DNA of 64,000 bases from Bacteroidia bacterium (GTDB taxonomy: Bacteria > Bacteroidota > Bacteroidia > UKL13-3), in contig JBILBF010000001.1 of NCBI GenBank assembly GCA_044353855.1, positions 54,462-118,461 of the forward strand, given 5' to 3'. The translations under genes and the position numbers were made by a program. Under the pieces are notes generated by a model, which was not told where the DNA came from, ran no database searches, and worked only from the letters and a program-made list of their open reading frames with translations. Shown piece by piece: positions 1 through 64,000 of the stretch. Positions within the stretch are counted from its first letter, which is position 1, and every line of letters starts with the position of its first letter.

Positions 1-327
1 TTCCCAATAGTTTTCGTATGCTAAACTATCCTCTTTCACCACTAAAAATCCAACAGTTTGGTAGTTTATAAATTTACCTATTAAACTATCTGAAAGTTGT
101 TGTGTGTTATAGTTTATAGAAACTGGCCACGGTTCTGGTTTCCCAATAGTTACCTCATGGTATGGGAATAACTTTAGCTCGTCAATATCAGGACCTGTTT
201 TACCACTTAAAAGGGTCATGTAAACGACTTTGTTTACATACCCATTTCCAGTTACAAACAACCCAACTTCGGCCAACAACATAACGCTGACCAATACTAT
301 TACAATCCATTTGAGTACTTTTTTCAT
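1..327 (-). CDS. Serine hydrolase of the beta-lactamase family; N-terminal part only (the gene runs off the window edge)
   Basis: Reverse-strand ATG at 325-327. Translation MKKVLKWIVIVLVSVMLLA...TVGFLVVKEDSLAYENYWE has a signal/TM segment followed by the typical N-terminal region of a class-C-like serine hydrolase. Not in the ORF track because there is no stop in the window. Confidence 0.5.
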   Translation of the reverse strand, partial: MKKVLKWIVIVLVSVMLLAEVGLFVTGNGYVNKVVYMTLLSGKTGPDIDELKLFPYHEVTIGKPEPWPVSINYNTQQLSDSLIGKFINYQTVGFLVVKEDSLAYENYWE

Positions 328-358
328 AAGCTAGTTTTTAAAAGTTTTCTGTAAGTTT

Positions 359-533
359 AAGCCGCAGATTACATTTTATTGTCATTTGTTTTGTTGCCCC
401 TGATAAGCACAGAATCAGTATCGCGAAAATCAGAGAAAATCCTTACTGAAATAGTCTTAACATAAATCAGTGCTAATCTGTGGCATTTATCCCGAAGACT
501 AAAAATAAATTTAATTAGAGTAATCTGTGGCTA
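359..533. repeat. Copy A of a dispersed intergenic element: AGCCGCAGATT ... AGTCTTAA..AATC(A/T)GTGCTAATCTGTGGCA, plus an extra TAATCTGTGGCTA half-site at 521-533
   Basis: Left end GCCGCAGATT is at 361-370 and right end AGTCTTAACATAAATCAGTGCTAATCTGTGGCA at 453-485. The ends are an imperfect inverted repeat (GCCGCAGATT versus AATCTGTGGC). The same architecture recurs at 28399-28533. Confidence 0.6.
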
Positions 534-707
534 AATCTTTTTTCCTAAGAGCAACTTACTATAATTTTTAGGCAGTTACAAAAATTATTATGGGGCTAAT
601 CATAGCATAAAAACTGCCCTATAAAAATCATAAAAAATATGAAGGTATCATTCTCAAATGCCGAATACTTAGATTATTTTCGCGCCACTTTAACAATCTC
701 CCACAAC

Positions 708-2231
708 ATGCAACAACCTAAAAAAATAGCCAATGCCCTTATTTCTGTATTTTACAAAGACGGTTTGGAGCCCCTTGCCAAAGCTTTAAACCAACTTGGT
801 GTGGCTATTTATTCAACAGGAGGAACGCAAGAGTTTATTGAAAAACTAGGCATAAAAGTAAACGCAGTGGAAGCGTTAACGGGTTATCCAAGTATATTAG
901 GTGGTCGTGTAAAAACGTTACATCCAAAAGTATTTGGGGGTATTTTGGCAAGGCGCTCAAACGAAAAAGACCAGCAAGAAGTAAAAGAATTTGAGATTCC
1001 ATTTTTTGATTTGGTAGTAGTAGATTTATACCCTTTTGAAGAAACCGTAAAATCAACTTCGGAAGAAGCTACCATCATTGAAAAAATAGATATTGGTGGT
1101 GTTTCGTTGATTCGTGCTGCTGCCAAAAATTTTAACGATGTGGTTATTGTTTGCGATAAACATGATTGCCCTATAATTGCCGAAACGTTGTTAGCACAAC
1201 AGGGGCAAACATCCATCGAACAACGCAGAAGTTTTGCTACCAAAGCATTCCATACTACTTCGCATTATGATGGCATGATTTTCAACTATTTCGACAAAGA
1301 AACCACTACTGCCTTTAAAGCAAGTGTTGAACCTGCAAAAGTTTTACGTTATGGCGAAAACCCTCATCAAAAGGGATTATTTTACGGCAACTTAGAACAA
1401 TTGTTTACCCAAAAACATGGCAAAGAATTGTCTTATAATAATTTATTGGATATAGATGCTGCTTTAAATTTAATGAGCGATTTTAGTGAGCCAACAGTTG
1501 CCATTATCAAACATAATAACCCTTGTGGCGTTGCCACTCGAACCACTATTCTTCAAGCATGGAACGATGCATTAGCAGGTGATCCTGTTTCGGCATTTGG
1601 AGGTGTAATTGTTGCCAACAAACCTATTGACGAAGCTACAGCTACCGAGATTGATAAAATTTTTATGGAAGTATTAATTGCCCCTGGATATGAGGGCAAT
1701 GCGCTACATATTTTGCAATCAAAAAAGAACCGCGTGTTATTGCAGTTAAATGGAAACTTACCTAACGGCAAACAATACCGCAGTTTGTTAAATGGAGTGG
1801 TTGAACAAGATAAAAACGAGGTGGTATTAACCAAAGAAAATTTAACCTTGGTAACTACAACTGCTGCAAACGAAAATACCTTAAACGATATGTTGTTTGC
1901 TGATAAAATTGTTAAACATACCAAATCAAACACCATTGTGTTTGCCAAAAACGGACAATTATTAGGCATTGGGTGCGGACAAACTTCTCGTGTTGATGCT
2001 TTGAAACAAGCCATAGCCAAAGCACAAGCTTTTGAATTTGATTTGAACGGAGCAGTAATGAGCAGCGATGCTTTTTTCCCTTTCCCTGATTGTGTGGAGA
2101 TAGCAGATAAAGCAGGCATTAAAAGTGTTATCCAACCTGGTGGTTCTATTAAAGATGATGCAAGTATTACCTATTGCAACAACCATGGAATGGCCATGTA
2201 TTTTACAGGAACAAGGCATTTTAAACATTAG
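708..2231 (+). CDS. purH: Bifunctional AICAR transformylase / IMP cyclohydrolase
   Basis: Strong PurH similarity throughout (MQQ..K.ALISV.DK, GGTQEFIEKLGI, GRVKTLHPKVFGGIL, C-terminal YFTGTRHFKH). The ORF track starts at 639, but the MQQPKK start at 708 matches the canonical PurH N-terminus. Confidence 0.9.
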   Translation: MQQPKKIANALISVFYKDGLEPLAKALNQLGVAIYSTGGTQEFIEKLGIKVNAVEALTGYPSILGGRVKTLHPKVFGGILARRSNEKDQQEVKEFEIPFFDLVVVDLYPFEETVKSTSEEATIIEKIDIGGVSLIRAAAKNFNDVVIVCDKHDCPIIAETLLAQQGQTSIEQRRSFATKAFHTTSHYDGMIFNYFDKETTTAFKASVEPAKVLRYGENPHQKGLFYGNLEQLFTQKHGKELSYNNLLDIDAALNLMSDFSEPTVAIIKHNNPCGVATRTTILQAWNDALAGDPVSAFGGVIVANKPIDEATATEIDKIFMEVLIAPGYEGNALHILQSKKNRVLLQLNGNLPNGKQYRSLLNGVVEQDKNEVVLTKENLTLVTTTAANENTLNDMLFADKIVKHTKSNTIVFAKNGQLLGIGCGQTSRVDALKQAIAKAQAFEFDLNGAVMSSDAFFPFPDCVEIADKAGIKSVIQPGGSIKDDASITYCNNHGMAMYFTGTRHFKH

Positions 2232-2358
2232 TTTGTTTACGTTAAAACAGCTCATACAATTCAATCATCCACACCCTGCGTAAAAATGCACAACGGATAT
2301 TTGAAAAATTATGCTATACTTTGCAAGTAGTTAATTAACCTTAAATAAGAAATAAATA

Positions 2359-3381
2359 ATGGGAATGTTTAGTTTCCTCACGCAGGATTTAGCCATCGAT
2401 TTAGGAACAGCCAATACGCTGATAATACATAAAGATCAGGTAGTTGTGGATGAACCTTCCATCATTGCCATTAACCGTAGAACCGGAAATGTAATAGCAG
2501 TAGGTAGCCAAGCACAACAAATGCATGGTAAGGCGCACGAAGATATTAAGACCATTAGGCCATTGAAAGATGGTGTAATTGCGGATTTTAATGCAGCCGA
2601 ACACATGATTCGTGGTATGATTTCCATGATTCAACAAAGCAATAAATTTATCAAGCCACAACAACGCATGGTTATTTGCATACCATCGGGTATTACCGAA
2701 GTAGAAAAACGTGCAGTAAAAGATAGTGCTGAACGTGCAGGTGCCAAAGAAGTTTATTTAATACACGAACCAATGGCAGCTGCAATTGGAATTGGAATTG
2801 ATGTATTTGAACCCATGGGGAATATGATTATTGATATCGGTGGTGGAACTACCGAAATTGCGGTAATTGCTCTTGCTGGTATAGTTTGCGATCAATCCAT
2901 TCGTGTTGCTGGTGATGAGTTTACGGAAGATATTTTGGATTATATGCGCAGGCAACACAACTTACTGGTTGGTGAACGTACTGCCGAAAGAATTAAAATT
3001 GAAGTGGGTGCTGCACAAACTGAATTGGATAATCCTCCACCCGACTTTGCCGTAAATGGAAGAGATTTGATGACAGGTATTCCCAAACAAATTACTGTAA
3101 CCTACAGCGAAATTGCCGCTGCTTTAGATAAATCCATTTCTAAAATTGAGGAAGCTGTATTGCGTGCATTGGAATTAACGCCACCCGAATTATCGGCCGA
3201 TATTTATTCAACTGGATTGTATTTAACTGGTGGAGGGGCTTTGCTTCGCGGATTGGATAAACGCATATCACAAAAAACAAAATTACCTGTTCACGTTGCC
3301 GATGATCCATTAAGAGCAGTTGTAAGAGGAACAGGAATGGCTCTTAAAAATTTAAAAAACTTTAAGTTTTTGATGACCTAA
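2359..3381 (+). CDS. mreB: Rod shape-determining protein MreB (actin homologue)
   Basis: N-terminus MGMFSFLTQDLAIDLGTANTLII and actin-fold motifs. First gene of the mreBCD-mrdA-rodA cluster. Confidence 0.95.
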   Translation: MGMFSFLTQDLAIDLGTANTLIIHKDQVVVDEPSIIAINRRTGNVIAVGSQAQQMHGKAHEDIKTIRPLKDGVIADFNAAEHMIRGMISMIQQSNKFIKPQQRMVICIPSGITEVEKRAVKDSAERAGAKEVYLIHEPMAAAIGIGIDVFEPMGNMIIDIGGGTTEIAVIALAGIVCDQSIRVAGDEFTEDILDYMRRQHNLLVGERTAERIKIEVGAAQTELDNPPPDFAVNGRDLMTGIPKQITVTYSEIAAALDKSISKIEEAVLRALELTPPELSADIYSTGLYLTGGGALLRGLDKRISQKTKLPVHVADDPLRAVVRGTGMALKNLKNFKFLMT

Positions 3382-3392
3382 ATAGCCTAAAA

Positions 3393-3453
3393 TCGAACTC
3401 TCGAATTTCAAAATTCTCCATTTCGAATTTCGAGGTTCATTATTCGAATTTCA
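3393..3453. promoter_or_regulatory. Array of TCGAATTTC(A/G) motifs in the 78-bp mreB-mreC spacer
   Basis: Units at 3393-3400 (degenerate), 3401-3410, 3423-3433 and 3444-3453. Spacing between unit starts is 22 and 21 bp. The array ends 7 nt before the mreC ATG. Confidence 0.45.
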
Positions 3454-3459
3454 TTCAAG

Positions 3460-4290
3460 ATGCGCAACCTCATATTCTTTATTTATAAATATTATGTGTT
3501 CTTCCTCTTTCTTATATTGGAAGTTGCTGCCTTTGTGCTTATTTATCGATTTAATAATTACCAAAAAGCAAGCTTTGTAAATTACACAACCGGAATTACA
3601 AGTTCTTACTATACAGCTGTTAGCAATACACAAGAATATTTTAATTTACGTAGCGTGAACGATAGTTTACAAGTTGAAAATGCCCGATTGCATTCTCAAC
3701 TCATTACTTCTTATTATAAGAATAGTTTTAATCCTTCTCAAGTAAATGATAGTATTTACAAGCAACAGTATGAATATGTTCCTGCGCAAGTAGTTAGTAA
3801 TTCAGTTACTAAACGTAACAACTATATTACCTTAAACAGAGGTAGGTTGCATGGCATTGAACCAGAAATGGGTGTCATCAGTGAAAATGGAATTGTTGGC
3901 ATTGTGATGAATGTTTCCGACCATTATGCAACAGTCCTTTCCTTGCTTAATAATAATTGTAAGATAAGTGCTAAACTCGAAAAAAATGGCGCATTTGGTT
4001 CATTGGTGTGGGATGGAGCTGACCCTAAGTTTGCTGCACTCAAAGATGTAAACAAACATGTACCTTTAACCACAAACGATAACATCATTACAAGCAACTT
4101 CTCTACTATTTTTCCTGAAGGAATTCCGATTGGAAAAATATATGCTCATAGTTTAGATGCAGGGGATAATTTCCACACCATCAAAATTGAATTGAATACC
4201 GATTTTTCAACCGTATCAACGGTGTATGTGATTCGAAATTTAATGAAACAGGAACAACAAACCATTGAATCAACCATTGTAAACAAGTGA
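3460..4290 (+). CDS. mreC: Rod shape-determining protein MreC
   Basis: Position after mreB; N-terminal TM helix; coiled-coil region (NARLHSQL) and a beta-rich C-terminal domain typical of MreC. The stop overlaps the mreD start (ATGA). Confidence 0.8.
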   Translation: MRNLIFFIYKYYVFFLFLILEVAAFVLIYRFNNYQKASFVNYTTGITSSYYTAVSNTQEYFNLRSVNDSLQVENARLHSQLITSYYKNSFNPSQVNDSIYKQQYEYVPAQVVSNSVTKRNNYITLNRGRLHGIEPEMGVISENGIVGIVMNVSDHYATVLSLLNNNCKISAKLEKNGAFGSLVWDGADPKFAALKDVNKHVPLTTNDNIITSNFSTIFPEGIPIGKIYAHSLDAGDNFHTIKIELNTDFSTVSTVYVIRNLMKQEQQTIESTIVNK

Positions 4291-4808
4291 TTTTAGACTT
4301 TTTCACATACCTATTAAAATTTATTGGCATTGTATTGCTACAGTTGCTGGTTATTAATAATATTGAACTGAGTGGGTATATCAATCCATATGTATACGTC
4401 TCGTTTTTGTTACTTTTACCCATTCGTACCAAAGAATGGAAAGTAGTTATCATTGCTTTTTTAACAGGTGCTGTTATTGATGCTTTTTCAAGTACACCTG
4501 GCTTGCATATTGCTGCTTGTACGTTTATGGGTTTTATGCGCTTTCACTATATACGCACAACCACTAATAAAGAAGATATGGAAGGGAATGTTATACCATC
4601 ACTTTCCCAAAAAGGAATTGTATGGTTTACGGTATATGGTTTTGTGATGATTTTTATGCACCATACCTTATTATTCTTTTTAGAAATTTATGGCTTTCAT
4701 GAATTTTTGGCAACACTCTCTCGTGTGTTTTTGAGTACTTTGGTAACCCTGTTGCTTGTTATTGTAGGGCAATTATTATTTTTCAGAACACCCAAAACCA
4801 ATGGATAG
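4287..4808 (+). CDS. mreD: Rod shape-determining protein MreD (polytopic membrane protein)
   Basis: Small hydrophobic protein encoded between mreC and the PBP2 gene. 4-nt overlap with mreC and 8-nt overlap with mrdA. Confidence 0.7.
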   Translation: MILDFFTYLLKFIGIVLLQLLVINNIELSGYINPYVYVSFLLLLPIRTKEWKVVIIAFLTGAVIDAFSSTPGLHIAACTFMGFMRFHYIRTTTNKEDMEGNVIPSLSQKGIVWFTVYGFVMIFMHHTLLFFLEIYGFHEFLATLSRVFLSTLVTLLLVIVGQLLFFRTPKTNG

Positions 4809-6651
4809 TATAGGCAAACGCAATGTGCTCATCGCCATTTTTGTTGCATTGGCAATGGTTTATTTAATCAGACTCGCTTTTTTGCAATTGTTTGATGATT
4901 CTTATTTGCGTTCGGCACAGGAAAACGTTTTACAAGAACAAACCATATTCCCTGCTCGTGGATTAATATATGATCGCAATGGTGAACTCTTGGTTTACAA
5001 TGATGCTATTTATGATTTAATGGTTATTCCTGATCAGGTAAAAGATTTGGATACTATGGAATTTTGTAAGGTTCTTGGAATTACACAAGAAGGGTTTATC
5101 CAACGTTTCGAAAAAATGAAACGAAGCAAAGGATATGCTCGATACAGAGAACAGGTTTTTGAAAAACAATTGAGCATCCAAACGTACGCTGCATTTCAAG
5201 AAAAAATGTTCGACTTTTTAGGCTTCACAACCATCGTTCGTACTGATCGAAAATATAAATTTAGTGACGCTGCACATGTAATGGGATATATTGGTGAAGT
5301 AACGGATAGAGATATCGAGAAAAGTGGAGAATATTACCGAATGGGAGATTTTATGGGTATCAGTGGAGTTGAAAAGTCATATGAAGAAGTGTTGCGTGGA
5401 CGCAAAGGGGTGAGTTATGTGTTGGTTGATTCCAAAAATAGAACCCAAGGACGATACAAAGATGGTGAATTTGATACCGCTGCTATTGCTGGTCAAAATA
5501 TTGAACTCAGTATTGACCACCAATTGCAAGCATTGGGTGAGCAGTTGCTCAACAATAAAATTGGAAGTGCAGTAGCCATTGATCCAAGCACGGGAGAAAT
5601 TTTAGCATTGGTTGCAAGCCCTACTTACGACCCCAATTTATTTGTTGGTCGCGAACGTGGAAACAACTATATGAAATTACTCCGCGACCCATCTAAACCT
5701 TTATTCAACAGACCCCTTTCTGCACCGTATCCTCCCGGTTCTATTTTTAAAGTATTGATGGCATTAACGGGCCAACAAGAAGGTGTATTAAACCCAAGTA
5801 CTGCTTATGGTTGCCATCATGGATATATGTTTGTGGGTTGTCACCCACATAGTTCACCTCTACAATTAAGAGGTGCCATTGCAGTTTCCTGTAATGCCTA
5901 TTTCTGCCAAGTATACCGAAGTGTAGTCAATAATCCCAGGTATCCCAAAGCTGAAATGGCGTATAAAAATTTTCACAAACACATGGCTAGTTTTGGGTTA
6001 GGAAAAAAACTGGGTGTAGATTTGTATGGCGAAGGTGGAGGATTATTGCCAACCTCCGAATATTATGATCGAATTTATGGTCGCTTTCGCTGGCAAGCAA
6101 CCACCACCATTTCATTAGGAATTGGCCAAGGAGAATTGGGAATTACGCCCTTACAAATGGCAAACGCAACTGCAGCTGTTGCCAATAGAGGATATTATAT
6201 TACACCACATGTGGTAAAAACAATTGATGGAAAGAAAAACCCCAACCCCGAATACAATACCAAACATTGGAGTACAGTAGATACTGCTTATTTCCCCATT
6301 GTGATAGACGGTATGCAGGATGTTGTAGAAGCTGGTACTGCGCGTATTGCAAAACTTCCGGGAATTGAAGTATGCGGTAAAACAGGCACTGCGCAAAACC
6401 CACATGGAAAAGATCACTCTATCTTTTTTGCTTTTGCCCCCAAAACCAATCCCAAAATTGCTATTGCTGTCGTAATTGAAAATGCTGGCTTTGGTGCAAC
6501 TTGGGCGGCCCCTATAGCAAGTTTAATGATGGAACAATACCTTACCGGAAAACACGATACCCGCAAAGCATTATTAGAGCGTATGCTCAAAGGAAACCTT
6601 ATTCATAAAAATGATTCAATCGCAGCAACAACCCAAACCATCAAACGTTGA
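4801..6651 (+). CDS. mrdA: Penicillin-binding protein 2 (peptidoglycan D,D-transpeptidase)
   Basis: N-terminal TM anchor; dimerisation domain; transpeptidase domain with motifs SxxK (GSIFK), SCN and KTGTA. Operon context with rodA. Confidence 0.85.
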   Translation: MDSIGKRNVLIAIFVALAMVYLIRLAFLQLFDDSYLRSAQENVLQEQTIFPARGLIYDRNGELLVYNDAIYDLMVIPDQVKDLDTMEFCKVLGITQEGFIQRFEKMKRSKGYARYREQVFEKQLSIQTYAAFQEKMFDFLGFTTIVRTDRKYKFSDAAHVMGYIGEVTDRDIEKSGEYYRMGDFMGISGVEKSYEEVLRGRKGVSYVLVDSKNRTQGRYKDGEFDTAAIAGQNIELSIDHQLQALGEQLLNNKIGSAVAIDPSTGEILALVASPTYDPNLFVGRERGNNYMKLLRDPSKPLFNRPLSAPYPPGSIFKVLMALTGQQEGVLNPSTAYGCHHGYMFVGCHPHSSPLQLRGAIAVSCNAYFCQVYRSVVNNPRYPKAEMAYKNFHKHMASFGLGKKLGVDLYGEGGGLLPTSEYYDRIYGRFRWQATTTISLGIGQGELGITPLQMANATAAVANRGYYITPHVVKTIDGKKNPNPEYNTKHWSTVDTAYFPIVIDGMQDVVEAGTARIAKLPGIEVCGKTGTAQNPHGKDHSIFFAFAPKTNPKIAIAVVIENAGFGATWAAPIASLMMEQYLTGKHDTRKALLERMLKGNLIHKNDSIAATTQTIKR

Positions 6652-7891
6652 TTGGCTAACCCTCGTGTTGTATTACACGTTTGTTATTGCAGGTCTGCTA
6701 TGTATTTATGCATCGGTTTACCGCGAATCCAATCCGTATATTTATGATAACACTATGAATTATGGCAAACAACTCATTTGGATTGGTATTTCTTCTTTTA
6801 TAGGATTGCTTATTTTATTGGTTGACGAAAAATTTTTCTACGCCTTTTCGTATCCCATTTATGTTATAAGCATGCTCTTATTATTAGCCGTACTTGCTTT
6901 TGCCACTACCGTAAAAGGTTCGAGTTCATGGATAGAAATTGGTGGGTTTAGAATGCAACCTGCCGAGTTTGCAAAATTTGCCACAGCGTTGGCACTGGCA
7001 AAGTATTTAGGAGGCTTTAATATTAAATTTAGCAACCGAAAAACACAACTCATTGCCGGTGGTATGATCCTATTGCCGATGGTAATTATTTTGTTGCAAA
7101 ATGAAACTGGAAGTGCGCTCGTATTTGCCTCTTTTATTTTTATGTTGTACCGCGAAGGATTGCCGGGCTATTTTTTATTTATAGGATTTATGCTGGCTTT
7201 ATTAGCTGTGTTGGCACTCGTTATTCCATCAATCTATTTAAGTATTGCCATAACCATAATAGCTGGTTTGTTAACGTTAATCATTCGAAGAAACAGGCAA
7301 AATTTATTAATAGTAGCAACTGTTGCCATCCTAGCTATAGGATATGTAAGCAGTATTGGTTATGCGTTCGAAAACATATTGCAACCGCATCAAAAATCGC
7401 GTATCAATGTATTGTTGGGTAAAGAAGTAGATTTAAAAGGTGCTGGTTACAACGTACAACAATCCAAAATTGCCATTGGTTCGGGTGGGTTTTTGGGCAA
7501 AGGTTTTTTGGAAGGAACACAAAATAAGTTTCGATTTGTACCCGAACAAAGCACCGATTTTATTTTTTGTACCATAGGCGAAGAATATGGATTTATTGGC
7601 TCTGCTGTTTTTGTTCTATTATACATTCTGCTGCTATGGCGCATACTGGTAATGGCCGAGAGGCAACGCCAAAAATTTAACCGCATTTATGGGTATTGTG
7701 TAGCCTCTATTTTATTTTTTCACTTTGCCATTAATATTGGTATGACATTGGGATTATTGCCCGTAATCGGAATCCCTCTTCCGTTTTTTAGTTATGGTGG
7801 TTCTGCCTTATTAAGTTTCACTATTTTACTCTTCATTTTTATCCGTTTGGATGCCAATAGGCAAAATGAATTAAGAGGTGCGTTTGAATAG
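6611..7891 (+). CDS. rodA: Peptidoglycan glycosyltransferase RodA (FtsW/RodA/SpoVE family)
   Basis: About 10 TM helices; conserved NVDW start region; C-terminal PLPFFSYGGSALL motif. The only ATG start gives a 41-nt overlap with mrdA. Confidence 0.85.
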   Translation: MIQSQQQPKPSNVDWLTLVLYYTFVIAGLLCIYASVYRESNPYIYDNTMNYGKQLIWIGISSFIGLLILLVDEKFFYAFSYPIYVISMLLLLAVLAFATTVKGSSSWIEIGGFRMQPAEFAKFATALALAKYLGGFNIKFSNRKTQLIAGGMILLPMVIILLQNETGSALVFASFIFMLYREGLPGYFLFIGFMLALLAVLALVIPSIYLSIAITIIAGLLTLIIRRNRQNLLIVATVAILAIGYVSSIGYAFENILQPHQKSRINVLLGKEVDLKGAGYNVQQSKIAIGSGGFLGKGFLEGTQNKFRFVPEQSTDFIFCTIGEEYGFIGSAVFVLLYILLLWRILVMAERQRQKFNRIYGYCVASILFFHFAINIGMTLGLLPVIGIPLPFFSYGGSALLSFTILLFIFIRLDANRQNELRGAFE

Positions 7892-8066
7892 CAACAACCA
7901 ACCTTCCACCAATTTCTTTTAATTGTTTGCTTATATACATTTTTCGTAAAAAAGATTAAAAAAGTATAGATTTTAAAAAATATTTATGATTTTATGATTT
8001 TATTCATAATTTAGCTTATTAATTTTTTCTAAGCACTTTAACATAAATAACAAATCAATGCTTCAT

Positions 8067-8074
8067 TATTTTTG
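8067..8074 (+). promoter_or_regulatory. Candidate Bacteroidetes -7 promoter box (TAnnTTTG) for the giant adhesin gene
   Basis: TATTTTTG lies about 75 nt upstream of the ATG at 8150 in an AT-rich 258-bp spacer. No clear -33 TTTG was seen. Confidence 0.3.
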
Positions 8075-8149
8075 CATTATGTAATTATTTGAAACGTACT
8101 TTAAACAAAAAACTTAAACATAAATTAAATAAAAACTAACACAATCAAT

Positions 8150-11100
8150 ATGAAAAAACAAGTACAAACCTTTCGTAATCTAATAACCAAGATATTGGGT
8201 GTTGGGTTATTGAGTGTGGGTCTGAGCGCATCAGTCGCCCATGCTCAAACTGTTCTTATCAATCCTACAGGAGATGGTGGATTTGATAACGGATCAACCT
8301 TTGCTGCCAATGGTTGGAGTGTTTCAAACTCAGTTAATAACCCATGGTTCGTTGGTACACCGGGAGGTGGAGCACCAATGACAGGGAATAAAGCTTACAT
8401 TTCAAACGATGGAGGTATAACGAATGCATATACTCCCGCAAGTAATGCCACAAACTATTTCTGGAGAGACATAACTATTCCGTCAACAGACTCCATTATT
8501 CATTTACAATTCAACTGGGCTCAACAAGGTGAAGCATCATATGATATATGGCAAGTGTTTACGGCTTCTACATCTATAACACCAGTTGGAGTTGCAACGC
8601 ACCCAGGCCTTGGTTTAAATAATGTACCAGCAGGAATTGCGGGTGCAACTTTTGTAGCAAATGGGTCAGTATTAACAGGGGTCCAAACTGCTTCAATCTT
8701 ATTACCTAAAACCTTAGCAGGAACAACTTTTCGATTGATATTTTCTTGGAAAAACGAAACAGGGGGAACACAACCACCTGCTTCTATTGACAATATTTCA
8801 CTTATTTCTAGACCTGCCCCATTTAATATCGTATCTACCGCAAGTGGAAATTGGTCCAATCCATCAACATGGTCTCCTTCTGTTATTCCATTATCTATAG
8901 ATACGGTAACAGTTGCAGCAACTCATACAGTGTCGTTAGATCTTACAGGACAATCGTCAGCTTCACTTAATATTGATGGAACGCTAGACTATGCAACAAC
9001 TTCATCTTCATTTTCGGTTTTAAATAATTTAACTGTTAACTCTAGTGGTATATTTAATGTATTTAATGGAAGTGTTGGAAAAACATTAAACGTTGCAAAA
9101 AATATTACCAATGATGGTACAATGGACTTTACGCAAACAGGTAGTGTTCTATCTTTAAATGGAACAACACCTCAAACTATTGGAGGAACGGGATCACTCA
9201 CTGCATCAACCATTGCTTCCCTAACATTTAACAATACATCAACTACCCGTACCATCAACTTCAACTGGTCAAATGTAATAGTGCCAACTACCCTCACCTT
9301 CACAAGTGGTTTGGTTAATCTTGGATTAGGCAACAGCATTACCTTAGGTACATCAGGAACATCATTAGGAACCTTAACGTTTACTGCTGGTAATGGATTT
9401 ACCAGCGGTAAATTTAGCCGTTGGGTTGGAGCAGCAGGAGCAGGAAGTACCATAGCGGCAAGTACCATTCCAAGTTTTGGAGTAGGTTCGTTTCCTTTTA
9501 TGAATGGAATCGGGAATGCTTGCCATTTTCACAAAGCAACCTCAGCGTTAACAACTGCAGGTATATTCAGTGTTGAATTTATTGGTGGGTTAAATACTAC
9601 TGCAACAAGTGTTCCTCCAACCGAGAGTTCACTTACCTTCGACCAAAAAACAAACGCATCATGGGCAGTGTCAACAAGTGGCGGCTATGCTTCGGCAGTA
9701 GCCCACACTTTTGCCATACAAGGCCAAGGAACCTATGTAGCATTTTCGAGCAACGCACGTTTGTTGATTAACGAAACTTTGTTTGGTACACACCAAGCTG
9801 GAACAAACCTACCAATGGTTCAAAGAACCGGAGTAGCTGCTGCCGATATTGTTGGAACATACACTATTGGACTTATTGGATCTGAAGTGGCTAACCAAAG
9901 TGTTGCTTCGGGTGCTTGGGACAATGCCGCTACCTGGAGCCTTGGAGTACCTATTTGTGGGCAAAATATTCTAATCAATACAGCTGATAGTATATGGATT
10001 GATGGCAGTATGGTAAGTGCAAATGCTGGTCAAATGTTGTTAAATGGTAAGTTAACAATATCAGGTAGTTCACTAACCATTGGGTGCAGCGGAAACAATA
10101 ATCTATTTTCAGCTTCAGGACGATTAACAGTTTCAGGAGGCCAGTTTATTATGAATGGAAATATGAACTTTGCTTCTGGTTCAATATTTACACAAACTGG
10201 TGGTACCATCACAATTGATGGTAACAGTGGAACAGCCCTTACTTCTGTATTAACAGGTACACCAATTATGAATATAGCAACAAACTTAGTGACTCTTACA
10301 GGAGGTACACTAGTGTTTGTTGATGGTCACATTGGAACAGCAACGGCTGATCGTGTATTAACCTACACTTCAGCAGCTACTCCTTATCCATTGATCTCAA
10401 CTGGCCACACTGTTCAGTTTGGAGATGGTATTTCAACACAAGCCAACTCAACCAAAGGATTTGAATCCAGTTTAGCAACCCGCTTCTATTTTGGAAACGT
10501 TGTTGTGAATACACTTGCTTCCAGCAATGCTTTTGTTGCATCAAGTTCGGCAACCGTAATTGTTAACGGTAACCTTACCATTACTGCCGGAGAGTTCCGT
10601 GGTGGAACTACCAACCTCATTGTAGGTGGTAATATCACTAATAATGGAACCTTAACCAATACAGGTGCATTGGTATTTGGCCAGGTAACACAAACCAATA
10701 TGGCTACTCCTACCATTACCTCACAAACAGTAGGTCAAACAGTAAGTGGAACAGGTGTATTCAGAAATTTAACAACATCTCCAACTGCCAACTATGCTTC
10801 GGTTACCATTAACAATACCTCAGCCGCTGGAGTAACTTTTTCTTCTAGTCAATCACTCCTAAGTGGAACCAATACCGGAACCGTTTCGAGTACATTAACC
10901 TTTACTAACGGTATGGTTAATACAGGTTCTAACACTTTTATATTAGGTATTAGTACTGCCTCATTGGGAACATTAACCCTAACAAATGGTGGATTTGGAT
11001 CGGGAAGTGCATTTAGCCGCTGGTGGGCAACTGCCATTGCAGGACAAACTATTACAGCTGGAGCCATTCCAACTGCAGGCGTTGGAACCTATCCATTTGT

Positions 11101-14100
11101 GGCTTTGCAATCATCTGCACCTGTAGCCTTCTTTCCTCGCCATGCTTATATTAGGCAAGCTGCAGCTTCTTCTGCTGGTGGCAGAATTACTCTAAGACAT
11201 AATGATGTAGCTGGTATTTCAGTTGCCTCAATTGTAGATGGAGCCTATACAGTTGAAACCCGCACCAATTCAAGTTGGGATGTTACAACTTCTGGTATAA
11301 CAGGAACACCAACTTATACCATAGCATTAAGTGCTAATGGCACATATGCAGCCATAAATGGCAATAGCCGTATTACAAGCGGAAGTGCACCTTTATCGGG
11401 CACACACCAAGCCGGAACTCGTTTACCTCATGCTCAAAGAGCCTCAGTTACTTTAGCTAATTTAACCAATACTTGGTATATGGGTGCAGCCAATGCAGAT
11501 ATAGCATTTAATACAATAGCCTCTGGTAATTGGGAAGATGGTAGTACTTGGAATAAAGGTATTGCTCCTACTTGTACCGATTCGGTTGTGATTTTTGACG
11601 GACACCAAGTTTCTATCAATGCCACAGCTGCAACTGCACGTGCAATTGGCATTAACCTTAACGGCAGACTTGTTGTTTCGGGTAATACTTTAACAGTTGG
11701 TTGTACTATGAACAATGCATCCATATTTATCCGCGGAAACTTTACGGTTTCGGGTGGAACGGTAAATGTTAATGGTTCAATTGCAAATGATTTTTCAGGC
11801 CGTTTCCAACAATCAGGTGGATCTATTGTAATAGATGGAAATGATAACGGAGTTGCTGCAACTAGTGCCACTTCACATATTTTGGATGCATATGCAACAA
11901 CGGATAGTAGTTTTGTATTATCAGGCGGAACAATTACAATTGTAGACCCTGCAGTAGCAGCTGCAGCCGTTGCATTTAAAGTATTCCCGAGTTTGCCTGT
12001 TAACTTTAGCACATCACATACCGTAATTTTCGGGGATGGTGTTTCAACACAACCAGGAGGAACGAATGCCTTTAATATAAATTTGTTTAATACGGGGTTA
12101 GGTTTAGCATCATTTGGTAATGTAATTGTAAATGCACCTTCTGGAGCCAATCGTTTTGTAGCTACAACCAATAACTTAGGTATTATAGGTAATTTGACGG
12201 TAACACAAGGTAACTACCGCATGACATCTGCCCATACAGTAAAAGGAAATATCGTAAATAACGATACTTTAATAAATACAAATACATTAACACTTGCAGA
12301 TCCTACAGGTGCCATAACATCTACCAATACAACCGCACAATCTATATCTGGTACAGGTAAGTTTTTAAACGCTGTAACTGGAGCAACTGCAGGAACAGCA
12401 AACTTAGTAGTGAGAAACAGTAGTATTGGAGGAGTAACTATTTCTACTCCATTTTCTGTATCTGGTACATTAACACTTACAAGAGGTATAGTAAACACTA
12501 CTGCTACAGATACTTTCCGTTTGGGAACAATCTCAGCAGCAGCAACCTTGGCAGGTGGAAGCGATACCGCTTATATCAATGGTCCATTCTCGCGTACGTT
12601 TGCTGCATCACGTTCAGCTACAGGAACCTATACCACTGCAGCTACATTGTATCCAGTTGGTAAATCGGGCCGTTACTTACCACTGTTTATTGACCCAACA
12701 ACCAATGCTGGTGGTCGCACAGTTGTTTCGGCAGAAGCTTTCGGCAGTAACGCTGGAACATTAGGCACGGGAGTAACATCTATGTCGGATATTCGCTGGC
12801 AATCAACTTATACTGATGCAGCCAATTTTGTAAGTGCTAACATGCGCCTTACAGATACTGCTGCTGCATTTACTTCAACCACTAAAATTGTTTCATCTGC
12901 AACAGCCGGTGGCTCATACACTGGTGCTCCTGTAACCATTACTTATGCTGCAGGACCTCCAAAAACCATTACTACAAGCACCCAAATACTTGCAGCCGAT
13001 TACATAGGTAATTTTGCTTATGGAGAATTGGTAACTTGTGCTGCTCCAACTAATCAGGCAACTGTATTTACAGTTTCTAACCTTGGCTCATCTGCATTTA
13101 ACGGTTCGTATACCTCAGCAATTGGTGGATCAACACATTATTTAGTAGTTCGTTATGCTACAGGTGGAACCGAAGTAGCTCCTTCAAACTTTACCAACTA
13201 TGCAGTTAATGCAGTATTAGGAACTGGAACCGTTGTGGCAAACTCTACAGGAACAACTTTTAACCAAACAGGCTTAACCGCTGCTACTGGTTACGATTAT
13301 TATGTGTATGCCTATAACAATAGCGGTTGCTTTGGCCCGGTATACAATACCACAAGTCCATTATTTGCAACAGTTACTACTTGTGCAGCAGGTATTCCAA
13401 CTCCTGTAGGTGCAGCAGCTGTAAATATATCCAACAACTCTTTTGTGGCTCGTTGGAATCCAATTGCAAACCCTGGAGCAACTTATGTGTTGGATGTTTC
13501 TACAAATTCAGGTTTCTCTAGTTTTGTTTCTGGTTACAATTCCTTATCAACATATACTGATACGTTTGCAGTTGTGAGTGGTTTGACAGGCAATACCGGA
13601 TATTTCTACAGAGTAAGAGCAATTGACGGATTGTGTGCAAGTACCTTGTCAACCAACCAAACTGTAACCACTTTCTGTAATCCTATTGTAACCTTACCAT
13701 GGACCGAAGGATTTGAATCACTTGCGACAGGAACAAACTTGTTCCCAAGTTGCTGGAATTTTTCTAATACTTTAAGTTCATGGTTTATAGCTTCGCCATT
13801 AGCATTTACAGGAACCAAATCACTACGCAGATCATGGAGTACCAATGGTTGGGCATTTACGCCACCAGTTTCAATGACTGCAGGCACTCCTTATTTGTTT
13901 AGCTATTACGTTCGTACTGCTGATAACACTACTCCTGCATATGACGTAACCATTGCAGTTGGAACTGGTCAAAATGCTAGTGCTATGACCACTACATTAT
14001 TAACACAAACAAATTATCAATCTACAACTTGGACTCAGTTTACTGTTTCGTTTACCCCAGGTACTACAGCCGATTACTCTTTTGGAATCAATGTAATAGC

Positions 14101-17100
14101 ACCTAACGATCCTAACGGAATTAATTTTGATGATTTAAAAATTGAACAAGCTGTAGCTCCAACTGTTAGTACTGGTTCTAAATCAGCAGTAAGTGTGAGT
14201 TCAGCTTTTTTAAGTGCGAACATTGTAAGTAACGGAGGTGTATCTAATACAGCTTCTGGCATTGTAATAGGAACAAATCCAAATCCTGTAATTGGAGGAC
14301 CTGGAGTTACAGATTCGTCATCATTTGTTCCAGTACAAAGTGGTGCCTATTCATTTAATATTACTGGTTTAAGCAACTCTACAACATACTACTATCGTGC
14401 TTATGCCATCAATTCAGTTGGTACTTCTTATGGAGTAGACAGTTCATTCACCACATTAGCTGCTCCAACCCCACCTTCTATTGTTCTCTCGCCAATTGCA
14501 AATGTTGGTCCATTTAGCGCTACGTTAAATGCCAATATTACTGGAGACGGTGGTAGTGTAGTTACAATAAGTGGAATTGTATATAGCACAACTCCAAACC
14601 CAACTATTGGTGGCCCGAGTGTAATAGATTCAACTTCTACCGCTACCACAGGTACGTATTCAATTACACCAGTTGGACTAAATACATTAACTAAATACTA
14701 TTATCGTGCATATGCCATAAATGGTATTGGAACAGCCTATTCATCACAAGATAGTTTCACTACTTTATTTGGAATTAATACAATTCCTTACGCTCAAAAT
14801 TTTGAGGGTGGTGCTGCCAATTGGACAACACAAACAATTGGAACTAATAACGATTGGGTATTAGGAACTCCTACTAAAACTTTCTTGAACGGAGCTCGAA
14901 GTGGCGTAAACGCATGGAATACTGGCTTATCAGCTCAGTATACCAATAACCATGATGCCGCAGTTGTTTCCCCTGTTTTTGATTTTTCTGGTTATGTGAC
15001 CCAACCTTATGTTCGTTTCTTCCATAAGTTTATTACGGAGCCAGGATATGATGCTTTGGTGGTTGAAATTTCAATTAATGGTGGAACCTGGACCAAACTA
15101 GATAACACTCTTGGTACAGGAGGTAACTTTAATAGCACCAATAGTAAAGCCTGGTATAACAGCACAAGTACAAGTGGCTCAATTATTCCGCCTAAATTTT
15201 CAAGTACCACTGGTGGTGTAGGAAGTACTGGAATATATTCAAGTCAAAGCAACGGTTGGATTCAAAGTACCACTACACTTACAGGAGCAATAGGTCAATC
15301 AAATGTACGTTTCAGATTTAGATTTGGTTCTGACGGATCGGATTCACAAGATGGTTGGTCGCTGGATGATATAGAAGTATTGTTTCAAACAGCTCCTCAA
15401 TTAGTTACATCAACAAAATCATCCATAACCACTTCAAGTGCTACAGTTGGTGGTAACATAACAAGCGATGGATTATCAAGCGTTACTGCTAGTGGCGTTG
15501 TAATTGGAACCAGTGCTAGCCCTACAATTGGAGACCCTGGAGTAATTGATTCAGTTACTACTCCCAATATTGGAAGTGGTGTATTCAGCTTTAATGTAAC
15601 TGGTTTATCTTTATCTACCACCTATTTCTATAGAGCATATGCTACCAACTCTATTGGAACTTCATATGGAGCAGACAGCAGCTTTACAACTAATGCTGCC
15701 AATGTTCTACCAACCGTTTTAACTACAGCTGTTACCAATCTTACCGTTAGCAGTGCAACAGTTAATGCCAATATCACCAGCAATGGTGGAGATGCAGTTA
15801 CAGCAAGTGGTATCGTATATGGTACATCACCTAACCCAACCATTGGTGATCCAGGTGTTGTTGATTCAACCACTACTCCATTGGTTTCTTTAGGAACATT
15901 CAGTATTAACCCTGCTGGATTAACCCATACTACCAAGTATTACTATAGAGCTTATGCTACCAATACTGTGGGAACTGCATACAGTGTGCAAGATAGCTTT
16001 ACCACTGCCATTTTGATTAATGCATTCCCGTACACACAAAACTTTGATGCAGGCGCAGCCGGTTGGACTGCTGCTGCCAATGGAGGAGACAATCCTTGGG
16101 AAATAGGTACACCAGCTAAAACGTTTTTGAACGCTGCTTATTCAGGTTCTAATGCTTGGGTTACCAAGTTGGTAGGAGACTACTCTAGTCTTGCAAATTC
16201 CGATGCTGTTGTAGTTTCTCCTCAAATAGATCTTACAACTGCAACCAATCCAGTAATTCGTTTCAAACATAAATTTGATACAGATGCTGATCCTGATTAT
16301 GACGGTGGTGTTCTAGAAATCTCAATTAACGGAGGTTTATGGACTCGATTAAACAATGCATCAGGAACCGGTGCAAACTTTAACACAACAACCAGTTATG
16401 CTTGGTACAACAACGCAGTAGCAAGTGGAACTTTAGGTGCAAATAAATTCAATGGTATTAGCAACGTAGGTTATTCATCGGTTGATGGTAACGGTTGGCT
16501 AGAAAGTGCAACGCCTTTAACTGGTGGAGCAGGGCAAGCAAATGTAAAAGTTCGTTTCCGTTTTTGGGCCGATCAATATGGTGTGGATGAAGGATGGGCA
16601 ATTGATGATATCGAGATTGTAGATGTTGTTGTTCCTTCAACTTTAGCTTCAACAGTAAACCTTACTGCAATTGCTAATACTACAACAACCGTTAACTGGA
16701 CCAATGGTAACGGACAAGGTCGTATGGTAGTTGCACGCTTAACAAGTACACCAGCAGTAGCTCCAACAAATAATACAATATATACACAAAACTCAGCATT
16801 TGGTAGTGGAGAAACAACAGGCGCAGGAAACTTTATTGTATTCCGAAGCAATACCTCATCTGTAGTTGTAAATGGTTTGGCATTACTAACTGATTACACA
16901 TATGATGTGTATGAATACAACGGTAAGTTTATGCATATTGCTTTTGCTGCTGCTGCATCAAACAATGGAAGCACCTTACCTGTAACCTTAACTACATTTT
17001 CCGGAACAACTAAAGATAAAGATGCACAACTTAACTGGGCAACTGCAACAGAAAGTAACAATGCAGGATTTGATTTAGAACGTTCATTAGATGGCCGTAC

Positions 17101-17536
17101 ATTTAGCAAAGTAACATTTGTTAAAGGAGCTGGAAACAGCAACCGTGCTTTAACTTACAACTACAAGGATGTAAATGCTTTTGCAAAAGCAACTGTATTA
17201 TACTACCGCTTAAAACAAGTTGATTTTGATGGTAAATTTACTTACTCACAAGTAGTGAAAGTAACAGCTAACACCATCAATACACAATCGTTTACAGCGT
17301 ATCCTAATCCGTTTACATCAGAATTTAATGTAGCCTTTACAGCTACAACTACTGGTATTGCAACAATAGAAATGGTTGATTTGCAAGGACGTAAAGTTTT
17401 GAGCTCAACCGCAGATATTGGACTAGGAAACAATGTAATACCGGTGAAAAATGAAGCTACCATTTATCCAGGAGTTTATTTTGTACGTTTAACCCTCAAC
17501 GGTGAAACACAAGTAACCAAATTGGTGAAAAACTAA
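8150..17536 (+). CDS. Giant (3128-aa) secreted repetitive surface protein / adhesin. Beta-helix-like repeat region, FN3-like and MAM-like domains, and a T9SS C-terminal sorting domain
   Basis: Signal peptide MKKQVQTFRNLITKILGVGLLSVGLSASVAHA followed by Q. Strong T/S/G/N/A bias. Three copies of a roughly 530-aa N-terminal module. Six FN3-like repeats containing (Y/K)YYYRAYA(T/I)N and three or four MAM-like modules ending in DD(I/L)(E/K)(I/V). The last roughly 80 aa (YPNPFTSEFNVAFTA...GVYFVRLTLNGETQVTKLVKN) match the T9SS type-A C-terminal-domain pattern. Confidence 0.85.
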   Translation: MKKQVQTFRNLITKILGVGLLSVGLSASVAHAQTVLINPTGDGGFDNGSTFAANGWSVSNSVNNPWFVGTPGGGAPMTGNKAYISNDGGITNAYTPASNATNYFWRDITIPSTDSIIHLQFNWAQQGEASYDIWQVFTASTSITPVGVATHPGLGLNNVPAGIAGATFVANGSVLTGVQTASILLPKTLAGTTFRLIFSWKNETGGTQPPASIDNISLISRPAPFNIVSTASGNWSNPSTWSPSVIPLSIDTVTVAATHTVSLDLTGQSSASLNIDGTLDYATTSSSFSVLNNLTVNSSGIFNVFNGSVGKTLNVAKNITNDGTMDFTQTGSVLSLNGTTPQTIGGTGSLTASTIASLTFNNTSTTRTINFNWSNVIVPTTLTFTSGLVNLGLGNSITLGTSGTSLGTLTFTAGNGFTSGKFSRWVGAAGAGSTIAASTIPSFGVGSFPFMNGIGNACHFHKATSALTTAGIFSVEFIGGLNTTATSVPPTESSLTFDQKTNASWAVSTSGGYASAVAHTFAIQGQGTYVAFSSNARLLINETLFGTHQAGTNLPMVQRTGVAAADIVGTYTIGLIGSEVANQSVASGAWDNAATWSLGVPICGQNILINTADSIWIDGSMVSANAGQMLLNGKLTISGSSLTIGCSGNNNLFSASGRLTVSGGQFIMNGNMNFASGSIFTQTGGTITIDGNSGTALTSVLTGTPIMNIATNLVTLTGGTLVFVDGHIGTATADRVLTYTSAATPYPLISTGHTVQFGDGISTQANSTKGFESSLATRFYFGNVVVNTLASSNAFVASSSATVIVNGNLTITAGEFRGGTTNLIVGGNITNNGTLTNTGALVFGQVTQTNMATPTITSQTVGQTVSGTGVFRNLTTSPTANYASVTINNTSAAGVTFSSSQSLLSGTNTGTVSSTLTFTNGMVNTGSNTFILGISTASLGTLTLTNGGFGSGSAFSRWWATAIAGQTITAGAIPTAGVGTYPFVALQSSAPVAFFPRHAYIRQAAASSAGGRITLRHNDVAGISVASIVDGAYTVETRTNSSWDVTTSGITGTPTYTIALSANGTYAAINGNSRITSGSAPLSGTHQAGTRLPHAQRASVTLANLTNTWYMGAANADIAFNTIASGNWEDGSTWNKGIAPTCTDSVVIFDGHQVSINATAATARAIGINLNGRLVVSGNTLTVGCTMNNASIFIRGNFTVSGGTVNVNGSIANDFSGRFQQSGGSIVIDGNDNGVAATSATSHILDAYATTDSSFVLSGGTITIVDPAVAAAAVAFKVFPSLPVNFSTSHTVIFGDGVSTQPGGTNAFNINLFNTGLGLASFGNVIVNAPSGANRFVATTNNLGIIGNLTVTQGNYRMTSAHTVKGNIVNNDTLINTNTLTLADPTGAITSTNTTAQSISGTGKFLNAVTGATAGTANLVVRNSSIGGVTISTPFSVSGTLTLTRGIVNTTATDTFRLGTISAAATLAGGSDTAYINGPFSRTFAASRSATGTYTTAATLYPVGKSGRYLPLFIDPTTNAGGRTVVSAEAFGSNAGTLGTGVTSMSDIRWQSTYTDAANFVSANMRLTDTAAAFTSTTKIVSSATAGGSYTGAPVTITYAAGPPKTITTSTQILAADYIGNFAYGELVTCAAPTNQATVFTVSNLGSSAFNGSYTSAIGGSTHYLVVRYATGGTEVAPSNFTNYAVNAVLGTGTVVANSTGTTFNQTGLTAATGYDYYVYAYNNSGCFGPVYNTTSPLFATVTTCAAGIPTPVGAAAVNISNNSFVARWNPIANPGATYVLDVSTNSGFSSFVSGYNSLSTYTDTFAVVSGLTGNTGYFYRVRAIDGLCASTLSTNQTVTTFCNPIVTLPWTEGFESLATGTNLFPSCWNFSNTLSSWFIASPLAFTGTKSLRRSWSTNGWAFTPPVSMTAGTPYLFSYYVRTADNTTPAYDVTIAVGTGQNASAMTTTLLTQTNYQSTTWTQFTVSFTPGTTADYSFGINVIAPNDPNGINFDDLKIEQAVAPTVSTGSKSAVSVSSAFLSANIVSNGGVSNTASGIVIGTNPNPVIGGPGVTDSSSFVPVQSGAYSFNITGLSNSTTYYYRAYAINSVGTSYGVDSSFTTLAAPTPPSIVLSPIANVGPFSATLNANITGDGGSVVTISGIVYSTTPNPTIGGPSVIDSTSTATTGTYSITPVGLNTLTKYYYRAYAINGIGTAYSSQDSFTTLFGINTIPYAQNFEGGAANWTTQTIGTNNDWVLGTPTKTFLNGARSGVNAWNTGLSAQYTNNHDAAVVSPVFDFSGYVTQPYVRFFHKFITEPGYDALVVEISINGGTWTKLDNTLGTGGNFNSTNSKAWYNSTSTSGSIIPPKFSSTTGGVGSTGIYSSQSNGWIQSTTTLTGAIGQSNVRFRFRFGSDGSDSQDGWSLDDIEVLFQTAPQLVTSTKSSITTSSATVGGNITSDGLSSVTASGVVIGTSASPTIGDPGVIDSVTTPNIGSGVFSFNVTGLSLSTTYFYRAYATNSIGTSYGADSSFTTNAANVLPTVLTTAVTNLTVSSATVNANITSNGGDAVTASGIVYGTSPNPTIGDPGVVDSTTTPLVSLGTFSINPAGLTHTTKYYYRAYATNTVGTAYSVQDSFTTAILINAFPYTQNFDAGAAGWTAAANGGDNPWEIGTPAKTFLNAAYSGSNAWVTKLVGDYSSLANSDAVVVSPQIDLTTATNPVIRFKHKFDTDADPDYDGGVLEISINGGLWTRLNNASGTGANFNTTTSYAWYNNAVASGTLGANKFNGISNVGYSSVDGNGWLESATPLTGGAGQANVKVRFRFWADQYGVDEGWAIDDIEIVDVVVPSTLASTVNLTAIANTTTTVNWTNGNGQGRMVVARLTSTPAVAPTNNTIYTQNSAFGSGETTGAGNFIVFRSNTSSVVVNGLALLTDYTYDVYEYNGKFMHIAFAAAASNNGSTLPVTLTTFSGTTKDKDAQLNWATATESNNAGFDLERSLDGRTFSKVTFVKGAGNSNRALTYNYKDVNAFAKATVLYYRLKQVDFDGKFTYSQVVKVTANTINTQSFTAYPNPFTSEFNVAFTATTTGIATIEMVDLQGRKVLSSTADIGLGNNVIPVKNEATIYPGVYFVRLTLNGETQVTKLVKN
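14150..15389 (+). repeat. Internal supermodule 1 of the giant gene: FN3-like, FN3-like, then MAM-like
   Basis: At protein level it parallels 15390-16625: two roughly 100-aa repeats ending ...YYYRAYAIN..GT.Y, then an (F/P)Y.QNF..GAA.W...GWS/AIDDIE module. Confidence 0.6.
15390..16625 (+). repeat. Internal supermodule 2 of the giant gene: a tandem duplicate of 14150-15389
   Basis: Same domain order and conserved motifs (TTYFYRAYATNSIGTSYG, TKYYYRAYATNTVGTAYS, GWAIDDIEIV). Nucleotide identity has diverged, so this is an old in-frame tandem duplication of about 1.24 kb. Confidence 0.6.
17290..17533 (+). other. T9SS type-A C-terminal sorting domain (CTD) of the giant protein
   Basis: Terminal roughly 80 aa with the conserved pattern of Por-secretion-tail domains (YPNP..., GxY.V.L, terminal K-rich strand). 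Confidence 0.7.
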
Positions 17537-17560
17537 TCAGGGATTTAATTCTTTAACTTT

Positions 17561-17591
17561 AAAAAGGTGAGCCCAACGGCTCACCTTTTTT
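17561..17591 (+). terminator. Rho-independent terminator after the giant adhesin gene
   Basis: AAAAA GGTGAGCC caac GGCTCACC TTTTTT: an 8-bp GC-rich stem, 4-nt loop and T-run. Confidence 0.8.
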
Positions 17592-17655
17592 GTTCACAAG
17601 ATGTGGGTAATTACATGATAATTAGCAGCAATTACAGATAATCAAGTAATTCGCT

Positions 17656-17663
17656 TATCTTTG
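17656..17663 (+). promoter_or_regulatory. Candidate -7 box (TATCTTTG, matching TAnnTTTG) for deaD
   Basis: Exact match to the Bacteroidetes -7 consensus, 26 nt upstream of the deaD ATG. No obvious -33 element. Confidence 0.3.
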
Positions 17664-17688
17664 GCCCTCATTTTTATAAAACAGTACT

Positions 17689-19614
17689 TTGATAACATTT
17701 AACGAACTAGGTTTAGACACGTCCGTTCTAAGCGCAATCTCTGAGTTAGGGTTTACCAACCCAACTCCAGTTCAGGAACAGTCCATTCCTGTATTTTTAG
17801 AGACCGAAAGAGACATTTTGGCCCTTGCACAAACCGGAACCGGTAAAACAGCAGCATTCGGCTTGCCACTATTGCAAAAGATTGACTTCAACAGCAAAAC
17901 AACGCAAGCACTTATTATTTGTCCTACACGTGAGCTTTGCCTCCAAATTTCCAAAGACCTTGGAAACTATAGCAAATTCATCAAAGGTGTAAATATTGCA
18001 GCCGTTTATGGAGGTTCTAGTATTACCCAACAAATTGATCAACTCAGAAGAGGTGCACAAATTATTGTAGCTACTCCCGGAAGATTAATGGATTTGATGG
18101 ATCGCAAAGCAGTAAAAATCCAAAGCATACAATTTGTTGTATTGGATGAAGCAGATGAAATGCTGAACATGGGTTTTAGAGACGATATTGAACAAATATT
18201 ATCTGTAACACCATCCGAAAAACGCGTTGCATTGTTTAGTGCTACCATGCCTAAGCAAGTAAAACAAATTGCCGATGTGTATTTAAAAGACCCAGTAGAA
18301 ATTACGGTAGGTCGTAAAAACACAGCCAACGAAAACATTACCCACGAATACGCAGTAGTGCATGCAAAAGATAAAGTTGCTGCCCTCAAACGTGTATTGG
18401 ATTACACCAGCGACCATTTTTATGGTATTGTATTTTGCCAAACCAAAAACGAAACACAAGATATTAGCGATAAGTTAATACGTGAAGGATACAATGCCGA
18501 TTGTTTACACGGTGACCTTAGCCAAGGCCAACGGGAAAAAGTAATGAGCCGTTTCCGTCACCATGCTATCAAAATATTATTAGCAACGGATGTAGCCGCT
18601 CGTGGTATTGATGTAACCGGTATTACTCACGTAATCCATTACCATTTACCTGATGATAACGAAAACTATACACACCGCAGCGGCCGTACGGCACGTGCTG
18701 GTAAAACAGGTATTTCGTTTACCTTATTAAACATGCGCGAGCAATACCGCTTGCGTGAAATAGAACGTTTAATTGGTACCCAGTTTAAGAAAATTTTAAT
18801 CCCTTCGGCTACCGAAGTGCGTGATAAAAAATTAATTGCCTTTACCGATACCATCAAAAATTGTGAAATTGAAGAATCCATTTTTGATAAAACAGTTTTG
18901 GACGGATTAGAGCCATTAATGGAACTCAGCAAAGAAGAGTTAGTTAAAAAAATGCTATCGCTTGAATTGCGCAGATTCTCTGATGAATACCTAAACGCTC
19001 CTGACTTAAACGTACAAGAGCGTTCGGCTGCAGGAAGAGATAGCAGAGATTCAAGAAGTGGAGACCGTGAGCCAAGAGAACGTGCATATGGATCAAGCCA
19101 AGGCACGCGCTTATTTGTGAGCATAGGCCAAAAAGATGGTTTGGATATTGAAACATTAAAAAACTTTATCACTACAACTACAGGAATGACTCCAGCAGCC
19201 ATTCACCGAGTAGACGTTAAAGGAGTATATTCATTTGTAAATGTTGATGCCGAAAGTGTAGATACCGTAATGAAATCACTTCACGGAAGTGAGTTTAAAG
19301 GTCGTCCAGTTCGTGTTGAAATCTCTGGAGATACACAAGATTCAGGTCGTACACGTAGTTCATCATCAAGAGGTGGATATGGTGGCGGTGGAGACCGTGG
19401 TGGAAGCCGCGGAGGTGATAGAGGCGGAAGCGGAAGATCATATGGAGGCGGTGGAGACCGAGGTGGAGATAGAAGACGCAGCGAAGGTGGAAGCTCATCA
19501 TATGGTGGTGGCGAAAGAAGACGCAGTGAAGGGGGAAGTTCATCATACGGTGGAGGCGAACGCAGAAGAAGTGAAGGAAGCGGTGGCGGAGAGCGCAGAA
19601 GAAGATCATACTAA
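17689..19614 (+). CDS. deaD: DEAD-box ATP-dependent RNA helicase (DeaD/CsdA-like) with an Arg/Gly/Ser-rich repetitive C-terminal tail
   Basis: Q-motif region; Walker A AQTGTGKT; DEAD (VLDEADEM); SAT; HRSGRTARAG. DbpA-like RNA-binding domain. Tail GGYGGGGDRGGSRGGDRGG...(GGSSSYGGGERRRSEG)x3. Confidence 0.9.
   Translation: MITFNELGLDTSVLSAISELGFTNPTPVQEQSIPVFLETERDILALAQTGTGKTAAFGLPLLQKIDFNSKTTQALIICPTRELCLQISKDLGNYSKFIKGVNIAAVYGGSSITQQIDQLRRGAQIIVATPGRLMDLMDRKAVKIQSIQFVVLDEADEMLNMGFRDDIEQILSVTPSEKRVALFSATMPKQVKQIADVYLKDPVEITVGRKNTANENITHEYAVVHAKDKVAALKRVLDYTSDHFYGIVFCQTKNETQDISDKLIREGYNADCLHGDLSQGQREKVMSRFRHHAIKILLATDVAARGIDVTGITHVIHYHLPDDNENYTHRSGRTARAGKTGISFTLLNMREQYRLREIERLIGTQFKKILIPSATEVRDKKLIAFTDTIKNCEIEESIFDKTVLDGLEPLMELSKEELVKKMLSLELRRFSDEYLNAPDLNVQERSAAGRDSRDSRSGDREPRERAYGSSQGTRLFVSIGQKDGLDIETLKNFITTTTGMTPAAIHRVDVKGVYSFVNVDAESVDTVMKSLHGSEFKGRPVRVEISGDTQDSGRTRSSSSRGGYGGGGDRGGSRGGDRGGSGRSYGGGGDRGGDRRRSEGGSSSYGGGERRRSEGGSSSYGGGERRRSEGSGGGERRRRSY
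19366..19611 (+). repeat. Coding tandem repeat (period about 48 nt) that encodes the RGG/GGSSSYGGGERRRSEG tail of DeaD
   Basis: Near-identical 48-nt units are visible at 19470-19610. This is low-complexity Gly/Arg/Ser coding sequence. Confidence 0.7.
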
Positions 19615-19630
19615 CTATAAATAGTTAACC
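19612..19630. repeat. Left copy of a perfect 19-bp direct repeat TAACTATAAATAGTTAACC (palindromic core TAACTAT-AA-ATAGTTA)
   Basis: Identical 19-mer at 20538-20556. It contains the deaD stop codon, and has stop codons in all three forward frames and in two reverse frames. Confidence 0.85.
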
Positions 19631-19631
19631 T

Positions 19632-19663
19632 AAAATGCCGATGTAACAGTCGGCATTTTTTTT
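19632..19663 (+). terminator. Rho-independent terminator after deaD
   Basis: AAA ATGCCGA tgtaacag TCGGCAT TTTTTTT: a 7-bp stem plus T-run. Confidence 0.8.
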
Positions 19664-19827
19664 GCTTAAATATTAGGGAAAATTGCTGCTGTGGATGTTC
19701 GTATGAGTCTAAATCTATATTATTAGAACTAAACTAAGCAGTTAATATTACAAACCACTGTACGTTTATTTTTTTTTACGATTAAAAAATAATTACAATT
19801 GGTATTACTTTGCCAAAAATATTTTTT

Positions 19828-20550
19828 ATGAAAAAAATTATACTCGTTATTCTCTTTATGTCAACAGCTATAATAAGCAATGCTCAAGTTAACATCTATC
19901 CTTCCTCATCAGGCGAAATGATATTTTCATTTGCTAAAATAAAGAAGGATGGAAATAATATTGAAAGTAATTTACGCTGGTCGCCTGTATTTAATTTTCA
20001 ATCTTTATTGAATTATGATATTGGGAAAACAGTTGGTTTTTTTCATGGTATTGGTATTCGTAATGTTGGTTTTATTTATGACCAAAGTGCTGATACCATG
20101 AAAAAATTTAGAACGTATAATTTGGGAATTCCAGTAGGTATTAAATTAGGAAATTTAGGAAAAGGCCTTTTTATATACGGAGGGTATGAGTTTGAAATGC
20201 CATTTAACTACAAAGAAAAAACGTTTGTGAACGAAGATAAAAAGGATAAAATAGTTGTTTGGTTTAGCAATCGCACCAACTGGTATACTCAATCATTGTT
20301 TGTTGGATTAAACTTTCCAGGTGGCTTCAATCTTAAATTCAAATATTATATCAATGAGTTTTTTAATAAAAACTATACCGAAGCACAAAATGGTAATCAA
20401 ACCAAACCTTTTGAAAATTTCAATGCCAATGTATTTTATATAGCCTTGGATTGGAATATGTTTAAAGACTTGAATAGTTACAAAAAAAATCCGTCAAAAA
20501 AAGCAAAGCCAGAAAATAAAGAAGAGCGTTTTAGCTATAACTATAAATAG
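19828..20550 (+). CDS. Hypothetical secreted/outer-membrane protein (beta-rich, Lys/Asn/Tyr/Phe-rich)
   Basis: The ORF track gives 19810; the MKKIILVILFMSTAIISNA|Q signal peptide begins at 19828. No recognisable catalytic motifs. The gene and its promoter region are bracketed by the 19-bp direct repeat. Confidence 0.5.
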   Translation: MKKIILVILFMSTAIISNAQVNIYPSSSGEMIFSFAKIKKDGNNIESNLRWSPVFNFQSLLNYDIGKTVGFFHGIGIRNVGFIYDQSADTMKKFRTYNLGIPVGIKLGNLGKGLFIYGGYEFEMPFNYKEKTFVNEDKKDKIVVWFSNRTNWYTQSLFVGLNFPGGFNLKFKYYINEFFNKNYTEAQNGNQTKPFENFNANVFYIALDWNMFKDLNSYKKNPSKKAKPENKEERFSYNYK

Positions 20551-20556
20551 TTAACC
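20538..20556. repeat. Right copy of the 19-bp direct repeat TAACTATAAATAGTTAACC
   Basis: Exact match to 19612-19630. It supplies the TAG stop of the 19828-20550 gene and the TAA stop (reverse strand) of the lutB-like gene. Confidence 0.85.
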
Positions 20557-21921
20557 GCCAAAATTTTCTCGCCATTGTTGGTTAAACGATTTTTCAGCAA
20601 GTTTTGGAAACTCTCTTCGTTCGCCCCATGCCGTTTTAAAAAAGGAGTTAAGCATAAACTGTTTAATGGAAGTTCCTTTGTTCATGTTTTTGCGCACAAG
20701 CATTATTTTTTTCCAGCTGTACCACATAAGTTTTTCGCTGTTTTTTATAAATCCTTGGGCAACAACATCCCTTCTATTGCGCAATAAATGGTTGTGTAAA
20801 TCAATTTTAACTGGGCAAACATCAGTACATTTACCACACAAAGAGGATGCAGCACTTAAGTGTTTATGTTCGTCCAAGCCATTTAGGTGAGGTGTGATAA
20901 CAGCTCCAATGGGCCCACTGTATGTAGTATTGTATGCATGTCCACCGATGGTTTTAAAAACAGGGCAAACATTGCTACAGGCACCGCATTTAATACAAGC
21001 CAATGCCTGTCTTTGATCTGGCTGAGCCAGCAAATTACTTCTTCCGTTATCAATTAAAATAACAATAAACTCTTTAGGTCCATCTTCATCGTCTGGTTGA
21101 CGAGGACCTATTATGGTGTTATAAGCAGTAAGTTGCTGACCCGTACCAAATGTAGAAAGCAAAGGAAGCATCAAGTCCAAATCATTTAGTGTAGGTATTA
21201 CTTTTTCTATACTGGCTAAAACAATATGAGTATTAACAAATGTGGAACTTAACCGAGCATTTCCTTCGTTCTCCGTTATGGATACCATTCCACAATCTGC
21301 TATTAAAAAATTTGCCCCACTAATCCCAATATCCGCTTTAATATAACTTTCCCTTAATTCAGTTCGAACATCATCACTCAACTCTTCTGCTGTTGCATCA
21401 AGTGAAGAACTAATGGATGAATTGAGGAGTTGAGCAATTTCAATTCGGCTTTTATGCATAGCAGGAGTAACGGAATGAAAAGGTGTTTCACCGGCTTTAT
21501 CAACGATAAACTCCCCTAAATCAGTCTCAATAACATCAATTCCTTTTTTTCGCAAATACGCATTTAATCCTATCTCCTCTCCCATTGCAGTTTTGCTTTT
21601 AACTACACGTTCGGATTTTCGTTTGGTTAATAATTGGTCTATTTCGGCTAAAGCAGTAGCAGCATCATTTGCCCATATTACTTTACCCCCTTTACGCAAC
21701 ACACTGGCTTCAAAATCAATTAAGTATTTATCTAAATTTTCAATTACTTTCCAACGAATATAGGCTGCTCGTTCCTTAGCAAGTTCAATATTGGCATATT
21801 GCTTTTTACCTTGCACCAAAGCGTTGTCATACTGTTTTTTAGCATAACCAACCTTAATCTGCATTTCTTTATCAAATGCTGACTGTTCTGTAAGTTGTAT
21901 AAATTCTTCTTGCTTGCGCAT
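20551..21921 (-). CDS. lutB: LutB-like iron-sulfur cluster-binding protein (LUD domain plus two 4Fe-4S ferredoxin-type cysteine clusters)
   Basis: Two ferredoxin-type motifs, CIKCGACSNVCP and CGKCTDVCP, with the LutB/YkgF-like N-terminal domain. No adjacent lutA or lutC. Confidence 0.7.
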   Translation of the reverse strand: MRKQEEFIQLTEQSAFDKEMQIKVGYAKKQYDNALVQGKKQYANIELAKERAAYIRWKVIENLDKYLIDFEASVLRKGGKVIWANDAATALAEIDQLLTKRKSERVVKSKTAMGEEIGLNAYLRKKGIDVIETDLGEFIVDKAGETPFHSVTPAMHKSRIEIAQLLNSSISSSLDATAEELSDDVRTELRESYIKADIGISGANFLIADCGMVSITENEGNARLSSTFVNTHIVLASIEKVIPTLNDLDLMLPLLSTFGTGQQLTAYNTIIGPRQPDDEDGPKEFIVILIDNGRSNLLAQPDQRQALACIKCGACSNVCPVFKTIGGHAYNTTYSGPIGAVITPHLNGLDEHKHLSAASSLCGKCTDVCPVKIDLHNHLLRNRRDVVAQGFIKNSEKLMWYSWKKIMLVRKNMNKGTSIKQFMLNSFFKTAWGERREFPKLAEKSFNQQWRENFGG

Positions 21922-21947
21922 TAAGTCAAAGTAAACACTTTAAAAAC

Positions 21948-22796
21948 TTATTCTCCTATTAAGATATTGTCAATTAACCGCACATTTCCACACCATATTG
22001 CAATTAATGCTACATATTTATGATTTGACAACAACGTTGAAACTTCATCCAATGTTTCAGCATCAACAATTGCTAAATATTCAAGTTGAAGGATATTGCT
22101 TGGGGATAGGATTAGTTGTGCATTAATGAGTAATTGTTCAACCGGTAGTTTAAAAGCTTTTTCTTGTAGTTGAAACAATGCTCTTGAAATCCAAACAGCA
22201 TCTTTTCTTTCAGCTTCATTGAGTCTACTGTTTCGAGAACTCATAGCCAAACCGTCTGATTCACGCAATGTTTCAATTAACACAATGTTTATAGGCATAT
22301 CAAATTCCTTAACCATTTGTTTAATAACTGCGCACTGTTGGTAATCCTTTTTACCAAAAAAAGCATCATCGGGTTCAACGATATCAAACAATTTTTTAAC
22401 AACTGTAATGACACCATCAAAATGGCCAGGTCTTAATAATCCTTCAAGACTTTGCGTTACATTACCCCAATTATAGGTAGATACAACCATTCCTTCTGGA
22501 TACATTTCTGTAGCATTGGGATGAAATAATACATGACAACCTGCTAATTCAAGTTTGACTATATCTTGTTCTATTGTTCGAGGGTACTTGATAAGGTCAT
22601 CGGGATTATTAAACTGAGTGGGATTTACAAAAATACTACATACGGTAATATCGGTTTTGAGTATACTTTGAGCAACTAAAGAAACATGTCCATTATGCAA
22701 TGCTCCCATGGTTGGAACATATCCAATTGACTTTCCAAGGAGCTTTTGAGCAGCCAAATATGCTTTCAGCGGTTTAATTTGGGTGAAGAGAATCAA
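21948..22796 (-). CDS. panC: Pantoate--beta-alanine ligase
   Basis: PTMGALHNGHVSLV (HIGH-type motif) and overall PanC similarity. Confidence 0.9.
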   Translation of the reverse strand: MILFTQIKPLKAYLAAQKLLGKSIGYVPTMGALHNGHVSLVAQSILKTDITVCSIFVNPTQFNNPDDLIKYPRTIEQDIVKLELAGCHVLFHPNATEMYPEGMVVSTYNWGNVTQSLEGLLRPGHFDGVITVVKKLFDIVEPDDAFFGKKDYQQCAVIKQMVKEFDMPINIVLIETLRESDGLAMSSRNSRLNEAERKDAVWISRALFQLQEKAFKLPVEQLLINAQLILSPSNILQLEYLAIVDAETLDEVSTLLSNHKYVALIAIWCGNVRLIDNILIGE

Positions 22797-22912
22797 ACTA
22801 GTATACTAATTATAAGCAAGTTAATGTATTTACACAAAACAAATGGGGCACATATTACTGAATTTCCTTGCAAAAGGCGTAATTTTGTTTACTTTTTTTT
22901 AGCACAAAGTAT

Positions 22913-23731
22913 ATGTCAAAAAAGAAAATACTGTTCATTTCTTCGGAAATGACCCCATTCCTTCAAGTTAGTAGTGTAGGAGAATTAGCCAGAAGACTTC
23001 CACAAGCCATTCAGGAAAAAGACAATGAAATTCGGGTGTTAATGCCTCGTTTCGGTTGTATTAACGAACGTAGAAATCGCCTTCATGAGGTAGTTCGACT
23101 TTCAGGAATTAATATCACCATAGATGATAACGATAATCCATTGACCATTAAAGTTGCATCCTTGCAAGAAGCCAAAATGCAAGTTTACTTTTTAGACAAT
23201 GAAGATTATTTTCACCGTAAGTTTGTGTATACTGATGAAAACAATAAGTTTTTTGGTGACAATGACGAACGAACCATCTTTTTTTGTAAAGGAGCATTGG
23301 AAACGGTAAAAAAACTAGGCTGGCAACCCGATATTATTCATTGCCATGGTTGGATGACAAGTTTGATTCCATTGTATATGAAAACTATATACAAATCGGA
23401 ACCTGTGTTTAAAAATGCTAAAGTTGTGTATTCAGTGTTCGAAACACAATTTGAATCTAACTTAGGCAAAGAATTTGCCCGTAAAGCAAGTTTAAATACC
23501 ATTGATAATAAACAAACATCATGCTTAAGTGATTCATCATGCTCGGGCTTATATATGAGTGGAATAACGCATGCTGATGCCGTTGTTAAATGTAGTGACG
23601 AAATTGCTCCAGAAGTAACTACTTTTATGAAAAAGCAAAAGGGCAAAATCATGATGGAACATAATAATGAAGAAGGATACGTTGAAGAATATATTAAACT
23701 TTATGATAGTTTGCTTCAAAGACAGAATTAG
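22913..23731 (+). CDS. Truncated glycogen/starch-synthase-like protein (GT5 N-terminal domain only, about 270 aa)
   Basis: KILFISSEMTPF..VGEL..LP (the GlgA N-terminal ADP-glucose-binding-domain signature) and HCHGWMTSLIPLYMK. It lacks the C-terminal GT1 half of full-length GlgA, which is about 480 aa. Divergent from panC. Confidence 0.6.
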   Translation: MSKKKILFISSEMTPFLQVSSVGELARRLPQAIQEKDNEIRVLMPRFGCINERRNRLHEVVRLSGINITIDDNDNPLTIKVASLQEAKMQVYFLDNEDYFHRKFVYTDENNKFFGDNDERTIFFCKGALETVKKLGWQPDIIHCHGWMTSLIPLYMKTIYKSEPVFKNAKVVYSVFETQFESNLGKEFARKASLNTIDNKQTSCLSDSSCSGLYMSGITHADAVVKCSDEIAPEVTTFMKKQKGKIMMEHNNEEGYVEEYIKLYDSLLQRQN

Positions 23732-25061
23732 TCCTTTTTCACTTTTACTATTTGTTTGTACGGTGTTTACTTTTTCTTCTTGCCTTAAAAAAGAAGATAC
23801 AGTAGGTGATGATTTTGTTGGTGCAATAGTTGGTTTTGATGTTCAATCATCTGATACATCTACCCTTGTAGCATATACCTCCCAAGATGATTCGGTTAAT
23901 ACCCGATTATTGACATATTACTATTTAGGAAAAATGAATGATGCTGATTTAGGCATTGCTACTTCGTCCATTATCACGCAATTTTCATTACCCATTCTTG
24001 GCAATTCGTATGACAATATTACAGCCAAAATAGATTCTATAGTTGTTCAGCTTAAGTATTTTAGAAATACTTCTTATTATGGAAATCAACAATCCATTCA
24101 GGAATTTACGGTATACCAATTGGCCGAAAATCTAAATTATGATAGTGTATTTCGCTCGAACAGAAACTATGTATATGATGCAACTAAACCATTAGGTTCA
24201 ACTCAAACCTCATTTAACCATATGGAAGATTCCATAAAGTTTAAATTGGGAAGTTCGTTAGTTGCTTTACCGGGTCATATGCGCATCAATATTAGTGATC
24301 CCTCTTTTATTCAATTTGTTAAAAATGCTCCCAACAGTGTATTTGCAAATGATGCAGCATTTATAGCTTATTTTAAAGGCCTTATAATTATTCCTACAAC
24401 AAACCCATTGGGTTTAAATGAGGGGGCTATTGCCAATATTGACTTGCGAAACGACAATTTTAACAGAAATACGATTTCATCTGTTGTTGTATATTATAAC
24501 GATAGTTTAAGTGCTTCATTTCCTATTTATAATGATGTAAACATACGTCTCAATCAATTTAAACATCAACATACCATAACCATTCCTGTTCAACCTCTGC
24601 TAGGAGGAAGCCATCAAAACATAAATTATGTAAAAGGAAATGCTGGACTCAAAACACGCATCCTCATTCCACATTTATTTGATTATATAAAAAATAAAAA
24701 TATTGCCATTTCTAAGGCTGAACTGATTGTAACAGCTGCAAATGCTAGAGATAATGCACCTTTCGAACTAAGCCCTGTGTTGAGTTTATATGATTCGGAC
24801 GAGAATGGAAGAACAACATTTATTAGAGATTATAATCCGTTTACAGATAGTAGAAATTATTATGGAGGAATAGAGAATAATAACACCTATTCGTTTACCA
24901 TTACAAAACATATCCAACAGTTATTCAAACAATATCAAGAGCTTGGCGTTAACCAAAATTATGGACTCAATTTATTTGTTTCTTCCGATCCATATCGCGT
25001 AATTTTGGATACAAGTCCAGGTAAACTAAAACTTAAGCTAAGCTACACTGTTATCAAATAA
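23703..25061 (+). CDS. Hypothetical lipoprotein (possibly the DUF4270 family)
   Basis: Lipoprotein signal LLLFVCTVFTFSS|C. The ORF track starts at 23667, but the internal Met at 23703 gives a standard-length signal peptide. No catalytic motifs. The family assignment is from memory only. Confidence 0.45.
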   Translation: MIVCFKDRISPFSLLLFVCTVFTFSSCLKKEDTVGDDFVGAIVGFDVQSSDTSTLVAYTSQDDSVNTRLLTYYYLGKMNDADLGIATSSIITQFSLPILGNSYDNITAKIDSIVVQLKYFRNTSYYGNQQSIQEFTVYQLAENLNYDSVFRSNRNYVYDATKPLGSTQTSFNHMEDSIKFKLGSSLVALPGHMRINISDPSFIQFVKNAPNSVFANDAAFIAYFKGLIIIPTTNPLGLNEGAIANIDLRNDNFNRNTISSVVVYYNDSLSASFPIYNDVNIRLNQFKHQHTITIPVQPLLGGSHQNINYVKGNAGLKTRILIPHLFDYIKNKNIAISKAELIVTAANARDNAPFELSPVLSLYDSDENGRTTFIRDYNPFTDSRNYYGGIENNNTYSFTITKHIQQLFKQYQELGVNQNYGLNLFVSSDPYRVILDTSPGKLKLKLSYTVIK

Positions 25062-25063
25062 AC

Positions 25064-26092
25064 ATGATTATTAAGGTAAATACTTCCATTGAAAATGAGC
25101 TGGGCGAGCTGTTCAATTATTTGAAAATAGAGTCACCTTATTTTCGTTTTATTCCCAATCAAAAAATTGTTATAGCACCACGGTTTAATAAAGCACAACA
25201 CATACAACATATGTCAGGTGTTATTGAAACCATTGATATTGAAACACCTTACCAACTTGCAAGCAATAGCTGGAAAAAAAGCACACAATTTGAGATAAAA
25301 AACATACCCATGGGTGGCGAATTATTCAATATTATTGCTGGTCCATGTAGTGTAGAAAGCGAAGATCATATTTTTAAAACAGCTGAATTTTTACACAAAT
25401 TAGGCATAAAGTTTATACGTGGTGGAGCATACAAACCTCGTACTTCTCCATACTCATTTATGGGTTTGGGTAAAAAAGGATTGCAATATTTACACCAAGC
25501 AGCTAAACAATATGACCTGAGGGTGGTAACCGAAATAATGGATTTGAGTTTATTAGATGAAGTACTTGAATACTCTGATATTTTGCAAGTTGGAAGCCGC
25601 AACATGCATAACTTTTTTATGCTAAACGAGCTAGGAAAACTTACTAAACCGATTATGCTCAAACGAGGTATGCAAGCAAAAGTAACAGAATGGCTATTGG
25701 CTGCAGAATATATATTAAGTGGCGGAAATGAAAAAGTAATATTGTGCGAAAGGGGGATTCGCAGCTTTGATCCAGAAAGTAGAAATGTGATGGATATAGG
25801 TATTATTCCATTAATTAAGGAACTAAGCCATTTACCTATCATAGCAGATCCTAGTCATGGAACAGGAGCTTCATCCCGTGTAGAAGCGATGGCATTAGCA
25901 AGCACAGCAGCAGGAGCCAATGGATTAATGATAGAAATACATCCTGAACCGAAAAAAGCACTCTCTGATAGCGCTCAAGCTATTTCGTTTGAACAATTTG
26001 AAACGTTACTTGTAAAAGTTGGGGTCTTATTGGGTTCATTCAACCAATTAGCCGATAACTCAACTCCAATTTTGAAACTACAAACATTATAG
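25064..26092 (+). CDS. aroF: 3-deoxy-7-phosphoheptulonate (DAHP) synthase, AroF/KDO8PS-like class, with an N-terminal regulatory extension of about 85 aa
   Basis: Core IAGPCSVES, KPRTSPYSFMGLG and ADPSHGTG motifs. The N-terminal extension is the type seen in Bacteroidetes/Thermotoga-type DAHP synthases. Confidence 0.8.
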   Translation: MIIKVNTSIENELGELFNYLKIESPYFRFIPNQKIVIAPRFNKAQHIQHMSGVIETIDIETPYQLASNSWKKSTQFEIKNIPMGGELFNIIAGPCSVESEDHIFKTAEFLHKLGIKFIRGGAYKPRTSPYSFMGLGKKGLQYLHQAAKQYDLRVVTEIMDLSLLDEVLEYSDILQVGSRNMHNFFMLNELGKLTKPIMLKRGMQAKVTEWLLAAEYILSGGNEKVILCERGIRSFDPESRNVMDIGIIPLIKELSHLPIIADPSHGTGASSRVEAMALASTAAGANGLMIEIHPEPKKALSDSAQAISFEQFETLLVKVGVLLGSFNQLADNSTPILKLQTL

Positions 26093-26145
26093 TACTTTTG
26101 AGGTAGACCCTCATTTTTTACTTTACTTTATTAATACTATCATAT

Positions 26146-27987
26146 ATGTGCGGAATAGTTGCATACATTGGCCACAGAGAAGCTTATCCAATTGTGGTAA
26201 AAGGACTCAAAAGACTCGAATACCGTGGATACGACAGTGCAGGTGTAGTATTGTTAAATGACAAAAAAGAATTTTTACTGTACAAGAAAAGCGGTAAAGT
26301 TTCTGATTTAGAATCTACCGTTGGTACACAAGATACCCATGCACATACTGGCATGGGACATACACGTTGGGCAACACATGGAGCTCCCAATGACATAAAT
26401 GCCCATCCACATTTATCTCAAAATGGCGAATTTGCTATTATTCATAATGGTATAATTGAAAATTATGCATCGCTCAAAAGAGCATTAGTTGATAGAGGCC
26501 ACGTTTTTAAAAGTGAAACCGATACAGAAGTCTTAATTCACCTGATTGAAGAGATTGCCAAAAACAATGCAGTAGGTTTTGAAGAATCTGTAAGAATGGC
26601 TTTAACCCAAGTTGTAGGTGCGTATGCCATTGTTATTTTATCCAACAAAGAACCCAATTATTTGATTGGTGCTCGCAAAGGAAGCCCAATGGTTATTGGT
26701 GTTGGCGAAGGCGAACATTTTATTGCTAGTGATGCCACTCCAATAGTGGAATATACACGCAATGTTATTTACCTTAATGATGGTGAAATAGCTATTATAG
26801 ACAATCAAAAACTAACGGTAAAAACAATTGACAATACAATTAAAACGCCTTATGTACAAGAACTCGAAATTAATTTGGAGAGCATTGAAAAAGGCGGTTT
26901 TGAGCATTTTATGATGAAAGAAATTTTTGAGCAACCTCGCTCCATTCTCGATTCATTTAGAGGACGTATTCATATAAACGAAGCAACCATTACCATGGCT
27001 GGATTGGATATGTTTGAAGATAAACTAAAAAACATTAAACGAATTATAATAGTAGGCTGTGGTACAAGTTGGCATGCTGGCTTGGTAGGCGAATATTTAT
27101 TTGAAGACTTTGCCCGCATCCCTGTTGAAGTAGAATATGCATCAGAGTTTAGGTACCGCAACCCTATAATTGATGAGTCTGATTTTGTAATTGCCATTTC
27201 ACAAAGTGGCGAAACAGCTGATACTTTAGCAGCACTTGAACTGGCTAAAAGTAAAGGTGCTACCATTTTTGGAATTTGTAATGTTGTGGGCTCATCTATT
27301 CCTCGGATGACGGATGCTGGAGCTTATACACATGCTGGACCCGAAATAGGCGTTGCATCTACCAAAGCTTTTACAGCACAGGTTACTGCACTCACGTTAA
27401 TGGCACTTTCTGTAGCCAAAATAAGAGGAACTATTAGCAACCAAAGACTACGTGAAATATTAACTGAACTAGAAACTATTCCTTCAAAAGTTGAAAAAAC
27501 TTTGGAATCTAACGAATACATTAAAACCATAGCTGCACAAATTAAAGATACCCGCAATGCCTTATACTTAGGCCGTGGATATGGTTTCCCAATTGCATTA
27601 GAAGGGGCGTTAAAATTGAAAGAAATTTCGTACATCCATGCCGAAGGGTATCCAGCAGCTGAAATGAAACACGGGCCTATTGCACTGATAGATGAAGAAA
27701 TGCCTGTAATTGTAATTGCCACGCAACATAGCAATTACGAAAAAGTAATTAGCAATATACAAGAAGTGCGTGCACGTAAAGGGAAGGTAATTGCGATAGC
27801 TACAAAAGGTGATGAGCATATTAAAGAACAAGCTGACCACGTAATTTATATACCTAAATGCGAAGAGTCCATGTTGCCTTTATTGGCAACCATACCGTTG
27901 CAATTATTATCCTATCATATTGCGGTAATGCGTGAATGTAACGTAGATCAACCACGTAACTTAGCGAAGTCTGTTACGGTGGAATAA
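26146..27987 (+). CDS. glmS: Glutamine--fructose-6-phosphate aminotransferase (isomerising)
   Basis: N-terminal MCGIVAYIG (Ntn Cys2), two SIS domains and C-terminal ...VTVE. Confidence 0.95.
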   Translation: MCGIVAYIGHREAYPIVVKGLKRLEYRGYDSAGVVLLNDKKEFLLYKKSGKVSDLESTVGTQDTHAHTGMGHTRWATHGAPNDINAHPHLSQNGEFAIIHNGIIENYASLKRALVDRGHVFKSETDTEVLIHLIEEIAKNNAVGFEESVRMALTQVVGAYAIVILSNKEPNYLIGARKGSPMVIGVGEGEHFIASDATPIVEYTRNVIYLNDGEIAIIDNQKLTVKTIDNTIKTPYVQELEINLESIEKGGFEHFMMKEIFEQPRSILDSFRGRIHINEATITMAGLDMFEDKLKNIKRIIIVGCGTSWHAGLVGEYLFEDFARIPVEVEYASEFRYRNPIIDESDFVIAISQSGETADTLAALELAKSKGATIFGICNVVGSSIPRMTDAGAYTHAGPEIGVASTKAFTAQVTALTLMALSVAKIRGTISNQRLREILTELETIPSKVEKTLESNEYIKTIAAQIKDTRNALYLGRGYGFPIALEGALKLKEISYIHAEGYPAAEMKHGPIALIDEEMPVIVIATQHSNYEKVISNIQEVRARKGKVIAIATKGDEHIKEQADHVIYIPKCEESMLPLLATIPLQLLSYHIAVMRECNVDQPRNLAKSVTVE

Positions 27988-28016
27988 AGTTATTCATTAT
28001 TGAATTCTTTATATAT

Positions 28017-28057
28017 AAAAAAATGCCATCTTGCACGTTAGTGAGATGGCATTTTTA
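28017..28057. terminator. Bidirectional rho-independent terminator between glmS (+) and the convergent small gene (-)
   Basis: AAAAAAA ATGCCATCT tgcacgttagtg AGATGGCAT TTTTT: a 9-bp stem with an A-run on one side and a T-run on the other. Confidence 0.75.
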
Positions 28058-28082
28058 GTATGTATCAAAGCCTTATTATTAC

Positions 28083-28385
28083 CTAATCAATATTCACACT
28101 GTAAATAGCGTGCATAGGCACAAACGTTTTGCCCTCAAGTGCAATCCCGCTTGCGTTCATTCCAATAATTTTGGTATTCAGCGCTCTAAAACCTTTGGAA
28201 GTATTTATAACTAATAATGTTTTCACCAATATACTACCCGATAGTGTTACTGCTTTTTCCAACGAAACATATCGAACCCTCATATCTTCTGAGCGAGTGT
28301 ATATTTCATCAGTTGCAAACTGATAAGTTGAAAGCTCACTTTCGGCAATTTGTTGTATGTCTCTTAAATTTAATGCTGTATCCAT
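28083..28385 (-). CDS. Hypothetical 100-aa cytoplasmic protein
   Basis: Longest ORF in this interval; it covers two shorter plus-strand ORFs. No signal peptide. Weak Sm/Hfq-like pattern in the C-terminal half (ILVKTLLVIN ... HAIYSVNI); this is speculative. The copy-B repeat element lies immediately upstream. Confidence 0.35.
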   Translation of the reverse strand: MDTALNLRDIQQIAESELSTYQFATDEIYTRSEDMRVRYVSLEKAVTLSGSILVKTLLVINTSKGFRALNTKIIGMNASGIALEGKTFVPMHAIYSVNID

Positions 28386-28398
28386 TTCCTACTTTTTT

Positions 28399-28533
28399 AG
28401 CCGCAGATTGCAACTAATTTTTATCTAAGTCGTGTGAGAGTATAGCCACAAATTAACACAAAAAACTATTTTAGCCTTCAGTGCCCATTTCACTGAATTC
28501 AAGTCTTAAATTAATCTGTGCTAATCTGTGGCA
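28399..28533. repeat. Copy B of the dispersed intergenic element (AGCCGCAGATT ... AGTCTTAAATTAATCTGTGCTAATCTGTGGCA)
   Basis: Left end is at 28399-28409 and right end at 28502-28533. AATCTGTG half-sites repeat in tandem with 11-bp period. Same end architecture as copy A at 359-485. Confidence 0.6.
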
Positions 28534-28548
28534 AATTATATTTAGGTT

Positions 28549-29154
28549 TTACAATGCTGCTTCGAATCTGCGGCTTACTTCGTCCCAGTTTACTATATTC
28601 CAAAATGCAGTACAATAATCTGGTCTACGGTTTTGGTAATGTAAATAATAAGCATGTTCCCAAACATCCAAACCTAAAATAGGTGTTCCATTACAATCCG
28701 TAACTACATCCATCAACGGATTATCTTGATTGGGTGTAGAGCAAATTTTTAGTTTACCATTCTCCACACATAACCAAGCCCAACCTGAACCAAAACGAGT
28801 TGCAGCAGCTTTGTTAAAATCTTCTTTTAGTTTATCCATTCCAACTAAGTCGGCAGTAATAGCAGCTTCAAGTTTTGCAGATGGTTTGCTGGGTGTACCA
28901 CTCAATATAGTCCAAAATAAAGAATGGTTAAAATGACCACCACCATTGTTGCGAACAGCAGCGGGATACTTGCTTATATTTTTGCAAATATCTTCAATCG
29001 ATACATTTTCAGCATCCGTTCCTGCAATAGCATTGTTTAAATTGGTAACATATGCGTTGTGGTGTTTGCTGTGGTGAATTTCCATTGTGCGAGCATCAAT
29101 ATGTGGCTCAAGCGCAGTGTATGCGTAGGGTAATTTAGGTAGTTCGAATGCCAT
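28549..29154 (-). CDS. sodA: Superoxide dismutase (Fe/Mn family)
   Basis: [25 protein letters not shown] and the DVWEHAYY metal-ligand motifs. Confidence 0.95.
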
Positions 29155-29358
29155 AATGTTATTGTGTTATTGAGTTTATAAGATATTAAAATTACTCGTT
29201 ATTTTTGGCTGTTGTATAAAACAGCTTTGTTAAAAACGAATAGCGAATATAGTTGAATTCTTGTTTTTAACACTTAGTTAGCTATTAAGTTTATATCATT
29301 CTTTTTAGGGTTTTGAGAATTGAATTCTTTGTGTAATTTCCCTAAAAATTATACAATT

Positions 29359-29898
29359 ATGTTAAAAGGATTTTCGTTGCCACTCATCATATTGGGACTT
29401 GTACTTTTTTTATTTGGCTTTATAGCCGTAACAGCTCCCAATATGACACCCAATACGCTCATGTTTTACCTTGCTTATATGCTACTTGCTGTGGGCGGTG
29501 TATCAGGTGGTGTAGGCATTATTATTCGCAAAAGCAATAAAAACTGGTTTGTAAGTGTATTGATGGGGTTGGCATTTTTAACCCTTGGCATTACTATTAT
29601 TGTAAATGATGGAATAGCAGCAACCTTTTTTACACAATTTATTGCAGCATGGGCGGCATTAATGGGTCTTTCACTTATTGCCTCTTCCTTTTTTCAAAAA
29701 CAACTTCGAATAATACTTGTCGTAAATGGGTTGATGTCGTTAGGTTTTGGTATTGTCATTTACCTCAATCCTTTTTCAGGTTCTACCTTAAATTTTATGA
29801 TAGGATTTTACACCATTTTACTGAGTATTATGGTACTTTATTTAGCCTTTAGATTTGCCAGAGGAAGTAAGAAAAAAGTAGTTACCGAAGCTGTTTAA
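29359..29898 (+). CDS. HdeD/DUF308-like small multi-pass membrane protein
   Basis: Five or six TM helices with Gly-rich pairs. The ORF track starts at 29320, but the MLKG start at 29359 is more plausible. Convergent 17-bp overlap with tadA. Confidence 0.4.
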   Translation: MLKGFSLPLIILGLVLFLFGFIAVTAPNMTPNTLMFYLAYMLLAVGGVSGGVGIIIRKSNKNWFVSVLMGLAFLTLGITIIVNDGIAATFFTQFIAAWAALMGLSLIASSFFQKQLRIILVVNGLMSLGFGIVIYLNPFSGSTLNFMIGFYTILLSIMVLYLAFRFARGSKKKVVTEAV

Positions 29899-30322
29899 AA
29901 AATTCTCTTACCAATAAAGAACATTCATCGGCTAATATTCCATGTACAATTTCTGTTTTGGGATGCAGCGAATTTCCGGCTTGCTGATACCCTCTTTTTT
30001 CATCGGTAGCACCAAATACTACTTTGCTTATTTGGCTCCAAAACAATGCCCCACCACACATAATGCAAGGTTCCAACGTTACATACAAAGTACAATCAAT
30101 TAAATATTTTGCCCCCAAATAATTAGCAGCTGCAGTTATTGCTTGCATTTCGGCATGTGCTGTTACATCATTTAACCGTTCGGTTAGGTTATATCCTTTG
30201 CCTATAATCTGATTATTGCATACCACAATTGCTCCTACAGGAACTTCGCCTTCCTCGAAAGCTTTTTGGGCTTCAACAAGAGCCAACTTCATAAAATATT
30301 CGTGTGAAAACAATTCGGCCAT
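29882..30322 (-). CDS. tadA: tRNA-specific adenosine deaminase
   Basis: CMP/dCMP deaminase zinc motifs HAEMQAI and PCIMCGGAL. Confidence 0.9.
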   Translation of the reverse strand: MAELFSHEYFMKLALVEAQKAFEEGEVPVGAIVVCNNQIIGKGYNLTERLNDVTAHAEMQAITAAANYLGAKYLIDCTLYVTLEPCIMCGGALFWSQISKVVFGATDEKRGYQQAGNSLHPKTEIVHGILADECSLLVREFFKQLR

Positions 30323-30452
30323 ACTTTTATTTGGTAACGCAACTTACATATTTAGCTGTAAAAAGATAGGTCTATTAAAATAAAAAAAAGAATATTTACC
30401 ATCATAAATGGGCAGTTTGCTTATTTTAGCACCCCAATTTATACAAACGAAT

Positions 30453-32204
30453 ATGCTACGAACACATACTTGCGGAGAATTAACGATATCAGATGTAAAC
30501 AAAACCACAACGTTATGTGGATGGGTGCAAAAAAGTCGTGATTTGGGAGGAATGACCTTTATTGATTTGCGCGATAGGTATGGCATTACCCAGCTTGCAT
30601 TTAATATGGAAACAAATGCTTCCCTTTGTGAACAAGCTCGAAAATGCGGACGTGAGTTTGTATTGCAAGTAACAGGGAAAGTAATTGAGCGCAGCAGCAA
30701 AAATAATAATATAGCAACAGGTGAAATTGAAATTGAGGTAACATCAATTACCATTTTAAACCAAGCCCTCACTCCTCCATTTACAATAGAAGAAAACACA
30801 GATGGTGGTGATGATATTCGCATGAAGTATCGTTATTTGGATTTGCGAAGAGCCACTGTTCGCGCAAATTTACAATTACGCCATAAAGTAGCACAACAAA
30901 CCCGTGCGTTTTTAGATGCGCAAGAATTTATTGAAGTTGAAACACCCGTTTTAATTAAATCAACACCCGAAGGAGCACGTGATTTTGTGGTTCCAAGTCG
31001 TATGAATCCCGGTGAGTTTTATGCTCTGCCACAATCACCACAAACATTTAAACAACTATTGATGATTAGTGGATTTGATCGTTACTATCAAATTGTAAAA
31101 TGTTTTAGAGATGAAGATTTGCGTGCCGATAGACAACCTGAATTTACACAAATAGATTGCGAAATGAGTTTTGTGGAGCAAGAAGATATTTTAAACATGT
31201 TCGAAGCTCTGGTGAAACACCTCTTTAAGCAAGTTAAAGGAATAGATATTGAAAATTTACCGCGCATGACGTATGCCGATGCCATGAGATATTATGGCAA
31301 CGACAAGCCCGATACCCGTTTTGAAATGAAATTTGTGGAAGTAAACAATATAGTAAAAGGCAAAAATTTTCCTGTGTTTGATGCAGCAGAATTGGTTGTT
31401 GGTATTTGTGCGAAAGGATGTGCCGAATTCACTCGTAAACAATTGGATGAATTAACAGACTTTGTAAAACGCCCCCAAATTGGCGCTACAGGTTTGGTAT
31501 ATGCTAGAGTAAATGCGGATGGTACAATCAAATCATCAGTAGATAAATTTTATGATGAAGCAGCTTTAAAACAATGGGCAGAAACTTTTACTGCACAGCC
31601 TGGAGATTTGATTTTATTACTTGCAGGGCAAGCAGATAAAACACGCAAAGCATTAAGTGAATTGCGCTTGGAAATGGGATCTCGTATGGGCTTACGCGAT
31701 AAAAATACCTTCTCGTGTTTATGGGTTATTGATTTTCCATTGTTAGAGTTTAATGAAGAAGAGAACCGTCATTTTGCCATGCATCATCCATTTACTTCGC
31801 CAAAGCCAGAAGATATTGGATTGTTAGACGATACTAAAACACTTGGAAACATTAGAGCAAATGCTTACGATATGGTAATTAATGGTGTAGAAGTTGGTGG
31901 TGGAAGCGTTCGTATTTTTAACAAAGAATTACAAGCTCGCATGTTTGAAGTACTTGGATTTACCAAAGAGGAAGCACTACACCAATTTGGTTTTTTGATG
32001 AATGCATTTGAATATGGTGCACCACCACACGCAGGTATTGCTTTTGGTTTTGATCGATTGTGTTCACTATTTGGTGGAGTAGATTCTATCAGAGATTTTA
32101 TCGCTTTCCCCAAAAATAATAGTGGCCGTGATGTGATGATTGATGCGCCAAGTAGCATAGATGAAAAACAACTAAAAGAACTCAGTATTAAACTGAACGT
32201 TTAG
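30453..32204 (+). CDS. aspS: Aspartate--tRNA ligase
   Basis: [10 protein letters not shown] start (the ORF track gives 30408). N-terminal OB anticodon-binding domain, class II motifs, GGGSVRI and FGFDRL. Confidence 0.95.
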
Positions 32205-32403
32205 TTGAATTCCAATTTATATTATTATTTATTTAATCCTAAACAACAGTTTTGGAGATAGGAATTTTAGCGTTGCTTTAAAAAGAATAATTTAGGTGTG
32301 CTCATTTGTTGATTTTGTGTTGTTGATATCCACATTTGGACTATATAAATACATTAGAAATTCTATTAGGTTTACTAAACTTGAATACTAATTTATTGAT
32401 TAA

Positions 32404-33837
32404 ATGGCACTGAGTAGATTTTGGTCTTATATTATTGTATGCAGCATTGTATACATTTTATTAATGTTAGGTACTGGCAAACTATACACCTTAGGGAGCT
32501 TAGTAAATGGCAAACAAAACGACCCAACTGTTATTGGCGAAATAGAACTTAACACTCTTGCTCAATCGGATACTGCTTTGTATTCGGCTTTAGTGGCTAA
32601 CAAAATTGCAGCAAGTGCAACTAACAACTCTTCCTACCATTTAATGGATAATGGTATTGTGCAAATATGCAGTGGCAAACAAGCTGCTGATGGCATTTTC
32701 CCTACGTGTAAAAATACAATCATGGATATATGGTTACCACTTATTGGTTACCTTACTTTTTTCTGTGGATTACTCAATTTACTAAATGATTCGGATGCTA
32801 TTTCAAAACTAGCAAGAGTGCTTTCGCCTTTTTTTATGCGCGTTTTCCCAGAGTTGCCCAAAGGTCATCCTGCTTATGGTTTTATGACGATGAACTTTGC
32901 TGCTAACTTTTTAGGATTGGATAATGCCGCAACGCCTTTTGGCCTCAAAGCCATGGAAAGCTTACAAGAATCAAACAATGATAAAGACAAAGCAAGCAAT
33001 AGTCAGATAATGTTTTTGTGTTTGCACGCAGCAGGATTAACCTTAATACCAACATCCATTATAGGCTATCGTGCGGCACAAAATGCAACCAACCCGGCTG
33101 ATATTATGCTCCCTTGTATCATCACATCATTTATAGGAACATTGGCAGCATTACTATTTGTGAGTATTAAACAGCGCATTAATTTGATAAACATGGTTGT
33201 TATTGGATTTGTGACCGGAGTAAGTGCAATTGTTGGCTTTTTACTGTATTACGTAAACAAGTTAAATGGTATTGAAAAATTTCATTTTACAGGCAACTTG
33301 AGCAATGGGGTATTGTTGTTTATTATTTTATTGATTGTGGCTTATAGTATTTGGTCAGAGAAAATATTCAAACAAAACCAAACCAATATTTTCGATTCGT
33401 TTGTAAATGGTGCAAAAGATGGATTTACAACAGGGGTTCGCGTATTGCCATATATGATTGCCATGCTTGTTGCATTAAGCATTTTTCGCAATTCTGATTT
33501 GATGCTAATTATTATGAATGGCTTATCGGCAGTATTAACAATTTTTGGTGTGGATCCACAAATTATTCAGGCCATTCCAGTTGCTATTATGCGCCCATTT
33601 AGTGCGGGAGGTTCAAGAGGCTTTATGTTAGATGCGATGAAAACATATGGTCCCGATAGCCTTGCCGGCCAGCTTTCATGTTTGTTTCAGGGAGCTGCCG
33701 AAACTACTTTTTATGTGATTGCATTATACTTTGGCTCTGTAAACATCAAAGAAACACGCTACACTTTGGGCATTATGCTGTTGGTAGATTTGGTGTGTGT
33801 GCTAACAGCTATTTTTGTGTGTAAGATTTATTTTTAA
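32404..33837 (+). CDS. Nucleoside-recognition-domain membrane protein (fused SpmA/SpmB-like)
   Basis: Polytopic membrane protein with duplicated Gate-like halves. Assignment by overall resemblance, no catalytic motif. Confidence 0.5.
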   Translation: MALSRFWSYIIVCSIVYILLMLGTGKLYTLGSLVNGKQNDPTVIGEIELNTLAQSDTALYSALVANKIAASATNNSSYHLMDNGIVQICSGKQAADGIFPTCKNTIMDIWLPLIGYLTFFCGLLNLLNDSDAISKLARVLSPFFMRVFPELPKGHPAYGFMTMNFAANFLGLDNAATPFGLKAMESLQESNNDKDKASNSQIMFLCLHAAGLTLIPTSIIGYRAAQNATNPADIMLPCIITSFIGTLAALLFVSIKQRINLINMVVIGFVTGVSAIVGFLLYYVNKLNGIEKFHFTGNLSNGVLLFIILLIVAYSIWSEKIFKQNQTNIFDSFVNGAKDGFTTGVRVLPYMIAMLVALSIFRNSDLMLIIMNGLSAVLTIFGVDPQIIQAIPVAIMRPFSAGGSRGFMLDAMKTYGPDSLAGQLSCLFQGAAETTFYVIALYFGSVNIKETRYTLGIMLLVDLVCVLTAIFVCKIYF

Positions 33838-34030
33838 CATTGTACTTATCCGCTTAAACCGGCCATTCAAAACCAATTCAACTATATGGATATCAATCGG
33901 TTTCATTTACTTGTTGAAAAAATAAATCTCCTTGTAGCAAAATCTTAACAAGTAGTGTAAAACAAATTGATTTTTCTGATAATTTTGCGTTTAGGATTCT
34001 AGCAAAACAAACAATTAAAATATATATACT

Positions 34031-34402
34031 ATGGCACTCGACATCGAAGGAAAAATTATTCAAATTATGCCAGCTACCTCAGGCATGAGCAAGGCAGGAA
34101 AAGAATGGACCAAACAAGAATTTGTAATTGAAACAAAAGACCAATACCCTAAAAAAGTAATGATGAGCGTAATGGGCGAAAAGGTAAACGAACTCAAAAA
34201 ATTTGCAGTTGGTAATGATGTAAAAGCAGCATTAAACATTGAATCACGCGAATACAATGGCCGTTGGTACACAGATATCCGCGCTTGGAAAATTGATGGA
34301 AATGCAAACGGTGGAAGCCCATCAACTGATGCAGATCCTTTTCATCCAGATAACGAACCTAGCTTTAGTGGCGATACATCAACAGATGATTTGCCGTTTT
34401 AA
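34031..34402 (+). CDS. DUF3127-family small protein (OB-fold-like)
   Basis: MALDIEGKIIQIMPATSG...KEWTKQEFVIETKDQYPKKV is characteristic of the Bacteroidetes DUF3127 family. Acidic, disordered C-terminal tail. Confidence 0.6.
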   Translation: MALDIEGKIIQIMPATSGMSKAGKEWTKQEFVIETKDQYPKKVMMSVMGEKVNELKKFAVGNDVKAALNIESREYNGRWYTDIRAWKIDGNANGGSPSTDADPFHPDNEPSFSGDTSTDDLPF

Positions 34403-34413
34403 TTAACACATTG

Positions 34414-34446
34414 TAAAAGCGCTCACAAAGCGCTTTTATTTTTAGC
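34414..34446 (+). terminator. Rho-independent terminator after the DUF3127 gene
   Basis: AAAGCGCT cacaa AGCGCTTT tatttttag. Confidence 0.75.
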
Positions 34447-34481
34447 TATCTTTTAGTTCACTTGTTTTTGTTGGTACTTTT

Positions 34482-35948
34482 ATGATTAACCACAACTTAA
34501 AAATATACAATACCCTAACGCGCGAAACAGAACGGTTTACGCCATTGCATACAGGGCATGTTGGTATGTATGTATGCGGGCCTACAGTATATAGCAATGC
34601 TCATTTGGGAAATGCCCGCACGTTTATGTCGTTTGATATCATTTTTCGATACCTCACACATTTGGGATATAAAGTTAGGTATGTGCGCAATATTACCGAT
34701 GCAGGGCATTTGGAAAGTGATGCAGATGAAGGTGAAGACAAGATTTCGAAAAAGGCAAAGTTAGAACAACTAGAGCCAATGGAAATTGTGCAACGTTACA
34801 CTATTGACTTTCATGATATGATGCAATCGTTTAATGCATTGCCTCCTAGCATTGAACCAACAGCAACTGGTCATATAATTGAGCAAATAGAAATGACCAA
34901 ACAAATTATAGCCAATGGTTATGGGTATGAAGCGGGTGGTTCTATTTATTTTGATGTAGAGAAATTTTCGAAAGAATATAATTACACCATACTAACCGGC
35001 CGCAAACTTGAAGACTTAATGAATGGCACGCGCGAATTAGGTGGGCAGGATGAAAAACGTGGACGGTTAGATTTTGCATTGTGGATTAAAGCAAAACCAG
35101 AACACTTGATGAAATGGACAAGCCCTTGGGGAGAAGGATTCCCTGGCTGGCATTTGGAATGCTCGGCCATGAGTAGTAAATATTTAGGCGAACAATTTGA
35201 CATACATGGTGGCGGAATGGACCTTGCTCCTACACACCATACCAACGAAATTGCTCAGAACATTGCATGCTCGCATAAAACGCCTGCTCGTTATTGGATA
35301 CACACGAATATGCTTACTGTTAATGGGCAAAAAATGAGTAAAAGTTTGGGCAATTCTTTTTTACCTCACGAATTGTTTACTGGCAATCATCCTTTATTGG
35401 ATAAAGGCTACAGCTCAATGACTGTTCGCTTTTTTGTTTTGCAAGCACATTACCGCAGCACACTCGATTTTGGTAATGAAGCATTGCAGGCTGCCGAAAA
35501 AGGTTTTGCACGATTGATGAATGCGATGAAACTGATGGATGGTTTAAAAACAACTACTGCATCTTCATCAAATATTCAGCAATTGTCAGATAAATTGTAT
35601 GCCGCACTAGATGATGATTTTAATACACCCATTGCCTTATCGCATTTGTTTGAAGGAGTTAGGATTATAAATAGTGTAAACGATGGTAAGGAAACTATTT
35701 CGCTTGATGATAAAATAGCACTCATTAAATTAATGAACAATTTTGTTTTTGATATACTTGGGTTAAAAGAAGAGAATGCTGTAAACACGGATAAAATTGA
35801 TGGTTTAATGAACATGATTTTGGAGGTACGCAATGAATCAAAAGCTAAAAAAGATTTTGCAACCAGCGATTTAATTCGTGATAAGTTAAAAGAAATTGGG
35901 TTTGAGATAAAGGACGGAAAGGAAGGAACTTCGTATACTCTTTCATAG
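34482..35948 (+). CDS. cysS: Cysteine--tRNA ligase
   Basis: HIGH motif (HLGNAR), KMSKS (KMSKSLGN) and zinc-binding Cys residues. Confidence 0.95.
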   Translation: MINHNLKIYNTLTRETERFTPLHTGHVGMYVCGPTVYSNAHLGNARTFMSFDIIFRYLTHLGYKVRYVRNITDAGHLESDADEGEDKISKKAKLEQLEPMEIVQRYTIDFHDMMQSFNALPPSIEPTATGHIIEQIEMTKQIIANGYGYEAGGSIYFDVEKFSKEYNYTILTGRKLEDLMNGTRELGGQDEKRGRLDFALWIKAKPEHLMKWTSPWGEGFPGWHLECSAMSSKYLGEQFDIHGGGMDLAPTHHTNEIAQNIACSHKTPARYWIHTNMLTVNGQKMSKSLGNSFLPHELFTGNHPLLDKGYSSMTVRFFVLQAHYRSTLDFGNEALQAAEKGFARLMNAMKLMDGLKTTTASSSNIQQLSDKLYAALDDDFNTPIALSHLFEGVRIINSVNDGKETISLDDKIALIKLMNNFVFDILGLKEENAVNTDKIDGLMNMILEVRNESKAKKDFATSDLIRDKLKEIGFEIKDGKEGTSYTLS

Positions 35949-36013
35949 AAAATACGGAGTTTGAAATGAGTAAAAATGCGTAATGTTTAATGCAATACGT
36001 TCATCTATTTAAT

Positions 36014-36084
36014 CTCGAATTTCGAAATAAATGTAAAACGAAAAAACAATCACTTTTCGAATTTCGTTATTCGGATTTCGAATT
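36014..36084. promoter_or_regulatory. Array of TCGAATTTCGA motifs upstream of the M28/QC gene
   Basis: Units at 36014-36027, 36056-36065 and 36070-36084. Spacing between unit starts is 42 and 21 bp. The array ends 12 nt before the ATG. Confidence 0.45.
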
Positions 36085-36096
36085 TATTTTACTGAT

Positions 36097-37071
36097 ATGA
36101 AAAAACTTATTATAAGAAATTCTATGCGCCTTTGTGTCTTTGCGGTGGTAATGTTGGCATCATGTAACAACGAAACAAAGAAACCGCAAACACCAACCGC
36201 CAAACCACAACCATACTCCCAGGTTTCTCCAAATTTTAATGCGGATAGTGCCTACTATTTTGTAAAAACACAAGTAGACTTTGGCCCACGAGTTACCAAT
36301 AGCGAAGCCCATAAAAAGTGTGGCGATTGGATGGTTAAAGAGTTAAAAAAGTACACTGATAATGTGATGGAACAAAAATCTATCATCACTCATTTTGATG
36401 GCACAAAATTAAATGTGCGCAATATTATTGCCGAAATAAATCCCAAAGCAACAAAACGCATTTTACTATCAGCCCATTGGGATTCACGTGATAGAGCCGA
36501 TAAGGATATAGTGGATAAAACTAGCCCTATTTTAGGGGCAAATGATGGTGCAAGTGGTGTTGGTGTTTTATTAGAAGTTGCGCGTTTGTTACAATCTAAT
36601 CCTATATCAATTGGGATAGATATTATTTTATTTGATGCCGAAGATTTAGGAAACAATGAACCCAATACCTATTGCTTGGGTTCACAATATTGGGCAGCAA
36701 ATTTGCACCACCCAAATTACACAGCCGAGTATGGTATTTTGCTTGATATGGTTGGCGCAACCAATGCTGGATTTGGATGGGAAGCCAACTCCGCACAATT
36801 TGCAAAACCCGTTTTAGAAAAAGTATGGGGAACAGCTCACAACTTAAAATTTGGAAAACATTTTGGGTATATACAATTGGGTGGTATTGATGACGACCAT
36901 GTGTATGTTAACCGAGCTGGAATCCCAACAATTGATATTATTGATTTTAACGCTCAAGGCAATTTTCCCGAACACCACCACACCCACCGAGATAATATGA
37001 ATGTAATTGACCGCAATACGTTAAAAGCTGTAGGACAAACATTGCTTGAGGTTATTTATTTGGAGCAATAA
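36097..37071 (+). CDS. M28-family metallopeptidase-fold lipoprotein, probably a glutaminyl-peptide cyclotransferase (QC)
   Basis: Lipoprotein signal VVMLAS|C. M28 metal-ligand pattern (HWDSRD, DAEDLG, HHHTHRD). Size and architecture are like the QC described for Porphyromonas. Confidence 0.55.
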   Translation: MKKLIIRNSMRLCVFAVVMLASCNNETKKPQTPTAKPQPYSQVSPNFNADSAYYFVKTQVDFGPRVTNSEAHKKCGDWMVKELKKYTDNVMEQKSIITHFDGTKLNVRNIIAEINPKATKRILLSAHWDSRDRADKDIVDKTSPILGANDGASGVGVLLEVARLLQSNPISIGIDIILFDAEDLGNNEPNTYCLGSQYWAANLHHPNYTAEYGILLDMVGATNAGFGWEANSAQFAKPVLEKVWGTAHNLKFGKHFGYIQLGGIDDDHVYVNRAGIPTIDIIDFNAQGNFPEHHHTHRDNMNVIDRNTLKAVGQTLLEVIYLEQ

Positions 37072-37141
37072 TTAGCTATTGAACATAATTTACATGCATC
37101 CTACAAGATTGCAGAATTTCTTTTTATAGCTACTTGTATGC

Positions 37142-39547
37142 TCACAAAAACTTAGGAAACTGACTTGGATTATACTCGTGCATCATGTTCATGATGGTTT
37201 CAAAAATATCTTCGGCACTTGGTTTGGTAAAATAATCGCCATCGGTTCCATAAGGTGGGCGGTGTGCTTTTGCTGTTATGGTAAGAGGTTTTGCATCTAA
37301 GTATTTATACCCTTCTTGATCTTCCAATACATGCTGCATCATATAAGCTGTTGCTGCTCCCGGAACATCTTCATCAATAAAAATAACTTTATTGGTTTTT
37401 TTAATCGACTCCACAATGCTGTGGTTTATATCAAAGGGTAATAAACTTTGTACATCTATTAACTCACAACTTATGCCAAACTCCTGTAATTGTTTTATGG
37501 CTTCTTCGGCAATTCTTAATGTGCTGCCGTAACTTACTATTGTTACATCCTCACCTTCAATAAGGGTTTCGGGTATGCCAAGTGGTGTTGTGTATTCGCC
37601 CAAATTATCAGGTAAACGCTCTTTTAAACGGTACCCATTTAAGCATTCAATAATAAGTGCAGGCTCATCGCTTTGTAACATGGTATTGTAAAAACCTGCG
37701 GCTTGTACCATATTGCGAGGCACCAATACATGCATTCCCCTAATCGAATTTAATATCATACCAATAGGTGAGCCGCTATGCCAAATTCCTTCCAACCTGT
37801 GACCACGTGTACGCACAATTAACGGTGCTTTTTGTCCGCCTTTGGTTCGGTATTGCAAAGTTGCTAAATCATCGCTTAGCGGTTGTAATCCATACAATAA
37901 ATAATCTAAATATTGAATCTCAGCAATTGGGCGTAAACCGCGTAAGGCTGCTCCTATTCCTTGTCCAATAATGGTTAACTCTCGAATGCCTGTATCAAAC
38001 ACACGGCTTTCGCCAAACTTTTCTTGCAGGCCAGCAAATCCTTGGTTTACATCCCCTATTTTCCCTACATCTTCGCCAAAAGCAAATACCCGTGGATCAC
38101 GCTCAATAGCAATATCAAAAAATGCTTGCATCACTTCCCTTCCATCAACCATTTTGCTGCTTTCACTAAATATAGGTTTTACTTCTGAAATATTTACAGC
38201 AGCTTCATTGCTTTCGCTAAACAAATTAGAGTTGTACCTAATGGCATTAACGTTATTGTATTGTTGTTTATAATTAATTAAAGCAGAGCGTTCAGGTAAT
38301 TCTATTTTGTAAGTTAGGCGTAGCGCTTTATTAATAGCAACACCAATATCTTTTCTGATAGGTTCGGCAATTTGTGTTAACTCATTTGCCAAGCCTACAA
38401 TTTCAGTTACACCAGATGCCGTTGCTAATTCTTGCAATAGTTCTGTGGCTTGCTTTATATCTTCTTTTATAGGATTAAGATAAGCTTCCCAAGCAGCTTT
38501 TTTAGAATCGTTAACTTGCTTCTTGGCAGCAGATTCTATTGTTTCGAGTTCTTCATTTGTAGCAATACTGTTATCGGTAATGAATTCACGGAACTTAACC
38601 ATACAGTCATATTCCAATTCCCAAGCTAACCGTTCTTTGCTTTTATATCTTTCATGCGAACCAGAAGTAGAATGGCCTTGCGGCTGAGTTAACTCAGTAA
38701 CGTGCACCAATACGGGAACATGTTCTTCGCGTGCAATTTTTCCTGCTCTTTCATAAGCGCCAACCAACTCAGCATAATTCCAGCCTTTAACCACGATAAT
38801 TTCAAAGCCATCACCTTTATCATCGCGCTGAAAGCCTTTTAATATTTCAGAAATATTTTCTTTGGTGGTTTGGTATTTTGCTGGAACAGAAATTCCAAAT
38901 CCATCATCCCAAACTGATATCACCATGGGAATTTGCAAAACACCCGCAGCATTTATCGCCTCAAAAAAATGTCCTTCGCTACTGCTTGCATTACCAATTG
39001 TGCCCCATGCTACTTCATTTCCATTATCACTAAAGTTGTTTTCACCAATAATGGCAGCATTTTCTCTGTAATATTTACTCGCATGTGCCAATCCAACCAA
39101 ACGTAACATTTGTCCTGCAGTTGGAGATATATCTGATGATGAGTTTTTTTGATCTTTTAACGATTTCCAACTTCCATCACTGTTTAAACTGCGTGTACCA
39201 AAATGTCCGTTCATCATTCTTCCCGCACTTGCTGGTTCTGCCTCTACATCTGTGTGTGCATATAATTGAGCAAAAAACTCTTGAACAGTGTGTTGTCCAA
39301 TAGCCATCATAAAAGTTTGGTCGCGGTAATAGCCACTTCTAAAGTCGCCATTTTTAAACGCTTTAGCCATAGCTATTTGTGGCAATTCCTTACCATCGCC
39401 AAAAATTCCAAACTTTGCTTTGCCAGTAAGTACTTCTTTACGGCCCAATAAACTTGTTTGTCGACTGCGGTATGCAATCGTATAATCCTCTAATACAGTT
39501 TGTTTAAATTCTGCCGCTGTTAGCTTGGCTGGCTGTGTTTTACTCAT
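37142..39547 (-). CDS. Fused alpha/beta E1 component of a TPP-dependent 2-oxoacid dehydrogenase (branched-chain alpha-keto acid dehydrogenase E1-like)
   Basis: N-terminal E1-alpha TPP-binding region and C-terminal E1-beta transketolase-like domains in one roughly 800-aa polypeptide. The ORF track extends to 39586 (MPIIYLK...); the MSKTQ start at 39547 is the alternative. Confidence 0.7.
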   Translation of the reverse strand: MSKTQPAKLTAAEFKQTVLEDYTIAYRSRQTSLLGRKEVLTGKAKFGIFGDGKELPQIAMAKAFKNGDFRSGYYRDQTFMMAIGQHTVQEFFAQLYAHTDVEAEPASAGRMMNGHFGTRSLNSDGSWKSLKDQKNSSSDISPTAGQMLRLVGLAHASKYYRENAAIIGENNFSDNGNEVAWGTIGNASSSEGHFFEAINAAGVLQIPMVISVWDDGFGISVPAKYQTTKENISEILKGFQRDDKGDGFEIIVVKGWNYAELVGAYERAGKIAREEHVPVLVHVTELTQPQGHSTSGSHERYKSKERLAWELEYDCMVKFREFITDNSIATNEELETIESAAKKQVNDSKKAAWEAYLNPIKEDIKQATELLQELATASGVTEIVGLANELTQIAEPIRKDIGVAINKALRLTYKIELPERSALINYKQQYNNVNAIRYNSNLFSESNEAAVNISEVKPIFSESSKMVDGREVMQAFFDIAIERDPRVFAFGEDVGKIGDVNQGFAGLQEKFGESRVFDTGIRELTIIGQGIGAALRGLRPIAEIQYLDYLLYGLQPLSDDLATLQYRTKGGQKAPLIVRTRGHRLEGIWHSGSPIGMILNSIRGMHVLVPRNMVQAAGFYNTMLQSDEPALIIECLNGYRLKERLPDNLGEYTTPLGIPETLIEGEDVTIVSYGSTLRIAEEAIKQLQEFGISCELIDVQSLLPFDINHSIVESIKKTNKVIFIDEDVPGAATAYMMQHVLEDQEGYKYLDAKPLTITAKAHRPPYGTDGDYFTKPSAEDIFETIMNMMHEYNPSQFPKFL

Positions 39548-39742
39548 AAGCGCTAAAGTTGATTGTTTCAAATATATTATTGGCAATGTAAAAACGGTTA
39601 TGCTGATTAAAAATTAAATTAAGAAAATATTATATCACCACACTTTTGTATAATTGTGGTACAAAACTACATTTGAAGAGTTATCAAAAAAAGTTTGGAA
39701 CAGTTTTTGAAATTCATCAATCAAATAACATTAAACAACAAT

Positions 39743-40192
39743 ATGAAAAAAATTATCATTACAGCAATTGCTGCTATTTCAGGAGTATTTGCAACAAATG
39801 CGCAAACAGTGCCAGCAGTAGAAAACAAAAACCAAGCAGAAATTACATTTGAAAAAGAAACGCATGATTTTGCTTTGGTTACTCAAAACAATCCAGCTAC
39901 CTATACATTTACATTTAAAAACACGGGTAAAGAGCCTTTAATTATTACAAATGCAGCCGCATCATGTGGATGTACAACTCCTGAATGGACAAAAGAGCCT
40001 ATTATGCCTGGCAAAAAAGGTTTTGTAAAAGCAACCTATAATGCAGCATCTTTAGGTGTGTTTAATAAAGCAATTAACGTATCGAGTAATGCTAAAAACG
40101 CTCAGGTTACTTTATATATAAAAGGCGATGTGAAAACAGGTGCTGAAATGAACAAAAGTAAAATTGAAGGAAAAGATAAAACTTTAAACTAA
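39743..40192 (+). CDS. DUF1573-family small secreted protein (paralog 1)
   Basis: Signal peptide ...ATNA|Q and the family hallmark SCGCTTPEW...P...G. Confidence 0.75.
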   Translation: MKKIIITAIAAISGVFATNAQTVPAVENKNQAEITFEKETHDFALVTQNNPATYTFTFKNTGKEPLIITNAAASCGCTTPEWTKEPIMPGKKGFVKATYNAASLGVFNKAINVSSNAKNAQVTLYIKGDVKTGAEMNKSKIEGKDKTLN

Positions 40193-40215
40193 GTTATTAA
40201 TCGATAAAAATTCTT

Positions 40216-40258
40216 TAAAACCTGCACCACAAATAGTGATTGCAGGTTTTATTTTTGA
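40216..40258 (+). terminator. Rho-independent terminator after DUF1573 paralog 1
   Basis: AAACCTGCA ..14-nt loop.. TGCAGGTTT TATTTTTG. Confidence 0.7.
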
Positions 40259-40281
40259 ACCTCATATAAAAAACATACATC

Positions 40282-40704
40282 ATGAAAAAACTATTGATAT
40301 TTATGATTGCAACAACTTTAACAAGTATTGCATTTGCACAAACCTCAACAGCTGAAATCTCATTTGCAGCAACCGAACATGATTTTGGTAAAATAAAGGA
40401 AGGTACATTGGCTAATTATGAATTTACTTTTACTAACACTGGCAAAGCGCCATTGGTATTAAGCAGTGTTCAACCATCATGTGGATGTACAACACCAGAA
40501 TGGAGTAAAGAACCTGTTATGCCAGGCGCAAAAGGTTCCATCAAAGCTTCCTTTAATTCAATAGGCAGACCTGGTACTTTTCAAAAGTATATAACGGTAA
40601 AATCTAATGCATCAATTGCTGAAGTAACATTAACAATCAAAGGTATTGTTGAACCTAAACCCGTTGAGCCTGTTTCTCCAGTAAGAAACCCAATGGGCGA
40701 ATAA
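40282..40704 (+). CDS. DUF1573-family small secreted protein (paralog 2)
   Basis: Signal peptide ...AFA|Q and SCGCTTPEW. About 45 percent identical to paralog 1 by eye. Confidence 0.75.
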   Translation: MKKLLIFMIATTLTSIAFAQTSTAEISFAATEHDFGKIKEGTLANYEFTFTNTGKAPLVLSSVQPSCGCTTPEWSKEPVMPGAKGSIKASFNSIGRPGTFQKYITVKSNASIAEVTLTIKGIVEPKPVEPVSPVRNPMGE

Positions 40705-40715
40705 TTTTTACATTG

Positions 40716-40762
40716 CTACAAAACAAAAAGTCCTCTATATGAAGGACTTTTTTGTTTTGTAG
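40716..40762. terminator. Long-arm bidirectional terminator (18/19-bp inverted repeat TACAAAACAAAAAGTCCT / AGGACTTTTTTGTTTTGTA)
   Basis: Near-perfect palindrome after paralog 2, with A- and T-runs on both sides. Confidence 0.75.
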
Positions 40763-40804
40763 GCTTTAATGCTATTTTTGCCAACCTTTTAACAAACAAC
40801 AACT

Positions 40805-41920
40805 ATGATTATTGGTGTACCAAAAGAAATTAAAAACAATGAAAACCGTGTTGGACTAACACCAGCCGGAGTATCTGCATTTGCAAAAGCAGGTCACAAA
40901 GTATTTGTACAAGCAACCGCAGGTTTAGGAAGTGGGTTTAGCGATGACGAATATAAAAAAGCAGGAGCTACCCTTTTAAAAACCATTGCTGAAATATACA
41001 AAAAAGCAGAAATGATTATTAAAGTAAAGGAACCTATTAAAGAAGAATATGCTTTGATTAGAGAAGGACAATTGTTGTTTACGTATTTTCATTTTGCTTC
41101 TTACGAACCTTTAACTAAGGCAATGATAAAAAGTAAAGCTGTTTGTTTAGCTTATGAAACGGTTGAGAAAAAAGACCGCTCTCTTCCATTATTAGTTCCT
41201 ATGAGCGAAGTTGCAGGTCGAATGAGTGTACAAGAAGGTGCTAAATTTTTAGAAAAACCTATGGGTGGACGGGGTATTCTTTTGGGAGGTGTACCAGGAG
41301 TAAAACCAGCTGAAGTATTGGTATTAGGTGGTGGTATTGTTGGAACACAAGCAGCTATTATGGCCGCTGGATTAGGAGCTGATGTTACCATTATGGATAT
41401 TTCTTTACCACGTTTACGTGAATTGGATAATATTCTTCCTAAAAATGTAAAAACTGTATATTCAAATGAATATAATATTCGTGAAATGATTACGCACTCA
41501 GACTTAATAGTTGGTGCAGTATTAATTCCAGGAGCTAAAGCTCCACATTTGATTACGAAAGACATGCTAAAAACAATGCGCCCAGGAACTGTTTTGGTTG
41601 ACGTTGCTGTAGATCAAGGAGGTTGTTTTGAAACAACTAAAGCTACTACACATGAGAATCCAACATATGTAATTGATGGTGTAATACATTATTGTGTAGC
41701 AAATATGCCAGGTGCCGTTCCTTATACCTCAACTCTTGCCCTTACTAATGCAACCTTACCTTATGCATTGCAATTAGCAAATAAAGGGTGGAAAAAAGCG
41801 TGTACTGATAATGAAGAATTACGGTTGGGTTTAAACGTTGTAAACGGAAAAGTTGTATACAAAGGTGTATCAGAAGCTTTCAACTTAAAATACAATGATG
41901 TATTCGAAGTTTTAAAATAA
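40805..41920 (+). CDS. ald: Alanine dehydrogenase
   Basis: MIIGVPKEIK..ENRV start and the NAD-binding GGGIVGTQAA motif. Confidence 0.9.
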   Translation: MIIGVPKEIKNNENRVGLTPAGVSAFAKAGHKVFVQATAGLGSGFSDDEYKKAGATLLKTIAEIYKKAEMIIKVKEPIKEEYALIREGQLLFTYFHFASYEPLTKAMIKSKAVCLAYETVEKKDRSLPLLVPMSEVAGRMSVQEGAKFLEKPMGGRGILLGGVPGVKPAEVLVLGGGIVGTQAAIMAAGLGADVTIMDISLPRLRELDNILPKNVKTVYSNEYNIREMITHSDLIVGAVLIPGAKAPHLITKDMLKTMRPGTVLVDVAVDQGGCFETTKATTHENPTYVIDGVIHYCVANMPGAVPYTSTLALTNATLPYALQLANKGWKKACTDNEELRLGLNVVNGKVVYKGVSEAFNLKYNDVFEVLK

Positions 41921-41944
41921 GACTTACTTATTTCTTAATAATTT

Positions 41945-41978
41945 AAAAACACAGTTCAATTGAGCTGTGTTTTTTTTA
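41945..41978 (+). terminator. Rho-independent terminator after ald
   Basis: AACACAGTTC aatt GAGCTGTGTT TTTTTTT (one G-U pair). Confidence 0.75.
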
Positions 41979-41988
41979 TGTTTATGCC

Positions 41989-43329
41989 ATGAAATTAAAA
42001 TTACTTTTGAGTTTGAGTTTTGTTTATGTAATTAGCAATGCTCAAGATAATAAAGAAAGACTTACTGTGTTTTCAAAAAACATTGCAAAATATGTTATAA
42101 ATGAAAACTATGAAAATATTGTAGCCCTTTTTGACTCAACATTATCCATCAATTTAACAGAAGAAAACCTTGCCAAAATATGTAAAGATGCCAGGGAAAA
42201 GAATGGAAAAATTATTCATGTTGGAGAACCTGTCATTGAATTTTATGAAAATGGAAATGCACAATGTTTCACACCCTTACAATTTGAAAAAAAATTGATG
42301 TTGCTATATTTCCCAATAACCCCAAATGAACAACTACATGGATTTTACCTTACCACACAACAGCCCGAATATATCATACCCGAATACGTTCAAAGTTTAT
42401 CTTTTTTAGAAACGAAAATCCAATTTGGAAAGGAAGGATGGAAACTACCTGGCATATTAAGTTACCCAAACGACACAAATAAACATCCATTGGTTATTAT
42501 CCTTCATGACTCAGGACCGCTTGACAAAGATGGTACAAAAGGTGGAAGTAAAATATACCGTGATATTGCATGGGGATTGGCATCACAAGGTATATGTGCC
42601 TTTAGATATAGTAAACGTAGTAATGTGCATGGTTCAAGATTATTTATGGAAACTTATGAAGGCTTGCCATATACAGCACAAGATGAAATTGTAGATGATG
42701 CACTTGCAGCTATAAAACTAATGAGCATAAACGAACATGTAGATGCAACCCAAATTTACATTATAGCACATGGACAAGGTGGAATGATGGCTCCACTGAT
42801 ACTTAAACAAAATACTATTCCAATAGAAGGCCTTATTTTATTAGGGGCAAATGCAAGACCACTTCAAGATGTAATGATAGCTCAAATGAATTATTTATAT
42901 CCCGATGGAGGAGAGGTAACCATCAATCAATACAAAGAAAAAACAGACATTATTAAACAAGCAACATATGCCAAAGATAAAAAACTAAAACCAGATGCTC
43001 CGAGTGATTCACTTCCATTTGGAGTTAGGGGAGGTTATTGGATTTACCTGAATAAGTATAACATAACCAAAACCTTTGCAAAAACGACTACTCCAACTTT
43101 GATATTACATGGCGAAAGAGATTATCAATCGACAAAGGCAGATTTTGAACTTTGGAAAAAAACTGCAGGCAAACGAAAAGGTAAGACGCATTTTATTTCT
43201 TATCCTACCCTAAATCATTTATTTATTGATGGAATAGGGTCTTCAAAACCAACTGAATACCGAAAATTGGCAAATATTGATAGACAAGTATTGAAAGATA
43301 TTCAACAATGGTTGATGCAACCAAAATGA
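41989..43329 (+). CDS. Secreted alpha/beta-hydrolase-fold protein (S9/dienelactone-hydrolase-like) with an N-terminal accessory domain
   Basis: Signal peptide ...ISNA|Q. Nucleophile-elbow-like HGQGG. The His/Asp catalytic residues were not confidently placed. Confidence 0.5.
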   Translation: MKLKLLLSLSFVYVISNAQDNKERLTVFSKNIAKYVINENYENIVALFDSTLSINLTEENLAKICKDAREKNGKIIHVGEPVIEFYENGNAQCFTPLQFEKKLMLLYFPITPNEQLHGFYLTTQQPEYIIPEYVQSLSFLETKIQFGKEGWKLPGILSYPNDTNKHPLVIILHDSGPLDKDGTKGGSKIYRDIAWGLASQGICAFRYSKRSNVHGSRLFMETYEGLPYTAQDEIVDDALAAIKLMSINEHVDATQIYIIAHGQGGMMAPLILKQNTIPIEGLILLGANARPLQDVMIAQMNYLYPDGGEVTINQYKEKTDIIKQATYAKDKKLKPDAPSDSLPFGVRGGYWIYLNKYNITKTFAKTTTPTLILHGERDYQSTKADFELWKKTAGKRKGKTHFISYPTLNHLFIDGIGSSKPTEYRKLANIDRQVLKDIQQWLMQPK

Positions 43330-43397
43330 TGAAGGTTATCACTCTTTAAAAAACGAATAATAACAATATATTTGTGGCTCTTCTGAGCACAATTCTT

Positions 43398-46118
43398 ATG
43401 GATAAATTTTCGTATATTTCTAATGCCGATGTAAACGTAATTGACGATTTGTATCAGCAATATAAAGCCAACCCTGATGCGGTTGAATTTGGTTGGAAAA
43501 AGTTTTTTGAAGGCTTTGATATGGGCCAACAAAAATTTAATGGCAATACAAAAGGTGTAGCTGTATCCGAAAACTTTATCAAAGAAATTAATGTATTAAA
43601 CCTTATTGAAGGCTATAGAACACGGGGCCATTTATTTACCGAAACAAATCCTGTACGCGAGCGCAGAAAGTATGAGCCAACACTTGCCATTCAAAATTTT
43701 GGCTTAAATGCAAAGGATTTGGAAGCCACTTTTAATGCGGGTGTAGAAATAGGTTTGGGTGTTGCAAAACTCAAAGATATTATTGATATGCTGGAGCAAA
43801 CATATTGCGGGCATATTGGTGCTGAGTACATGTACATGCGCGAACCCAAAGCTATTAAATGGTTGCAACAAAAAATGGAAAGCACCCGTAATATTCCAAA
43901 GCTTTCTATTGAACAAAAACGCCATATTTTAGCTAAAATAAATCAAGCTACTGTTTTCGAAAATTTTATTCATACCAAATTTGTTGGACAAAAACGATTT
44001 TCGCTTGAAGGCTTAGAAAACATGATTCCGGCATTGGATGAAGTAATACAATATGGAGCCGAATTGGGTATTGAAGAGTTTGTACTGGGCATGGCACACA
44101 GAGGCCGATTAAATGTATTGGCTAATATTTTAGGAAAATCATATGCGGATATTTTTAAAGAATTTGAAGGGAAAAGTGCCGAAGATGAAGGTATTTTTGA
44201 AGGTGATGTAAAATATCATTTAGGATTTAGCAGCGAAATAAAAACACGCTCTGGAAAAAATATTCACTTAAGTCTTTCTCCAAATCCATCTCATTTAGAA
44301 ACGGTAAACCCAGTTGTTAAAGGATTAACACGCGCAAAATTAGATAAAAAACACCAAGGCGATATAGATAAAGTAGCTCCTATTTTAATTCATGGAGATG
44401 CTTCAATTGCTGGGCAAGGTATATTGTATGAACTATTGCAAATGGCTGGTTTAAAAGCATACAATGTAGGTGGCTGTATTCATATAGTAGCCAATAATCA
44501 AATTGGATTTACCACAAATTATACCGATGCCCGAACTTCAACCTATTGTACCGATGTGGCTAAAACTACACTTTGTCCTGTGTTTCATGTAAACGCGGAT
44601 GATGTAGAAGCAGTAATTTTTACCATACGACTGGCAATGGAATACCGCCAAGAATTTAACAGCGATGTGTTTATTGATATGTTGGGCTACCGCAAGTATG
44701 GCCATAATGAAGGAGATGAACCTCGATTTACGCAACCCTTATTATATAAAGCTATAGGTGCACACCAAAACCCACGCGAAATTTACAACCAAAAACTAAC
44801 CACAGCAGGAAGTGTAGAAGCAGATTTGGCAAAGGAAATGGACAAAGATTTTAGAAGCCAGTTACAAGAAAAACTTGAACAAGCTAAAAGTGCCGAAACC
44901 AAAAAAGGACAAAACTTTTTGGCTGCAAGATGGGAAGGATTTAGAGCAAGCAAACGCGAAGATTTTGAATCATCTCCAGTTACTGCCGTTAATAAAGAAT
45001 TGTTTTTAAAACTTGCCGAGAAAATAACCAATATCCCTGAGGGCTTTAGAGCCTTTAGTAAAATCGAAAAATTGTTTACTGATCGTAAAAATATGATTCA
45101 GAACAATAACTACGATTGGGCTATGGGCGAACTAATGGCATACGCAACAATTAGCAACGAAGGTAATAATGTGCGCATGAGCGGACAAGATTGTGAGCGT
45201 GGTACATTTTCGCATAGGCATGCCATTATCAAACAAGAAGACAGCGAAAAAGAACACAATATTTTTGATAGTTTAGGTGAAGATAAAAAAGGAGAAGTAT
45301 CCTTTTACAACTCTTTGCTCAGCGAATATGCAGTGCTTGGTTTTGAATATGGATACAGCATGTTTTCGCCAAAAGACTTAACCATTTGGGAAGCACAGTT
45401 TGGCGATTTTGCCAATGGTGCACAAATCATCATTGACCAATATTTGGCCAGTGCATCTACCAAATGGAAAACCTTTAGTGGCTTGGTATTAATGTTGCCA
45501 CATGGCCATGAAGGACAAGGACCTGAACATTCATCGGCACGTTTAGAGCGTTTTTTACAACTAAGTGCCAATTGGAATATGCAGGTGGTAAACATTACTT
45601 CACCTGCAAACTATTTTCATGCTTTACGCAGACAATTGCAACGTGATTACCGATTACCTTTGGTAGTAATGACACCCAAAAGTTTATTGCGCCACCCATT
45701 ATGTATTAGCAAACTGGAGGATTTTACTAATGGCGGTTTTCAAGAAGTAATTGATGATACTTACAGCGATACTAAAAAAGTAAAAAGGGTATTGTTGTGC
45801 TCGGGCAAAATATATTACGAACTATTGGAACGCCAACAAAGTACTAACCGAAAAGATATTGCTATTGTTCGGGTAGAGCAATTATACCCAATGCCCGAAA
45901 CACAATTAGCAGCTATATATAAAAAATATGCAGATGCCGAAATTTGTTGGGTACAAGAAGAGCCTAAAAACATGGGAACTTGGTTGTACTTATTACGCTG
46001 GGATAATAACCGTATTTTAAAACGCATTTCGCGCGAGAGCAGTTCAACACCCGCAACTGGTTACAGCAAAGTGCATGCAACCGAACAACTGGCTTTAATT
46101 GACGAAGCGTTTGCGTAA
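43398..46118 (+). CDS. sucA: 2-oxoglutarate dehydrogenase E1 component
   Basis: MDKFSYISNA start (the ORF track gives 43374). TPP-binding and transketolase-like domains, about 900 aa. No sucB follows it. Confidence 0.9.
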   Translation: MDKFSYISNADVNVIDDLYQQYKANPDAVEFGWKKFFEGFDMGQQKFNGNTKGVAVSENFIKEINVLNLIEGYRTRGHLFTETNPVRERRKYEPTLAIQNFGLNAKDLEATFNAGVEIGLGVAKLKDIIDMLEQTYCGHIGAEYMYMREPKAIKWLQQKMESTRNIPKLSIEQKRHILAKINQATVFENFIHTKFVGQKRFSLEGLENMIPALDEVIQYGAELGIEEFVLGMAHRGRLNVLANILGKSYADIFKEFEGKSAEDEGIFEGDVKYHLGFSSEIKTRSGKNIHLSLSPNPSHLETVNPVVKGLTRAKLDKKHQGDIDKVAPILIHGDASIAGQGILYELLQMAGLKAYNVGGCIHIVANNQIGFTTNYTDARTSTYCTDVAKTTLCPVFHVNADDVEAVIFTIRLAMEYRQEFNSDVFIDMLGYRKYGHNEGDEPRFTQPLLYKAIGAHQNPREIYNQKLTTAGSVEADLAKEMDKDFRSQLQEKLEQAKSAETKKGQNFLAARWEGFRASKREDFESSPVTAVNKELFLKLAEKITNIPEGFRAFSKIEKLFTDRKNMIQNNNYDWAMGELMAYATISNEGNNVRMSGQDCERGTFSHRHAIIKQEDSEKEHNIFDSLGEDKKGEVSFYNSLLSEYAVLGFEYGYSMFSPKDLTIWEAQFGDFANGAQIIIDQYLASASTKWKTFSGLVLMLPHGHEGQGPEHSSARLERFLQLSANWNMQVVNITSPANYFHALRRQLQRDYRLPLVVMTPKSLLRHPLCISKLEDFTNGGFQEVIDDTYSDTKKVKRVLLCSGKIYYELLERQQSTNRKDIAIVRVEQLYPMPETQLAAIYKKYADAEICWVQEEPKNMGTWLYLLRWDNNRILKRISRESSSTPATGYSKVHATEQLALIDEAFA

Positions 46119-46140
46119 TTAATAATTGATTTGTTCAAAC

Positions 46141-46176
46141 AAAAATGCCCGCTCGGTTGGAGTGGGCATTTTTGTT
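46141..46176. terminator. Bidirectional rho-independent terminator between sucA and the convergent lipoprotein gene
   Basis: AAAAATGCCCGCTC ggttg GAGTGGGCATTTTT: a 12-bp stem with one G-U pair. Confidence 0.75.
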
Positions 46177-46186
46177 TTCAACGTAT

Positions 46187-47446
46187 TTACTCCAAATCGT
46201 TACTCAACTTATACCTACAAATGCGGTTGTTTTTTTTGTCGGCAACAAACACCATTTTGCGAAAAAAACAAACCCCACTGGGATCGTTAAAACTAAAAGG
46301 TCCACTTGACGAACCATCGCTACCAGGGCCACCAAAACTTACAATGGCTTGCTTACGCAAACCCGAATTAGGCGGAGGATTTATGCCTTCATATCCTTGA
46401 TTGGTAAATATATAAAGCGAATCTGTTCCACTATCAACAATAAAAAGGTACTGTAAATTATCGGGTGAAATATAACAATCTTCTGGTTTTTTGAACCGCG
46501 AAGATTCGTATAAAAATCGATCTGCTTTGCTGTAATCAAAATTTAACAAAGAAGGAGTTTCACTGTATTGTGTTCCCAATTCAGGGTCGTCAAATACAGA
46601 AATGCCTAACACTCTATATTCAATAGGTTTAGTTTGATCTGCTTGTGCTATGTAAAAATTTTTACTCGTACTCATTCCTTGTAAACGTTGGGGTGGGCCT
46701 ACTGCCGTGGCAATAGAGGAAAGACCAATAGCCGATTTGATACTAGATGACGTTGGATTTAATCCTTGTGCATAGCCCGTATTTGTTCCTATAGCATCGT
46801 AAACCAAAACGCCATTATCAGGCCTTACAAATGAATTTAAATCATTAAGCGGTCCGGTACGGCATACATACAATGTATTATCAGCAATAGTAGCTAAGCC
46901 CGTAAATTGAACAGCTTCATCATTGGCAAAACGATTTCCTGTAGATGCTCTAGAATCATCACAAAGAGGATGAATAAGGGTATCTAAATATTGAACTACT
47001 CCTGCAGCTGTATTGGCTAAATGATACACACAAGCACGGTTTCCAAAACTCGTTTCTACACGACCTGTAACATAGGTGTGCAGACGTCTATCTTGGGTTA
47101 CATCAGTTGCTCCATTTATAGTTATGCGTTTACCAATTGCCCCTTTTTGATCTAAAATTACCAACTCGTTATCAGCAGGGTTTAGTTCATCATTCAGCAC
47201 TACTATATAAATGAACTCGTCATATCCTACATAAACGTCTACAGGGTTGGTAACTCCTTGAAAAAATGGAAACACGGGAACATAACCAACATTGCTTGGG
47301 TTTAAATTGGGGTCAATACTCCCTTGTTCGAATATTTCATTTACTTGATCATCCTCTTTACTGCCAAACAATGCTGAGCATGATGACATCAAAACTAAAC
47401 AGATGATAATGCCGAAATAAATTTTACCTTTTAATATATGTTGCAT
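46187..47446 (-). CDS. NHL-repeat (beta-propeller-like) lipoprotein, function unknown
   Basis: Lipoprotein signal LVLMSS|C. Repeats of the type LYVCRTGPLND, LFIVDSGTDSLYIF and VFVADKKNNRICRY. Its start codon overlaps the stop of the upstream PorV/PorQ-family gene (TAATG). Confidence 0.5.
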   Translation of the reverse strand: MQHILKGKIYFGIIICLVLMSSCSALFGSKEDDQVNEIFEQGSIDPNLNPSNVGYVPVFPFFQGVTNPVDVYVGYDEFIYIVVLNDELNPADNELVILDQKGAIGKRITINGATDVTQDRRLHTYVTGRVETSFGNRACVYHLANTAAGVVQYLDTLIHPLCDDSRASTGNRFANDEAVQFTGLATIADNTLYVCRTGPLNDLNSFVRPDNGVLVYDAIGTNTGYAQGLNPTSSSIKSAIGLSSIATAVGPPQRLQGMSTSKNFYIAQADQTKPIEYRVLGISVFDDPELGTQYSETPSLLNFDYSKADRFLYESSRFKKPEDCYISPDNLQYLFIVDSGTDSLYIFTNQGYEGINPPPNSGLRKQAIVSFGGPGSDGSSSGPFSFNDPSGVCFFRKMVFVADKKNNRICRYKLSNDLE

Positions 47447-48450
47447 TATCTAATAGTTAAAGCCAATGTTATGCGGTGATTATTGCCCAAATTATTTTTA
47501 GCTAAAAATCCGTAATCAATTGTAAAACCTCCAAAACTTCTGAGTATTTTTAATCCTATTCCAGCTGAAGGAGCGATATATTTTTCATCAGAACCAAACT
47601 CATATCCAGCTCTCAAAAATCCTGTTTTTAAATAGGTGTATTCCATGCCCAGTGCATAAGTTTCATTATTATCGGTAGGATGATTTAATTGGCCTGATGC
47701 AGTTAATACATGTTCGTTGGTATGGATGGGATCAAAAGCTGCACCTACTCTAAATATACCTGGAACCGTTACCGTGCTAAAACTTGTAATATCGGTTGGC
47801 CCATCAAATTTTAACACAGTTACATCACCAGATGGACTCACATTAAAACCGAAGTTGCTAAAGTTAATTCCGAAGCGAGTATGTTTTACACCCACATCAT
47901 ATTTTAAACCCAAATCAAATAATGCATTGTGAACCGTAACTCCCGCAAATCCTTCGTTGGCATATTTAGCATTTACACCAAAACTAAAACTATTGGTAAG
48001 TATTTTGGCGTACGTTAGCCCAACTAAATAGTTAGCCACAGTAAATTGTCGACCAGTTCCTTGCGATTCAAATTCTGTTGTTTCATCCATAGTTCCAAAG
48101 TTCATAGAGAATACTTGAATACCCACAAAGGAAAGTTTTCCAACTTTAAATACAGAACCAACAAAATTGGAACTTGTATTACCAAAATACCGAGTATGCG
48201 AAGTCATAATATTAACCTTTCCTGTATCCACTTGAGTTATAGCTGCTGGATTCCAATACATAGCAGATACATCATTCGTAATAGCAACTGCTGAACCTCC
48301 CAACGACATTCCTCGAGCATCGGGACTTATTTTTAAAAACTGCATACCCGAACCACCCGTGCGAGAGTTGCCGAAAGTAGGAAGTATTTGGGCCTTAACA
48401 ATGGAAAGACCAAAACATACAAAAACTAAAATAAAATTTAAGCCACGCAT
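47446..48450 (-). CDS. PorV/PorQ-family outer-membrane beta-barrel protein (PorQ-like size, 334 aa)
   Basis: Signal peptide ...IVKA|Q. N-terminal FLKISPDARGMSLGGSAVAI..DVSAMYWNPAAI motif typical of the T9SS PorV/PorQ (FadL-like) family. Predicted beta-barrel. PorQ assigned over PorV on size alone. Confidence 0.5.
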   Translation of the reverse strand: MRGLNFILVFVCFGLSIVKAQILPTFGNSRTGGSGMQFLKISPDARGMSLGGSAVAITNDVSAMYWNPAAITQVDTGKVNIMTSHTRYFGNTSSNFVGSVFKVGKLSFVGIQVFSMNFGTMDETTEFESQGTGRQFTVANYLVGLTYAKILTNSFSFGVNAKYANEGFAGVTVHNALFDLGLKYDVGVKHTRFGINFSNFGFNVSPSGDVTVLKFDGPTDITSFSTVTVPGIFRVGAAFDPIHTNEHVLTASGQLNHPTDNNETYALGMEYTYLKTGFLRAGYEFGSDEKYIAPSAGIGLKILRSFGGFTIDYGFLAKNNLGNNHRITLALTIR

Positions 48451-48559
48451 TTAGGAAGGCAAAATAAAGGCAAAAATTGGAAATCCCGATGTTATTAAAA
48501 AGTGAATTTGTAATGTGACAATAAAAGACTCAATTTGCAAGCACTATTATTCAACTTAA

Positions 48560-50137
48560 ATGTCGGGAAAATTTCACCTTCAACTTCTTTCAATCAGTAT
48601 TTTAAGTTCAATTTTACTTATCGTAAGCTGGCAACCTTATTCATTTACGCTTGTATTATTTGGGGCGTTTATTCCTTTATTGTTTGTCGAAAAAAAATTG
48701 CGTAACACTCAAAAACACGTTGGTTGGTTATTTTTATATGCTTTCATTACTTTTTTTACATGGAATATAGGCACAACTTATTGGCTTTGGAATGCTACAG
48801 TTGAAGGAGCATATGCTGCGTTTACCATAAATACCTTGTTAATGTGTTTGCCCGTTCTTGTTTACCACTATTACGCTAAACGGGTAGTTGCTGCAAATTC
48901 CGAATGGATTTTTATTGTAACTTGGTTATCGTTTGAATATTTGCACCATACTTGGGAATTTAGCTGGCCCTGGCTGAGCCTAGGAAATGCATTTGCTCCG
49001 TATACTTGGGCTATACAATGGTATGAAATTACGGGTGTAATGGGTGGCAGTTTTTGGGTATTGTTTGCAAATATTAAAGTGTTTAGGCTCATTGATAAAT
49101 GGAATGAAAATAGTCAGCGAATCAATATTTCGAGAGCGATGAACTTGCTTTTTTTTATAGGCGTTGCTCCACTATTTTTGTCGTGGTATGTTTTGGATCA
49201 GTACAAACAGGTTGGTATTCCGATGAATGTAACTGTTGTTCAACCCAATATTGATCCGTATACTGATAAATTTAACGGTCAAACACCCCAACAACAAACA
49301 CAAACGTTATTGACATTAGCAAACGGGGCATCTGATAGTTCAACCCGCCTCATTTGTTTTCCAGAAACAGCTTTGCAAGGTGGTTTGGATGAAAAGCAAT
49401 TGTTGTATGAAGAAACAGTTCAACAAGTCAAACAATTTGTAGCTGTACATCCAAATATGTCCATTTTAAGTGGAGCAGATACCTATACCTTTTATCCTGT
49501 TGCTGATAAAACTTTTTCGGCACGTAAATACAATGATGAACTTTACTATGATGCATTTAATACTGCATTACTAATAGATAAATCTGATAGTATTCAACTA
49601 TACCACAAAGCAAAATTAGTTCCTGGAGTTGAAAGTATGCCTTATCAACAAGCTCTCGATTTTTTAGGCGAAGCAGCCATCAATTTAGGAGGCACAGCCG
49701 GAAGTTTAGGAAGAAATACCGAGGCAGAAAACTTTGATATAGGCAATAATCAATGGGTGGCCCCTGTTATTTGTTATGAAAGTGTATTTGGTGAATATAT
49801 AGCAACGTATGTGCGCAAAGGAGCAGGTTTATTATGTGTAGTAACCAATGATGGCTGGTGGGGTAATACTCCGGGACATAGGCAACATTTTGATTATGCC
49901 CGATTGAGAGCCATTGAAACACGAAGGTATATTGCGCGTTCAGCCAATACAGGCATTTCTGGATTTATTGATGATAAAGGGAATGTTCTATCTGAAACTA
50001 AATGGTGGATTCCCGATGCACAACAAGCAACTTTATATTACCAAACACACCTAACTTTTTATGTAAAGTACGCTACTTATATTGAGTTACTTCCAGTATT
50101 GATATTGTTATTGGCAGTGTTAAGAGGCAAAAGATAA
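48560..50137 (+). CDS. lnt: Apolipoprotein N-acyltransferase
   Basis: N-terminal multi-TM region and C-terminal CN-hydrolase domain (ICYESVFGE). Confidence 0.8.
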   Translation: MSGKFHLQLLSISILSSILLIVSWQPYSFTLVLFGAFIPLLFVEKKLRNTQKHVGWLFLYAFITFFTWNIGTTYWLWNATVEGAYAAFTINTLLMCLPVLVYHYYAKRVVAANSEWIFIVTWLSFEYLHHTWEFSWPWLSLGNAFAPYTWAIQWYEITGVMGGSFWVLFANIKVFRLIDKWNENSQRINISRAMNLLFFIGVAPLFLSWYVLDQYKQVGIPMNVTVVQPNIDPYTDKFNGQTPQQQTQTLLTLANGASDSSTRLICFPETALQGGLDEKQLLYEETVQQVKQFVAVHPNMSILSGADTYTFYPVADKTFSARKYNDELYYDAFNTALLIDKSDSIQLYHKAKLVPGVESMPYQQALDFLGEAAINLGGTAGSLGRNTEAENFDIGNNQWVAPVICYESVFGEYIATYVRKGAGLLCVVTNDGWWGNTPGHRQHFDYARLRAIETRRYIARSANTGISGFIDDKGNVLSETKWWIPDAQQATLYYQTHLTFYVKYATYIELLPVLILLLAVLRGKR

Positions 50138-50182
50138 TATTACAATTAACCGTTTTTTTATTAAAAACTACTCCTAAAAAAC

Positions 50183-51382
50183 TTACACTTTTTCAAAAAC
50201 AATAGCCACTCCTTGACCAACACCAATGCACATAGTTGCCACTCCATATTGTATCTGTTGTTTTTGCATTTCGTAAAGTAAGGTAGTTGCTATACGAGTA
50301 CCACTTGCACCCAGTGGATGTCCTAAAGCAATGGCACCCCCGTTTACATTTACAATAGTGGAATCAATATGCAAATCGTGCATACAAGCTATACTTTGAG
50401 AGGCAAATGCCTCGTTTAGCTCAAATAAACCAATATCACTCATTTTTAGGCCTGCACGTTGCACCGCCTTTTGTGTTGCAGGTACCGGACCCATTCCCAT
50501 AATGGCAGGATCAACACCAGCCACTCCTCTACTCACCACTCGTGCTAATGGTTTTAAATTGTATTTTTTTACAGCTTCTTCACTTGCTAAAATCATAGCA
50601 GCTGCTCCATCATTTACACCACTCGCATTACCAGCCGTTACGGTTCCACCTTCTTTTTTAAAGGCGGGTTTGAGTTTAGCTAAATCATCTATTGTTCCCA
50701 ATCTAGGGTGTTCGTCTTTGACAAATAAAATGGTATCACCTTTTTTTTGTGGAATTGGAACCCCAACCATCTCTTCAGCAAACTTATTAGCTGCTTGTGC
50801 TGCTGCATATTTTTGTTGAGATGAAAAGGCAAAAGCATCTTGTTCTTCACGGCTAATTTTCCAACGTTCAGCAACATTTTCTGCTGTTTCACCCATAGCA
50901 AAAGGATGGTACATTGCTGCCAATTTTTTATTGGTAAAACGCCAACCAATGGTGGTATCATATATTTCGGGTGTACGACCAAAAGCACTATCCGATTTTG
51001 CCATTACAAAGGGTGCACGAGTCATGCTTTCTACTCCTCCGGCAATGTAAATTTCACCATCACCAGCTATAATACTTCGACTAGCATCTAAAATTGCTTG
51101 CAACCCTGAAGCACATAAACGATTTACGGTATTGCCACCTACTGAAACTGGTAATCCAGCCATCAATGCAGCCATACGAGCAACGTTGCGGTTATCTTCT
51201 CCAGCTTGGTTAGCTGCACCAAATATTACATCTTCAATTTCATTTACATCAACTTGTGGGTTGCGGTTTATTAATGCTTTAATAATATGTGCAGCTAAAT
51301 CATCTGGACGAATAGAACTTAATGCACCCGCGTACTTACCAATAGGAGTTCGAACGGCATCTACAACATAAACTGTTTTCAT
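50183..51382 (-). CDS. Acetyl-CoA C-acyltransferase (thiolase)
   Basis: MKTVYVVDAVRTPIGK start (the ORF track extends to 51415). Thiolase motifs NRLCASG and GGAIALGHPLGASG. Confidence 0.9.
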   Translation of the reverse strand: MKTVYVVDAVRTPIGKYAGALSSIRPDDLAAHIIKALINRNPQVDVNEIEDVIFGAANQAGEDNRNVARMAALMAGLPVSVGGNTVNRLCASGLQAILDASRSIIAGDGEIYIAGGVESMTRAPFVMAKSDSAFGRTPEIYDTTIGWRFTNKKLAAMYHPFAMGETAENVAERWKISREEQDAFAFSSQQKYAAAQAANKFAEEMVGVPIPQKKGDTILFVKDEHPRLGTIDDLAKLKPAFKKEGGTVTAGNASGVNDGAAAMILASEEAVKKYNLKPLARVVSRGVAGVDPAIMGMGPVPATQKAVQRAGLKMSDIGLFELNEAFASQSIACMHDLHIDSTIVNVNGGAIALGHPLGASGTRIATTLLYEMQKQQIQYGVATMCIGVGQGVAIVFEKV

Positions 51383-51525
51383 ACTAATTATTATAATCCA
51401 TGTTCCATAGTTCATGGGAGTTATACGCCTTATTTTTTTGTTAAATAGCTATGGACTATCAACTATTCTTAAAGGAAATCTACCTGCAAATGTATCATTT
51501 TTAAGATAATTGAAATTTTACGGTA

Positions 51526-51543
51526 TTTTCGCATTCTAATTTT
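51526..51543. promoter_or_regulatory. TTTTCGCATTCTAATTTT element (a variant of the TCGAATTTCGA family) just upstream of the 51550 gene
   Basis: It aligns to ATTTCGCAATTCGATTTT at 53894-53911 with one indel and two mismatches. It ends 6 nt before the ATG. Confidence 0.35.
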
Positions 51544-51549
51544 GACCAT

Positions 51550-52032
51550 ATGATCCAACGCCTTCAAACCATTTATTTTATTGCTATTATTTTCATTTGT
51601 GCCATGGCCTGTGGCGGTTCGCTCATTAATGTGCACCAAATGAGCGAAGGCTTGGTTAAAGATTATATCATGAATTTGGTTTATTTACGCTCTTATGAAA
51701 ATGGAATATTGGTAGCAACAGCTATTCAATATGAATTGATAGCCGTGGTTTCAATTATATTAGGTTGGACCATCAATATTATTTTAGGATTTAAAAACCG
51801 CAAACGTCAATTATTTCACACTAAAATTAATTTTTTATTTATTGCCATATTAATTGTGGTGTTATTTATTAAAGCTTTTACAACTATTCCAAATTTTGCT
51901 TTTAATACGTTAAGCATGCAATCTACTTTTGGGTTAGCATTATTGTTTTTTATGCTTTATTTAAATCTAAGGGCATTATTGCTTATTCGCAAAGATGAAG
52001 AACTGGTAAAAAGTGCGGACCGCATTCGCTAA
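51550..52032 (+). CDS. Small 4-TM membrane protein (possibly DUF4293)
   Basis: Hydropathy shows four TM helices. The MIQRLQTIYF start resembles the DUF4293 family; assignment from memory. Confidence 0.4.
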   Translation: MIQRLQTIYFIAIIFICAMACGGSLINVHQMSEGLVKDYIMNLVYLRSYENGILVATAIQYELIAVVSIILGWTINIILGFKNRKRQLFHTKINFLFIAILIVVLFIKAFTTIPNFAFNTLSMQSTFGLALLFFMLYLNLRALLLIRKDEELVKSADRIR

Positions 52033-52149
52033 CATTCAAATAAAGAAGTACATTATCTGATTGACTGTTCTTTTTTTAATATGCTAATTTGTAGTAACAC
52101 ATAATTTTCAATTTAAATAATCAGTAACCTGTTTTAATTTTAAACCCTA

Positions 52150-52179
52150 TCGAATTTCGATGTTAGAATTTCGATTTTC
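52150..52179. promoter_or_regulatory. TCGAATTTCGA and GAATTTCGATTTT motifs upstream of thiL
   Basis: Two units, at 52150-52160 and 52165-52179. The second ends 11 nt before the ATG. Confidence 0.4.
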
Positions 52180-52190
52180 CTTTATTAAAA

Positions 52191-53225
52191 ATGCTAGAAA
52201 ACAATACACGCACAGAATTAAGTTCGCTTGGCGAATTTGGGTTAATTGACTTATTGACAGCCAATATAAAACTGCACCACACCTCAACCATAATGGGAGT
52301 TGGAGATGATGCAGCTGTTATCAAAAATGGAGATGTATGCACAGTCGTGTCTACCGATTTATTGCTTGAAGGAGTTCATTTTGACCTTTCGTTTTTTCCT
52401 TTAAAACATTTGGGATACAAAGCAATTGTTGCAAACCTAAGTGATATATATGCTATGAATGCAACGCCAAAACAAGTTACCATTTCACTTGGTGTTTCAA
52501 GCAAGTTTTCATTAGAAGCAATTGAAGAATTATATGCTGGTATGTTATTGGCTTGCGAAAAATATAATGTAGATATTGTTGGAGGTGATACGTCATCATC
52601 GCGCCAAGGATTGCTCATTAGCATTACAGCAATTGGAGAAGCAAAACAAGAAGATATTGTATACCGCAGCGGGGCAAAAGAGTTTGACCTTCTTTGTGTA
52701 AGTGGCGATTTGGGTGGAGCATACATGGGCTTTCAGGTATTGGAACGTGAAAAACGAGTATTTATTGATAACCCAGAACAACAACCCGATATTGACGGGT
52801 ATGATTATATTTTGGAACGCCAATTAAAACCCGAAGCACGACAAGATATTATTGAAATGCTTAAAGGATTATCTATCAAACCAACCTCTATGATTGATAT
52901 TAGTGATGGGTTGGCTTCCGAAATTTTTCATTTAGCATCCAAATCAAATGTAGGGGCAAACTTATTTGAAGAAAAGATTCCTATAGACCCGATGACGTAT
53001 AATACAGCCCGCGAACTAGATCTTGATCCGACCCTAACAGCATTGAGCGGTGGCGAAGATTATGAGTTGTTGTTTACAATCAAACAGGAAGATTTTGATA
53101 AGATTAAAAACAACCCCGACATTACCGTTATTGGACATATTACCGATGTTAAAGAAGGTGTTCACATGATTTCTAAAAGCGGTAATAAACATGCTCTTAA
53201 AGCACAAGGTTGGAAAGCGTTTTAG
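52191..53225 (+). CDS. thiL: Thiamine-monophosphate kinase
   Basis: GEFGLID..L, GVGDDAAV and DLLLEGVHF motifs of the PurM-like ThiL family. Confidence 0.85.
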   Translation: MLENNTRTELSSLGEFGLIDLLTANIKLHHTSTIMGVGDDAAVIKNGDVCTVVSTDLLLEGVHFDLSFFPLKHLGYKAIVANLSDIYAMNATPKQVTISLGVSSKFSLEAIEELYAGMLLACEKYNVDIVGGDTSSSRQGLLISITAIGEAKQEDIVYRSGAKEFDLLCVSGDLGGAYMGFQVLEREKRVFIDNPEQQPDIDGYDYILERQLKPEARQDIIEMLKGLSIKPTSMIDISDGLASEIFHLASKSNVGANLFEEKIPIDPMTYNTARELDLDPTLTALSGGEDYELLFTIKQEDFDKIKNNPDITVIGHITDVKEGVHMISKSGNKHALKAQGWKAF

Positions 53226-53279
53226 AAAATCAATCCTAAATACATGAGAAACTAAAAAATTGTTAACACTAAGCTCCAC

Positions 53280-53696
53280 ATGCCACGCATACTAGCCATC
53301 GATTATGGAACCAAACGAGTTGGATTAGCAGTTACTGATCCTCTTAAATTGATTGCAAATACGCTTACAACTGTTCATGCAAAAGATGCTATTCAATACC
53401 TTAAAGATTATTTAGCCAAAGAGGAAGTTGACTGTTTTGTGGTTGGGAAACCGATGCGTTTGGATGGCACCGACTCTCAATCTGCGGTTCATGTTGAAAA
53501 ATTTATACATTTGCTGGGTAAAAATTTTCCAACAATTCCGGTGAATAGAGTTGATGAACGATTTACATCGGCTATTGCCAAAAGAAGCATGTTAGAAATG
53601 GGGTTAAAAAAGAAAGACCGTGCTAATAAGTCGACTGTTGACCAAATAAGTGCGGTGTTAATTTTGCAAACTTTTTTGCAGATGCAGGGGAATTAA
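53280..53696 (+). CDS. ruvX: Putative pre-16S rRNA nuclease / Holliday junction resolvase-like protein
   Basis: ILAIDYGTKRVGLAVTD N-terminus (YqgF/RuvX). Confidence 0.9.
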   Translation: MPRILAIDYGTKRVGLAVTDPLKLIANTLTTVHAKDAIQYLKDYLAKEEVDCFVVGKPMRLDGTDSQSAVHVEKFIHLLGKNFPTIPVNRVDERFTSAIAKRSMLEMGLKKKDRANKSTVDQISAVLILQTFLQMQGN

Positions 53697-53748
53697 GTAA
53701 TCGGGTTAGTTACCAAAGATTATTACTAATTGAGTAGTGTATTTGACA

Positions 53749-53762
53749 GTGAAAATTTTCAC
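53749..53762. promoter_or_regulatory. Perfect 14-bp palindrome GTGAAAATTTTCAC in the ruvX-def spacer
   Basis: Sits inside an outer imperfect inverted repeat CGGGTTAGTTAC (53702-53713) / GTAGTAACCCG (53786-53796). Confidence 0.4.
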
Positions 53763-53893
53763 GGGAATACAAAGTATATATTTTTGTAGTAACCCGTTGC
53801 GATGTTAACTAAAGATAAATAAATATAATCCGTGTAATCAGCGGCTAAAAAATAATTGAAAGACTTAAGTGCGTTTCATTTCGTATTTTTGAC

Positions 53894-53911
53894 ATTTCGC
53901 AATTCGATTTT
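53894..53911. promoter_or_regulatory. ATTTCGCAATTCGATTTT element (TCGAATTTCGA family) immediately upstream of def
   Basis: Ends 3 nt before the def ATG. Confidence 0.35.
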
Positions 53912-53914
53912 AAA

Positions 53915-54469
53915 ATGATATTACCCATTGTAGCATACGGAGATACCGTATTGAGAAAAAAAGGAACATTGCTTAGCAAAGATCATGATGGCTTAGAAAT
54001 GCTTATTGAAAGCATGTGGGAAACCATGTATGAATCAAATGGAGTGGGATTGGCTGCTCCTCAAATTGGCAAATCCCTTAATTTATTTGTAGTTGATGCA
54101 ACTCCTATGGAAGACCCTAACTACACTGAATTTAAAAAAGTATTTATCAATGCCGAAATCATAGAAGAGTTTGGTGATAAATGGGAATACGAAGAAGGCT
54201 GTTTATCCATTCCGCATATTAGAGATAATGTTAAGAGATATTCGGATATAGTGGTTCGGTATATGGATGAAAACTTTGTGGAACATGAAGAAGAATTTAA
54301 CGGCATGCCGGCCCGTGTAATCCAACATGAATATGACCATATTAATGGCGTTTTATTTGTAGATCACCTCTCGGAACTTAGAAAACGATTACTTAAAAAT
54401 AAACTCATTAACATATCAAAAGGAGGAGTGGATGTAGATTACCGCATGCGATTTCCAGCTATTCGATAA
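53915..54469 (+). CDS. def: Peptide deformylase
   Basis: GVGLAAPQIG, EGCLSIP and QHEYDHINGVLF (HExxH) motifs. Confidence 0.9.
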   Translation: MILPIVAYGDTVLRKKGTLLSKDHDGLEMLIESMWETMYESNGVGLAAPQIGKSLNLFVVDATPMEDPNYTEFKKVFINAEIIEEFGDKWEYEEGCLSIPHIRDNVKRYSDIVVRYMDENFVEHEEEFNGMPARVIQHEYDHINGVLFVDHLSELRKRLLKNKLINISKGGVDVDYRMRFPAIR

Positions 54470-54558
54470 TTCAATGTAAATAATTTTCGGTTTTTTTGTA
54501 TTTATGCAATTGGTTTAAAACTTTAATACGTTATTTTTAAACCAACGATTGGCAAATA

Positions 54559-56472
54559 ATGAAGTTGCCAACGGACCAAAACAACACAGCTATGCAACAA
54601 ATATTTCCTTCATTGCATTATTTTTTACGTAATGCAGCAGACAACTTAAAATCGCCTCAAAGCACATTTTTACTAGAAAAGGTTAAGAATGTCTACAAAA
54701 CAATTACATATGCCGAAGTCTTTGAACAACTCAATGCTATTTCGGCTTTTTTGTATAACAAGGGTTACAAAAAAGGCGATAAGGCTGCCCTTATTATTGA
54801 AAATTGTCCGGAATACATTGCATTTGATCAAGCATTAATGCAACTAGGTGTTGTAAATGTATCCATTTACCCAACTTTATCAGAGAGTGAAATTGAATAT
54901 ATTTTAAATGATTCGGAATCAAAAATAATTTTAGTAGGCACACCCTTTTTACTCAAAAAAATTAATAAAATAAAAGGCAATTGCCCTCACCTACAATATA
55001 TCATTACCACTTTTGATCCTCCTCAACTTTCAGACGCTCATCATACCTATCAACAAATGGTGGAAGAAGGGAAAATCTTGTATCCTTCTTTGCAACAAAA
55101 AATTGAACAACAGCTAGAATCTGTAACTGCAGATGATTTGTCTTGTTTGTTATATACTTCTGGAACTACTGCAAAACCTAAAGGTGCAATGCTATCTCAT
55201 GGTAATTTTATGAGTAACGTTATAATGGCCATTGAAATGATGCCTATTGTAAATAAGGAATATCGGTTTCTTTCCTTTTTACCTTTATGCCATGTTTATG
55301 AACGAACTGCCACTTATTATTTGAGTACATATGTAGGTTCTGAAATTGCATTTGCACAAAGCCTTGAGGCATTAAGTAGTAATATTATGGAAGTAAAACC
55401 TACAGGTATTCTTACTGTTCCAAGATTGCTTGAAAGAATTGAAGAACGTGTTCGTAAAAACACGGCAACTGCTGGTGGTATTAAACTCAAAATTTTTAAC
55501 TGGGCATTAAACGTTGGTGAACAACGTAGGCATAATAAAGAAGAAGGAAGAACCAATAGCTTGTGGCTAAACCTACAATTACCAATTGCCGAGAAATTGG
55601 TTTTTTCAAAAGTAAAAGAAAAATTGGGCGGCAATATGAGTATTATGATATCAGGTGGTGGTGCATTGCCACAACATGTTGGCGAATTTTTTGGAAATAT
55701 TGGTGTACTCGTGTGCGAAGGTTATGGCCTCACCGAAACATCTCCATTGGTGAGTGTGAACGAATTTGAACGCCAAATTTATGGCTCAGTTGGGCGAGTT
55801 GGAAAAGGCTGTTCGGTAGCTATTCAACATCCTGAGACAAAAGAAATCTTCACTGTACAAACCTATGATTCATATAGCCCCGATTTTGAATCTGTTGAGG
55901 GAGAAATTTTGGTTAAAGGGCCAAACGTAATGAAAGGATATTACAACCAACCCGAACAAACTGCTAAAGCTATTGATGAAAATGGATGGTTGCATACTGG
56001 TGATGTAGGCAAATTTTACAAAGGCTATTTAAAAATTACCGACCGCATCAAAAACATTATAGTAAACTCATTTGGTAAAAATGTATATCCTACACCCATA
56101 GAAAATGCTTACTTAAAATCGAATAAAATAGAACAACTGTTTTTAATTGGCGATAATCAAGAATATTTAACAGCCATCGTTGTTCCGTCTAAAGAAGAAA
56201 TGAAAGATGTGTTTAATTATGATGAATCCTATTTTGCTGAATCGGATGACTTTATTGCTGATCCAACAATAAAAGAATGGCTAGAAATAGACATGAAAAA
56301 TATTGAAAAAACATTAGGGAAATTTGAACGTGTAAAAGAATTTATTGTAAAACGTAGGCCTTTTAGTTTAGAAGACGGAGAAGTTACTCCTACCCAAAAA
56401 ATTAAACGTAAAATTGTTGAGCAAAAATACGCACCTGCTATTCAAAAAATGTATGTTAACATTGTCGATTAA
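54559..56472 (+). CDS. Long-chain-fatty-acid--CoA ligase (AMP-dependent synthetase)
   Basis: AMP-binding motif LYTSGTTAKPKGAM and adenylate-forming-enzyme core. An alternative start is at 54592 (MQQIF). Confidence 0.75.
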   Translation: MKLPTDQNNTAMQQIFPSLHYFLRNAADNLKSPQSTFLLEKVKNVYKTITYAEVFEQLNAISAFLYNKGYKKGDKAALIIENCPEYIAFDQALMQLGVVNVSIYPTLSESEIEYILNDSESKIILVGTPFLLKKINKIKGNCPHLQYIITTFDPPQLSDAHHTYQQMVEEGKILYPSLQQKIEQQLESVTADDLSCLLYTSGTTAKPKGAMLSHGNFMSNVIMAIEMMPIVNKEYRFLSFLPLCHVYERTATYYLSTYVGSEIAFAQSLEALSSNIMEVKPTGILTVPRLLERIEERVRKNTATAGGIKLKIFNWALNVGEQRRHNKEEGRTNSLWLNLQLPIAEKLVFSKVKEKLGGNMSIMISGGGALPQHVGEFFGNIGVLVCEGYGLTETSPLVSVNEFERQIYGSVGRVGKGCSVAIQHPETKEIFTVQTYDSYSPDFESVEGEILVKGPNVMKGYYNQPEQTAKAIDENGWLHTGDVGKFYKGYLKITDRIKNIIVNSFGKNVYPTPIENAYLKSNKIEQLFLIGDNQEYLTAIVVPSKEEMKDVFNYDESYFAESDDFIADPTIKEWLEIDMKNIEKTLGKFERVKEFIVKRRPFSLEDGEVTPTQKIKRKIVEQKYAPAIQKMYVNIVD

Positions 56473-56480
56473 CACTTCAA

Positions 56481-57221
56481 ATGACACGTATAATTTGTGT
56501 ATTACTATGTGTTCATATTTTTAGTAATAGCTACGCACAAAAGATAAAAGACAATCAACTTTTAACTGCAAAAGGAATGATTGATTTTCAAATAGGTGTT
56601 GCCATTCCTGTTTTAGATTTTGGTTTAGCAAAACTTACTTTACCTGCGGGTTATGCAAAACCCGGCTATACTCTTAAACTCGGTCTGAATTATGATATCA
56701 ATTCATTTATAGGATTGGCGTTTCAATATCAACACACCAATAACCCTTACAACTCAACTAAACTATTACACGATTTACAGCAAAACAATTCTGGAGATAA
56801 GTACAACTCTTTTCGTTCCAATGCTTGGGAACTAAAAGGAATTATGTTGGGCGTTTATTATCCATTTAGAAGTTATAAAACGAGCGTTGATGTGCGTTTG
56901 ATGGGAGGGTTATTTACGGGTGTTTTTCCCGAATCAGAAACTAATTTTACAGCTCCTTCACTTAACAATATGGAACTCAACATTAAAACATTTGAAACAA
57001 CTGCATCACGCTTTGGTTATCAAGTTGGCTTAAAAATGCGGTATCAGGTATATCCAAAAATTATGTTAAGTGCGGGATTAGATTATACCCAAGCAGCTAT
57101 CGCGTTTAAAGATATTCGTGCCATAGAAACAAATAATAACATACCCCTAACAGTCAATTCTTATACCCAAAATTTTCAACTTGTAAGAATATCCTTAGGC
57201 GTTGGGCTTGCAATTAATTAA
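56481..57221 (+). CDS. Hypothetical outer-membrane beta-barrel protein
   Basis: Signal peptide ...SNSYA|Q; alternating amphipathic beta-strands; C-terminal aromatic residue pattern. Confidence 0.45.
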   Translation: MTRIICVLLCVHIFSNSYAQKIKDNQLLTAKGMIDFQIGVAIPVLDFGLAKLTLPAGYAKPGYTLKLGLNYDINSFIGLAFQYQHTNNPYNSTKLLHDLQQNNSGDKYNSFRSNAWELKGIMLGVYYPFRSYKTSVDVRLMGGLFTGVFPESETNFTAPSLNNMELNIKTFETTASRFGYQVGLKMRYQVYPKIMLSAGLDYTQAAIAFKDIRAIETNNNIPLTVNSYTQNFQLVRISLGVGLAIN

Positions 57222-57222
57222 T

Positions 57223-58596
57223 CTATTTTATTCCATACTCGCTCAATAAATAGAGCAAAGAGGAAATAGCTGCAGCTCCAAGTTCCAACTCTCGTTTATT
57301 TACTTTGTCAAACGTATCAATTGCGGTGTGGTGGTAATCAAAATAACGTTGAGAATCGGGAATATAACCTATTAATACTGTCCCATTTTTTGCCAATGGT
57401 TCAATATCTGTTCCACCATGTCCTTGCTTAATATAATCAATACTATAAGGCTTTAACAATGGCACCCATTTTTGCATATATGCAACAGCATCCATATTAT
57501 TTTCTACACCAAATGCGCGAGGTGTAAATCCTCCAGCATCACTTTCAATTGCAGCAATATGGTTTTCTTTTTGGGCTAACTCCGCATATTTTTTACCGCC
57601 ACGAACACCATTTTCTTCGTTCATAAACAGCACGCAACGGAGGGTTCGTTTGGGTTTATAACCCAATTTTTTAAGCAGTCTTAATGCTTCCATACTTTGC
57701 ACCACACCTGCACCATCATCGTGAGCACCATCTCCATTATCCCAAGCATCTAAATGGCCACCAGCCAATATTATTTCTTCCTTTTTTTCGCCACCGCGCA
57801 GTTCTCCAATTACATTATAAGATAACACATCGGGTAATTGTTGGCATGATTGTTTAAAATAAAAGGTGACAACACCAGCAGATTTTATGTTGAGTAAACG
57901 GCTCAAAGCATCTGCATCAACAGTACTTATGGCACATGCAGGTATTTTAACAATAGTATCAACATATCCCATCATACCGGTATGCGGGTTGGTATCATTA
58001 GCCAATGTTAAACTTCTTACCACCACGCCAACAGCACCATATTTAGCGGCTTCAATAGCTCCTCGTCCACGTTGATTACCCGCTTCGCCATATGCACTTC
58101 CAGTGGTTATATATGTTGGGTTCATGGGCCTGTTGTAAAACACAATCTTGCCTTTAATATTAGCCTCACCCAATTGTTCCAACTCTTTAAAATTGTGCAC
58201 TTCAATCACAGGTGCTTCCAAACCTTTTTCAGTTGTGGCAATCGAATTTCCTAATGCACAAATATGAACTGCTGTTTGTTTATTTCCTTTGGTCATATAG
58301 GCAACTTCTTTTTGCCCTCTTACCCAATGTGGCACCATTACTTCTTCCACATATACGGTATCCAATCCATAATTTTTCATCACACTTACTGTATACTCTA
58401 CCGCTTGTTGTGCTTGTGGCGAACCGCTTAACCGACCTCCAATGGTATTGCTTAAATAATCCAAAGCACTGTAACACTTTCCGTTGGTAAGCGCTTCGTT
58501 GTATATTCGTTTAAGCATCAACGAATCGGCATGTTGAGCTATACAATTGTTTGCCAAAAGACATCCAAACGAAAACAATAAAAATAGTTTATTCAT
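57223..58596 (-). CDS. M28-family metallopeptidase (aminopeptidase with PA-domain insert), secreted
   Basis: Signal peptide ...NNCIA|Q and M28 zinc-ligand pattern (H..D...EE...D...H region, with GAHDDGAG). Convergent with the 56481 gene, only 1 nt between their stops. Confidence 0.65.
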   Translation of the reverse strand: MNKLFLLFSFGCLLANNCIAQHADSLMLKRIYNEALTNGKCYSALDYLSNTIGGRLSGSPQAQQAVEYTVSVMKNYGLDTVYVEEVMVPHWVRGQKEVAYMTKGNKQTAVHICALGNSIATTEKGLEAPVIEVHNFKELEQLGEANIKGKIVFYNRPMNPTYITTGSAYGEAGNQRGRGAIEAAKYGAVGVVVRSLTLANDTNPHTGMMGYVDTIVKIPACAISTVDADALSRLLNIKSAGVVTFYFKQSCQQLPDVLSYNVIGELRGGEKKEEIILAGGHLDAWDNGDGAHDDGAGVVQSMEALRLLKKLGYKPKRTLRCVLFMNEENGVRGGKKYAELAQKENHIAAIESDAGGFTPRAFGVENNMDAVAYMQKWVPLLKPYSIDYIKQGHGGTDIEPLAKNGTVLIGYIPDSQRYFDYHHTAIDTFDKVNKRELELGAAAISSLLYLLSEYGIK

Positions 58597-58636
58597 GGTA
58601 AATATTACGTGTTAAAAGTATTGGGTTGAGTGCACA

Positions 58637-60574
58637 TTATTCCTTTACAAATCGTTGTGGTAATAGAATGTTTCCATCAGTTGTTTTTACAACAATAAAA
58701 TAAATCCCTTGTGCTAAATTTTGAACATTAAAGGTAGCTTGGTTTACCGTAAATTGTTGGATACCTAAAGCATCCAAAACAGTTACTGATTGGATGGGAA
58801 AATGAAGACTTTGAATAGTTATTGTAGATTGAACAGGATTAGGATAGTAATACATGCCGTTGCTGTTTTCGTGTTCATTTAATGAATTATACGTTGGGTC
58901 TTTTAACACTGTGGCTTTATTCATTAACCAATTATTAGGATCAATGGTTATGTTGCTAACGGTTCCAATCACCGGTATTTGAAATGTACAGTTTAATTGA
59001 TTGAAAGAGACCCTTACCAACGTATCGCCTTGTGGTTGTTTAACCAATATATCGAGGGGTGTTATAAATAATGGCGTTGTTACAGTGCTGGTGGTTTGAT
59101 TGGCTGCTATGTATACATTATTTCCTATTTGATTCCACTTTACAGCAAAGGAAGGATAACCTTCACCATAAAACCATTGAGCAAAAACTTGTGTAAAATC
59201 ATGGTTGGTAAATTGCTCCAACATTAATTTAAAATCGGCAGTACTTGCGGTTTTAAATGCAAATTGTTGTTGATAAGCCTTTAGAAATGCAAAAAACAAT
59301 GAATCGTTTTGAAGTTCGTAACGTAGAATATGAATAAATGCACTCCCTTTATTATAGGTTAAACGAGAATCGAACATACGCGATACATTGGTTGTATCTT
59401 CAAACCAAATACTTCCTCCAGGCGATTGCATAACAATATTGTGAACTGTTTGCATATGTGCAGGTGCTAAAGCTGAATCTAACTTTTGTAAAGCAACATA
59501 TTCTGTGTAGGATGCAAACCCTTCATTGAGCCATATATCATTCCATGTATTGCACGTAACATGATCGCCAAACCACTGATGACCGAGTTCATGAGCTACA
59601 ATTTCAAAATCTATTACGCCAATACTTGTCATCGTTTGATGTTCCATTCCTCCACTAAAAGGTGCCATTGCATGTCCATACTTTTCCTTTGCAAATGGAT
59701 AGGCTCCAAAAGTTTCCGAAAAGGTTTCTAACATTGGAGCAGTTTGATCCAATATCGGTTTAAATGTTATCAGTGTTTGTGGATTATCATATATATAATC
59801 TTGAATTAAAACCGAATCGCCATTGATTATTGCATACGTTTTATACTCTACATATTTGGCTACAGCAACTGATACTAAATAATAATCAATTGGGTATATT
59901 GACTTCCACTCGTAACGTACTTTATTATTAGGTAACGAAACTACTTGCTGTAACAAACCTTGCGAACCTGCTTTGTTTTCGGCAGAAGTAGTTATAAAAG
60001 TTACAGTCGAATCTATTTTATCTTGCAATGATTGTTTGCAAGGCCACCACTCATAAGCAGAATAGGGTTGACTAAGCGACCATGTTGCTTCGTTGCCCCA
60101 ACGGCCCGATTTACCTGTACTAAAACCCGCACCTATTGCCGCATTTGCTGCTGCTGGTGCTGTGCCGTGGTAATACATTTTTACATCAACAATTTGGTTA
60201 TTCAAAACTGGGATTGGAAGATGTACATAACAAAAATGTTGCACTCGGCTGAATGAAATATTATCTCCATTAGGCAACTCTACCGAATCAACCGTAAAGT
60301 TATTGTGTAATTCAACTCCAAAAGTATCCAATTGAGAAGATACAACTGTTGCACGGGTACGCACATTACCGCTAATGGTTGTTGAGGTGCGTTCAATCGC
60401 TAAATCTAACTGGTGAAAGGTTACATCATACTCATTCATGAGTTGCTGTTGCAATGTTGTTGCTGCTTTGTGATAGGCTTGCTGGTAAAATTTTTGTTTG
60501 CCTGCTGCGCAAAAATGTTGTTGGCCAAAAAGAGGAAACGAAAGGAACAACAAACAACCCGTGAATATTTTCAT
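58637..60574 (-). CDS. M1-family zinc aminopeptidase with a T9SS C-terminal sorting domain
   Basis: HELGHQWFG(x18)E gluzincin motif, GAMEN-like region and a signal peptide. The C-terminal YYPNPVQSTITIQ...GIYFIVVKTTDG is a T9SS type-A CTD. Confidence 0.8.
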   Translation of the reverse strand: MKIFTGCLLFLSFPLFGQQHFCAAGKQKFYQQAYHKAATTLQQQLMNEYDVTFHQLDLAIERTSTTISGNVRTRATVVSSQLDTFGVELHNNFTVDSVELPNGDNISFSRVQHFCYVHLPIPVLNNQIVDVKMYYHGTAPAAANAAIGAGFSTGKSGRWGNEATWSLSQPYSAYEWWPCKQSLQDKIDSTVTFITTSAENKAGSQGLLQQVVSLPNNKVRYEWKSIYPIDYYLVSVAVAKYVEYKTYAIINGDSVLIQDYIYDNPQTLITFKPILDQTAPMLETFSETFGAYPFAKEKYGHAMAPFSGGMEHQTMTSIGVIDFEIVAHELGHQWFGDHVTCNTWNDIWLNEGFASYTEYVALQKLDSALAPAHMQTVHNIVMQSPGGSIWFEDTTNVSRMFDSRLTYNKGSAFIHILRYELQNDSLFFAFLKAYQQQFAFKTASTADFKLMLEQFTNHDFTQVFAQWFYGEGYPSFAVKWNQIGNNVYIAANQTTSTVTTPLFITPLDILVKQPQGDTLVRVSFNQLNCTFQIPVIGTVSNITIDPNNWLMNKATVLKDPTYNSLNEHENSNGMYYYPNPVQSTITIQSLHFPIQSVTVLDALGIQQFTVNQATFNVQNLAQGIYFIVVKTTDGNILLPQRFVKE

Positions 60575-60587
60575 TAATTATGTATGT

Positions 60588-61271
60588 TTAGTTGTAAAAA
60601 GAACCGTTTTTCAGGTACAGTGTTTTGAGTAATGGACAAATTTTATAGCGTTCATCATGTGTATCTTGGTATATAGCTTCAAGGGTCTCATATACCTCTT
60701 TCACCCCTATATTATCAGCCCACTCAAACGGCCCAAATGGATAATTGGTTCCCAGTTTCATGCTAATATCAATATCGCGCATCGTTGCTGTTCCTTCTTG
60801 CACGGTATAGCAAGCTTCATTTATAATCATCAATATAATACGGGGCGTAATAAAACCCACTCTATCGGCAACCAACTTATACTCCCAACCCAATGGTGCC
60901 AATATACTTTTTAACACATCCGAATGGGAAGTATCCAACAATGAAACTTCGGCAAGGCTGCGGTTGATAAACGTTGGCAAAGCATTGATACCTATCAGCA
61001 CACAGTCGATTTTATAGCCGCAATGATGAGCCGCTTGCGCCAAACTTTTTTTGGCAGCCGATACAAAAACTGGCTTATCTTTTAATGGCGCGTATGCTGC
61101 AAGTGCAGTTGAGTGGTCATCAAAATTTAAATCGAAAATAATATCAAAGTCTTGCAGGTTTACTGTACCATAATTTTGGGTATCCAATACCGTCCAATCG
61201 ATAGAAATAGCCGAAAGTTTTTGTTTCAACTCATCTGTTTTTATTTTTTCTCCTCGTGCAAGAATCTTCAT
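60588..61271 (-). CDS. 3-hydroxyacyl-CoA dehydrogenase-like protein lacking the N-terminal GxGxxG NAD-binding loop (possible pseudo-enzyme)
   Basis: The C-terminal half (VADRVGFITPRIILMIINEA...DIDISMKLGTNYPFGPFEWADNIGV) matches 3HCDH. The N-terminus (MKILARGEKIK...) has no glycine-rich dinucleotide-binding motif, and the protein is about 55 aa shorter than canonical enzymes. Confidence 0.55.
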   Translation of the reverse strand: MKILARGEKIKTDELKQKLSAISIDWTVLDTQNYGTVNLQDFDIIFDLNFDDHSTALAAYAPLKDKPVFVSAAKKSLAQAAHHCGYKIDCVLIGINALPTFINRSLAEVSLLDTSHSDVLKSILAPLGWEYKLVADRVGFITPRIILMIINEACYTVQEGTATMRDIDISMKLGTNYPFGPFEWADNIGVKEVYETLEAIYQDTHDERYKICPLLKTLYLKNGSFYN

Positions 61272-61315
61272 GTTGGCAAACTATAATTGTAAACAAAAAT
61301 AACAAACCTACAACC

Positions 61316-61699
61316 ATGGAAAAGAAAATAATTACAAGCACCCATGCACCAGCACCTATAGGCCCTTACAGCCATGCCAACCTTATAGGCAATACACTTT
61401 ATGTATCGGGGCAAGTAGCCAAAGATGCTCAAACAGGCGAAATGATGCAAAGTGATATAAAAGTAGAAACACGCAAAGTGATGGAAAATGCAAAAGCCAT
61501 TTTAGCGGAAGCAGGTATGGATTTTACCCATGTGGTCAAAACAACTATTTTTTGTACCAACTTGGATGATTTTGCTGCCATCAATGAAGTGTATGGTTCA
61601 TTTTTCACCGGCAATTTTCCCGCACGTGAGACGGTACAAGTAGTTCGATTGCCGTTACATGCTAACGTGGAAATTAGTGTGGTGGCGGTGAAAGGGTAA
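61316..61699 (+). CDS. ridA: RidA/YjgF-family reactive enamine/imine deaminase
   Basis: APAPIGPYSHA..GNTLYVSGQ and C-terminal signature. The ORF track starts at 61256; the MEKKII start at 61316 fits the family length. Confidence 0.9.
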   Translation: MEKKIITSTHAPAPIGPYSHANLIGNTLYVSGQVAKDAQTGEMMQSDIKVETRKVMENAKAILAEAGMDFTHVVKTTIFCTNLDDFAAINEVYGSFFTGNFPARETVQVVRLPLHANVEISVVAVKG

Positions 61700-61866
61700 T
61701 TTATATTCAAGTTTTCATTAGAAAAAAACTAGGGAACTATTTATATTACCAAAGCCTGCTTCTACTCTTTCAAAAAATAGTGTATAAAATGTGTAGCATT
61801 TACGGGTAAAAAATTTGATTTTCGCCCGACACAAAAAAATTCTACTACAAATTACACCATTTCACT

Positions 61867-64000
61867 ATGTCAACACTTCGTTTTAAAGCACTTGAAATTG
61901 CTCAAAGCCGCGCACAAGTAAATGTAAATTTACCTTCTGCAAAGGTTTCCGATTATTTTAATATGAATGTATTTAACGATATGGCCATGCAATCTTTTTT
62001 ATCAAAAGAAGCATACAAAGCTGTTTCGAATGCAATTAATAGCGGAACAAAAATAGACAGGATAATGGCGGATCAAATTGCTGCTGGTATGAAAAACTGG
62101 GCAATGAGCAAAGGTGTTTCGCATTATACACATTGGTTTCAGCCTTTAACAGGCGCTACTGCCGAAAAACACGATGCCTTTTTTGAACCAACTGAAGATG
62201 GCCGAAGTATTGAAAAATTTGCAGGAAGTGCATTGGTGCAACAAGAGCCTGATGCCTCGAGTTTTCCTAACGGTGGCTTAAGAAATACCTTTGAAGCTCG
62301 CGGATACACTGCATGGGATCCATCATCGCCTGCTTTTATTATGGAAAGCCCTAATGGCAACACACTTTGTATTCCAACTATTTTTGTGGCCTACACAGGT
62401 GAGGCATTGGATTATAAAGCGCCTTTGCTTAAAGCTTTGCATGCTGTAGAATCAGCTGTGGTAAATATATGTGCAGCTTATTTTGACAAAAACATTAACA
62501 AAGCTATTGCCTCATTGGGCATTGAGCAGGAATATTTTTTGATTGATGCTGCTCTAAACAATGCTCGCCCCGATTTGATGTTAACCGGACGTACGTTGTT
62601 GGGTTTAGCTCCCGAAAAAGGACAACAATTAGAGGATCATTATTTTGGTTCAATCCCTCCACGCGTTCAAAGTTTTATGGTGGATTTTGAAATGGAATGT
62701 TACAAATTAGGTATACCCTTAAAAACACGCCACAATGAAGTAGCACCTTCGCAATATGAATGTGCGCCTATGTTTGAAGAAGTGAATTTAGCTATTGACC
62801 ACAACCAATTGCTAATGGATGTGATGGAAAAAGTAGCACAGCGCCATGGCTTTAAAGTATTGTTACATGAAAAACCTTTTGCTGGTGTAAATGGAAGTGG
62901 CAAACACAATAATTGGAGTTTGATTACCAACACAGGTGTAAACTTGCTTTCGCCTGGTAAAACTCCCGAAACCAACTTACAGTTTTTAACGTTTTTTGTA
63001 AACACCATCAAGGCTGTTTTCGATAATGCTGATTTGATGCGTGCAAGTATTGCTAGTGCCGCCAACGATCACCGCTTGGGAGCTAATGAAGCCCCTCCAG
63101 CCATTATGAGTGTATTTATTGGTTCGCAATTGACACAGGTATTAGAGGATTTAGTTTCGACCAAAGCTAAAACGGTGGTAAGCAAAAGCTCTAAAACATC
63201 TATTGATATTCAAAAAATACCTGAAATTTTATTGGATAATACCGATAGAAACAGAACATCACCTTTTGCCTTTACTGGAAATAAATTTGAATTCCGTGCC
63301 GTTGGATCATCCGCCAATAGCGCAAATGCAATGATTGTATTAAATGCAATAATGGCCGATCAGCTTACCAAATTTAAAACCGAAGTAGATGCCCAACTTA
63401 AAAAAGGCAAAAAGAAAGAAGAAGCTATTTTGGATATTTTGAAAGGGTACTATAAAGCTACCAAAAGTATTTTGTTTGAAGGAAACGGATATGGCGATGC
63501 TTGGGTAAAAGAAGCCGCTAAACGTGGTTTATCAAATGTGAAAACAACTCCCGAAGCATTGAATGCGTATATTTCGAAAACAGCCAAAACAGTTTTTGAC
63601 CGTAATGGTATTTTTAACGAACGTGAATTGGAGGCTCGTTATGAAATTATGCAAGAAAGCTATGTGAAAAAAATCGACATAGAAGCCAAAGTATTAGCCC
63701 AATTAGCTATTTCGCATGTTATTCCAAGTGCATTAAGTTACCAACTAAAGTTAAGCGAAAATGTAGCTGCTTTAAAAACAATTGGCATTGCTAAAACCGG
63801 TTACGAAGCACAGTTTAAATTTATTGAAGAAATTTCGAAATATGTAAAACATATACGTGAGAGTGTAGAAAAAATGATAGCTGAAGGCGACAAAGCTCAT
63901 CATATTGAAAACACACACAAACGGGCATTGGCATTTTGCCACAAAGTAAAACCCCTTTTTGATGAAATTCGCAAGAGCAGTGATGCGCTCGAGTTTATCA
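61867..64000 (+). CDS. glnA: Glutamine synthetase type III (GSIII); 5' part only, the gene continues past the window end
   Basis: MSTLRFKALEIAQSR..., VSHYTHWFQPLTGATAEKHDAFF and NGSGKHNNWS are characteristic of Bacteroidetes GlnN/GSIII. No stop within the window, so it is absent from the ORF track. Confidence 0.8.
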   Translation, partial: MSTLRFKALEIAQSRAQVNVNLPSAKVSDYFNMNVFNDMAMQSFLSKEAYKAVSNAINSGTKIDRIMADQIAAGMKNWAMSKGVSHYTHWFQPLTGATAEKHDAFFEPTEDGRSIEKFAGSALVQQEPDASSFPNGGLRNTFEARGYTAWDPSSPAFIMESPNGNTLCIPTIFVAYTGEALDYKAPLLKALHAVESAVVNICAAYFDKNINKAIASLGIEQEYFLIDAALNNARPDLMLTGRTLLGLAPEKGQQLEDHYFGSIPPRVQSFMVDFEMECYKLGIPLKTRHNEVAPSQYECAPMFEEVNLAIDHNQLLMDVMEKVAQRHGFKVLLHEKPFAGVNGSGKHNNWSLITNTGVNLLSPGKTPETNLQFLTFFVNTIKAVFDNADLMRASIASAANDHRLGANEAPPAIMSVFIGSQLTQVLEDLVSTKAKTVVSKSSKTSIDIQKIPEILLDNTDRNRTSPFAFTGNKFEFRAVGSSANSANAMIVLNAIMADQLTKFKTEVDAQLKKGKKKEEAILDILKGYYKATKSILFEGNGYGDAWVKEAAKRGLSNVKTTPEALNAYISKTAKTVFDRNGIFNERELEARYEIMQESYVKKIDIEAKVLAQLAISHVIPSALSYQLKLSENVAALKTIGIAKTGYEAQFKFIEEISKYVKHIRESVEKMIAEGDKAHHIENTHKRALAFCHKVKPLFDEIRKSSDALEFI

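Follow-up and report, generated by a model that had tools for sequence, protein, structure and literature searches.

Intergenic repeats beside purH and sod in a Bacteroidia genome are, by their sequence, gene-less members of a widespread palindromic family that also brackets GxxExxY genes

The window analyzed here, meaning the whole stretch of 64,000 nucleotides of DNA from a Bacteroidia bacterium, contains two intergenic regions that a first-pass annotation had singled out for a shared architecture with inverted ends. The first, copy A, lies between a serine hydrolase gene on the minus strand and the divergently oriented purH, and the second, copy B, lies between sod and a minus-strand gene for a protein of 100 amino acids. 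We found that the shared architecture is real. The terminal motif AATCTGYGGC, counted on either strand, occurs six times in 64 kb (at 361, 475, 522, 28400, 28523, and 28565) and is confined to regions A and B, while dinucleotide shuffles gave 0.21 expected occurrences and 0 of 100 shuffles reached six. Similarly, GCCRCNGATT occurs 7 times in the 64-kb window versus 0.48 expected. The bare 8-mer AATCTGTG is not significant within the window (4 occurrences vs 2.46 expected). The features of both copies and of a third family member are as follows.

353..539, no strand assigned: copy A, whole composite (outer inverted pair around a core hairpin), recognized from a 20-nt inverted repeat, the fold, and absence in the relative L134.
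361..370, minus strand: outer-left terminal unit of copy A, GCCGCAGATT, an exact motif match.
396..415, minus strand: degenerate left arm of the copy A core hairpin, GCCCCTGATAAGCACAGAAT, matching the reverse complement of 465-484 at 15/20 positions and paired with 465-484 in the minimum-free-energy fold.
465..484, plus strand: right arm of copy A, two tandem units AATCAGTG-CT-AATCTGTGGC with a 10-nt period, equal to the 20-mer used in the genome scan.
522..531, plus strand: outer-right terminal unit of copy A, AATCTGTGGC, from motif and repeat searches.
28386..28548, no strand assigned: copy B, inserted DNA from the sod stop codon to the ATG of the 100-aa gene, from spacer comparison with relatives.
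28399..28409, minus strand: outer-left unit of copy B, AGCCGCAGATT, which reads GATTTGCGGC in L130 and is lost in L146.
28445..28460, minus strand: left arm of the copy B core hairpin, GCCACAAATTAACACA, 16 nt, 88% complementary to 28517-28532.
28513..28532, plus strand: right arm of copy B, two tandem units AATCTGTG-CT-AATCTGTGGC with a 10-nt period, a direct repeat with a spacing of 10.
28565..28575, plus strand: extra outer site of copy B, AATCTGCGGCT, in the last sod codons (S-R-R-F), an 11/11 complement of 28399-28409; pre-existing coding sequence that lies outside the insert.
53827..53845, plus strand: third family member, the solo array AATCCGTGTAATCAGCGGC, read as AATCCGTG-T-AATCAGCGGC and followed by TAAAAAA, from a looser motif search; intergenic between ORFs 53280..53696 and 53915..54469.

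The right ends of copies A and B had been described as alike over approximately 30 bp, and they can indeed be aligned over approximately 32 nt; in all, approximately 43 nt are common to both copies. Their tandem units start 10 nt apart in both copies (465/475 and 28513/28523), which corrects the period of 11 nt given at first. The terminal unit GCCRCWGATT is inverted within each copy (361-370 vs 475-484 and 522-531 in copy A; 28400-28409 vs 28523-28532 in copy B), and the terminal inverted repeats of the window copies measure 10-20 nt, the outer repeat of copy A being 20 nt long (353-372 vs 520-539) and 85% complementary. An extra half-site had been noted in copy A; it is present at 522-531 but is not unique, since copy B has AATCTGCGGCT at 28565-28575.

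The approximately 100-bp cores had been described as diverged, but they are not featureless, as each holds a degenerate inverted arm (GCCCCTGATAAGCACAGAAT in copy A and GCCACAAATTAACACA in copy B). Since this arm is the right-end array in degenerate, inverted form, both copies consist of a core hairpin nested in an outer inverted pair. The core hairpin measures approximately 88 nt in each copy (88-89; 396-484 in copy A and 28445-28532 in copy B) and is enclosed by the outer pair GCCGCAGATT / AATCTGYGGC, with gaps between outer unit and core on the two sides of 25 + 37 nt in copy A and 35 + 32 nt in copy B. The element boundaries drawn at first shift to 353-539 for copy A and, for the insert of copy B, to 28386-28548. 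The GCCGCAGATT end had been placed 25-45 bp from the ATG of a minus-strand gene, which fits copy A (33 nt) but not copy B (14 nt).

Comparison with relatives bears on the history of both sites. The spacer between sod and the 100-aa gene is 163 nt in the window and contains the CACAGATT hairpin (its 100-aa protein is the reference, 100% identity); the same hairpin is found in the spacers of L146 (145 nt; 84% identity of the 100-aa protein) and L130 (152 nt; 79%). The spacer is empty and only 10 nt long in L131 and L132 (both 75%) and in L133 (56%), and a different repeat occupies it in L147 (98 nt; 74%) and L148 (238 nt; 53%). Judged from these aligned spacers, copy B is an insertion that is missing at the orthologous site of L131, L132, and L133, and the simplest history would be one insertion in the ancestor of the window genome, L146, and L130, at a hot spot for small repeats. 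Copy A is missing from L134, a relative with the same divergent hydrolase/purH pair (83% identity of purH), where the hydrolase/purH spacer is 153 nt without the element versus 380 nt in the window and the purH-proximal sequence still aligns. Empty sites in relatives, which the first-pass annotation had suggested seeking, were thus found for both copies, and both show presence/absence polymorphism at orthologous sites. In the filled/empty alignments the spacers are too diverged to place the junctions, and no target-site duplication can be seen; in the family, flanks prolong the palindrome instead of forming direct repeats.

The 100-aa gene beside copy B is a real conserved gene, with 19 homologues down to 53% identity, and has no match in Pfam, NCBIfam, or PADLOC. 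We considered it as a part of the element and ruled this out, because it is kept beside sod and glmS with or without the element. The S-R-R-F site of sod predates the insertion, being AGTCGCAGATT in the element-free L133 and in L148 and AGCCGCAGATAC in L147. The inserted DNA of copy B nevertheless holds a perfect 11-nt complement of these pre-existing sod codons, and we estimate the chance of a match of at least 9/10 within 50 nt on either side to be approximately 0.006. Copy A has the same five-part layout as copy B, at similar distances, and L146 has lost the inserted partner of the sod outer unit. The complement of the sod site may reflect a target chosen for its complementarity, selection for an outer stem after insertion, or coincidence.

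The 20-mer AATCWGTGCTAATCTGYGGC was scanned against 185,579 species genomes (596 Gb) and was found at at least 118 loci across many phyla, versus approximately 4 expected by our own arithmetic from 596 Gb. Among the matches listed, the isolate genomes are those of Herpetosiphon, Flavobacterium, Cyclobacterium, and Sediminibacterium, and the metagenome-assembled genomes (MAGs) are labeled Planctomycetota, Verrucomicrobiota, Acidobacteriota, Ignavibacteriae, Syntrophomonadaceae, Omnitrophica, and one Methanosarcinales, among others. Taxon labels of MAGs may be wrong, and the isolates alone put the 20-mer in two phyla. The 20-mer had 0 matches in 2.9 million viral contigs, and phage carriage was rejected.

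Across these loci we found a recurring design consisting of a T-run, GCCACAGATT(N0-2)CACAGATT, a loop, AATCTGTG(N0-2)AATCTGTGGC, and an A-run. The arrays are built of the 8-mer CACAGATT and a tip unit, GCCRCWGATT, which often continues into a T-run at one end and an A-run at the other. Whichever strand is read, a T-run comes before the hairpin and an A-run after it; among the matches listed, an A-rich hexamer comes after 76 of the 122 right tips. Other short-unit arrays (AATCCGTG, AATTCGTG, CTTCGTG, and others) are common neighbors. Of 122 cases, 48 have an inverted partner GCCRCWGATT upstream of the 20-mer and 6 have one downstream, and under a looser criterion (at least 12/16 matches within 250 nt) a partner lies upstream in 30 and downstream in 3, both among the matches listed. 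Partner distances are bimodal, with 26 below 60 nt, corresponding to gene-less hairpins, and 6 at 300-500 nt (about 300-520; among the matches listed). In other genomes, approximately half of the arrays are solo, no partner arm being recognizable, and the arrays are almost always intergenic, with the four gene-orientation classes represented 21, 22, 17, and 29 times, that is, without bias (again among the matches listed). Several array sites are kept across species (e.g., L008/L009/L116), which points to slow turnover and makes a host function possible. Judged by these shared units, copies A and B and the solo array at 53827-53845 are gene-less members of this widespread palindromic intergenic repeat family, and the window copies are ordinary ones among the CACAGATT arrays.

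The long-spacing class encloses, each time, one small ORF, and among the matches listed this is a GxxExxY gene in either orientation. The enclosed ORF matches the profiles TIGR04256 (E 8e-43) and PF13366 (PDDEXK_3; E 2e-41). When all ORFs within 1.5 kb of the motif were clustered, GxxExxY was the only gene family enriched beside it, at 9 loci with a median distance of 47 nt (among the matches listed). Because those loci had been chosen for the motif, we ran the reverse test, in which genes were picked first and their flanks inspected after. With the L105 protein as the search seed, 693 homologues were retrieved at E ≤ 1e-10, and all four GxxExxY homologues picked blind to their flanks (4/4) were bracketed by GCCACAGATT(N0-2)CACAGATT ... 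AATCTGTG(N0-2)AATCTGTGGC with a unit spacing of 8-10 nt. Eight distant plasmid GxxExxY genes (31-44% identity) are mostly flanked by arrays of other short units, including CACGGATT in Treponema, CACAGAGGA in Bacteroides finegoldii, CACAGAGA in Bernardetia, CGCGGAT in Gemmatirosa, and CGCGAAG in Sphingomonas; in two of the distant plasmid cases the arrays are direct, not inverted. Since most of these distant genes also have arrays at their flanks, flanking arrays are a property of the whole gene family.

The window copies belong to the same repeats. Arrays of the 20-mer adjoin GxxExxY genes in L002, L048, L083, L090, L100, L105, and L139 and match 465-484 and 28513-28532, and the two or more tandem 8-mers with 0-2 nt linkers seen in the window are identical to the arrays that flank GxxExxY genes. 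Furthermore, approximately 26 nt (TGCCACAGATTAGCACAGATTAATTT) are common to the window copies and the end of the L139 cassette. Copies A and B are thus the gene-less form of the repeats that bracket GxxExxY genes, and no GxxExxY-like ORF was found by tblastn within the 64-kb window (best E 0.87). Beyond the terminal 26 nt or so, no alignment is seen between the interiors of A and B and the cassettes. That A and B arose from a cassette through internal deletion was also considered and is unsupported, as only these terminal nucleotides can be aligned. Both forms can occur in one genome: the MAG GCA_943369665.1 has the orthologue of copy B (L130), a full GxxExxY cassette between nuoE and nuoF together with a gene-less hairpin (both L105), and a solo array (L030), and in L144 an intact gene-less hairpin lies directly beside a cassette.

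The GxxExxY protein is approximately 125 amino acids long, and its AlphaFold model has a pLDDT of 90. The best Foldseek match of this model is Cas4 SSO0001 (4ic1; E 2e-5, 26% identity), with lambda exonuclease and RecE next, and the protein has a weak Cas4 profile match; a sequence search for a solved GxxExxY structure returned none. Because the model is confident and its structural matches are Cas4, lambda exonuclease, and RecE, GxxExxY is plausibly an active DNA nuclease. Compared with Cas4, the top structural match, the GxxExxY model comprises the nuclease core only and lacks both the N-terminal and the C-terminal part of Cas4. We know of no member of the GxxExxY PD-(D/E)XK family with demonstrated activity. 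In the loci examined, GxxExxY is a single gene between housekeeping genes (nuoE/nuoF, nuoF/nuoG, fabD/fabG, radA), and no cas genes adjoin it. PF13366 was listed as 'unknown' by Steczkiewicz et al. 2012, who noted transfers between divisions.

GxxExxY proteins group by phylum, with approximately 40% identity between phyla (e.g., Bacteroidota/Chloroflexota), while the 8-mer is identical, and a 68%-identical GxxExxY paralogue has CACGAATT arrays. For these two reasons the co-variation of protein and array is not clean at short range. A clean short-range correspondence of protein clade and unit sequence was looked for and not seen; at long range the units do differ. The unit spacing in the family is 8, 9, or 10 nt, linker lengths are unequal between the two arms of one hairpin, and arm variants are compensated in 1 case versus uncompensated in 7 (a small sample, with two positions free in the search pattern). 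The uncompensated variants favor recognition of the units by sequence over selection for base-pairing. The comparison of arrays and proteins as a whole favors the same preference, given the same 8-mer despite proteins of approximately 40% identity, the unequal arm linkers, and the uncompensated variants.

Several known systems resemble parts of this arrangement, among them the 23S rRNA intervening sequences of Leptospira and Coxiella. These lie within rRNA helices, are excised by RNase III, and usually carry an ORF of a four-helix-bundle family. Like the cassettes, they have a small ORF between inverted repeats, and these repeats pair into a long stem once transcribed, whereas the window copies are intergenic and gene-less. 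Tn7 offers precedents of another kind: its TnsA is a nuclease of restriction-enzyme fold that cuts transposon ends, and Tn7-type ends have several subterminal binding sites, inverted. Precedents thus exist both for PD-(D/E)XK end cutting and for ends made of repeated inverted protein-binding units. Tn7 needs TnsB, TnsC, and target selectors, whereas here there is a single gene of approximately 125 codons with no sequence relationship to Tn7, and the activity of GxxExxY is predicted only.

Bacterial miniature inverted-repeat transposable elements (MITEs), of which Correia/NEMIS, RUP, and Nezha are examples, are another such system, and a MITE-like element was one of the two readings of the first-pass annotation. 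The likeness extends to a size of approximately 90-190 bp, terminal inverted repeats, intergenic insertion, presence/absence polymorphism, and co-transcription with neighbors, and in its essentials that reading holds: the family is dispersed and has terminal inverted repeats, empty sites, and gene-bearing versions. Details depart from a classic MITE. No target-site duplication was visible, the nuclease is not a known transposase, and the ends consist of repeated short units, not one long inverted repeat. No IS element with a known transposase was seen to have the same ends, and the gene-bearing relatives encode only the PF13366 nuclease.

In its logic, the closest analogue is the system of REP/REPIN repeats and RAYT genes (Bertels and Rainey 2011, PMC3116915; Di Nocera et al. 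2013, PMC3733652). Shared with these are short intergenic palindromes, inverted doublets that form hairpins, clusters of several units, a single-copy nuclease-type gene flanked by inverted repeats, gene-less copies that outnumber the gene copies, and no visible target-site duplication. The two differ in that the gene here is the PD-(D/E)XK family GxxExxY (PF13366/TIGR04256) whereas RAYT is a Y1 HUH transposase, and the GTAG or CGTC head that serves as a criterion for REP sequences (PMC3733652) is absent here, where the tips are GCCRCWGATT. Furthermore, the arms here are 8-mer arrays with 0-2 nt linkers, and the 8-mer is common to several phyla whereas REP sequences are lineage-specific.

With moderate confidence, we interpret the window copies as non-autonomous, REPIN/MITE-like relatives of a GxxExxY nuclease cassette whose nuclease would recognize and mobilize the arrays. 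The repeated 8-mers would be sequence-specific recognition sites for a protein, and the most probable binder would be the GxxExxY nuclease, supplied by a gene-carrying copy elsewhere in the genome. The nuclease might then cut at or near the array tips, such that the segment is copied or moved, and the inserted element would be passive from then on, transcribed with its neighbors and folding into a long nested hairpin. We count against this interpretation that the alignments gave no exact insertion boundary or target-site duplication, that the 64-kb window has no GxxExxY gene, that the interiors of A and B match no cassette interior in alignment, that approximately half of the arrays are solo, which is unusual for a two-ended element, and that several sites are conserved across species while protein-array co-variation is unclean at short range.

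One alternative reverses the roles of hairpin and gene: the gene-less hairpins would be homing targets, with GxxExxY cutting the palindromic array and repair placing the gene in the loop, while the hairpins themselves spread or persist by other means. The position of the gene, always between the arms and facing either way, is what invasion of a symmetric site should produce, the intact gene-less hairpin beside the cassette in L144 could be such a target, and the unrelated interiors of gene-less copies and cassettes agree with it as well. We nevertheless consider homing unlikely, since it leaves the arrival of gene-less hairpins at new sites such as the sod spacer unexplained, and no allelic pair of one hairpin with and without the gene was found.

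A host-level RNA function seems to us improbable to a similar extent. Here the transcribed hairpin would act as an RNase III site, an mRNA stabilizer, or an insulator between sod and the 100-aa gene, in the manner of REP elements or 23S intervening sequences. Read in the sense direction of sod and the 100-aa gene, copy B folds at -57.6 kcal/mol (z -5.5), both of its arm mismatches become G-U pairs in minus-strand RNA, and its outer 11-bp stem pairs the sod 3' end with sequence just before the next ATG; the array sites kept across species also agree with such a role. Copy A, by contrast, folds better on the opposite strand (z -4.1 on plus, -2.7 on minus), the gene-orientation classes among the matches listed are unbiased, arm variants are mostly uncompensated, no Rfam family matches in the window or at 18 other loci, no U-run follows the hairpin, and relatives live without the element. 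An intrinsic terminator or promoter was considered separately and ruled out: without a U-run after the hairpin it is not an intrinsic terminator, and there is no gene-orientation bias.

The second reading of the first-pass annotation, a two-site operator whose helically phased half-sites would bind a dimeric factor controlling purH, the hydrolase gene, and the 100-aa gene, was rejected as very unlikely in light of the family. The 10-nt-period tandem units near start codons in the window would suit it, but the 20-mer occurs at at least 118 loci in many phyla, beside unrelated genes and in all four orientation classes. The copies are inserted DNA that is missing from relatives with the same genes, the conserved promoter-proximal sequence of purH lies downstream of the element, and the varying unit spacing of 8, 9, or 10 nt indicates that helical phasing is not conserved. 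Least probable of all is an inverton, whose segment between inverted repeats would be turned around by a site-specific recombinase. Inverted repeats do enclose approximately 90-170 bp next to gene starts, but 10 independent assemblies of the population all show the same 221-nt copy B sequence in a single orientation (an assembly-level comparison), no recombinase gene adjoins either copy, and family members enclose a nuclease gene, not a promoter.

The first-pass annotation knew of no described Bacteroidetes element with this sequence, and our Rfam and literature searches agree. Nothing in Rfam reached the gathering score at the motif, across the whole window and 18 other loci, and only chance-level matches appeared at E up to 10, also when regions A and B were scanned by E-value. 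The 18-nt double unit was printed in no paper found, most subscription journals lying outside the search, such that an earlier description is possible; the 8-mer alone gave only unrelated primer matches in the literature, and the papers searched that name GxxExxY or PF13366 leave flanking repeats unmentioned. These searches thus gave no published account of the CACAGATT repeat.

For the window, the practical point is that both stretches consist of inserted repeats and that neither is a promoter or operator of purH or sod. More broadly, the finding accounts for a class of intergenic repeats, and for spurious small ORFs across them, that are constantly met in the annotation of Bacteroidota and Chloroflexota. 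We tentatively put forward, as a proposal that we hold to be less probable than the interpretation of the window copies, that GxxExxY genes and short-unit arrays form an unrecognized and very widespread class of selfish cassette. A minimal Cas4-like nuclease would recognize 7-10-nt units and would mobilize, or home into, both the gene-bearing cassettes and a much larger population of gene-less hairpins, with the CACAGATT specificity kept across phyla. GxxExxY is very common (693 homologues from one query) and has no assigned function, and the systematic inverted arrays around it give it a testable hypothesis, namely that it may be a nuclease that recognizes a defined 8-mer and drives a population of REPIN-like repeats.

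Small insertions have a hot spot in the spacer between sod and the 100-aa gene, where the window carries the gene-less copy B. In two relatives the same spacer differs in length and content: it measures 98 nt in L147 (803-900), with a 19-nt direct repeat, TGTCAGGCTGAGTTTATCG, and 238 nt in L148 (663-900), with a different palindrome together with AATTCGTG/CTTCGTG units. Immediately adjoining the 100-aa gene is a structural variant, found on two contigs from the window's own population (L121 and L122, 3517-5302), in which an ORF of 92 aa, together with an RHS-repeat gene, occupies the position of the window's glmS. Within copy B, the inserted unit at 28399-28409 is perfectly complementary to the final sod codons S-R-R-F, AGCCGCAGATT, at 28565-28575. 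The sod 3' ends of three relatives (L133, L147, and L148) indicate that these codons are older than the copy B insertion. The complementarity may reflect the choice of target, or it may be coincidence (p ~0.006 by our own estimate).

The repeat family is represented in the window a third time, by a member overlooked in the first-pass annotation and lying in the spacer separating ORFs 53280..53696 and 53915..54469. No inverted partner of this array was recognisable.

Solo array in the window
53827-53845, AATCCGTG-T-AATCAGCGGC, then TAAAAAA

Near copy A, the purH start (window 639-710) is most likely 708 rather than the first ATG, 639. ATGCAACAACC and the codons after it are kept in the purH locus of a relative (L134), whose match starts from residue 1.

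A Flavo-1 RNA (RF01705, 57 bits; L032, 705-773) is situated approximately 150 nt away from a CACAGATT hairpin, and the downstream sequence of three further loci (L021, L070, and L098) resembles that of L032. In Herpetosiphon giganteus (L085, 3728-4050), CRISPR-like direct repeats, GTTCATCTCACTGCCCCGCCGTGGAGGGGTTTAAAAC, adjoin a row of short-unit arrays. The distant GxxExxY genes borne on plasmids (L149-L156) mostly have other short-unit arrays, namely CACGGATT, CACAGAGGA, CACAGAGA, CGCGGAT, CGCGAAG, and ACAAATNG, and at the Fusobacteria and Prevotella loci among them the arrays are direct, not inverted.

GxxExxY cassettes are found within nuo operons of two phyla, at the nuoE/nuoF junction in Bacteroidota and at the nuoF/nuoG junction in Herpetosiphon.

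GxxExxY cassettes in nuo operons, by locus
L105, 86-487
L138/L139, 1501-1824
L002, 5507-5938
L100, 6785-7264

At one of these loci (L139, 1501-1900) a stop codon shortens the GxxExxY copy to 107 aa, and the C-terminal LGMIVNFG...KRIVL is readable shortly 3' of the premature stop; the GxxExxY gene is therefore decaying while its arrays are intact.

Follow-up and report, generated by a model that had tools for sequence, protein, structure and literature searches.

The window analysed here, a 64-kb stretch of DNA, comes from an uncultured member of the Bacteroidota with type IX secretion cargo. Three of its spacers, those between mreB and mreC, between cysS and an M28 peptidase gene, and between DUF4293 and thiL (genes assigned by Pfam), each hold an array of a short motif directly 5′ of the plus-strand gene (mreC, the M28 peptidase gene and thiL), and a degenerate site lies upstream of def. 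The arrays stop 3–7 nt short of the plus-strand ATG, and the def site 5 nt short. The features, with the evidence for each, are as follows:

3393..3456, plus strand: element of the mreB-mreC spacer (sequence, TRF period, fold, nhmmer)
36014..36034, plus strand: left (5′) arm of the cysS-M28 spacer element (RNA folds; ortholog in the relative L221)
36056..36090, plus strand: right (3′, U-rich) arm of the cysS-M28 element (TRF period 7; nhmmer, E=1.6e-5)
52149..52183, plus strand: array upstream of thiL (TRF, fold; nhmmer, E=9e-4)
53874..53911, plus strand: degenerate heptads upstream of def (sequence register; ATG at 53915)

The sequence TCGAATTTCR has six exact matches in the 64-kb window, all on the plus strand (positions 3401, 3423, 3444, 36015, 36057 and 52150), where shuffled sequences give an expectation of 0.19; with one mismatch allowed, TCGAATTTCGA has 11 matches against 0.84 expected. 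The motif is thus real and far above chance. A preliminary description of the window placed it before five genes. It is clear at mreC, the M28/QC gene and thiL and degenerate at def, but absent from the fifth site, at 51550, where a single TTTCG without an array aligns with non-repeat sequence of the relative L212.

In the 64 kb, Tandem Repeats Finder (TRF) finds three arrays of period 7 and no others of that period, at 3401–3452, 36055–36085 and 52150–52179, with copy numbers of 4.3–7.3 and repeat matches of 62–70%. In the three spacers the TTCG cores are spaced by 7 and 14 nt, by 35, 7, 7 and 7 nt, and by 14 nt, respectively; because the cores lie 7 or 14 nt apart, the repeat unit is a 7-nt TTCGNNN heptad, typically TTCGAAT. 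The three arrays are thus head-to-tail repeats of at least two copies, intergenic, forward and within tens of nucleotides of a start codon, and their unit is TTCGAAT/TTCGNNN rather than TAACTGA. The window DNA is identical over up to 7 kb in five further metagenomes, and two Logan assemblies differ from it at 0–3 positions. The arrays are identical in 5–7 independent metagenome assemblies and so are not assembly artefacts. Heptad copy number does not vary among five assemblies, which are 100% identical and clonal with zero SNPs, making this a weak test; perfect repeats of strain-variable copy number, as in phase-variable repeats of the hmw type, were likewise not seen in this clonal sample.

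The window holds three clear, partly decayed copies of an element built from these heptads and one doubtful copy. In the mreB-mreC spacer, degenerate heptads begin at 3393 and a clean register (TTCGAAT TTCGAGG TTCATTA TTCGAAT TTCATTC) occupies 3422–3456, the ATG lying at 3460. The left arm of the cysS-M28 element reads CTCGAAT TTCGAAA TAAATGT. Its right arm, the best family member within the window, reads TTCGAAT TTCGTTA TTCGGAT TTCGAAT TTATTTT and ends 6 nt before the ATG at 36097; the start of the M28 gene is ambiguous, as other annotations begin it at 36124, which alters the distance from array to ATG. The thiL array (ATCGAAT TTCGATG TTAGAAT TTCGATT TTCCTTT) is followed by an ATG at 52191. 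At def the register is TTTCATT TCGTATT TTTGACA TTTCGCA ATTCGAT TTTAAA, with TTCG at 53880, 53896 and 53903, and the assignment of this site to the heptad family is weak.

The Bacteroidetes −7 box has the consensus TAnnTTTG. The preliminary description saw none at these positions, but the def site includes TATTTTTG at 53884–53891, a perfect match. It is the only array site with the box, TATTTTAC 4 nt before the M28 ATG being no more than a weak match. A scan for sigma-70 promoters and terminators left the arrays unmarked, and Rfam gave no match in the window at gathering score and none at E <= 0.01 in the conserved spacer of L145.

Hairpin architecture of the element

TTCGAA is its own reverse complement, and runs of heptads therefore pair with each other. 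One genome per species was scanned with the pattern TCGAATTTC-N(3-33)-TCGAATTTC, yielding at least 120 loci. Among 63 arrays from this cross-phylum scan, a complementary arm lies upstream in 35 and downstream in two; the 5′ arm is thus A-rich and the 3′ arm U-rich whichever strand carries the element. The full element consists of an A-rich, CGAAA-type 5′ arm, a variable loop that differs among copies, and a U-rich, TTTCG-type 3′ arm. A typical arm has four to five heptads (TTCGAAT-TTCGNNN-TTCGRAT-TTCGAAT-TT). This order alone accounts for the TTTCG that the arm nearest the start invariably shows when read in the direction of the downstream gene, and also for the arms of the scan loci that adjoin the stop codons of convergent genes, as they often do. 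The U-rich arm comes to lie just 5′ of unrelated genes because the element fills the spacer almost from stop codon to start codon.

In the window the predicted folds follow this plan only weakly. A hairpin is predicted at 3395–3438 in the mreB-mreC spacer (−14.9 kcal/mol, z −2.0). The region 36005–36099 folds at −16.1 kcal/mol (z −1.7), the left arm pairing with the right one. The 42 nt that separate 36015 from 36057 thus span from one arm of a single stem to the other, the 36015 unit being paired with the array at 36056–36085. The thiL leader has a small predicted hairpin at 52149–52175 followed by a U-rich tail (−7.6 kcal/mol, z −2.1), and the def site gave no significant fold (−5.7 kcal/mol, z +0.39). 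We count both the weakness of the window hairpins (z about −2) and the unfolded def site against the explanation favoured below.

Hairpins of this kind might be bidirectional weak terminators or attenuators that set the ratios of neighbouring cistrons, for example mreB above mreC. Such a role would suit the nearly constant A-rich 5′ arm and U-rich 3′ arm on either strand (35 against two), the UUUAUUUUAC and UUUUCCUUUAUU that follow the hairpins at 36015–36081 and 52149–52175, respectively, and the elements that begin directly past stop codons. We nevertheless regard it as unlikely. The stems are AU-rich, and the combination typical of intrinsic terminators, a GC-rich stem of at least 5 bp with a direct T-run, is not found, although two arrays have U-rich tails; a consensus scan of 35000–54600 picked out canonical GC-stem terminators in the same window and passed over all of the arrays. 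Moreover, there is no room for a promoter between the arrays and the next ATG, and copies inside a 23S rRNA gene, described below, would be harmful if they terminated transcription.

A heptad family found across phyla

The heptad sequence occurs in more than ten phyla among the matches listed, which include Acidobacteriota, Planctomycetota, Verrucomicrobiota, Patescibacteria, Desulfobacterota, Bacteroidota, Chloroflexota, cyanobacterial relatives and others. Among the same matches, 71 of 125 unit-pair spacings are multiples of 7, a spacing of 14 nt occurring 42 times, one of 13 nt once and one of 15 nt four times. Near-identical arms are seen in Acidobacteriota, Planctomycetota, Patescibacteria and Desulfobacterota, and one arm, GATTTGT TTCGAAT TTCGATA TTCGAAT TTCGGAT TT, is common to many of the listed loci. 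Three MAGs, from Aminicenantes, Desulfobacterales and Saccharibacteria, have this 37-mer in identical form, 18 of its positions having been fixed by the search pattern. The window sequence at 36055–36086 is 94% identical over 32 nt to the arm of L112 and about 90% identical to those of L015, L046 and L077. In the cultured isolate Mucilaginibacter glaciei ZB1P21, a related palindrome fills the spacer 5′ of obg.

An nhmmer profile built from non-Bacteroidota arms only recovers the window copies at 36055 (E=1.6e-5), 52149 (9e-4) and 3420–3452 (0.003), and also matches the relatives L212, L123, L125 and L211, with ten matches at E<0.1 in 145 kb from the clade of the window. As the same profile has zero matches at E<0.1 in about 618 kb of more distant Bacteroidota, the family is lineage-sporadic, like the TAACTGA repeats.

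Membership of the family extends to insertions in 23S rRNA. The LSU rRNA gene of the Saccharibacteria locus L045 (Rfam match at 3425–6545) contains several family arms; in the Rfam LSU alignment its helix tips carry insertions measuring 179, 211, about 56 and more than 90 nt, of which the one named last begins ...ggaaauccgaaaucagaauaucgaaauccuaaacaaauccgaaau. Hairpin insertions at helix tips, as in 23S intervening sequences, are seen at L045 only and not among the window copies.

Candidate vehicles for such a distribution were considered. Phages do not appear to be the vector, TCGAATTTCGNNNTTCGAATTTCG being matched only twice in 2.9 million viral contigs. Miniature inverted-repeat transposable elements (MITEs) were also set aside: the arms are inverted repeats, but the loops differ and no target-site duplications are recognisable, no pair of sites being near enough for comparison of occupied with empty. 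No mobilising enzyme (no transposase gene) was noticed among the called ORFs of the window, and the arm ends have no conserved GTAG. Palindromic arms are present, at 3–4 copies per 64 kb.

Tandem repeats were also surveyed with TRF in 763 kb of Bacteroidota DNA, 12% of which is intergenic by ORF calls, with the following numbers of arrays:

Period 6: 3 intergenic, 31 coding
Period 7: 47 intergenic, 27 coding
Period 9: 6 intergenic, 59 coding
Period 12: 11 intergenic, 33 coding
Period 14: 19 intergenic, 5 coding

Period 7 is the commonest intergenic period in this sample. Many of its arrays lie no more than 12 nt from a start codon or directly past a stop codon, and their units vary by genome (TTTCACT, GATTAAC, CAATTAT, AGGCAGG and others). 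Heptads also occur in coding DNA. The variable stretch of hutH has TTCGAAT-type heptads, its length unchanged, in L001 (3655–3685) and L123 (3273–3316), while that of L125 is without them; and the linker of the M28 lipoprotein has 2.4 copies of AAATTCGAAATCTC in L221, where the window has a different 14-nt repeat at 36182–36212, again with length unchanged. Heptads within coding DNA point to generation of repeats in place, besides or instead of insertion.

A rival explanation is that the arrays are neutral heptanucleotide microsatellites made in place by slippage, with neither identity as an element nor function. It would account for the excess of period 7 in the 763 kb, for units that differ among related genomes and for TTCGAAT-type heptads even in coding DNA; the predominance of heptamers is known from many bacteria, and intergenic heptamer repeats beside starts have been described before (Mrazek 2007, cited by PMC4679880 and PMC4692102). 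We consider it quite unlikely all the same, as the repeats are imperfect, with specific heptads in a recurring order, the order of the arms is strongly asymmetric (35 against two of 63), one copy is 100% conserved in a relative at a distance where neutral sites are saturated (see below), and length polymorphism was absent from the five clonal assemblies. The 37-mers identical between phyla are not explained by slippage alone.

Turnover and conservation in orthologous spacers

Fourfold degenerate sites are 27–47% identical between the window and the relatives used here, i.e. saturated. The mreB-mreC spacer differs between the window and its relatives:

Window: 78 nt, TTCGAAT heptads
L125 (MreC 86% identical): 84 nt, near-perfect 31-bp palindrome of TTCGGAT/TTCGTTC/TTTGAAT heptads (−38.3 kcal/mol, z −10.3)
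L123 (MreC 90%): 213 nt, arms of ATAATTA-type heptads
L127 (MreC 77%): 38 nt, without repeats
L129 (MreC 60%): 46 nt, without repeats

The spacer upstream of thiL behaves similarly. In L212 (85% identical) CGAAA-type heptads lie past the stop codon and TTCGAAT-type heptads ahead of the start codon, in L211 (88%) GCCAANN heptads take the place of the TTCGAAT type, and in L213 (83%) the spacer is 46 nt long and without heptads. At def, TTTCGAA units are present in L211, where 39 of 50 positions are identical to the window, and in L212, with none in L213. The 72–78% identities at thiL and def are weak evidence of constraint, because arrays of one repeat family give good alignments even when they are not orthologous. 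Gene spacing is 157 nt in a relative with 98% identical ThiL and 147 nt in one with 90% identical M28. Metagenome contigs with ThiL at 60–78% identity have no arrays, synteny being lost at what is too great a distance.

The cysS-M28 element is different. In L221 (M28 79% identical, fourfold degenerate sites 41%), it extends from just past the cysS stop codon, directly after which the CGAAA-type left arm begins, to 14 nt before the ATG, and it folds at −22.8 kcal/mol (z −3.2). The window sequence at 36054–36105, comprising 43 non-coding nt and ATGAAAAAA, is identical to that of L221 at 52 of 52 positions, compared with 70–78% identity in other spacers of the two. The conserved 43 nt upstream of M28 point to purifying selection on one copy or more, and since the non-repeat linker is included, this case is strong evidence of constraint. 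Such conservation is not what a purely selfish or neutral element would predict, and a gene-specific promoter or leader function would also explain it.

Conservation of the right arm together with its linker would fit a putative RNA-binding protein, a cold-shock-domain protein or ribosomal protein S1, that reads the heptads at one protein or domain per 7 nt and tunes translation initiation where there is no Shine-Dalgarno sequence. Binding by Csp or S1 was proposed by MacGregor for TAACTGA repeats; heptamers are bound by CspB, and S1 contains four OB domains that bind RNA (PMC4679880). The arms here typically have four to five heptads, the arrays stop in sense orientation a few nucleotides (3–7) before the ATG, and in other phyla, among the matches listed, arms adjoin starts without a visible Shine-Dalgarno sequence. 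On the other hand, arms also adjoin the stops of convergent genes and sit in rRNA, and the presence of other heptads at the same position in relatives makes sequence-specific recognition doubtful. We judge this explanation distinctly improbable.

Least probable is the operator array of the preliminary description, in which a global or growth-rate-linked DNA-binding regulator would bind TCGAATTTCGA units on one helix face and control an mreC/QC/thiL/def regulon: the motif is indeed non-random, on the sense strand and 5′ of genes, TTCGAA is a dyad, and copies are kept in some relatives, at M28 (L221), thiL (L212) and def (L211 and L212), but the motif is replaced or absent in L123, L127, L129, L211 and L213, where the orthologous spacers carry different heptads or none, the period is 7 or 14 nt and not about 10.5 nt, the downstream genes are functionally unrelated, and the same sequence recurs in many phyla, past the stops of convergent genes and inside a 23S rRNA gene, which is not what a lineage-specific regulon would predict. 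The spacings of 21–22 and 42 bp that had been taken for whole helical turns lose that meaning as well, 21 and 42 being multiples of 7 and 42 the distance between two hairpin arms; a period of 7 nt, and not one of 10.5 nt, holds in the window and the cross-species scan alike.

Interpretation and relation to known repeats

The explanation we favour, and hold to be moderately probable, takes the arrays for short and partly decayed members of a TTCGNNN-heptad hairpin family, comparable to REPs and intervening sequences (IVS), that would most likely act, if at all, as RNA stem-loops. Elements of the family may arise and change by slippage of heptamers and template switching from arm to arm, by mobilisation, or by both, and outside non-coding DNA and protein linkers they would not be tolerated. 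Any effect would be exerted at the RNA level, by intercistronic or 5′-leader stem-loops that could serve as RNase III-type sites of processing or stability, or as weak attenuators beside starts without a Shine-Dalgarno sequence; the elements would not be operators of a DNA-binding regulator. The fallback offered in the preliminary description, an RNA element repeated in 5′ leaders or a small, genome-specific repeat family close to starts, comes close to this, except that the family crosses phyla and is not specific to one genome, and that its nearness to starts is largely a consequence of short spacers being filled by the element from stop to start codon.

A bolder extension can be offered only tentatively, as one possibility. 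One discrete, horizontally spreading TTCGNNN-heptad family, or one kept constant by a universal factor (e.g. RNase III), may have colonised intergenic spacers and the tips of rRNA helices in many phyla, most of them uncultured. It would then be their equivalent of REP, as well as the identity of the short ORF-less rRNA insertions of CPR bacteria, and some of its copies would have been co-opted as conserved leaders beside start codons.

The closest described repeats are direct repeats of the heptamer TAACTGA, known from marine Beggiatoaceae, Cyanobacteria and some Bacteroidetes (MacGregor 2015, PMC4679880); in Bacteroidetes they lie 1–43 nt upstream of starts, within a general excess of heptamer simple sequence repeats (PMC4679880). 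Like them, the window arrays are intergenic tandem heptamers in forward orientation a few nucleotides from the starts of unrelated genes, with a sporadic phylogeny, near relatives with shorter repeat-free spacers and other heptamers in the same spacers. They differ in their self-complementary TTCGNNN unit, in being imperfect copies of a recurring arm of four to five heptads, and in that the arms are usually paired as hairpin-forming inverted repeats and also occur inside an rRNA gene.

Other heptamers are known as intergenic arrays, namely the GGGAATC and GGGGA(T/C)T repeats of Xanthomonas and Nostoc and the cyanobacterial STRR heptamers (PMC4692102). These too are sometimes inverted pairs and vary in length and sequence between close relatives, but they are G-rich and quadruplex-prone, whereas the window units are AT-rich and self-complementary. 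The best experimental model for how a TTCGNNN element could work is the 5′-UTR of hmw1A in Haemophilus influenzae, where (ATCTTTC)n forms one long arm of a hairpin that is an RNase III substrate and sets expression (PMC12721329). Both are heptamer repeats 5′ of a start codon; the hmw repeat, however, is perfect, has at least 11 units and is phase-variable, while the window elements have four to five imperfect units without length variation among five clonal assemblies.

In CPR bacteria, 23S genes have short ORF-less insertions at known IVS sites, presumed to be IVS excised by RNase III, and IVS are thought to spread horizontally (PMC11270868). The family arms of L045 resemble these in forming hairpin insertions of 179 to more than 200 nt at LSU rRNA helix tips; the window copies, unlike IVS, lie in spacers between protein genes, and heptad structure is not mentioned for IVS in PMC11270868.

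The family also resembles REPs in consisting of short palindromes between genes, often directly past stop codons. The REP/BIME elements and REPINs of Proteobacteria are short, dense extragenic palindromes, often past stops, whose RNA stem-loops affect stability, attenuation and translation. REPs are, however, GC-rich, carry GTAG and are mobilised by RAYT transposases, while the window elements are AU-rich, have a heptad substructure and come with neither GTAG nor a RAYT that we could see.

A literature search for the exact motif returned no paper, and the limited searchable literature yielded no prior description of a TTCG-heptad palindrome family, of its near-identity across phyla or of its rRNA insertions. 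TTCGAAT presumably resembles the tRNA T-loop, the RNase E consensus and an H-NS motif.

In many bacterial genomes, the long simple repeats most strongly over-represented are heptamers, which often stand right before starts. What is added here is a family of self-complementary heptads whose arm is defined, whose hairpins consistently pair an A-rich 5′ arm with a U-rich 3′ arm, and of which near-identical copies occur in distant phyla, including rRNA insertions. For annotation, heptad arrays of this kind should not be taken for regulon motifs. The TTCGNNN family links three literatures, those on heptamer simple sequence repeats, REP-like palindromes and rRNA intervening sequences, and with Mucilaginibacter glaciei it has a cultured carrier in which the hypothesis of RNA processing can be tested.

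Candidate promoter boxes and start codons

Two copies of TATTTTTG occur in the ruvX-def spacer (window 53884-53891 and 53779-53786), and both fit the Bacteroidetes -7 promoter box, the consensus of which is TAnnTTTG. The proximal copy (53884-53891) falls within a degenerate region of TTCGNNN heptads, 23 nt upstream of the def ATG. At window 41945-41989, 14 nt separate the end of a canonical terminator from the ATG at 41989, and TATGTTTA is found downstream of this terminator, 4 nt upstream of the ATG. The gene of the M28/QC peptidase lipoprotein (M28) carries TATTTTAC before its ATG at 36097 (36082-36099), with the same geometry. TATGTTTA and TATTTTAC may be -7-like boxes that yield leaderless mRNAs.

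Other annotations start M28 at the second ATG, 36124 versus 36097, which gives a protein of 315 aa versus 324 aa; the heptad array lies 33 nt upstream of the former ATG and 6 nt upstream of the latter.

Repeats in proteins encoded in the window

The M28 linker that follows the signal peptide is encoded by a tandem repeat of 14 nt, not a multiple of 3, both in the window (36182-36212, AACCGCAAACAAC-like units) and in its cysS-M28 relative L221 (4091-4123, unit AAATTCGAAATCTC). A 45-nt tandem repeat (19462-19577; 2.2-2.4 copies, 85-87% matches) is located within the ORF at 17689-19614. The 3128-residue protein encoded at 8150-17536 has a C-terminal Por_Secre_tail domain (type IX secretion) and faint fn3/Reelin-type repeats; in L123, a mreB-mreC relative, the relatives of this protein are divided among several genes.

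Heptads in related loci, coding DNA and rRNA

In L211, a thiL/def relative (ThiL identity 88%), the spacers equivalent to those of the window hold heptad arrays of very different units, which, like those of the window, terminate directly at start codons:

Heptad arrays of L211
9924-10000 and 11051-11250: units GCCAANN and TGCGGAG

TTCGAAT heptads are also present, antisense relative to the gene, in the coding region of hutH (aromatic ammonia-lyase), at L001 3655-3685, upstream of the window, and at L123 3273-3316. Here they stand in place of a variable 10-residue stretch, with length unchanged; the hutH orthologue of L125, another mreB-mreC relative, is without TTCGAAT heptads.

The LSU rRNA gene of a Saccharibacteria MAG (L045 3425-6545) is interrupted at helix tips by inserted segments, 179, 211, roughly 56 and over 90 nt long. 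Some of these are palindromes of TTCGNNN heptads; in others, the palindrome is built from AGCGAGA heptads and has CACATCACAC...GTGTGATGTG hairpins on both sides.

A non-coding sequence of about 90 nt is conserved between two further comparison loci:

Conserved non-coding sequence
L145 6777-6865 and L195 2682-2771: TTTAGACTTGTATAAATAT...AAAGATAGTAAAACACG.TGACTTGTATA...CTTTCGCGATAAGC

Heptad arrays lie on either side of it, their units differing between the two organisms. Rfam gave no hit to it at E <= 0.01. The sequence may represent a small RNA not yet described, or else a promoter region that has been conserved.

Follow-up and report, generated by a model that had tools for sequence, protein, structure and literature searches.

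The window analysed here is a 64,000-nt stretch of a Bacteroidia genome (contig JBILBF010000001.1). The feature under study, copy B of a dispersed intergenic element, occupies positions 28399-28533, where the sequence described in an earlier note is indeed present. It lies between two genes that have the minus strand as their common sense strand. The features of the locus are:

28549-29154, minus strand: sodA, Fe/Mn superoxide dismutase gene (Pfam Sod_Fe_N and Sod_Fe_C), the upstream co-directional gene
28565-28575, minus strand: partner of the outer arm in the 3' coding end of sodA, AGCCGCAGAUU, encoding S-R-R-F; native coding sequence, not derived from the element (predicted 11-bp outer stem)
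28386-28548, minus strand: the whole sodA-orf100 spacer, a 163-nt segment taken as inserted from the spacer lengths across relatives
28513-28532, minus strand: 5' arm of the inner hairpin on the sense strand, GCCACAGATT-AGCACAGATT, identical with the tandem "half-sites" of the earlier note (sequence and fold)
28477-28497, minus strand: small 7-bp hairpin within the loop (UUCAGUG...CACUGAA), partly kept in the related loci L224 and L225 (fold)
28445-28462, minus strand: 3' arm of the inner hairpin, UUUUGUGUUAAUUUGUGGC on the minus strand, partner of 28515-28532 with three G-U pairs (fold)
28399-28409, minus strand: outer arm adjoining the orf100 start, AAUCUGCGGCU, followed by the A-rich tail UAAAAAAG (sequence and fold)
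28083-28385, minus strand: orf100, encoding a lineage-restricted 100-aa protein, the downstream co-directional gene (open reading frame and relatives)

Anatomy of the sodA-orf100 spacer

On the sense strand the spacer folds into an inner stem of 18 bp, three of them G-U, formed by GCCACAGAUUAGCACAGA and UUUUGUGUUAAUUUGUGGC (28445-28462) around a loop of 52 nt (-43.4 kcal/mol, z = -5.5). This hairpin is nested in a predicted outer stem of 11 bp (28399-28409 with 28565-28575), and the complete structure has a folding energy of -57.6 kcal/mol (z = -4.9). The arms are built from tandem units of approximately 10 nt, GCCACAGATT-AGCACAGATT and the complement AATCTGTGCT-AATCTGTGGC, with W and AAAA usually next. 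In copy B the AATCTGTGCT-AATCTGTGGC tandem corresponds to 28513-28532, the interval spanned by the 20-mer AATCTGTGCTAATCTGTGGC, and positions 28400-28409 read GCCGCAGATT, the reverse complement of AATCTGCGGC. The outer arm, GCGGC-TAAAAAAG, fits the pattern of W and an A-rich tail after GGC, and the tail of the inner arm (TATAC) fits it partly; the tails 3' of the stems are UAUACUC and UAAAAAA. The tandem half-sites reported earlier as intact at 28512-28530 are real, at 28513-28532, but they constitute a single arm of a hairpin whose partner (28445-28462) had been missed.

An additional exact AATCTGCGGC is located at 28565-28574, within the 3' end of sodA, 3 nt away from the position previously given for it (28562-28571). 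A comparison with metagenome SodA sequences revealed that the C-terminus of SodA is canonical, and element-free relatives carry GTCGTAGGTT, GCCGTAGATT, GCCGCAGGTA and GTCGCAGATT at this site, 1-3 mismatches away; the 10-mer is therefore native coding sequence and not inserted. A reconstruction of the sodA C-terminus by the element was ruled out on the same grounds. To regard this occurrence as a likely coincidence, as had been done, is reasonable, but it is also the exact complement of 28400-28409 and mirrors the outer pair of copy A (described below). The complementarity with 28399-28409 may be fortuitous, may stem from where the element prefers to land, or may have been selected afterwards.

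The spacer was also inspected for known types of signal. No U-tract or terminator-like site was found on either strand of 28386-28548, and the Bacteroidota -7 box (TAnnTTTG) was found on neither strand of 28380-28560 or 320-640, the two intergenic regions concerned. No Rfam family reached its gathering score over the window, and local matches with E <= 10 were to miRNA and snoRNA models far below threshold, which were judged spurious. Readings of copy B as a CRISPR, a tRNA-derived sequence or a vector contaminant were set aside, its anatomy fitting none of them. The stability of the fold (z = -5.5) might point to an independent small RNA gene or to a structured RNA of a family already known, but neither an Rfam family nor a promoter or terminator goes with it and the loop is not conserved across genomes, which makes this reading extremely improbable.

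The junction in related genomes

The orf100 family, restricted to one Bacteroidota lineage (19 clusters), served to find relatives with an empty site. The order sodA, orf100 and then convergent glmS is kept in all relatives examined, and the junction has the following forms:

Window, P0002 species, L224 and L225: orf100 identity 100%, 95%, 84% and 79%; spacer of 145-163 nt with the hairpin
L226, L229 and L231: orf100 identity 75%, 76% and 56%; 10 nt from the sodA stop to the orf100 ATG
L230: orf100 identity 71%; 23 nt from the sodA stop to the orf100 ATG
L228: orf100 identity 74%; spacer of 98 nt, filled by an unrelated insert in which 20 nt are directly repeated

Since the spacer is only 10-23 nt long in four related species, the hairpin segment of 145-163 nt is a lineage-specific insertion, and since the most distant relative has a short spacer, this state is probably ancestral. 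From these alignments, the hairpin was probably inserted into a sodA-orf100 operon junction that ancestrally measured 10 nt. No target-site duplication was seen on comparison with the empty sites, whose boundaries are blurred by divergence to the point that exact insertion ends are not defined. A SodA-based metagenome search for empty sites yielded relatives that were at best 74% identical and non-syntenic.

Three observations concern the surroundings of this junction. The 98-nt insert of L228 (L228:1403-1500), which differs from the hairpin and carries CTGTCAGGCTGAGTTTATCG twice as a direct repeat, lies at the same junction, which appears to be a recurrent insertion spot. A relative contig with an orf100 84% identical (L227:1-21) stops 21 nt upstream of orf100, within the hairpin segment of its relatives, consistent with an assembly break at this repeat. 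In two metagenome samples (L003 and L004, variants of window positions ~27970-28080), a 92-aa ORF and an RHS-repeat gene are found downstream of orf100 instead of glmS, a sign that the DNA beside the locus has been rearranged within the population.

Among the window, L224 and L225, the inner stem comprises 44 Watson-Crick, six G-U and one U-U cells on the sense strand, and all six G-U cells would become A-C mismatches on the antisense strand. One pair shows a compensatory switch, AU having become UA, and the third species has UU as an intermediate. The wobble asymmetry corresponds to ~5 independent events (p ~ 0.03) and is suggestive only, because just three species carry the hairpin at this locus; it lends some support to a constraint acting on the inner stem at the RNA level. 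The outer arm of L224 is decayed. Across phyla no sense-strand folding bias was detected in 13 tandem contexts (mean difference 0.3 kcal/mol), in a crude test biased by fixing one arm, and in several Flavobacterium copies the pairing is limited to the outer 10 bp.

These data bear on the possibility that the hairpin serves its host, as a domesticated structure acting in the sodA-orf100 transcript, e.g. as an RNase III site or a 3' stabiliser uncoupling the two cistrons. REP sequences stabilise upstream mRNA in E. coli. Such a role would suit the sense-strand wobble pattern with its compensatory pair over three species, the position between co-directional genes ancestrally 10 nt apart, the orthologous Flavobacterium copies in which the arms are kept and the loops vary, and the paucity of divergent contexts among copies elsewhere (only two, against six convergent and 13 tandem). 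It is opposed by the four relatives without the hairpin, by copy A, located between divergent genes, by the missing U-tract, and by the occurrence of the same 20-mer in at least 10 phyla, which points to horizontal spread and not to a local function. On balance we consider a host-serving role rather improbable.

Further copies in the source genome

The motif AATCTGYGGC was found at six positions of the window (361, 475, 522, 28400, 28523 and 28565; exact matches) against 0.21 expected, and none of 100 dinucleotide shuffles reached six. The stricter pattern of two ATCNGYG units separated by 1-4 nt occurred three times in the window (466, 28514 and 53828) and once 3.9 kb upstream of it, against 0.06 expected. 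The excess over shuffles confirms that the element is dispersed, as the earlier note had it. Copies A and B are alike in their loops as well as in their arms (a score equalled by one of 2000 shuffles) and are therefore true copies of one element, which bears out the description of copy B as the second copy of the element at 359-533. The search for additional copies that had been proposed as a check added a third full hairpin and a solo arm, and the set in the source genome now reads:

361-531: copy A, nested like copy B; the outer pair is 361-370 with 522-531, the inner pair 393-412, which is degenerate, with 465-484 (motif matches and fold)
53828-53845, plus strand: solo or degenerate arm ATCCGTGTAATCAGCGGC in the interval separating ruvX from def, with TAAAAAA next (two-unit pattern)
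L210:5421-5513, ~3.9 kb before the window begins: a third complete hairpin, GCCACAGATTAGCACATAAATT ... AAATCTGTGTTGATCTGTGAC, between fatty-acid desaturase and aromatic-amino-acid lyase genes, both on the minus strand

Copy A, situated between divergent genes, has a decayed inner stem. At the corresponding site of L232 (PurH 89% identical) the inner hairpin is absent, an outer-arm-like GTAATCTGCGGC is kept and other tandem-unit modules are present. No GxxExxY gene, of the kind described in the next section, was found in the window and 9 kb beyond (73 kb of the source genome).

Several side observations were made in the same region. Approximately 8.8 kb upstream of the window start (L210:520-541), AAAAAAGCCACCGATTtAATCAGTGGCTTTTTTTT lies between convergent genes and resembles an ordinary bidirectional terminator; its stem is the 10-mer of the element with one change per arm. 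Another dispersed intergenic module, with TTCGAATTTCGA-type units, occurs at window positions 3397-3455, 36015-36089 and 52145-52182, in each case just 5' of a gene start; one occurrence follows mreB, and the others precede a lipoprotein-like gene and thiL. This module may represent either a second family of tandem-unit repeats or a motif of promoter regions. The purH gene (639-2231) is probably called 23 codons too long: the homologues have 507 aa and cover 96% of the 530-aa ORF, which puts the likely start close to 708; a conserved leader upstream of purH is common to the window and L232.

Arms shared across phyla and GxxExxY cassettes

The exact arm AATCNGTGCTAATCTGTGGC was sought in one genome per species (596 Gb). 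It was found in at least 119 genome stretches, where ~4 would be expected, frequently in several copies within a genome, and no fewer than 10 phyla are represented. Among the carriers are Bacteroidota (Flavobacterium, Chitinophagaceae, Saprospiraceae and Cyclobacterium), Chloroflexota (several copies in the complete genome of Herpetosiphon aurantiacus), Planctomycetota, Verrucomicrobiota, Acidobacteriota, Ignavibacteria, Spirochaetes (Treponema), Syntrophomonadaceae and an ANME-2c archaeon. The match L046 and the related locus L225 come from a single MAG, that of a relative of the source organism. The exact 20-mer was absent from 2.9 million viral contigs. Among the 123 matches listed, GGC is typically followed by W and then by A at positions +2 to +5 in 77%, 73%, 61% and 56%, respectively, and the flanks of matches carry sibling modules with other units (AATCCGTG, ATTCGTG, CTTCGTG and TTAGCGG). 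The loop sequence is not conserved across genomes, and the gene contexts are convergent in six cases, tandem in 13 and divergent in two. In Herpetosiphon loci several different tandem-unit modules follow one another, and in two Verrucomicrobiota genomes (L031 and L033) the 20-mer stands immediately 5' of a tRNA gene.

A partner GCCACAGATT was found upstream in 57 of the 124 matches listed, and the gaps between paired arms are bimodal, either below 300 nt or 437-495 nt. The longer class comprises eight matches (seven loci), and in every one of them a GxxExxY gene lies between the arms. GxxExxY (TIGR04256; six members) is also the only recurrent family among the 88 ORFs adjoining the motif in the matches listed, the others being unrelated housekeeping genes. 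The encoded protein (~125 aa) matches Pfam PDDEXK_3, a PD-(D/E)XK nuclease fold, and every aligned sequence has the D, E and K of the nuclease motif. The exact AATCTGTGCTAATCTGTGGC flanks GxxExxY in L012, L123, L067, L105 and L112, among others. In L012 and L123 (Herpetosiphon) the cassettes lie within NADH dehydrogenase operons, between nuoF-like and nuoG-like genes, and in L128 (Bacteroidota) a cassette is located just 5' of a nuoF-like gene.

Eight GxxExxY genes that had not been selected by their arms, four from elsewhere in the genome loci and four from viral contigs, are likewise flanked by inverted arms with 2-3 tandem units of 9-10 nt, built from different unit sequences (e.g. CGCAGAA, CGGAAT, CAAATGA and ATTCGTG). 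At one site, three orthologous cassettes whose genes share ~75% DNA identity carry three unrelated arm sets, each of them self-complementary, and at the same site L221 has neither the GxxExxY gene nor the arms. As the arm sets differ and are nevertheless self-complementary, what is conserved is that the arms pair and that their units recur in tandem at a regular period, whatever the sequence; unrelated arms on related GxxExxY proteins argue against a protein that recognises its arms by sequence. In 10 of 10 cases the gene preceding the cassette has the same orientation, and the GxxExxY cassette is an insertion/deletion unit riding in host transcription units.

Searches of PADLOC, PHROGs and PDB sequences with GxxExxY and orf100 returned no defence or phage family and no solved structure. 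PDDEXK_3 has been listed with "Unknown" function and forms mixed bacterial and archaeal clades (PMC3424549). The family is not described in the literature we covered, incompletely, on the motif, GxxExxY, PDDEXK_3, S23p/IVS and REP-like repeats in Bacteroidetes or Chloroflexi.

These findings speak against the view put forward in the earlier note, in which the tandem AATCTGTG units are direct-repeat sites of a regulator and the genes adjoining the copies form its regulon, with orf100 and the serine hydrolase at the window start co-regulated. Two units spaced by 10 nt, one helical turn, would suit a regulator; moreover, AATC/GATT phasing is retained in some arms despite lost pairing, and copies stand just 5' of the orf100, hydrolase, purH and def starts. 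On the other hand, the units form one hairpin arm, the site is an insertion absent in four relatives, the neighbours in the 88 loci among the matches listed are unrelated housekeeping genes, the unit sequence is freely replaced if both arms change together, and the -7 promoter box is missing. We regard a regulon as very unlikely, and the claim of co-regulation found no support.

The link between hairpins and GxxExxY could also be read in the opposite direction, with the hairpins as pre-existing host structures, the loops of which are invaded by a mobile GxxExxY gene, and the ORF-less hairpins as unoccupied targets. Some insertion sequences target REP sequences. The differing arms of closely related GxxExxY genes at one site would agree with such invasions, as would the ordinary bidirectional terminator of the source genome that uses the same stem (AAAAAAGCCACCGATT-t-AATCAGTGGCTTTTTTTT, L210:520-541). 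Against this, copy B in its entirety is an insertion into a 10-nt spacer, identical 20-mers across phyla require common descent and transfer of the hairpin itself, and the empty site in L221 is devoid of gene and arms alike. This order of events therefore seems to us unlikely.

A probable hairpin repeat of the GxxExxY family and known systems

The reading that we prefer, with a probability of roughly 0.6, is that copy B is a non-autonomous, ORF-less hairpin repeat of a cross-phylum GxxExxY family, i.e. selfish DNA, and not a transcription factor site linking the flanking genes. As the arms occur in many phyla and longer copies contain GxxExxY, the element looks like selfish DNA rather than a shared gene switch, and as there is no GxxExxY ORF between its arms, copy B is an ORF-less derivative and not a full cassette. 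Full-length members hold the GxxExxY gene in a loop bounded by these arms and lie 3' of a host gene of the same orientation. In the proposed mechanism, the family would spread as selfish DNA within and between genomes, with the GxxExxY nuclease as the candidate mobilising enzyme. The ORF-less hairpins would then relate to the GxxExxY cassettes as REPINs do to RAYT genes, or MITEs to insertion sequences. Copy B would have entered the original 10-nt sodA-orf100 junction, where the inserted element would be transcribed together with sodA and orf100 and fold into a long stem. Such a stem resembles that of the intervening sequences (IVS) of 23S rRNA, which is cut by RNase III, and the host operon may tolerate the element and possibly process it out.

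A broader proposal is more tentative, and we judge it possible but doubtful: that GxxExxY cassettes and ORF-less hairpins form an undescribed cross-phylum class of selfish elements. They would be a second REPIN-like system, in which a PD-(D/E)XK nuclease replaces the tyrosine HUH transposase, and would act as "mRNA intervening sequences" in operons, with stems that allow the transcript to be processed and arms that change in concert.

The local feature is modest, being one copy of an ORF-less repeat, and its interest lies in the family connection. GxxExxY/PDDEXK_3 is a large and widespread family for which essentially no literature was found, and the repeat architecture gives it a testable role. 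A link between GxxExxY and ORF-less derivatives in many phyla may be a second example of a REP/RAYT-type relationship. In practical terms, hairpins of this kind in operons seem to break metagenome assemblies and can pass for regulatory motifs, as happened in the earlier note.

Among known systems, REP/REPIN sequences and RAYT genes offer the first comparison; there, a small gene flanked by inverted repeats linked the repeats to transposases (Bertels and Rainey 2011, PMC3116915; PMC3337134). Shared features are: (i) short intergenic palindromes in many copies, (ii) inverted doublets that form a hairpin, (iii) one gene flanked by the same inverted repeats and (iv) non-autonomous ORF-less copies. 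REPs are defined by a GTAG or CGTC tetranucleotide at one end of a palindrome of 20-40 nt (Di Nocera 2013, PMC3733652), whereas the arms described here begin with GCCAC or GCCGC, have no such tag and consist of tandem units of 9-10 nt. The flanked gene is GxxExxY, of the PD-(D/E)XK fold, and not a RAYT transposase of the HUH Y1 type. Moreover, REPIN-RAYT systems have been described as mostly vertically inherited (bioRxiv 10.1101/2022.05.22.493013), in contrast to the present family, which is spread over phyla with identical 20-mers. Copy B itself has the inverted doublet hairpin in many copies, but neither the tag nor a Y1 RAYT gene.

The IVS of 23S rRNA (Coxiella, Leptospira and Salmonella) carry an ORF in the loop of a long stem that is cut by RNase III, and are regarded as selfish and horizontally acquired (PMC4990558). 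Full GxxExxY cassettes resemble them in having a small ORF in the loop of a terminal-inverted-repeat stem inside a host transcript. They differ in that their hosts are mRNA or intergenic regions instead of rRNA helices, and their ORF encodes GxxExxY, not the four-helix-bundle protein S23p. Copy B lies in an mRNA spacer and not in a 23S helix, and corresponds neither to an intrinsic terminator, nor to an Rfam family, nor to a Bacteroidota promoter.

MITEs and the Correia/NEMIS elements are 100-200 bp long, have terminal inverted repeats and no ORF, and are found near genes and co-transcribed with them. Copy B is similarly ORF-less, with inverted repeats and near genes; its arms differ in being internally tandem-repetitive, and no target-site duplication was seen at the empty sites, the boundaries of which are blurred by divergence. 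We know of no DDE-transposase parent for the present element. The cyanobacterial STRR heptamers and small dispersed repeats consist of short tandem units in hairpin-prone, nested intergenic modules, an organisation that is recognisable here, with different units, taxa and gene association; to our knowledge, the STRR repeats have no link to GxxExxY. Of the features of the GxxExxY-cassette family, as defined here, copy B does not have the ORF between its arms; it shares with this family the tandem-unit inverted arms (a plan seen in seven motif-selected and eight unselected GxxExxY loci), the identity of its arm with cassette arms, and the GGC followed by W and an A-rich tail.

Follow-up and report, generated by a model that had tools for sequence, protein, structure and literature searches.

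Does a pair of overlapping genes on the minus strand of a Bacteroidia contig, one for an outer-membrane barrel and one for a lipoprotein, encode a single outer-membrane device, and if so to which of the known barrel systems of the Bacteroidota does it belong? The pair lies in the 64,000-nt stretch of DNA that was analysed here (hereafter the window). The ORF map gives a barrel gene of 334 codons (47446-48450, minus strand) followed by a gene for a 419-aa lipoprotein built as a six-bladed NHL-type beta-propeller (46187-47446, minus strand), the same limits as in the first-pass annotation of this DNA, and both products have also been called independently on metagenome contigs that carry identical proteins. 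As that annotation had noted, the two genes are joined by a TAATG stop/start overlap (47444-47448, minus strand), in which the TAA stop of the barrel gene and the ATG of the lipoprotein gene share a single base at window position 47446; the minus strand reads ...ATTAGATAATGCAACAT... across the junction (also given as ATTAGATAATGCAAC). This overlap supports co-transcription and possibly translational coupling, and not 'co-translation', the word used in the earlier annotation. The G+C content of the pair (37.3%) matches that of the window (36.9%), from which the pair looks native.

On the downstream side the 68 nt that separate the pair from the convergent sucA gene are occupied by one long hairpin bordered by A and T runs (about 46133-46182), with a folding free energy of -25.2 kcal/mol in the minus-strand transcript and -28.9 kcal/mol in the plus-strand transcript (z-scores -6.65 and -6.30, respectively; none of 200 shuffles folds equally well). 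These fold energies and z-scores indicate one strong terminator acting in both directions, of which a simple terminator scan picked up just the 5-bp core. 'Strong bidirectional terminators' had been described at this position; strength and bidirectionality are confirmed and the plural is not, there being a single hairpin. On the upstream side the ORF spacing leaves a divergent intergenic region of 109 bp between the barrel gene and lnt (48451-48559), and the promoter of the operon presumably lies somewhere inside it; the exact Bacteroidota -7 motif TAnnTTTG is absent from the region upstream of the barrel gene, and sigma-70-like matches there are no more numerous than in shuffles. The best reading is that the pair is a self-contained two-gene operon.

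Scores against curated protein models were used to place the barrel. With the NCBIfam family model NF033709 (PorV_fam) it reaches 173.2 bits (cut-off 90) over residues 34-332, and distant orthologues reach 166 and 156 bits; the Pfam PorV model PF19572 gives 27.8 against a threshold of 27. Membership of the PorV/PorQ family, which had been claimed from the sequence at the outset, is therefore sound, and PGAP-style models already label the protein 'PorV/PorQ family protein'. The orthologue-level (equivalog) models give a different answer. The barrel scores 81.2 bits with the PorQ model NF033711 (cut-off 220), with only residues 27-205 aligned, 66.4 bits with the PorV model NF033710 (cut-off 250) and 63.8 bits with the PorV2 model NF052325 (cut-off 325); for the distant orthologues the PorQ model gives 95 and 90 bits. 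As it satisfies NF033709 yet fails all three of these models, the barrel is a paralogue within the PorV/PorQ family that is distinct from PorV, PorQ and PorV2, and the references to PorQ in the first-pass annotation do not apply to it.

Comparison with proteins of known structure gave the same placement. In searches of the PDB the single barrel sequence matches only Flavobacterium johnsoniae PorV (E 1e-6) and a 41-sequence family profile matches only PorV chain 6h3i_F (E 1.7e-15); no FadL, TodX or BamG chain was found with either query, in the case of BamG at E values up to 10. In the AF2 model of the barrel (pLDDT 78) there are 14 strands with short turns on the periplasmic side and a hatch-like region at the N-terminus, and the top Foldseek matches of this model are the PorV chains 8gl6_F and 6h3i_F (E 3.5e-13, TM 0.66-0.67), followed by TbuX, FadL and TodX (TM about 0.6) and then by BamG. 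With the Toluene_X model PF03349 the barrel gives 28.7 bits against a threshold of 29.7, and only residues 32-161 align. A generic FadL-like transporter, an HMM result that had been named beforehand as one that would refute the PorV/PorQ assignment, was considered as the primary assignment and was rejected on the NF033709 and Toluene_X scores together with the PorV-only matches of the profile in the PDB.

The 419-aa product is a predicted bacterial lipoprotein: its signal peptide consists of a hydrophobic helix followed by a lipobox, LVLMSS-C23, and Cys23 is kept by all of the 44 relatives compared, the most distant at 23% identity. Motif and conservation together delimit a tether that starts at this cysteine (residues about 23-53; 47288-47380, minus strand) and whose position-specific counts give the motif C-x-x-[FYL]-[FL]-G-x-K-x-D. 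In the AF2 model of the lipoprotein (pLDDT 84.2, pTM 0.80) the tether is poorly ordered (pLDDT 50-56) and leads into a six-bladed NHL-type propeller (residues about 54-415; 46202-47287, minus strand). The lipobox at Cys23 and the modelled propeller thus bear out the earlier description of the protein as an NHL/beta-propeller lipoprotein. Sequence models had less to say, as Pfam finds just one NHL repeat, below threshold, and no NCBIfam model (including BamH_fj) is matched. Neither a type A (Por_Secre_tail) nor a type B (CHU_C) sorting domain was found with Pfam or NCBIfam, and the C-terminus is formed by the last NHL blade. By structure the propeller is most similar to NHL binding domains that are not enzymes, and the residues conserved across the family are structural positions of the NHL repeat, with no conserved His/Asp/metal or other catalytic cluster among them. 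As there is no conserved catalytic constellation, the propeller is more likely to be a binding or scaffold module than an enzyme. The lipoprotein family is a small, specific one: 1.84 billion representatives, searched exhaustively with HMMER, yielded only 283 clusters at E<=1e-3 and 105 at E<=1e-10, and among 486 homologues all those that have a name are called 'hypothetical'.

Whether the two genes belong together beyond this contig was judged from loci fetched through the lipoprotein, 157 of which, down to 29% identity, have enough upstream DNA to be informative. The genome scan covered one genome per species and turned up relatives in 193 of them, of which the best 80 loci were kept. In all 77 of these that have upstream room (53-82% identity) the lipoprotein gene is immediately preceded by the barrel gene in the same orientation, and the remaining three end at a contig edge. 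For the metagenome scan the seed was a clade that shares about 33% identity with the window lipoprotein, and the arrangement recurred in 78 of 78 loci with upstream room. Both loci at 29% identity also carry the pair, and their barrels satisfy PorV_fam and fail the PorQ model. In the reverse direction, both of the barrel homologues looked up have an overlapping downstream gene (415 or 422 aa). The form of the junction varies among relatives (ATGA, TAATG or gaps of 0-15 nt): 76 of the 77 close-clade loci have an overlap or a gap of <=15 nt, and ATGA or TAATG overlaps predominate in the distant clade, four seemingly larger gaps in metagenome loci being artefacts of the first-ATG rule, as the ORFs overlap there too. 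Upstream of the pair, 27 of the 80 genome loci have lnt in divergent orientation and 25 have thiL on the same strand, and neither these nor any other flanking gene is conserved across the 80 loci, so that the pair stays an isolated two-gene unit in about 160 loci with otherwise shuffled flanks. The carriers are nearly all uncultured Bacteroidota. The first-pass annotation had recommended a check of this kind and had accepted that loss of synteny between lipoprotein and barrel would count against it; across the 157 loci with upstream DNA the pairing is conserved in every one that could be judged. Strict synteny shows a functional link, from which physical contact does not necessarily follow, and since barrel and lipoprotein stand side by side in every locus they very probably act as a single outer-membrane unit.

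The distribution of conserved residues suggests where the two proteins might meet. The barrel has a predicted signal peptide (residues 1-20; 48391-48450, minus strand) with predicted cleavage between VKA and QILP. As a rule Bacteroidota signal peptidase I substrates begin with Gln; cleavage before Gln21, which is the first aligned mature residue in 59 of 59 distinct barrel N-termini, fits this rule, and the site was assigned accordingly. The mature N-tail that follows (residues 21-35; 48346-48390, minus strand) was delimited by conservation in 112 distinct barrels, on which the other conservation values given here are also based. It carries the motif Q-[ILV]-L-P-x-F-G-x-x-R-x-G and is the second most conserved region (0.78), with Q21, P24, G27, R30 and G32 each at least 95% identical, and its pLDDT in the monomer model is below 50. 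Such high conservation combined with low pLDDT is typical of a segment that becomes ordered only on a partner or inside the barrel, and we would read the modelled tail in that way. Predicted extracellular loop L5 has a conservation of 0.88, with D260, N261 and E263 more than 95% identical and following on L255, H257 and P258 of strand S9, and predicted extracellular loop L2 (T-E-F-x-P-x-G-T-G) one of 0.71; the periplasmic turns are the least conserved parts (0.50). Loops and turns were assigned from the AF2 model (pLDDT 78) and the general topology rule for outer-membrane proteins. The invariant residues that are specific to this subfamily cluster in the N-tail, L2 and L5. For barrel and lipoprotein alike, an N-terminal segment whose conservation ranks among the highest in the protein is modelled with low confidence in the monomer.

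The characterised members of the PorV/PorQ family each hold one specific partner protein (PMC10202324), and the extracellular loops of PorV-family barrels are the parts that bind partners, as in PorV with its cargo or PorU and PorQ with PorZ (PMC10202324, PMC10947112). Strict synteny, a family of partner-holding barrels, and N-termini that are conserved yet poorly modelled together incline us, by a modest degree, to the reading that the two proteins form an obligate outer-membrane complex, with the barrel serving the propeller as its dedicated platform; the invariant barrel residues in the N-tail, L2 and L5 and the surface-export signals of the distant lipoprotein clade (see below) point the same way. 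According to this scheme both proteins would be exported by Sec, signal peptidase I would cut the barrel so that the mature protein starts at Gln21, the lipoprotein would be acylated at Cys23 and the barrel would be inserted by BAM. The tether of the lipoprotein would then dock against the barrel and its conserved N-tail, and the propeller would be seated on extracellular loops L2 and L5, an arrangement that would mirror PorQ holding PorZ, PorV holding PorU and BamG holding BamH. The further step of regarding the barrel as the first of a new class within the PorV family, one whose cognate partner is a lipoprotein and not a CTD-bearing T9SS substrate, is taken only tentatively, as something possible that falls short of probable.

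[quoted passage not shown] The window lipoprotein continues C-SALFGS-KEDD, with no acidic residue at +1 to +6, and the signal is found in none of the 49 N-termini of the window's clade, which makes a periplasmic orientation quite possible. It is present in 27 of 42 distinct N-termini of the distant clade, and a K-x-D/E cluster occurs at +6 to +10 in both clades. On balance we infer a surface orientation rather than a periplasmic one, by a slight preference.

If the barrel does hold the lipoprotein, the pair could still be part of the type IX secretion machinery. Type A sorting domains occur in two products of the window, a 3128-aa protein and an M1-type aminopeptidase, and these two cargo proteins indicate that the organism uses type IX secretion; a connection between the pair and that pathway would be hypothetical. 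A lineage-specific T9SS attachment sub-complex could be imagined in which the barrel is the functional PorQ and the propeller lipoprotein replaces PorZ, the propeller assisting the PorU sortase by delivery of anionic LPS or in some other way. PorQ is indeed the closest orthologue model for these barrels (81-95 bits as against 56-66 for PorV), and PorZ is likewise built of beta-propellers and held by PorQ (PMC5121618, PMC10947112). The scores are nevertheless far under the PorQ cut-off of 220 bits with just the N-terminal half aligned, the lipoprotein lacks the CTD whose retention in PorZ mediates binding to PorQ (PMC10202324), and there is no core T9SS gene near the pair in the window and no other T9SS gene among its conserved neighbours elsewhere, so that we regard this replacement as unlikely.

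The fold that the barrel shares with FadL-type proteins raises the alternative of an uptake channel for a hydrophobic or other small substrate, with the propeller capturing the substrate or, as a lactonase or lyase might, processing it chemically, either ahead of its passage or afterwards. This too is improbable: the PDB sequence profile leads to PorV and to no FadL, TodX or BamG chain, the propeller resembles non-enzymatic NHL binding domains and conserves structural NHL positions without a His/Asp/metal cluster, and catabolic genes are not conserved near the pair. That the two proteins merely serve the same process and are co-expressed without contact, the overlap reflecting operon compaction alone, is hardly likely, since even though bacterial operons often contain stop and start codons that overlap, the isolated pair has been kept in about 160 loci with shuffled flanks, down to 29% identity, and the characterised members of the barrel family work by holding a partner protein (PMC10202324).

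Literature searches found no published PorV-family paralogue paired with an NHL lipoprotein, and the only textual match to 'PorV2' is a citation superscript; the lipoprotein and its pairing with the barrel are undescribed, and the family assignment of the barrel is already public. The PorV-family barrels characterised so far are taken to carry or anchor CTD-bearing T9SS proteins, and work of 2025 on the Bacteroidota BAM machine showed that barrels of the wider FadL superfamily serve there as platforms on which surface lipoproteins are mounted. A strictly conserved PorV-family barrel with a CTD-less lipoprotein would join these two ideas. Should the proposed platform complex be real, the mode in which BamG and BamH combine a barrel with a conserved tether would have been adopted by the PorV/PorQ family, and either a propeller lipoprotein would be held or displayed at the cell surface independently of T9SS or, alternatively, a new accessory sub-complex of type IX secretion would exist in lineages so far seen only in metagenomes. 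In either case the pair would add a new and easily recognised outer-membrane module for the Bacteroidota, and for a lipoprotein family with several hundred public sequences and no annotation the assigned partner would be the first functional handle.

Among known systems FadL, TodX and TbuX have the fold in common with the barrel, with 14 strands and an N-terminal hatch, and are its second-tier Foldseek matches, but Toluene_X remains below threshold and the profile finds no FadL-type chain in the PDB; to our knowledge FadL-type channels need no dedicated lipoprotein. The PorP/SprF-like barrels and their partners with type B CTDs resemble the pair in that an operon-encoded cognate barrel carries or anchors one partner; they belong to a different barrel family, however, and their partners have type B CTDs and pass through the T9SS, neither of which applies here. 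Another likeness is offered by BamG-BamH and BamG2-BamH2 of the Bacteroidota BAM complex (9hiv, 9hjm, 9n2d), in which FadL-superfamily barrels bind the N-terminus of a lipoprotein from the same operon; in BamG the N-tail is extended and conserved, and the part of BamH to which this barrel binds is likewise a conserved N-terminus (PMC12578637, PMC12611786). BamG and our barrel are both 14-strand FadL-superfamily barrels with a conserved extended N-tail, the paralogues BamG2 and BamH2 are likewise encoded side by side, and the BAM complex also includes a six-bladed propeller lipoprotein, BamI. On the other hand, the barrel is nearer to PorV, BamG chains taking only ranks 18 to 24 in Foldseek, and whereas BamH forms a crescent-shaped scaffold the lipoprotein here is a propeller, with a family profile that matches no BamI chain in the PDB. 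Identification of the barrel as BamG and of the lipoprotein as BamH or BamI was considered and was rejected on sequence and on the fold ranking.

The nearest relatives of the barrel are those of PorQ-PorZ and PorV-PorU (Porphyromonas gingivalis, with PorV also from F. johnsoniae; 6h3i, 8gl6), which belong to the same family, NF033709, and among which PorV is the best match in the PDB in both sequence and fold. The logic known from these systems is that one cognate barrel holds one partner at the cell surface, and PorZ is a beta-propeller protein, as is the lipoprotein described here, which has a single propeller of the six-bladed NHL type. The differences are that PorZ and PorU are cargo of the T9SS and are bound by the CTD that they retain, whereas the partner here is a Sec-exported lipobox lipoprotein with no CTD, that the barrel fails the orthologue models of PorQ, PorV and PorV2, and that, unlike the T9SS attachment complex, the two genes overlap and have no conserved T9SS genes around them. 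The pair therefore behaves like the cognate barrel-partner systems except in two respects, a partner that is a CTD-less lipoprotein and a barrel that stands outside the orthologue models.

At one distant-relative locus that carries the barrel–lipoprotein pair (L162; NCBI GCA_028285465.1, contig JANQPD010000087.1, positions 1..7763), the pair closes a same-strand run of genes whose order is T9SS type A CTD protein, 496-aa protein, TonB-dependent receptor (943 aa), barrel and lipoprotein; after the lipoprotein comes the gene of a small protein with a CHU_C domain (type B CTD). This is the sole locus among those examined at which the neighbourhood around the pair is possibly a functional one. In the window itself, and at 27 of the 80 related loci found via the lipoprotein, the gene next upstream, in divergent orientation to the pair, encodes an apolipoprotein N-acyltransferase (window 48560..50137, + strand; a canonical enzyme with LNT_N and CN_hydrolase domains). 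This adjacency is not kept in other clades, and the position of a lipoprotein-maturation enzyme next to a lipoprotein operon may be coincidence.

On its other side the lipoprotein gene converges with sucA (window 43374..46118, + strand; 2-oxoacid dehydrogenase E1), and the two share a terminator, an unusually long hairpin (window 46133..46182, both strands) with a stem of about 18 bp, runs of A and T on its flanks and folding energies (dG) of -25 and -29 kcal/mol; a simple terminator scan picked up only its 5-bp core. The length of sucA is 914 aa as a GTG ORF versus 906 aa in the calls of other pipelines. Together with a fused E1 alpha/beta gene of 814 aa (window 37142..39586, - strand; E1_dh and transketolase domains) it makes two large 2-oxoacid dehydrogenase E1 genes within 9 kb.

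[quoted passage not shown] In a 41-sequence alignment of the lipoprotein's own close clade D155, T156, D342 and S343 are invariant, L157 is nearly so and position 344 is variable; D342 and S343 are nearly invariant in the wider family too. Both tripeptides may simply be structural residues of the propeller. Glycosylation, if true, would be consistent with an extracytoplasmic location of the lipoprotein and silent on whether it is surface-exposed or periplasmic.

The window also encodes two cargo proteins of type IX secretion. A giant protein of 3128 aa (8150..17536, + strand) has fn3, G8 and MAM/Reelin-like domains and, at C-terminal residues 3051-3126, the type A T9SS sorting domain Por_Secre_tail. 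It is a T9SS cargo or adhesin of very large size, and its presence shows that type IX secretion operates in this organism. The second cargo of the window is an M1-family aminopeptidase-like protein of 645 aa (58637..60574, - strand), which carries the type A sorting domain TIGR04183 at residues 577-636.

Two further ORFs overlap on the + strand, the start of the second (23667) lying within the 3' end of the first. The first (22913..23731, 272 aa) resembles glycogen/starch synthase over the N-terminal half alone (about residues 1-240; the models matched are 475-514 residues in length). It may be a glgA that has been truncated or split, or else a domain-only gene. The second (23667..25061, 464 aa) matches NF053686, the new NCBIfam model of BamH, a Bacteroidota BAM subunit. 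The match is weak and spans the full length (58 bits, cut-off 420, E 6e-16), and the product of this ORF may be a divergent BamH-like lipoprotein.
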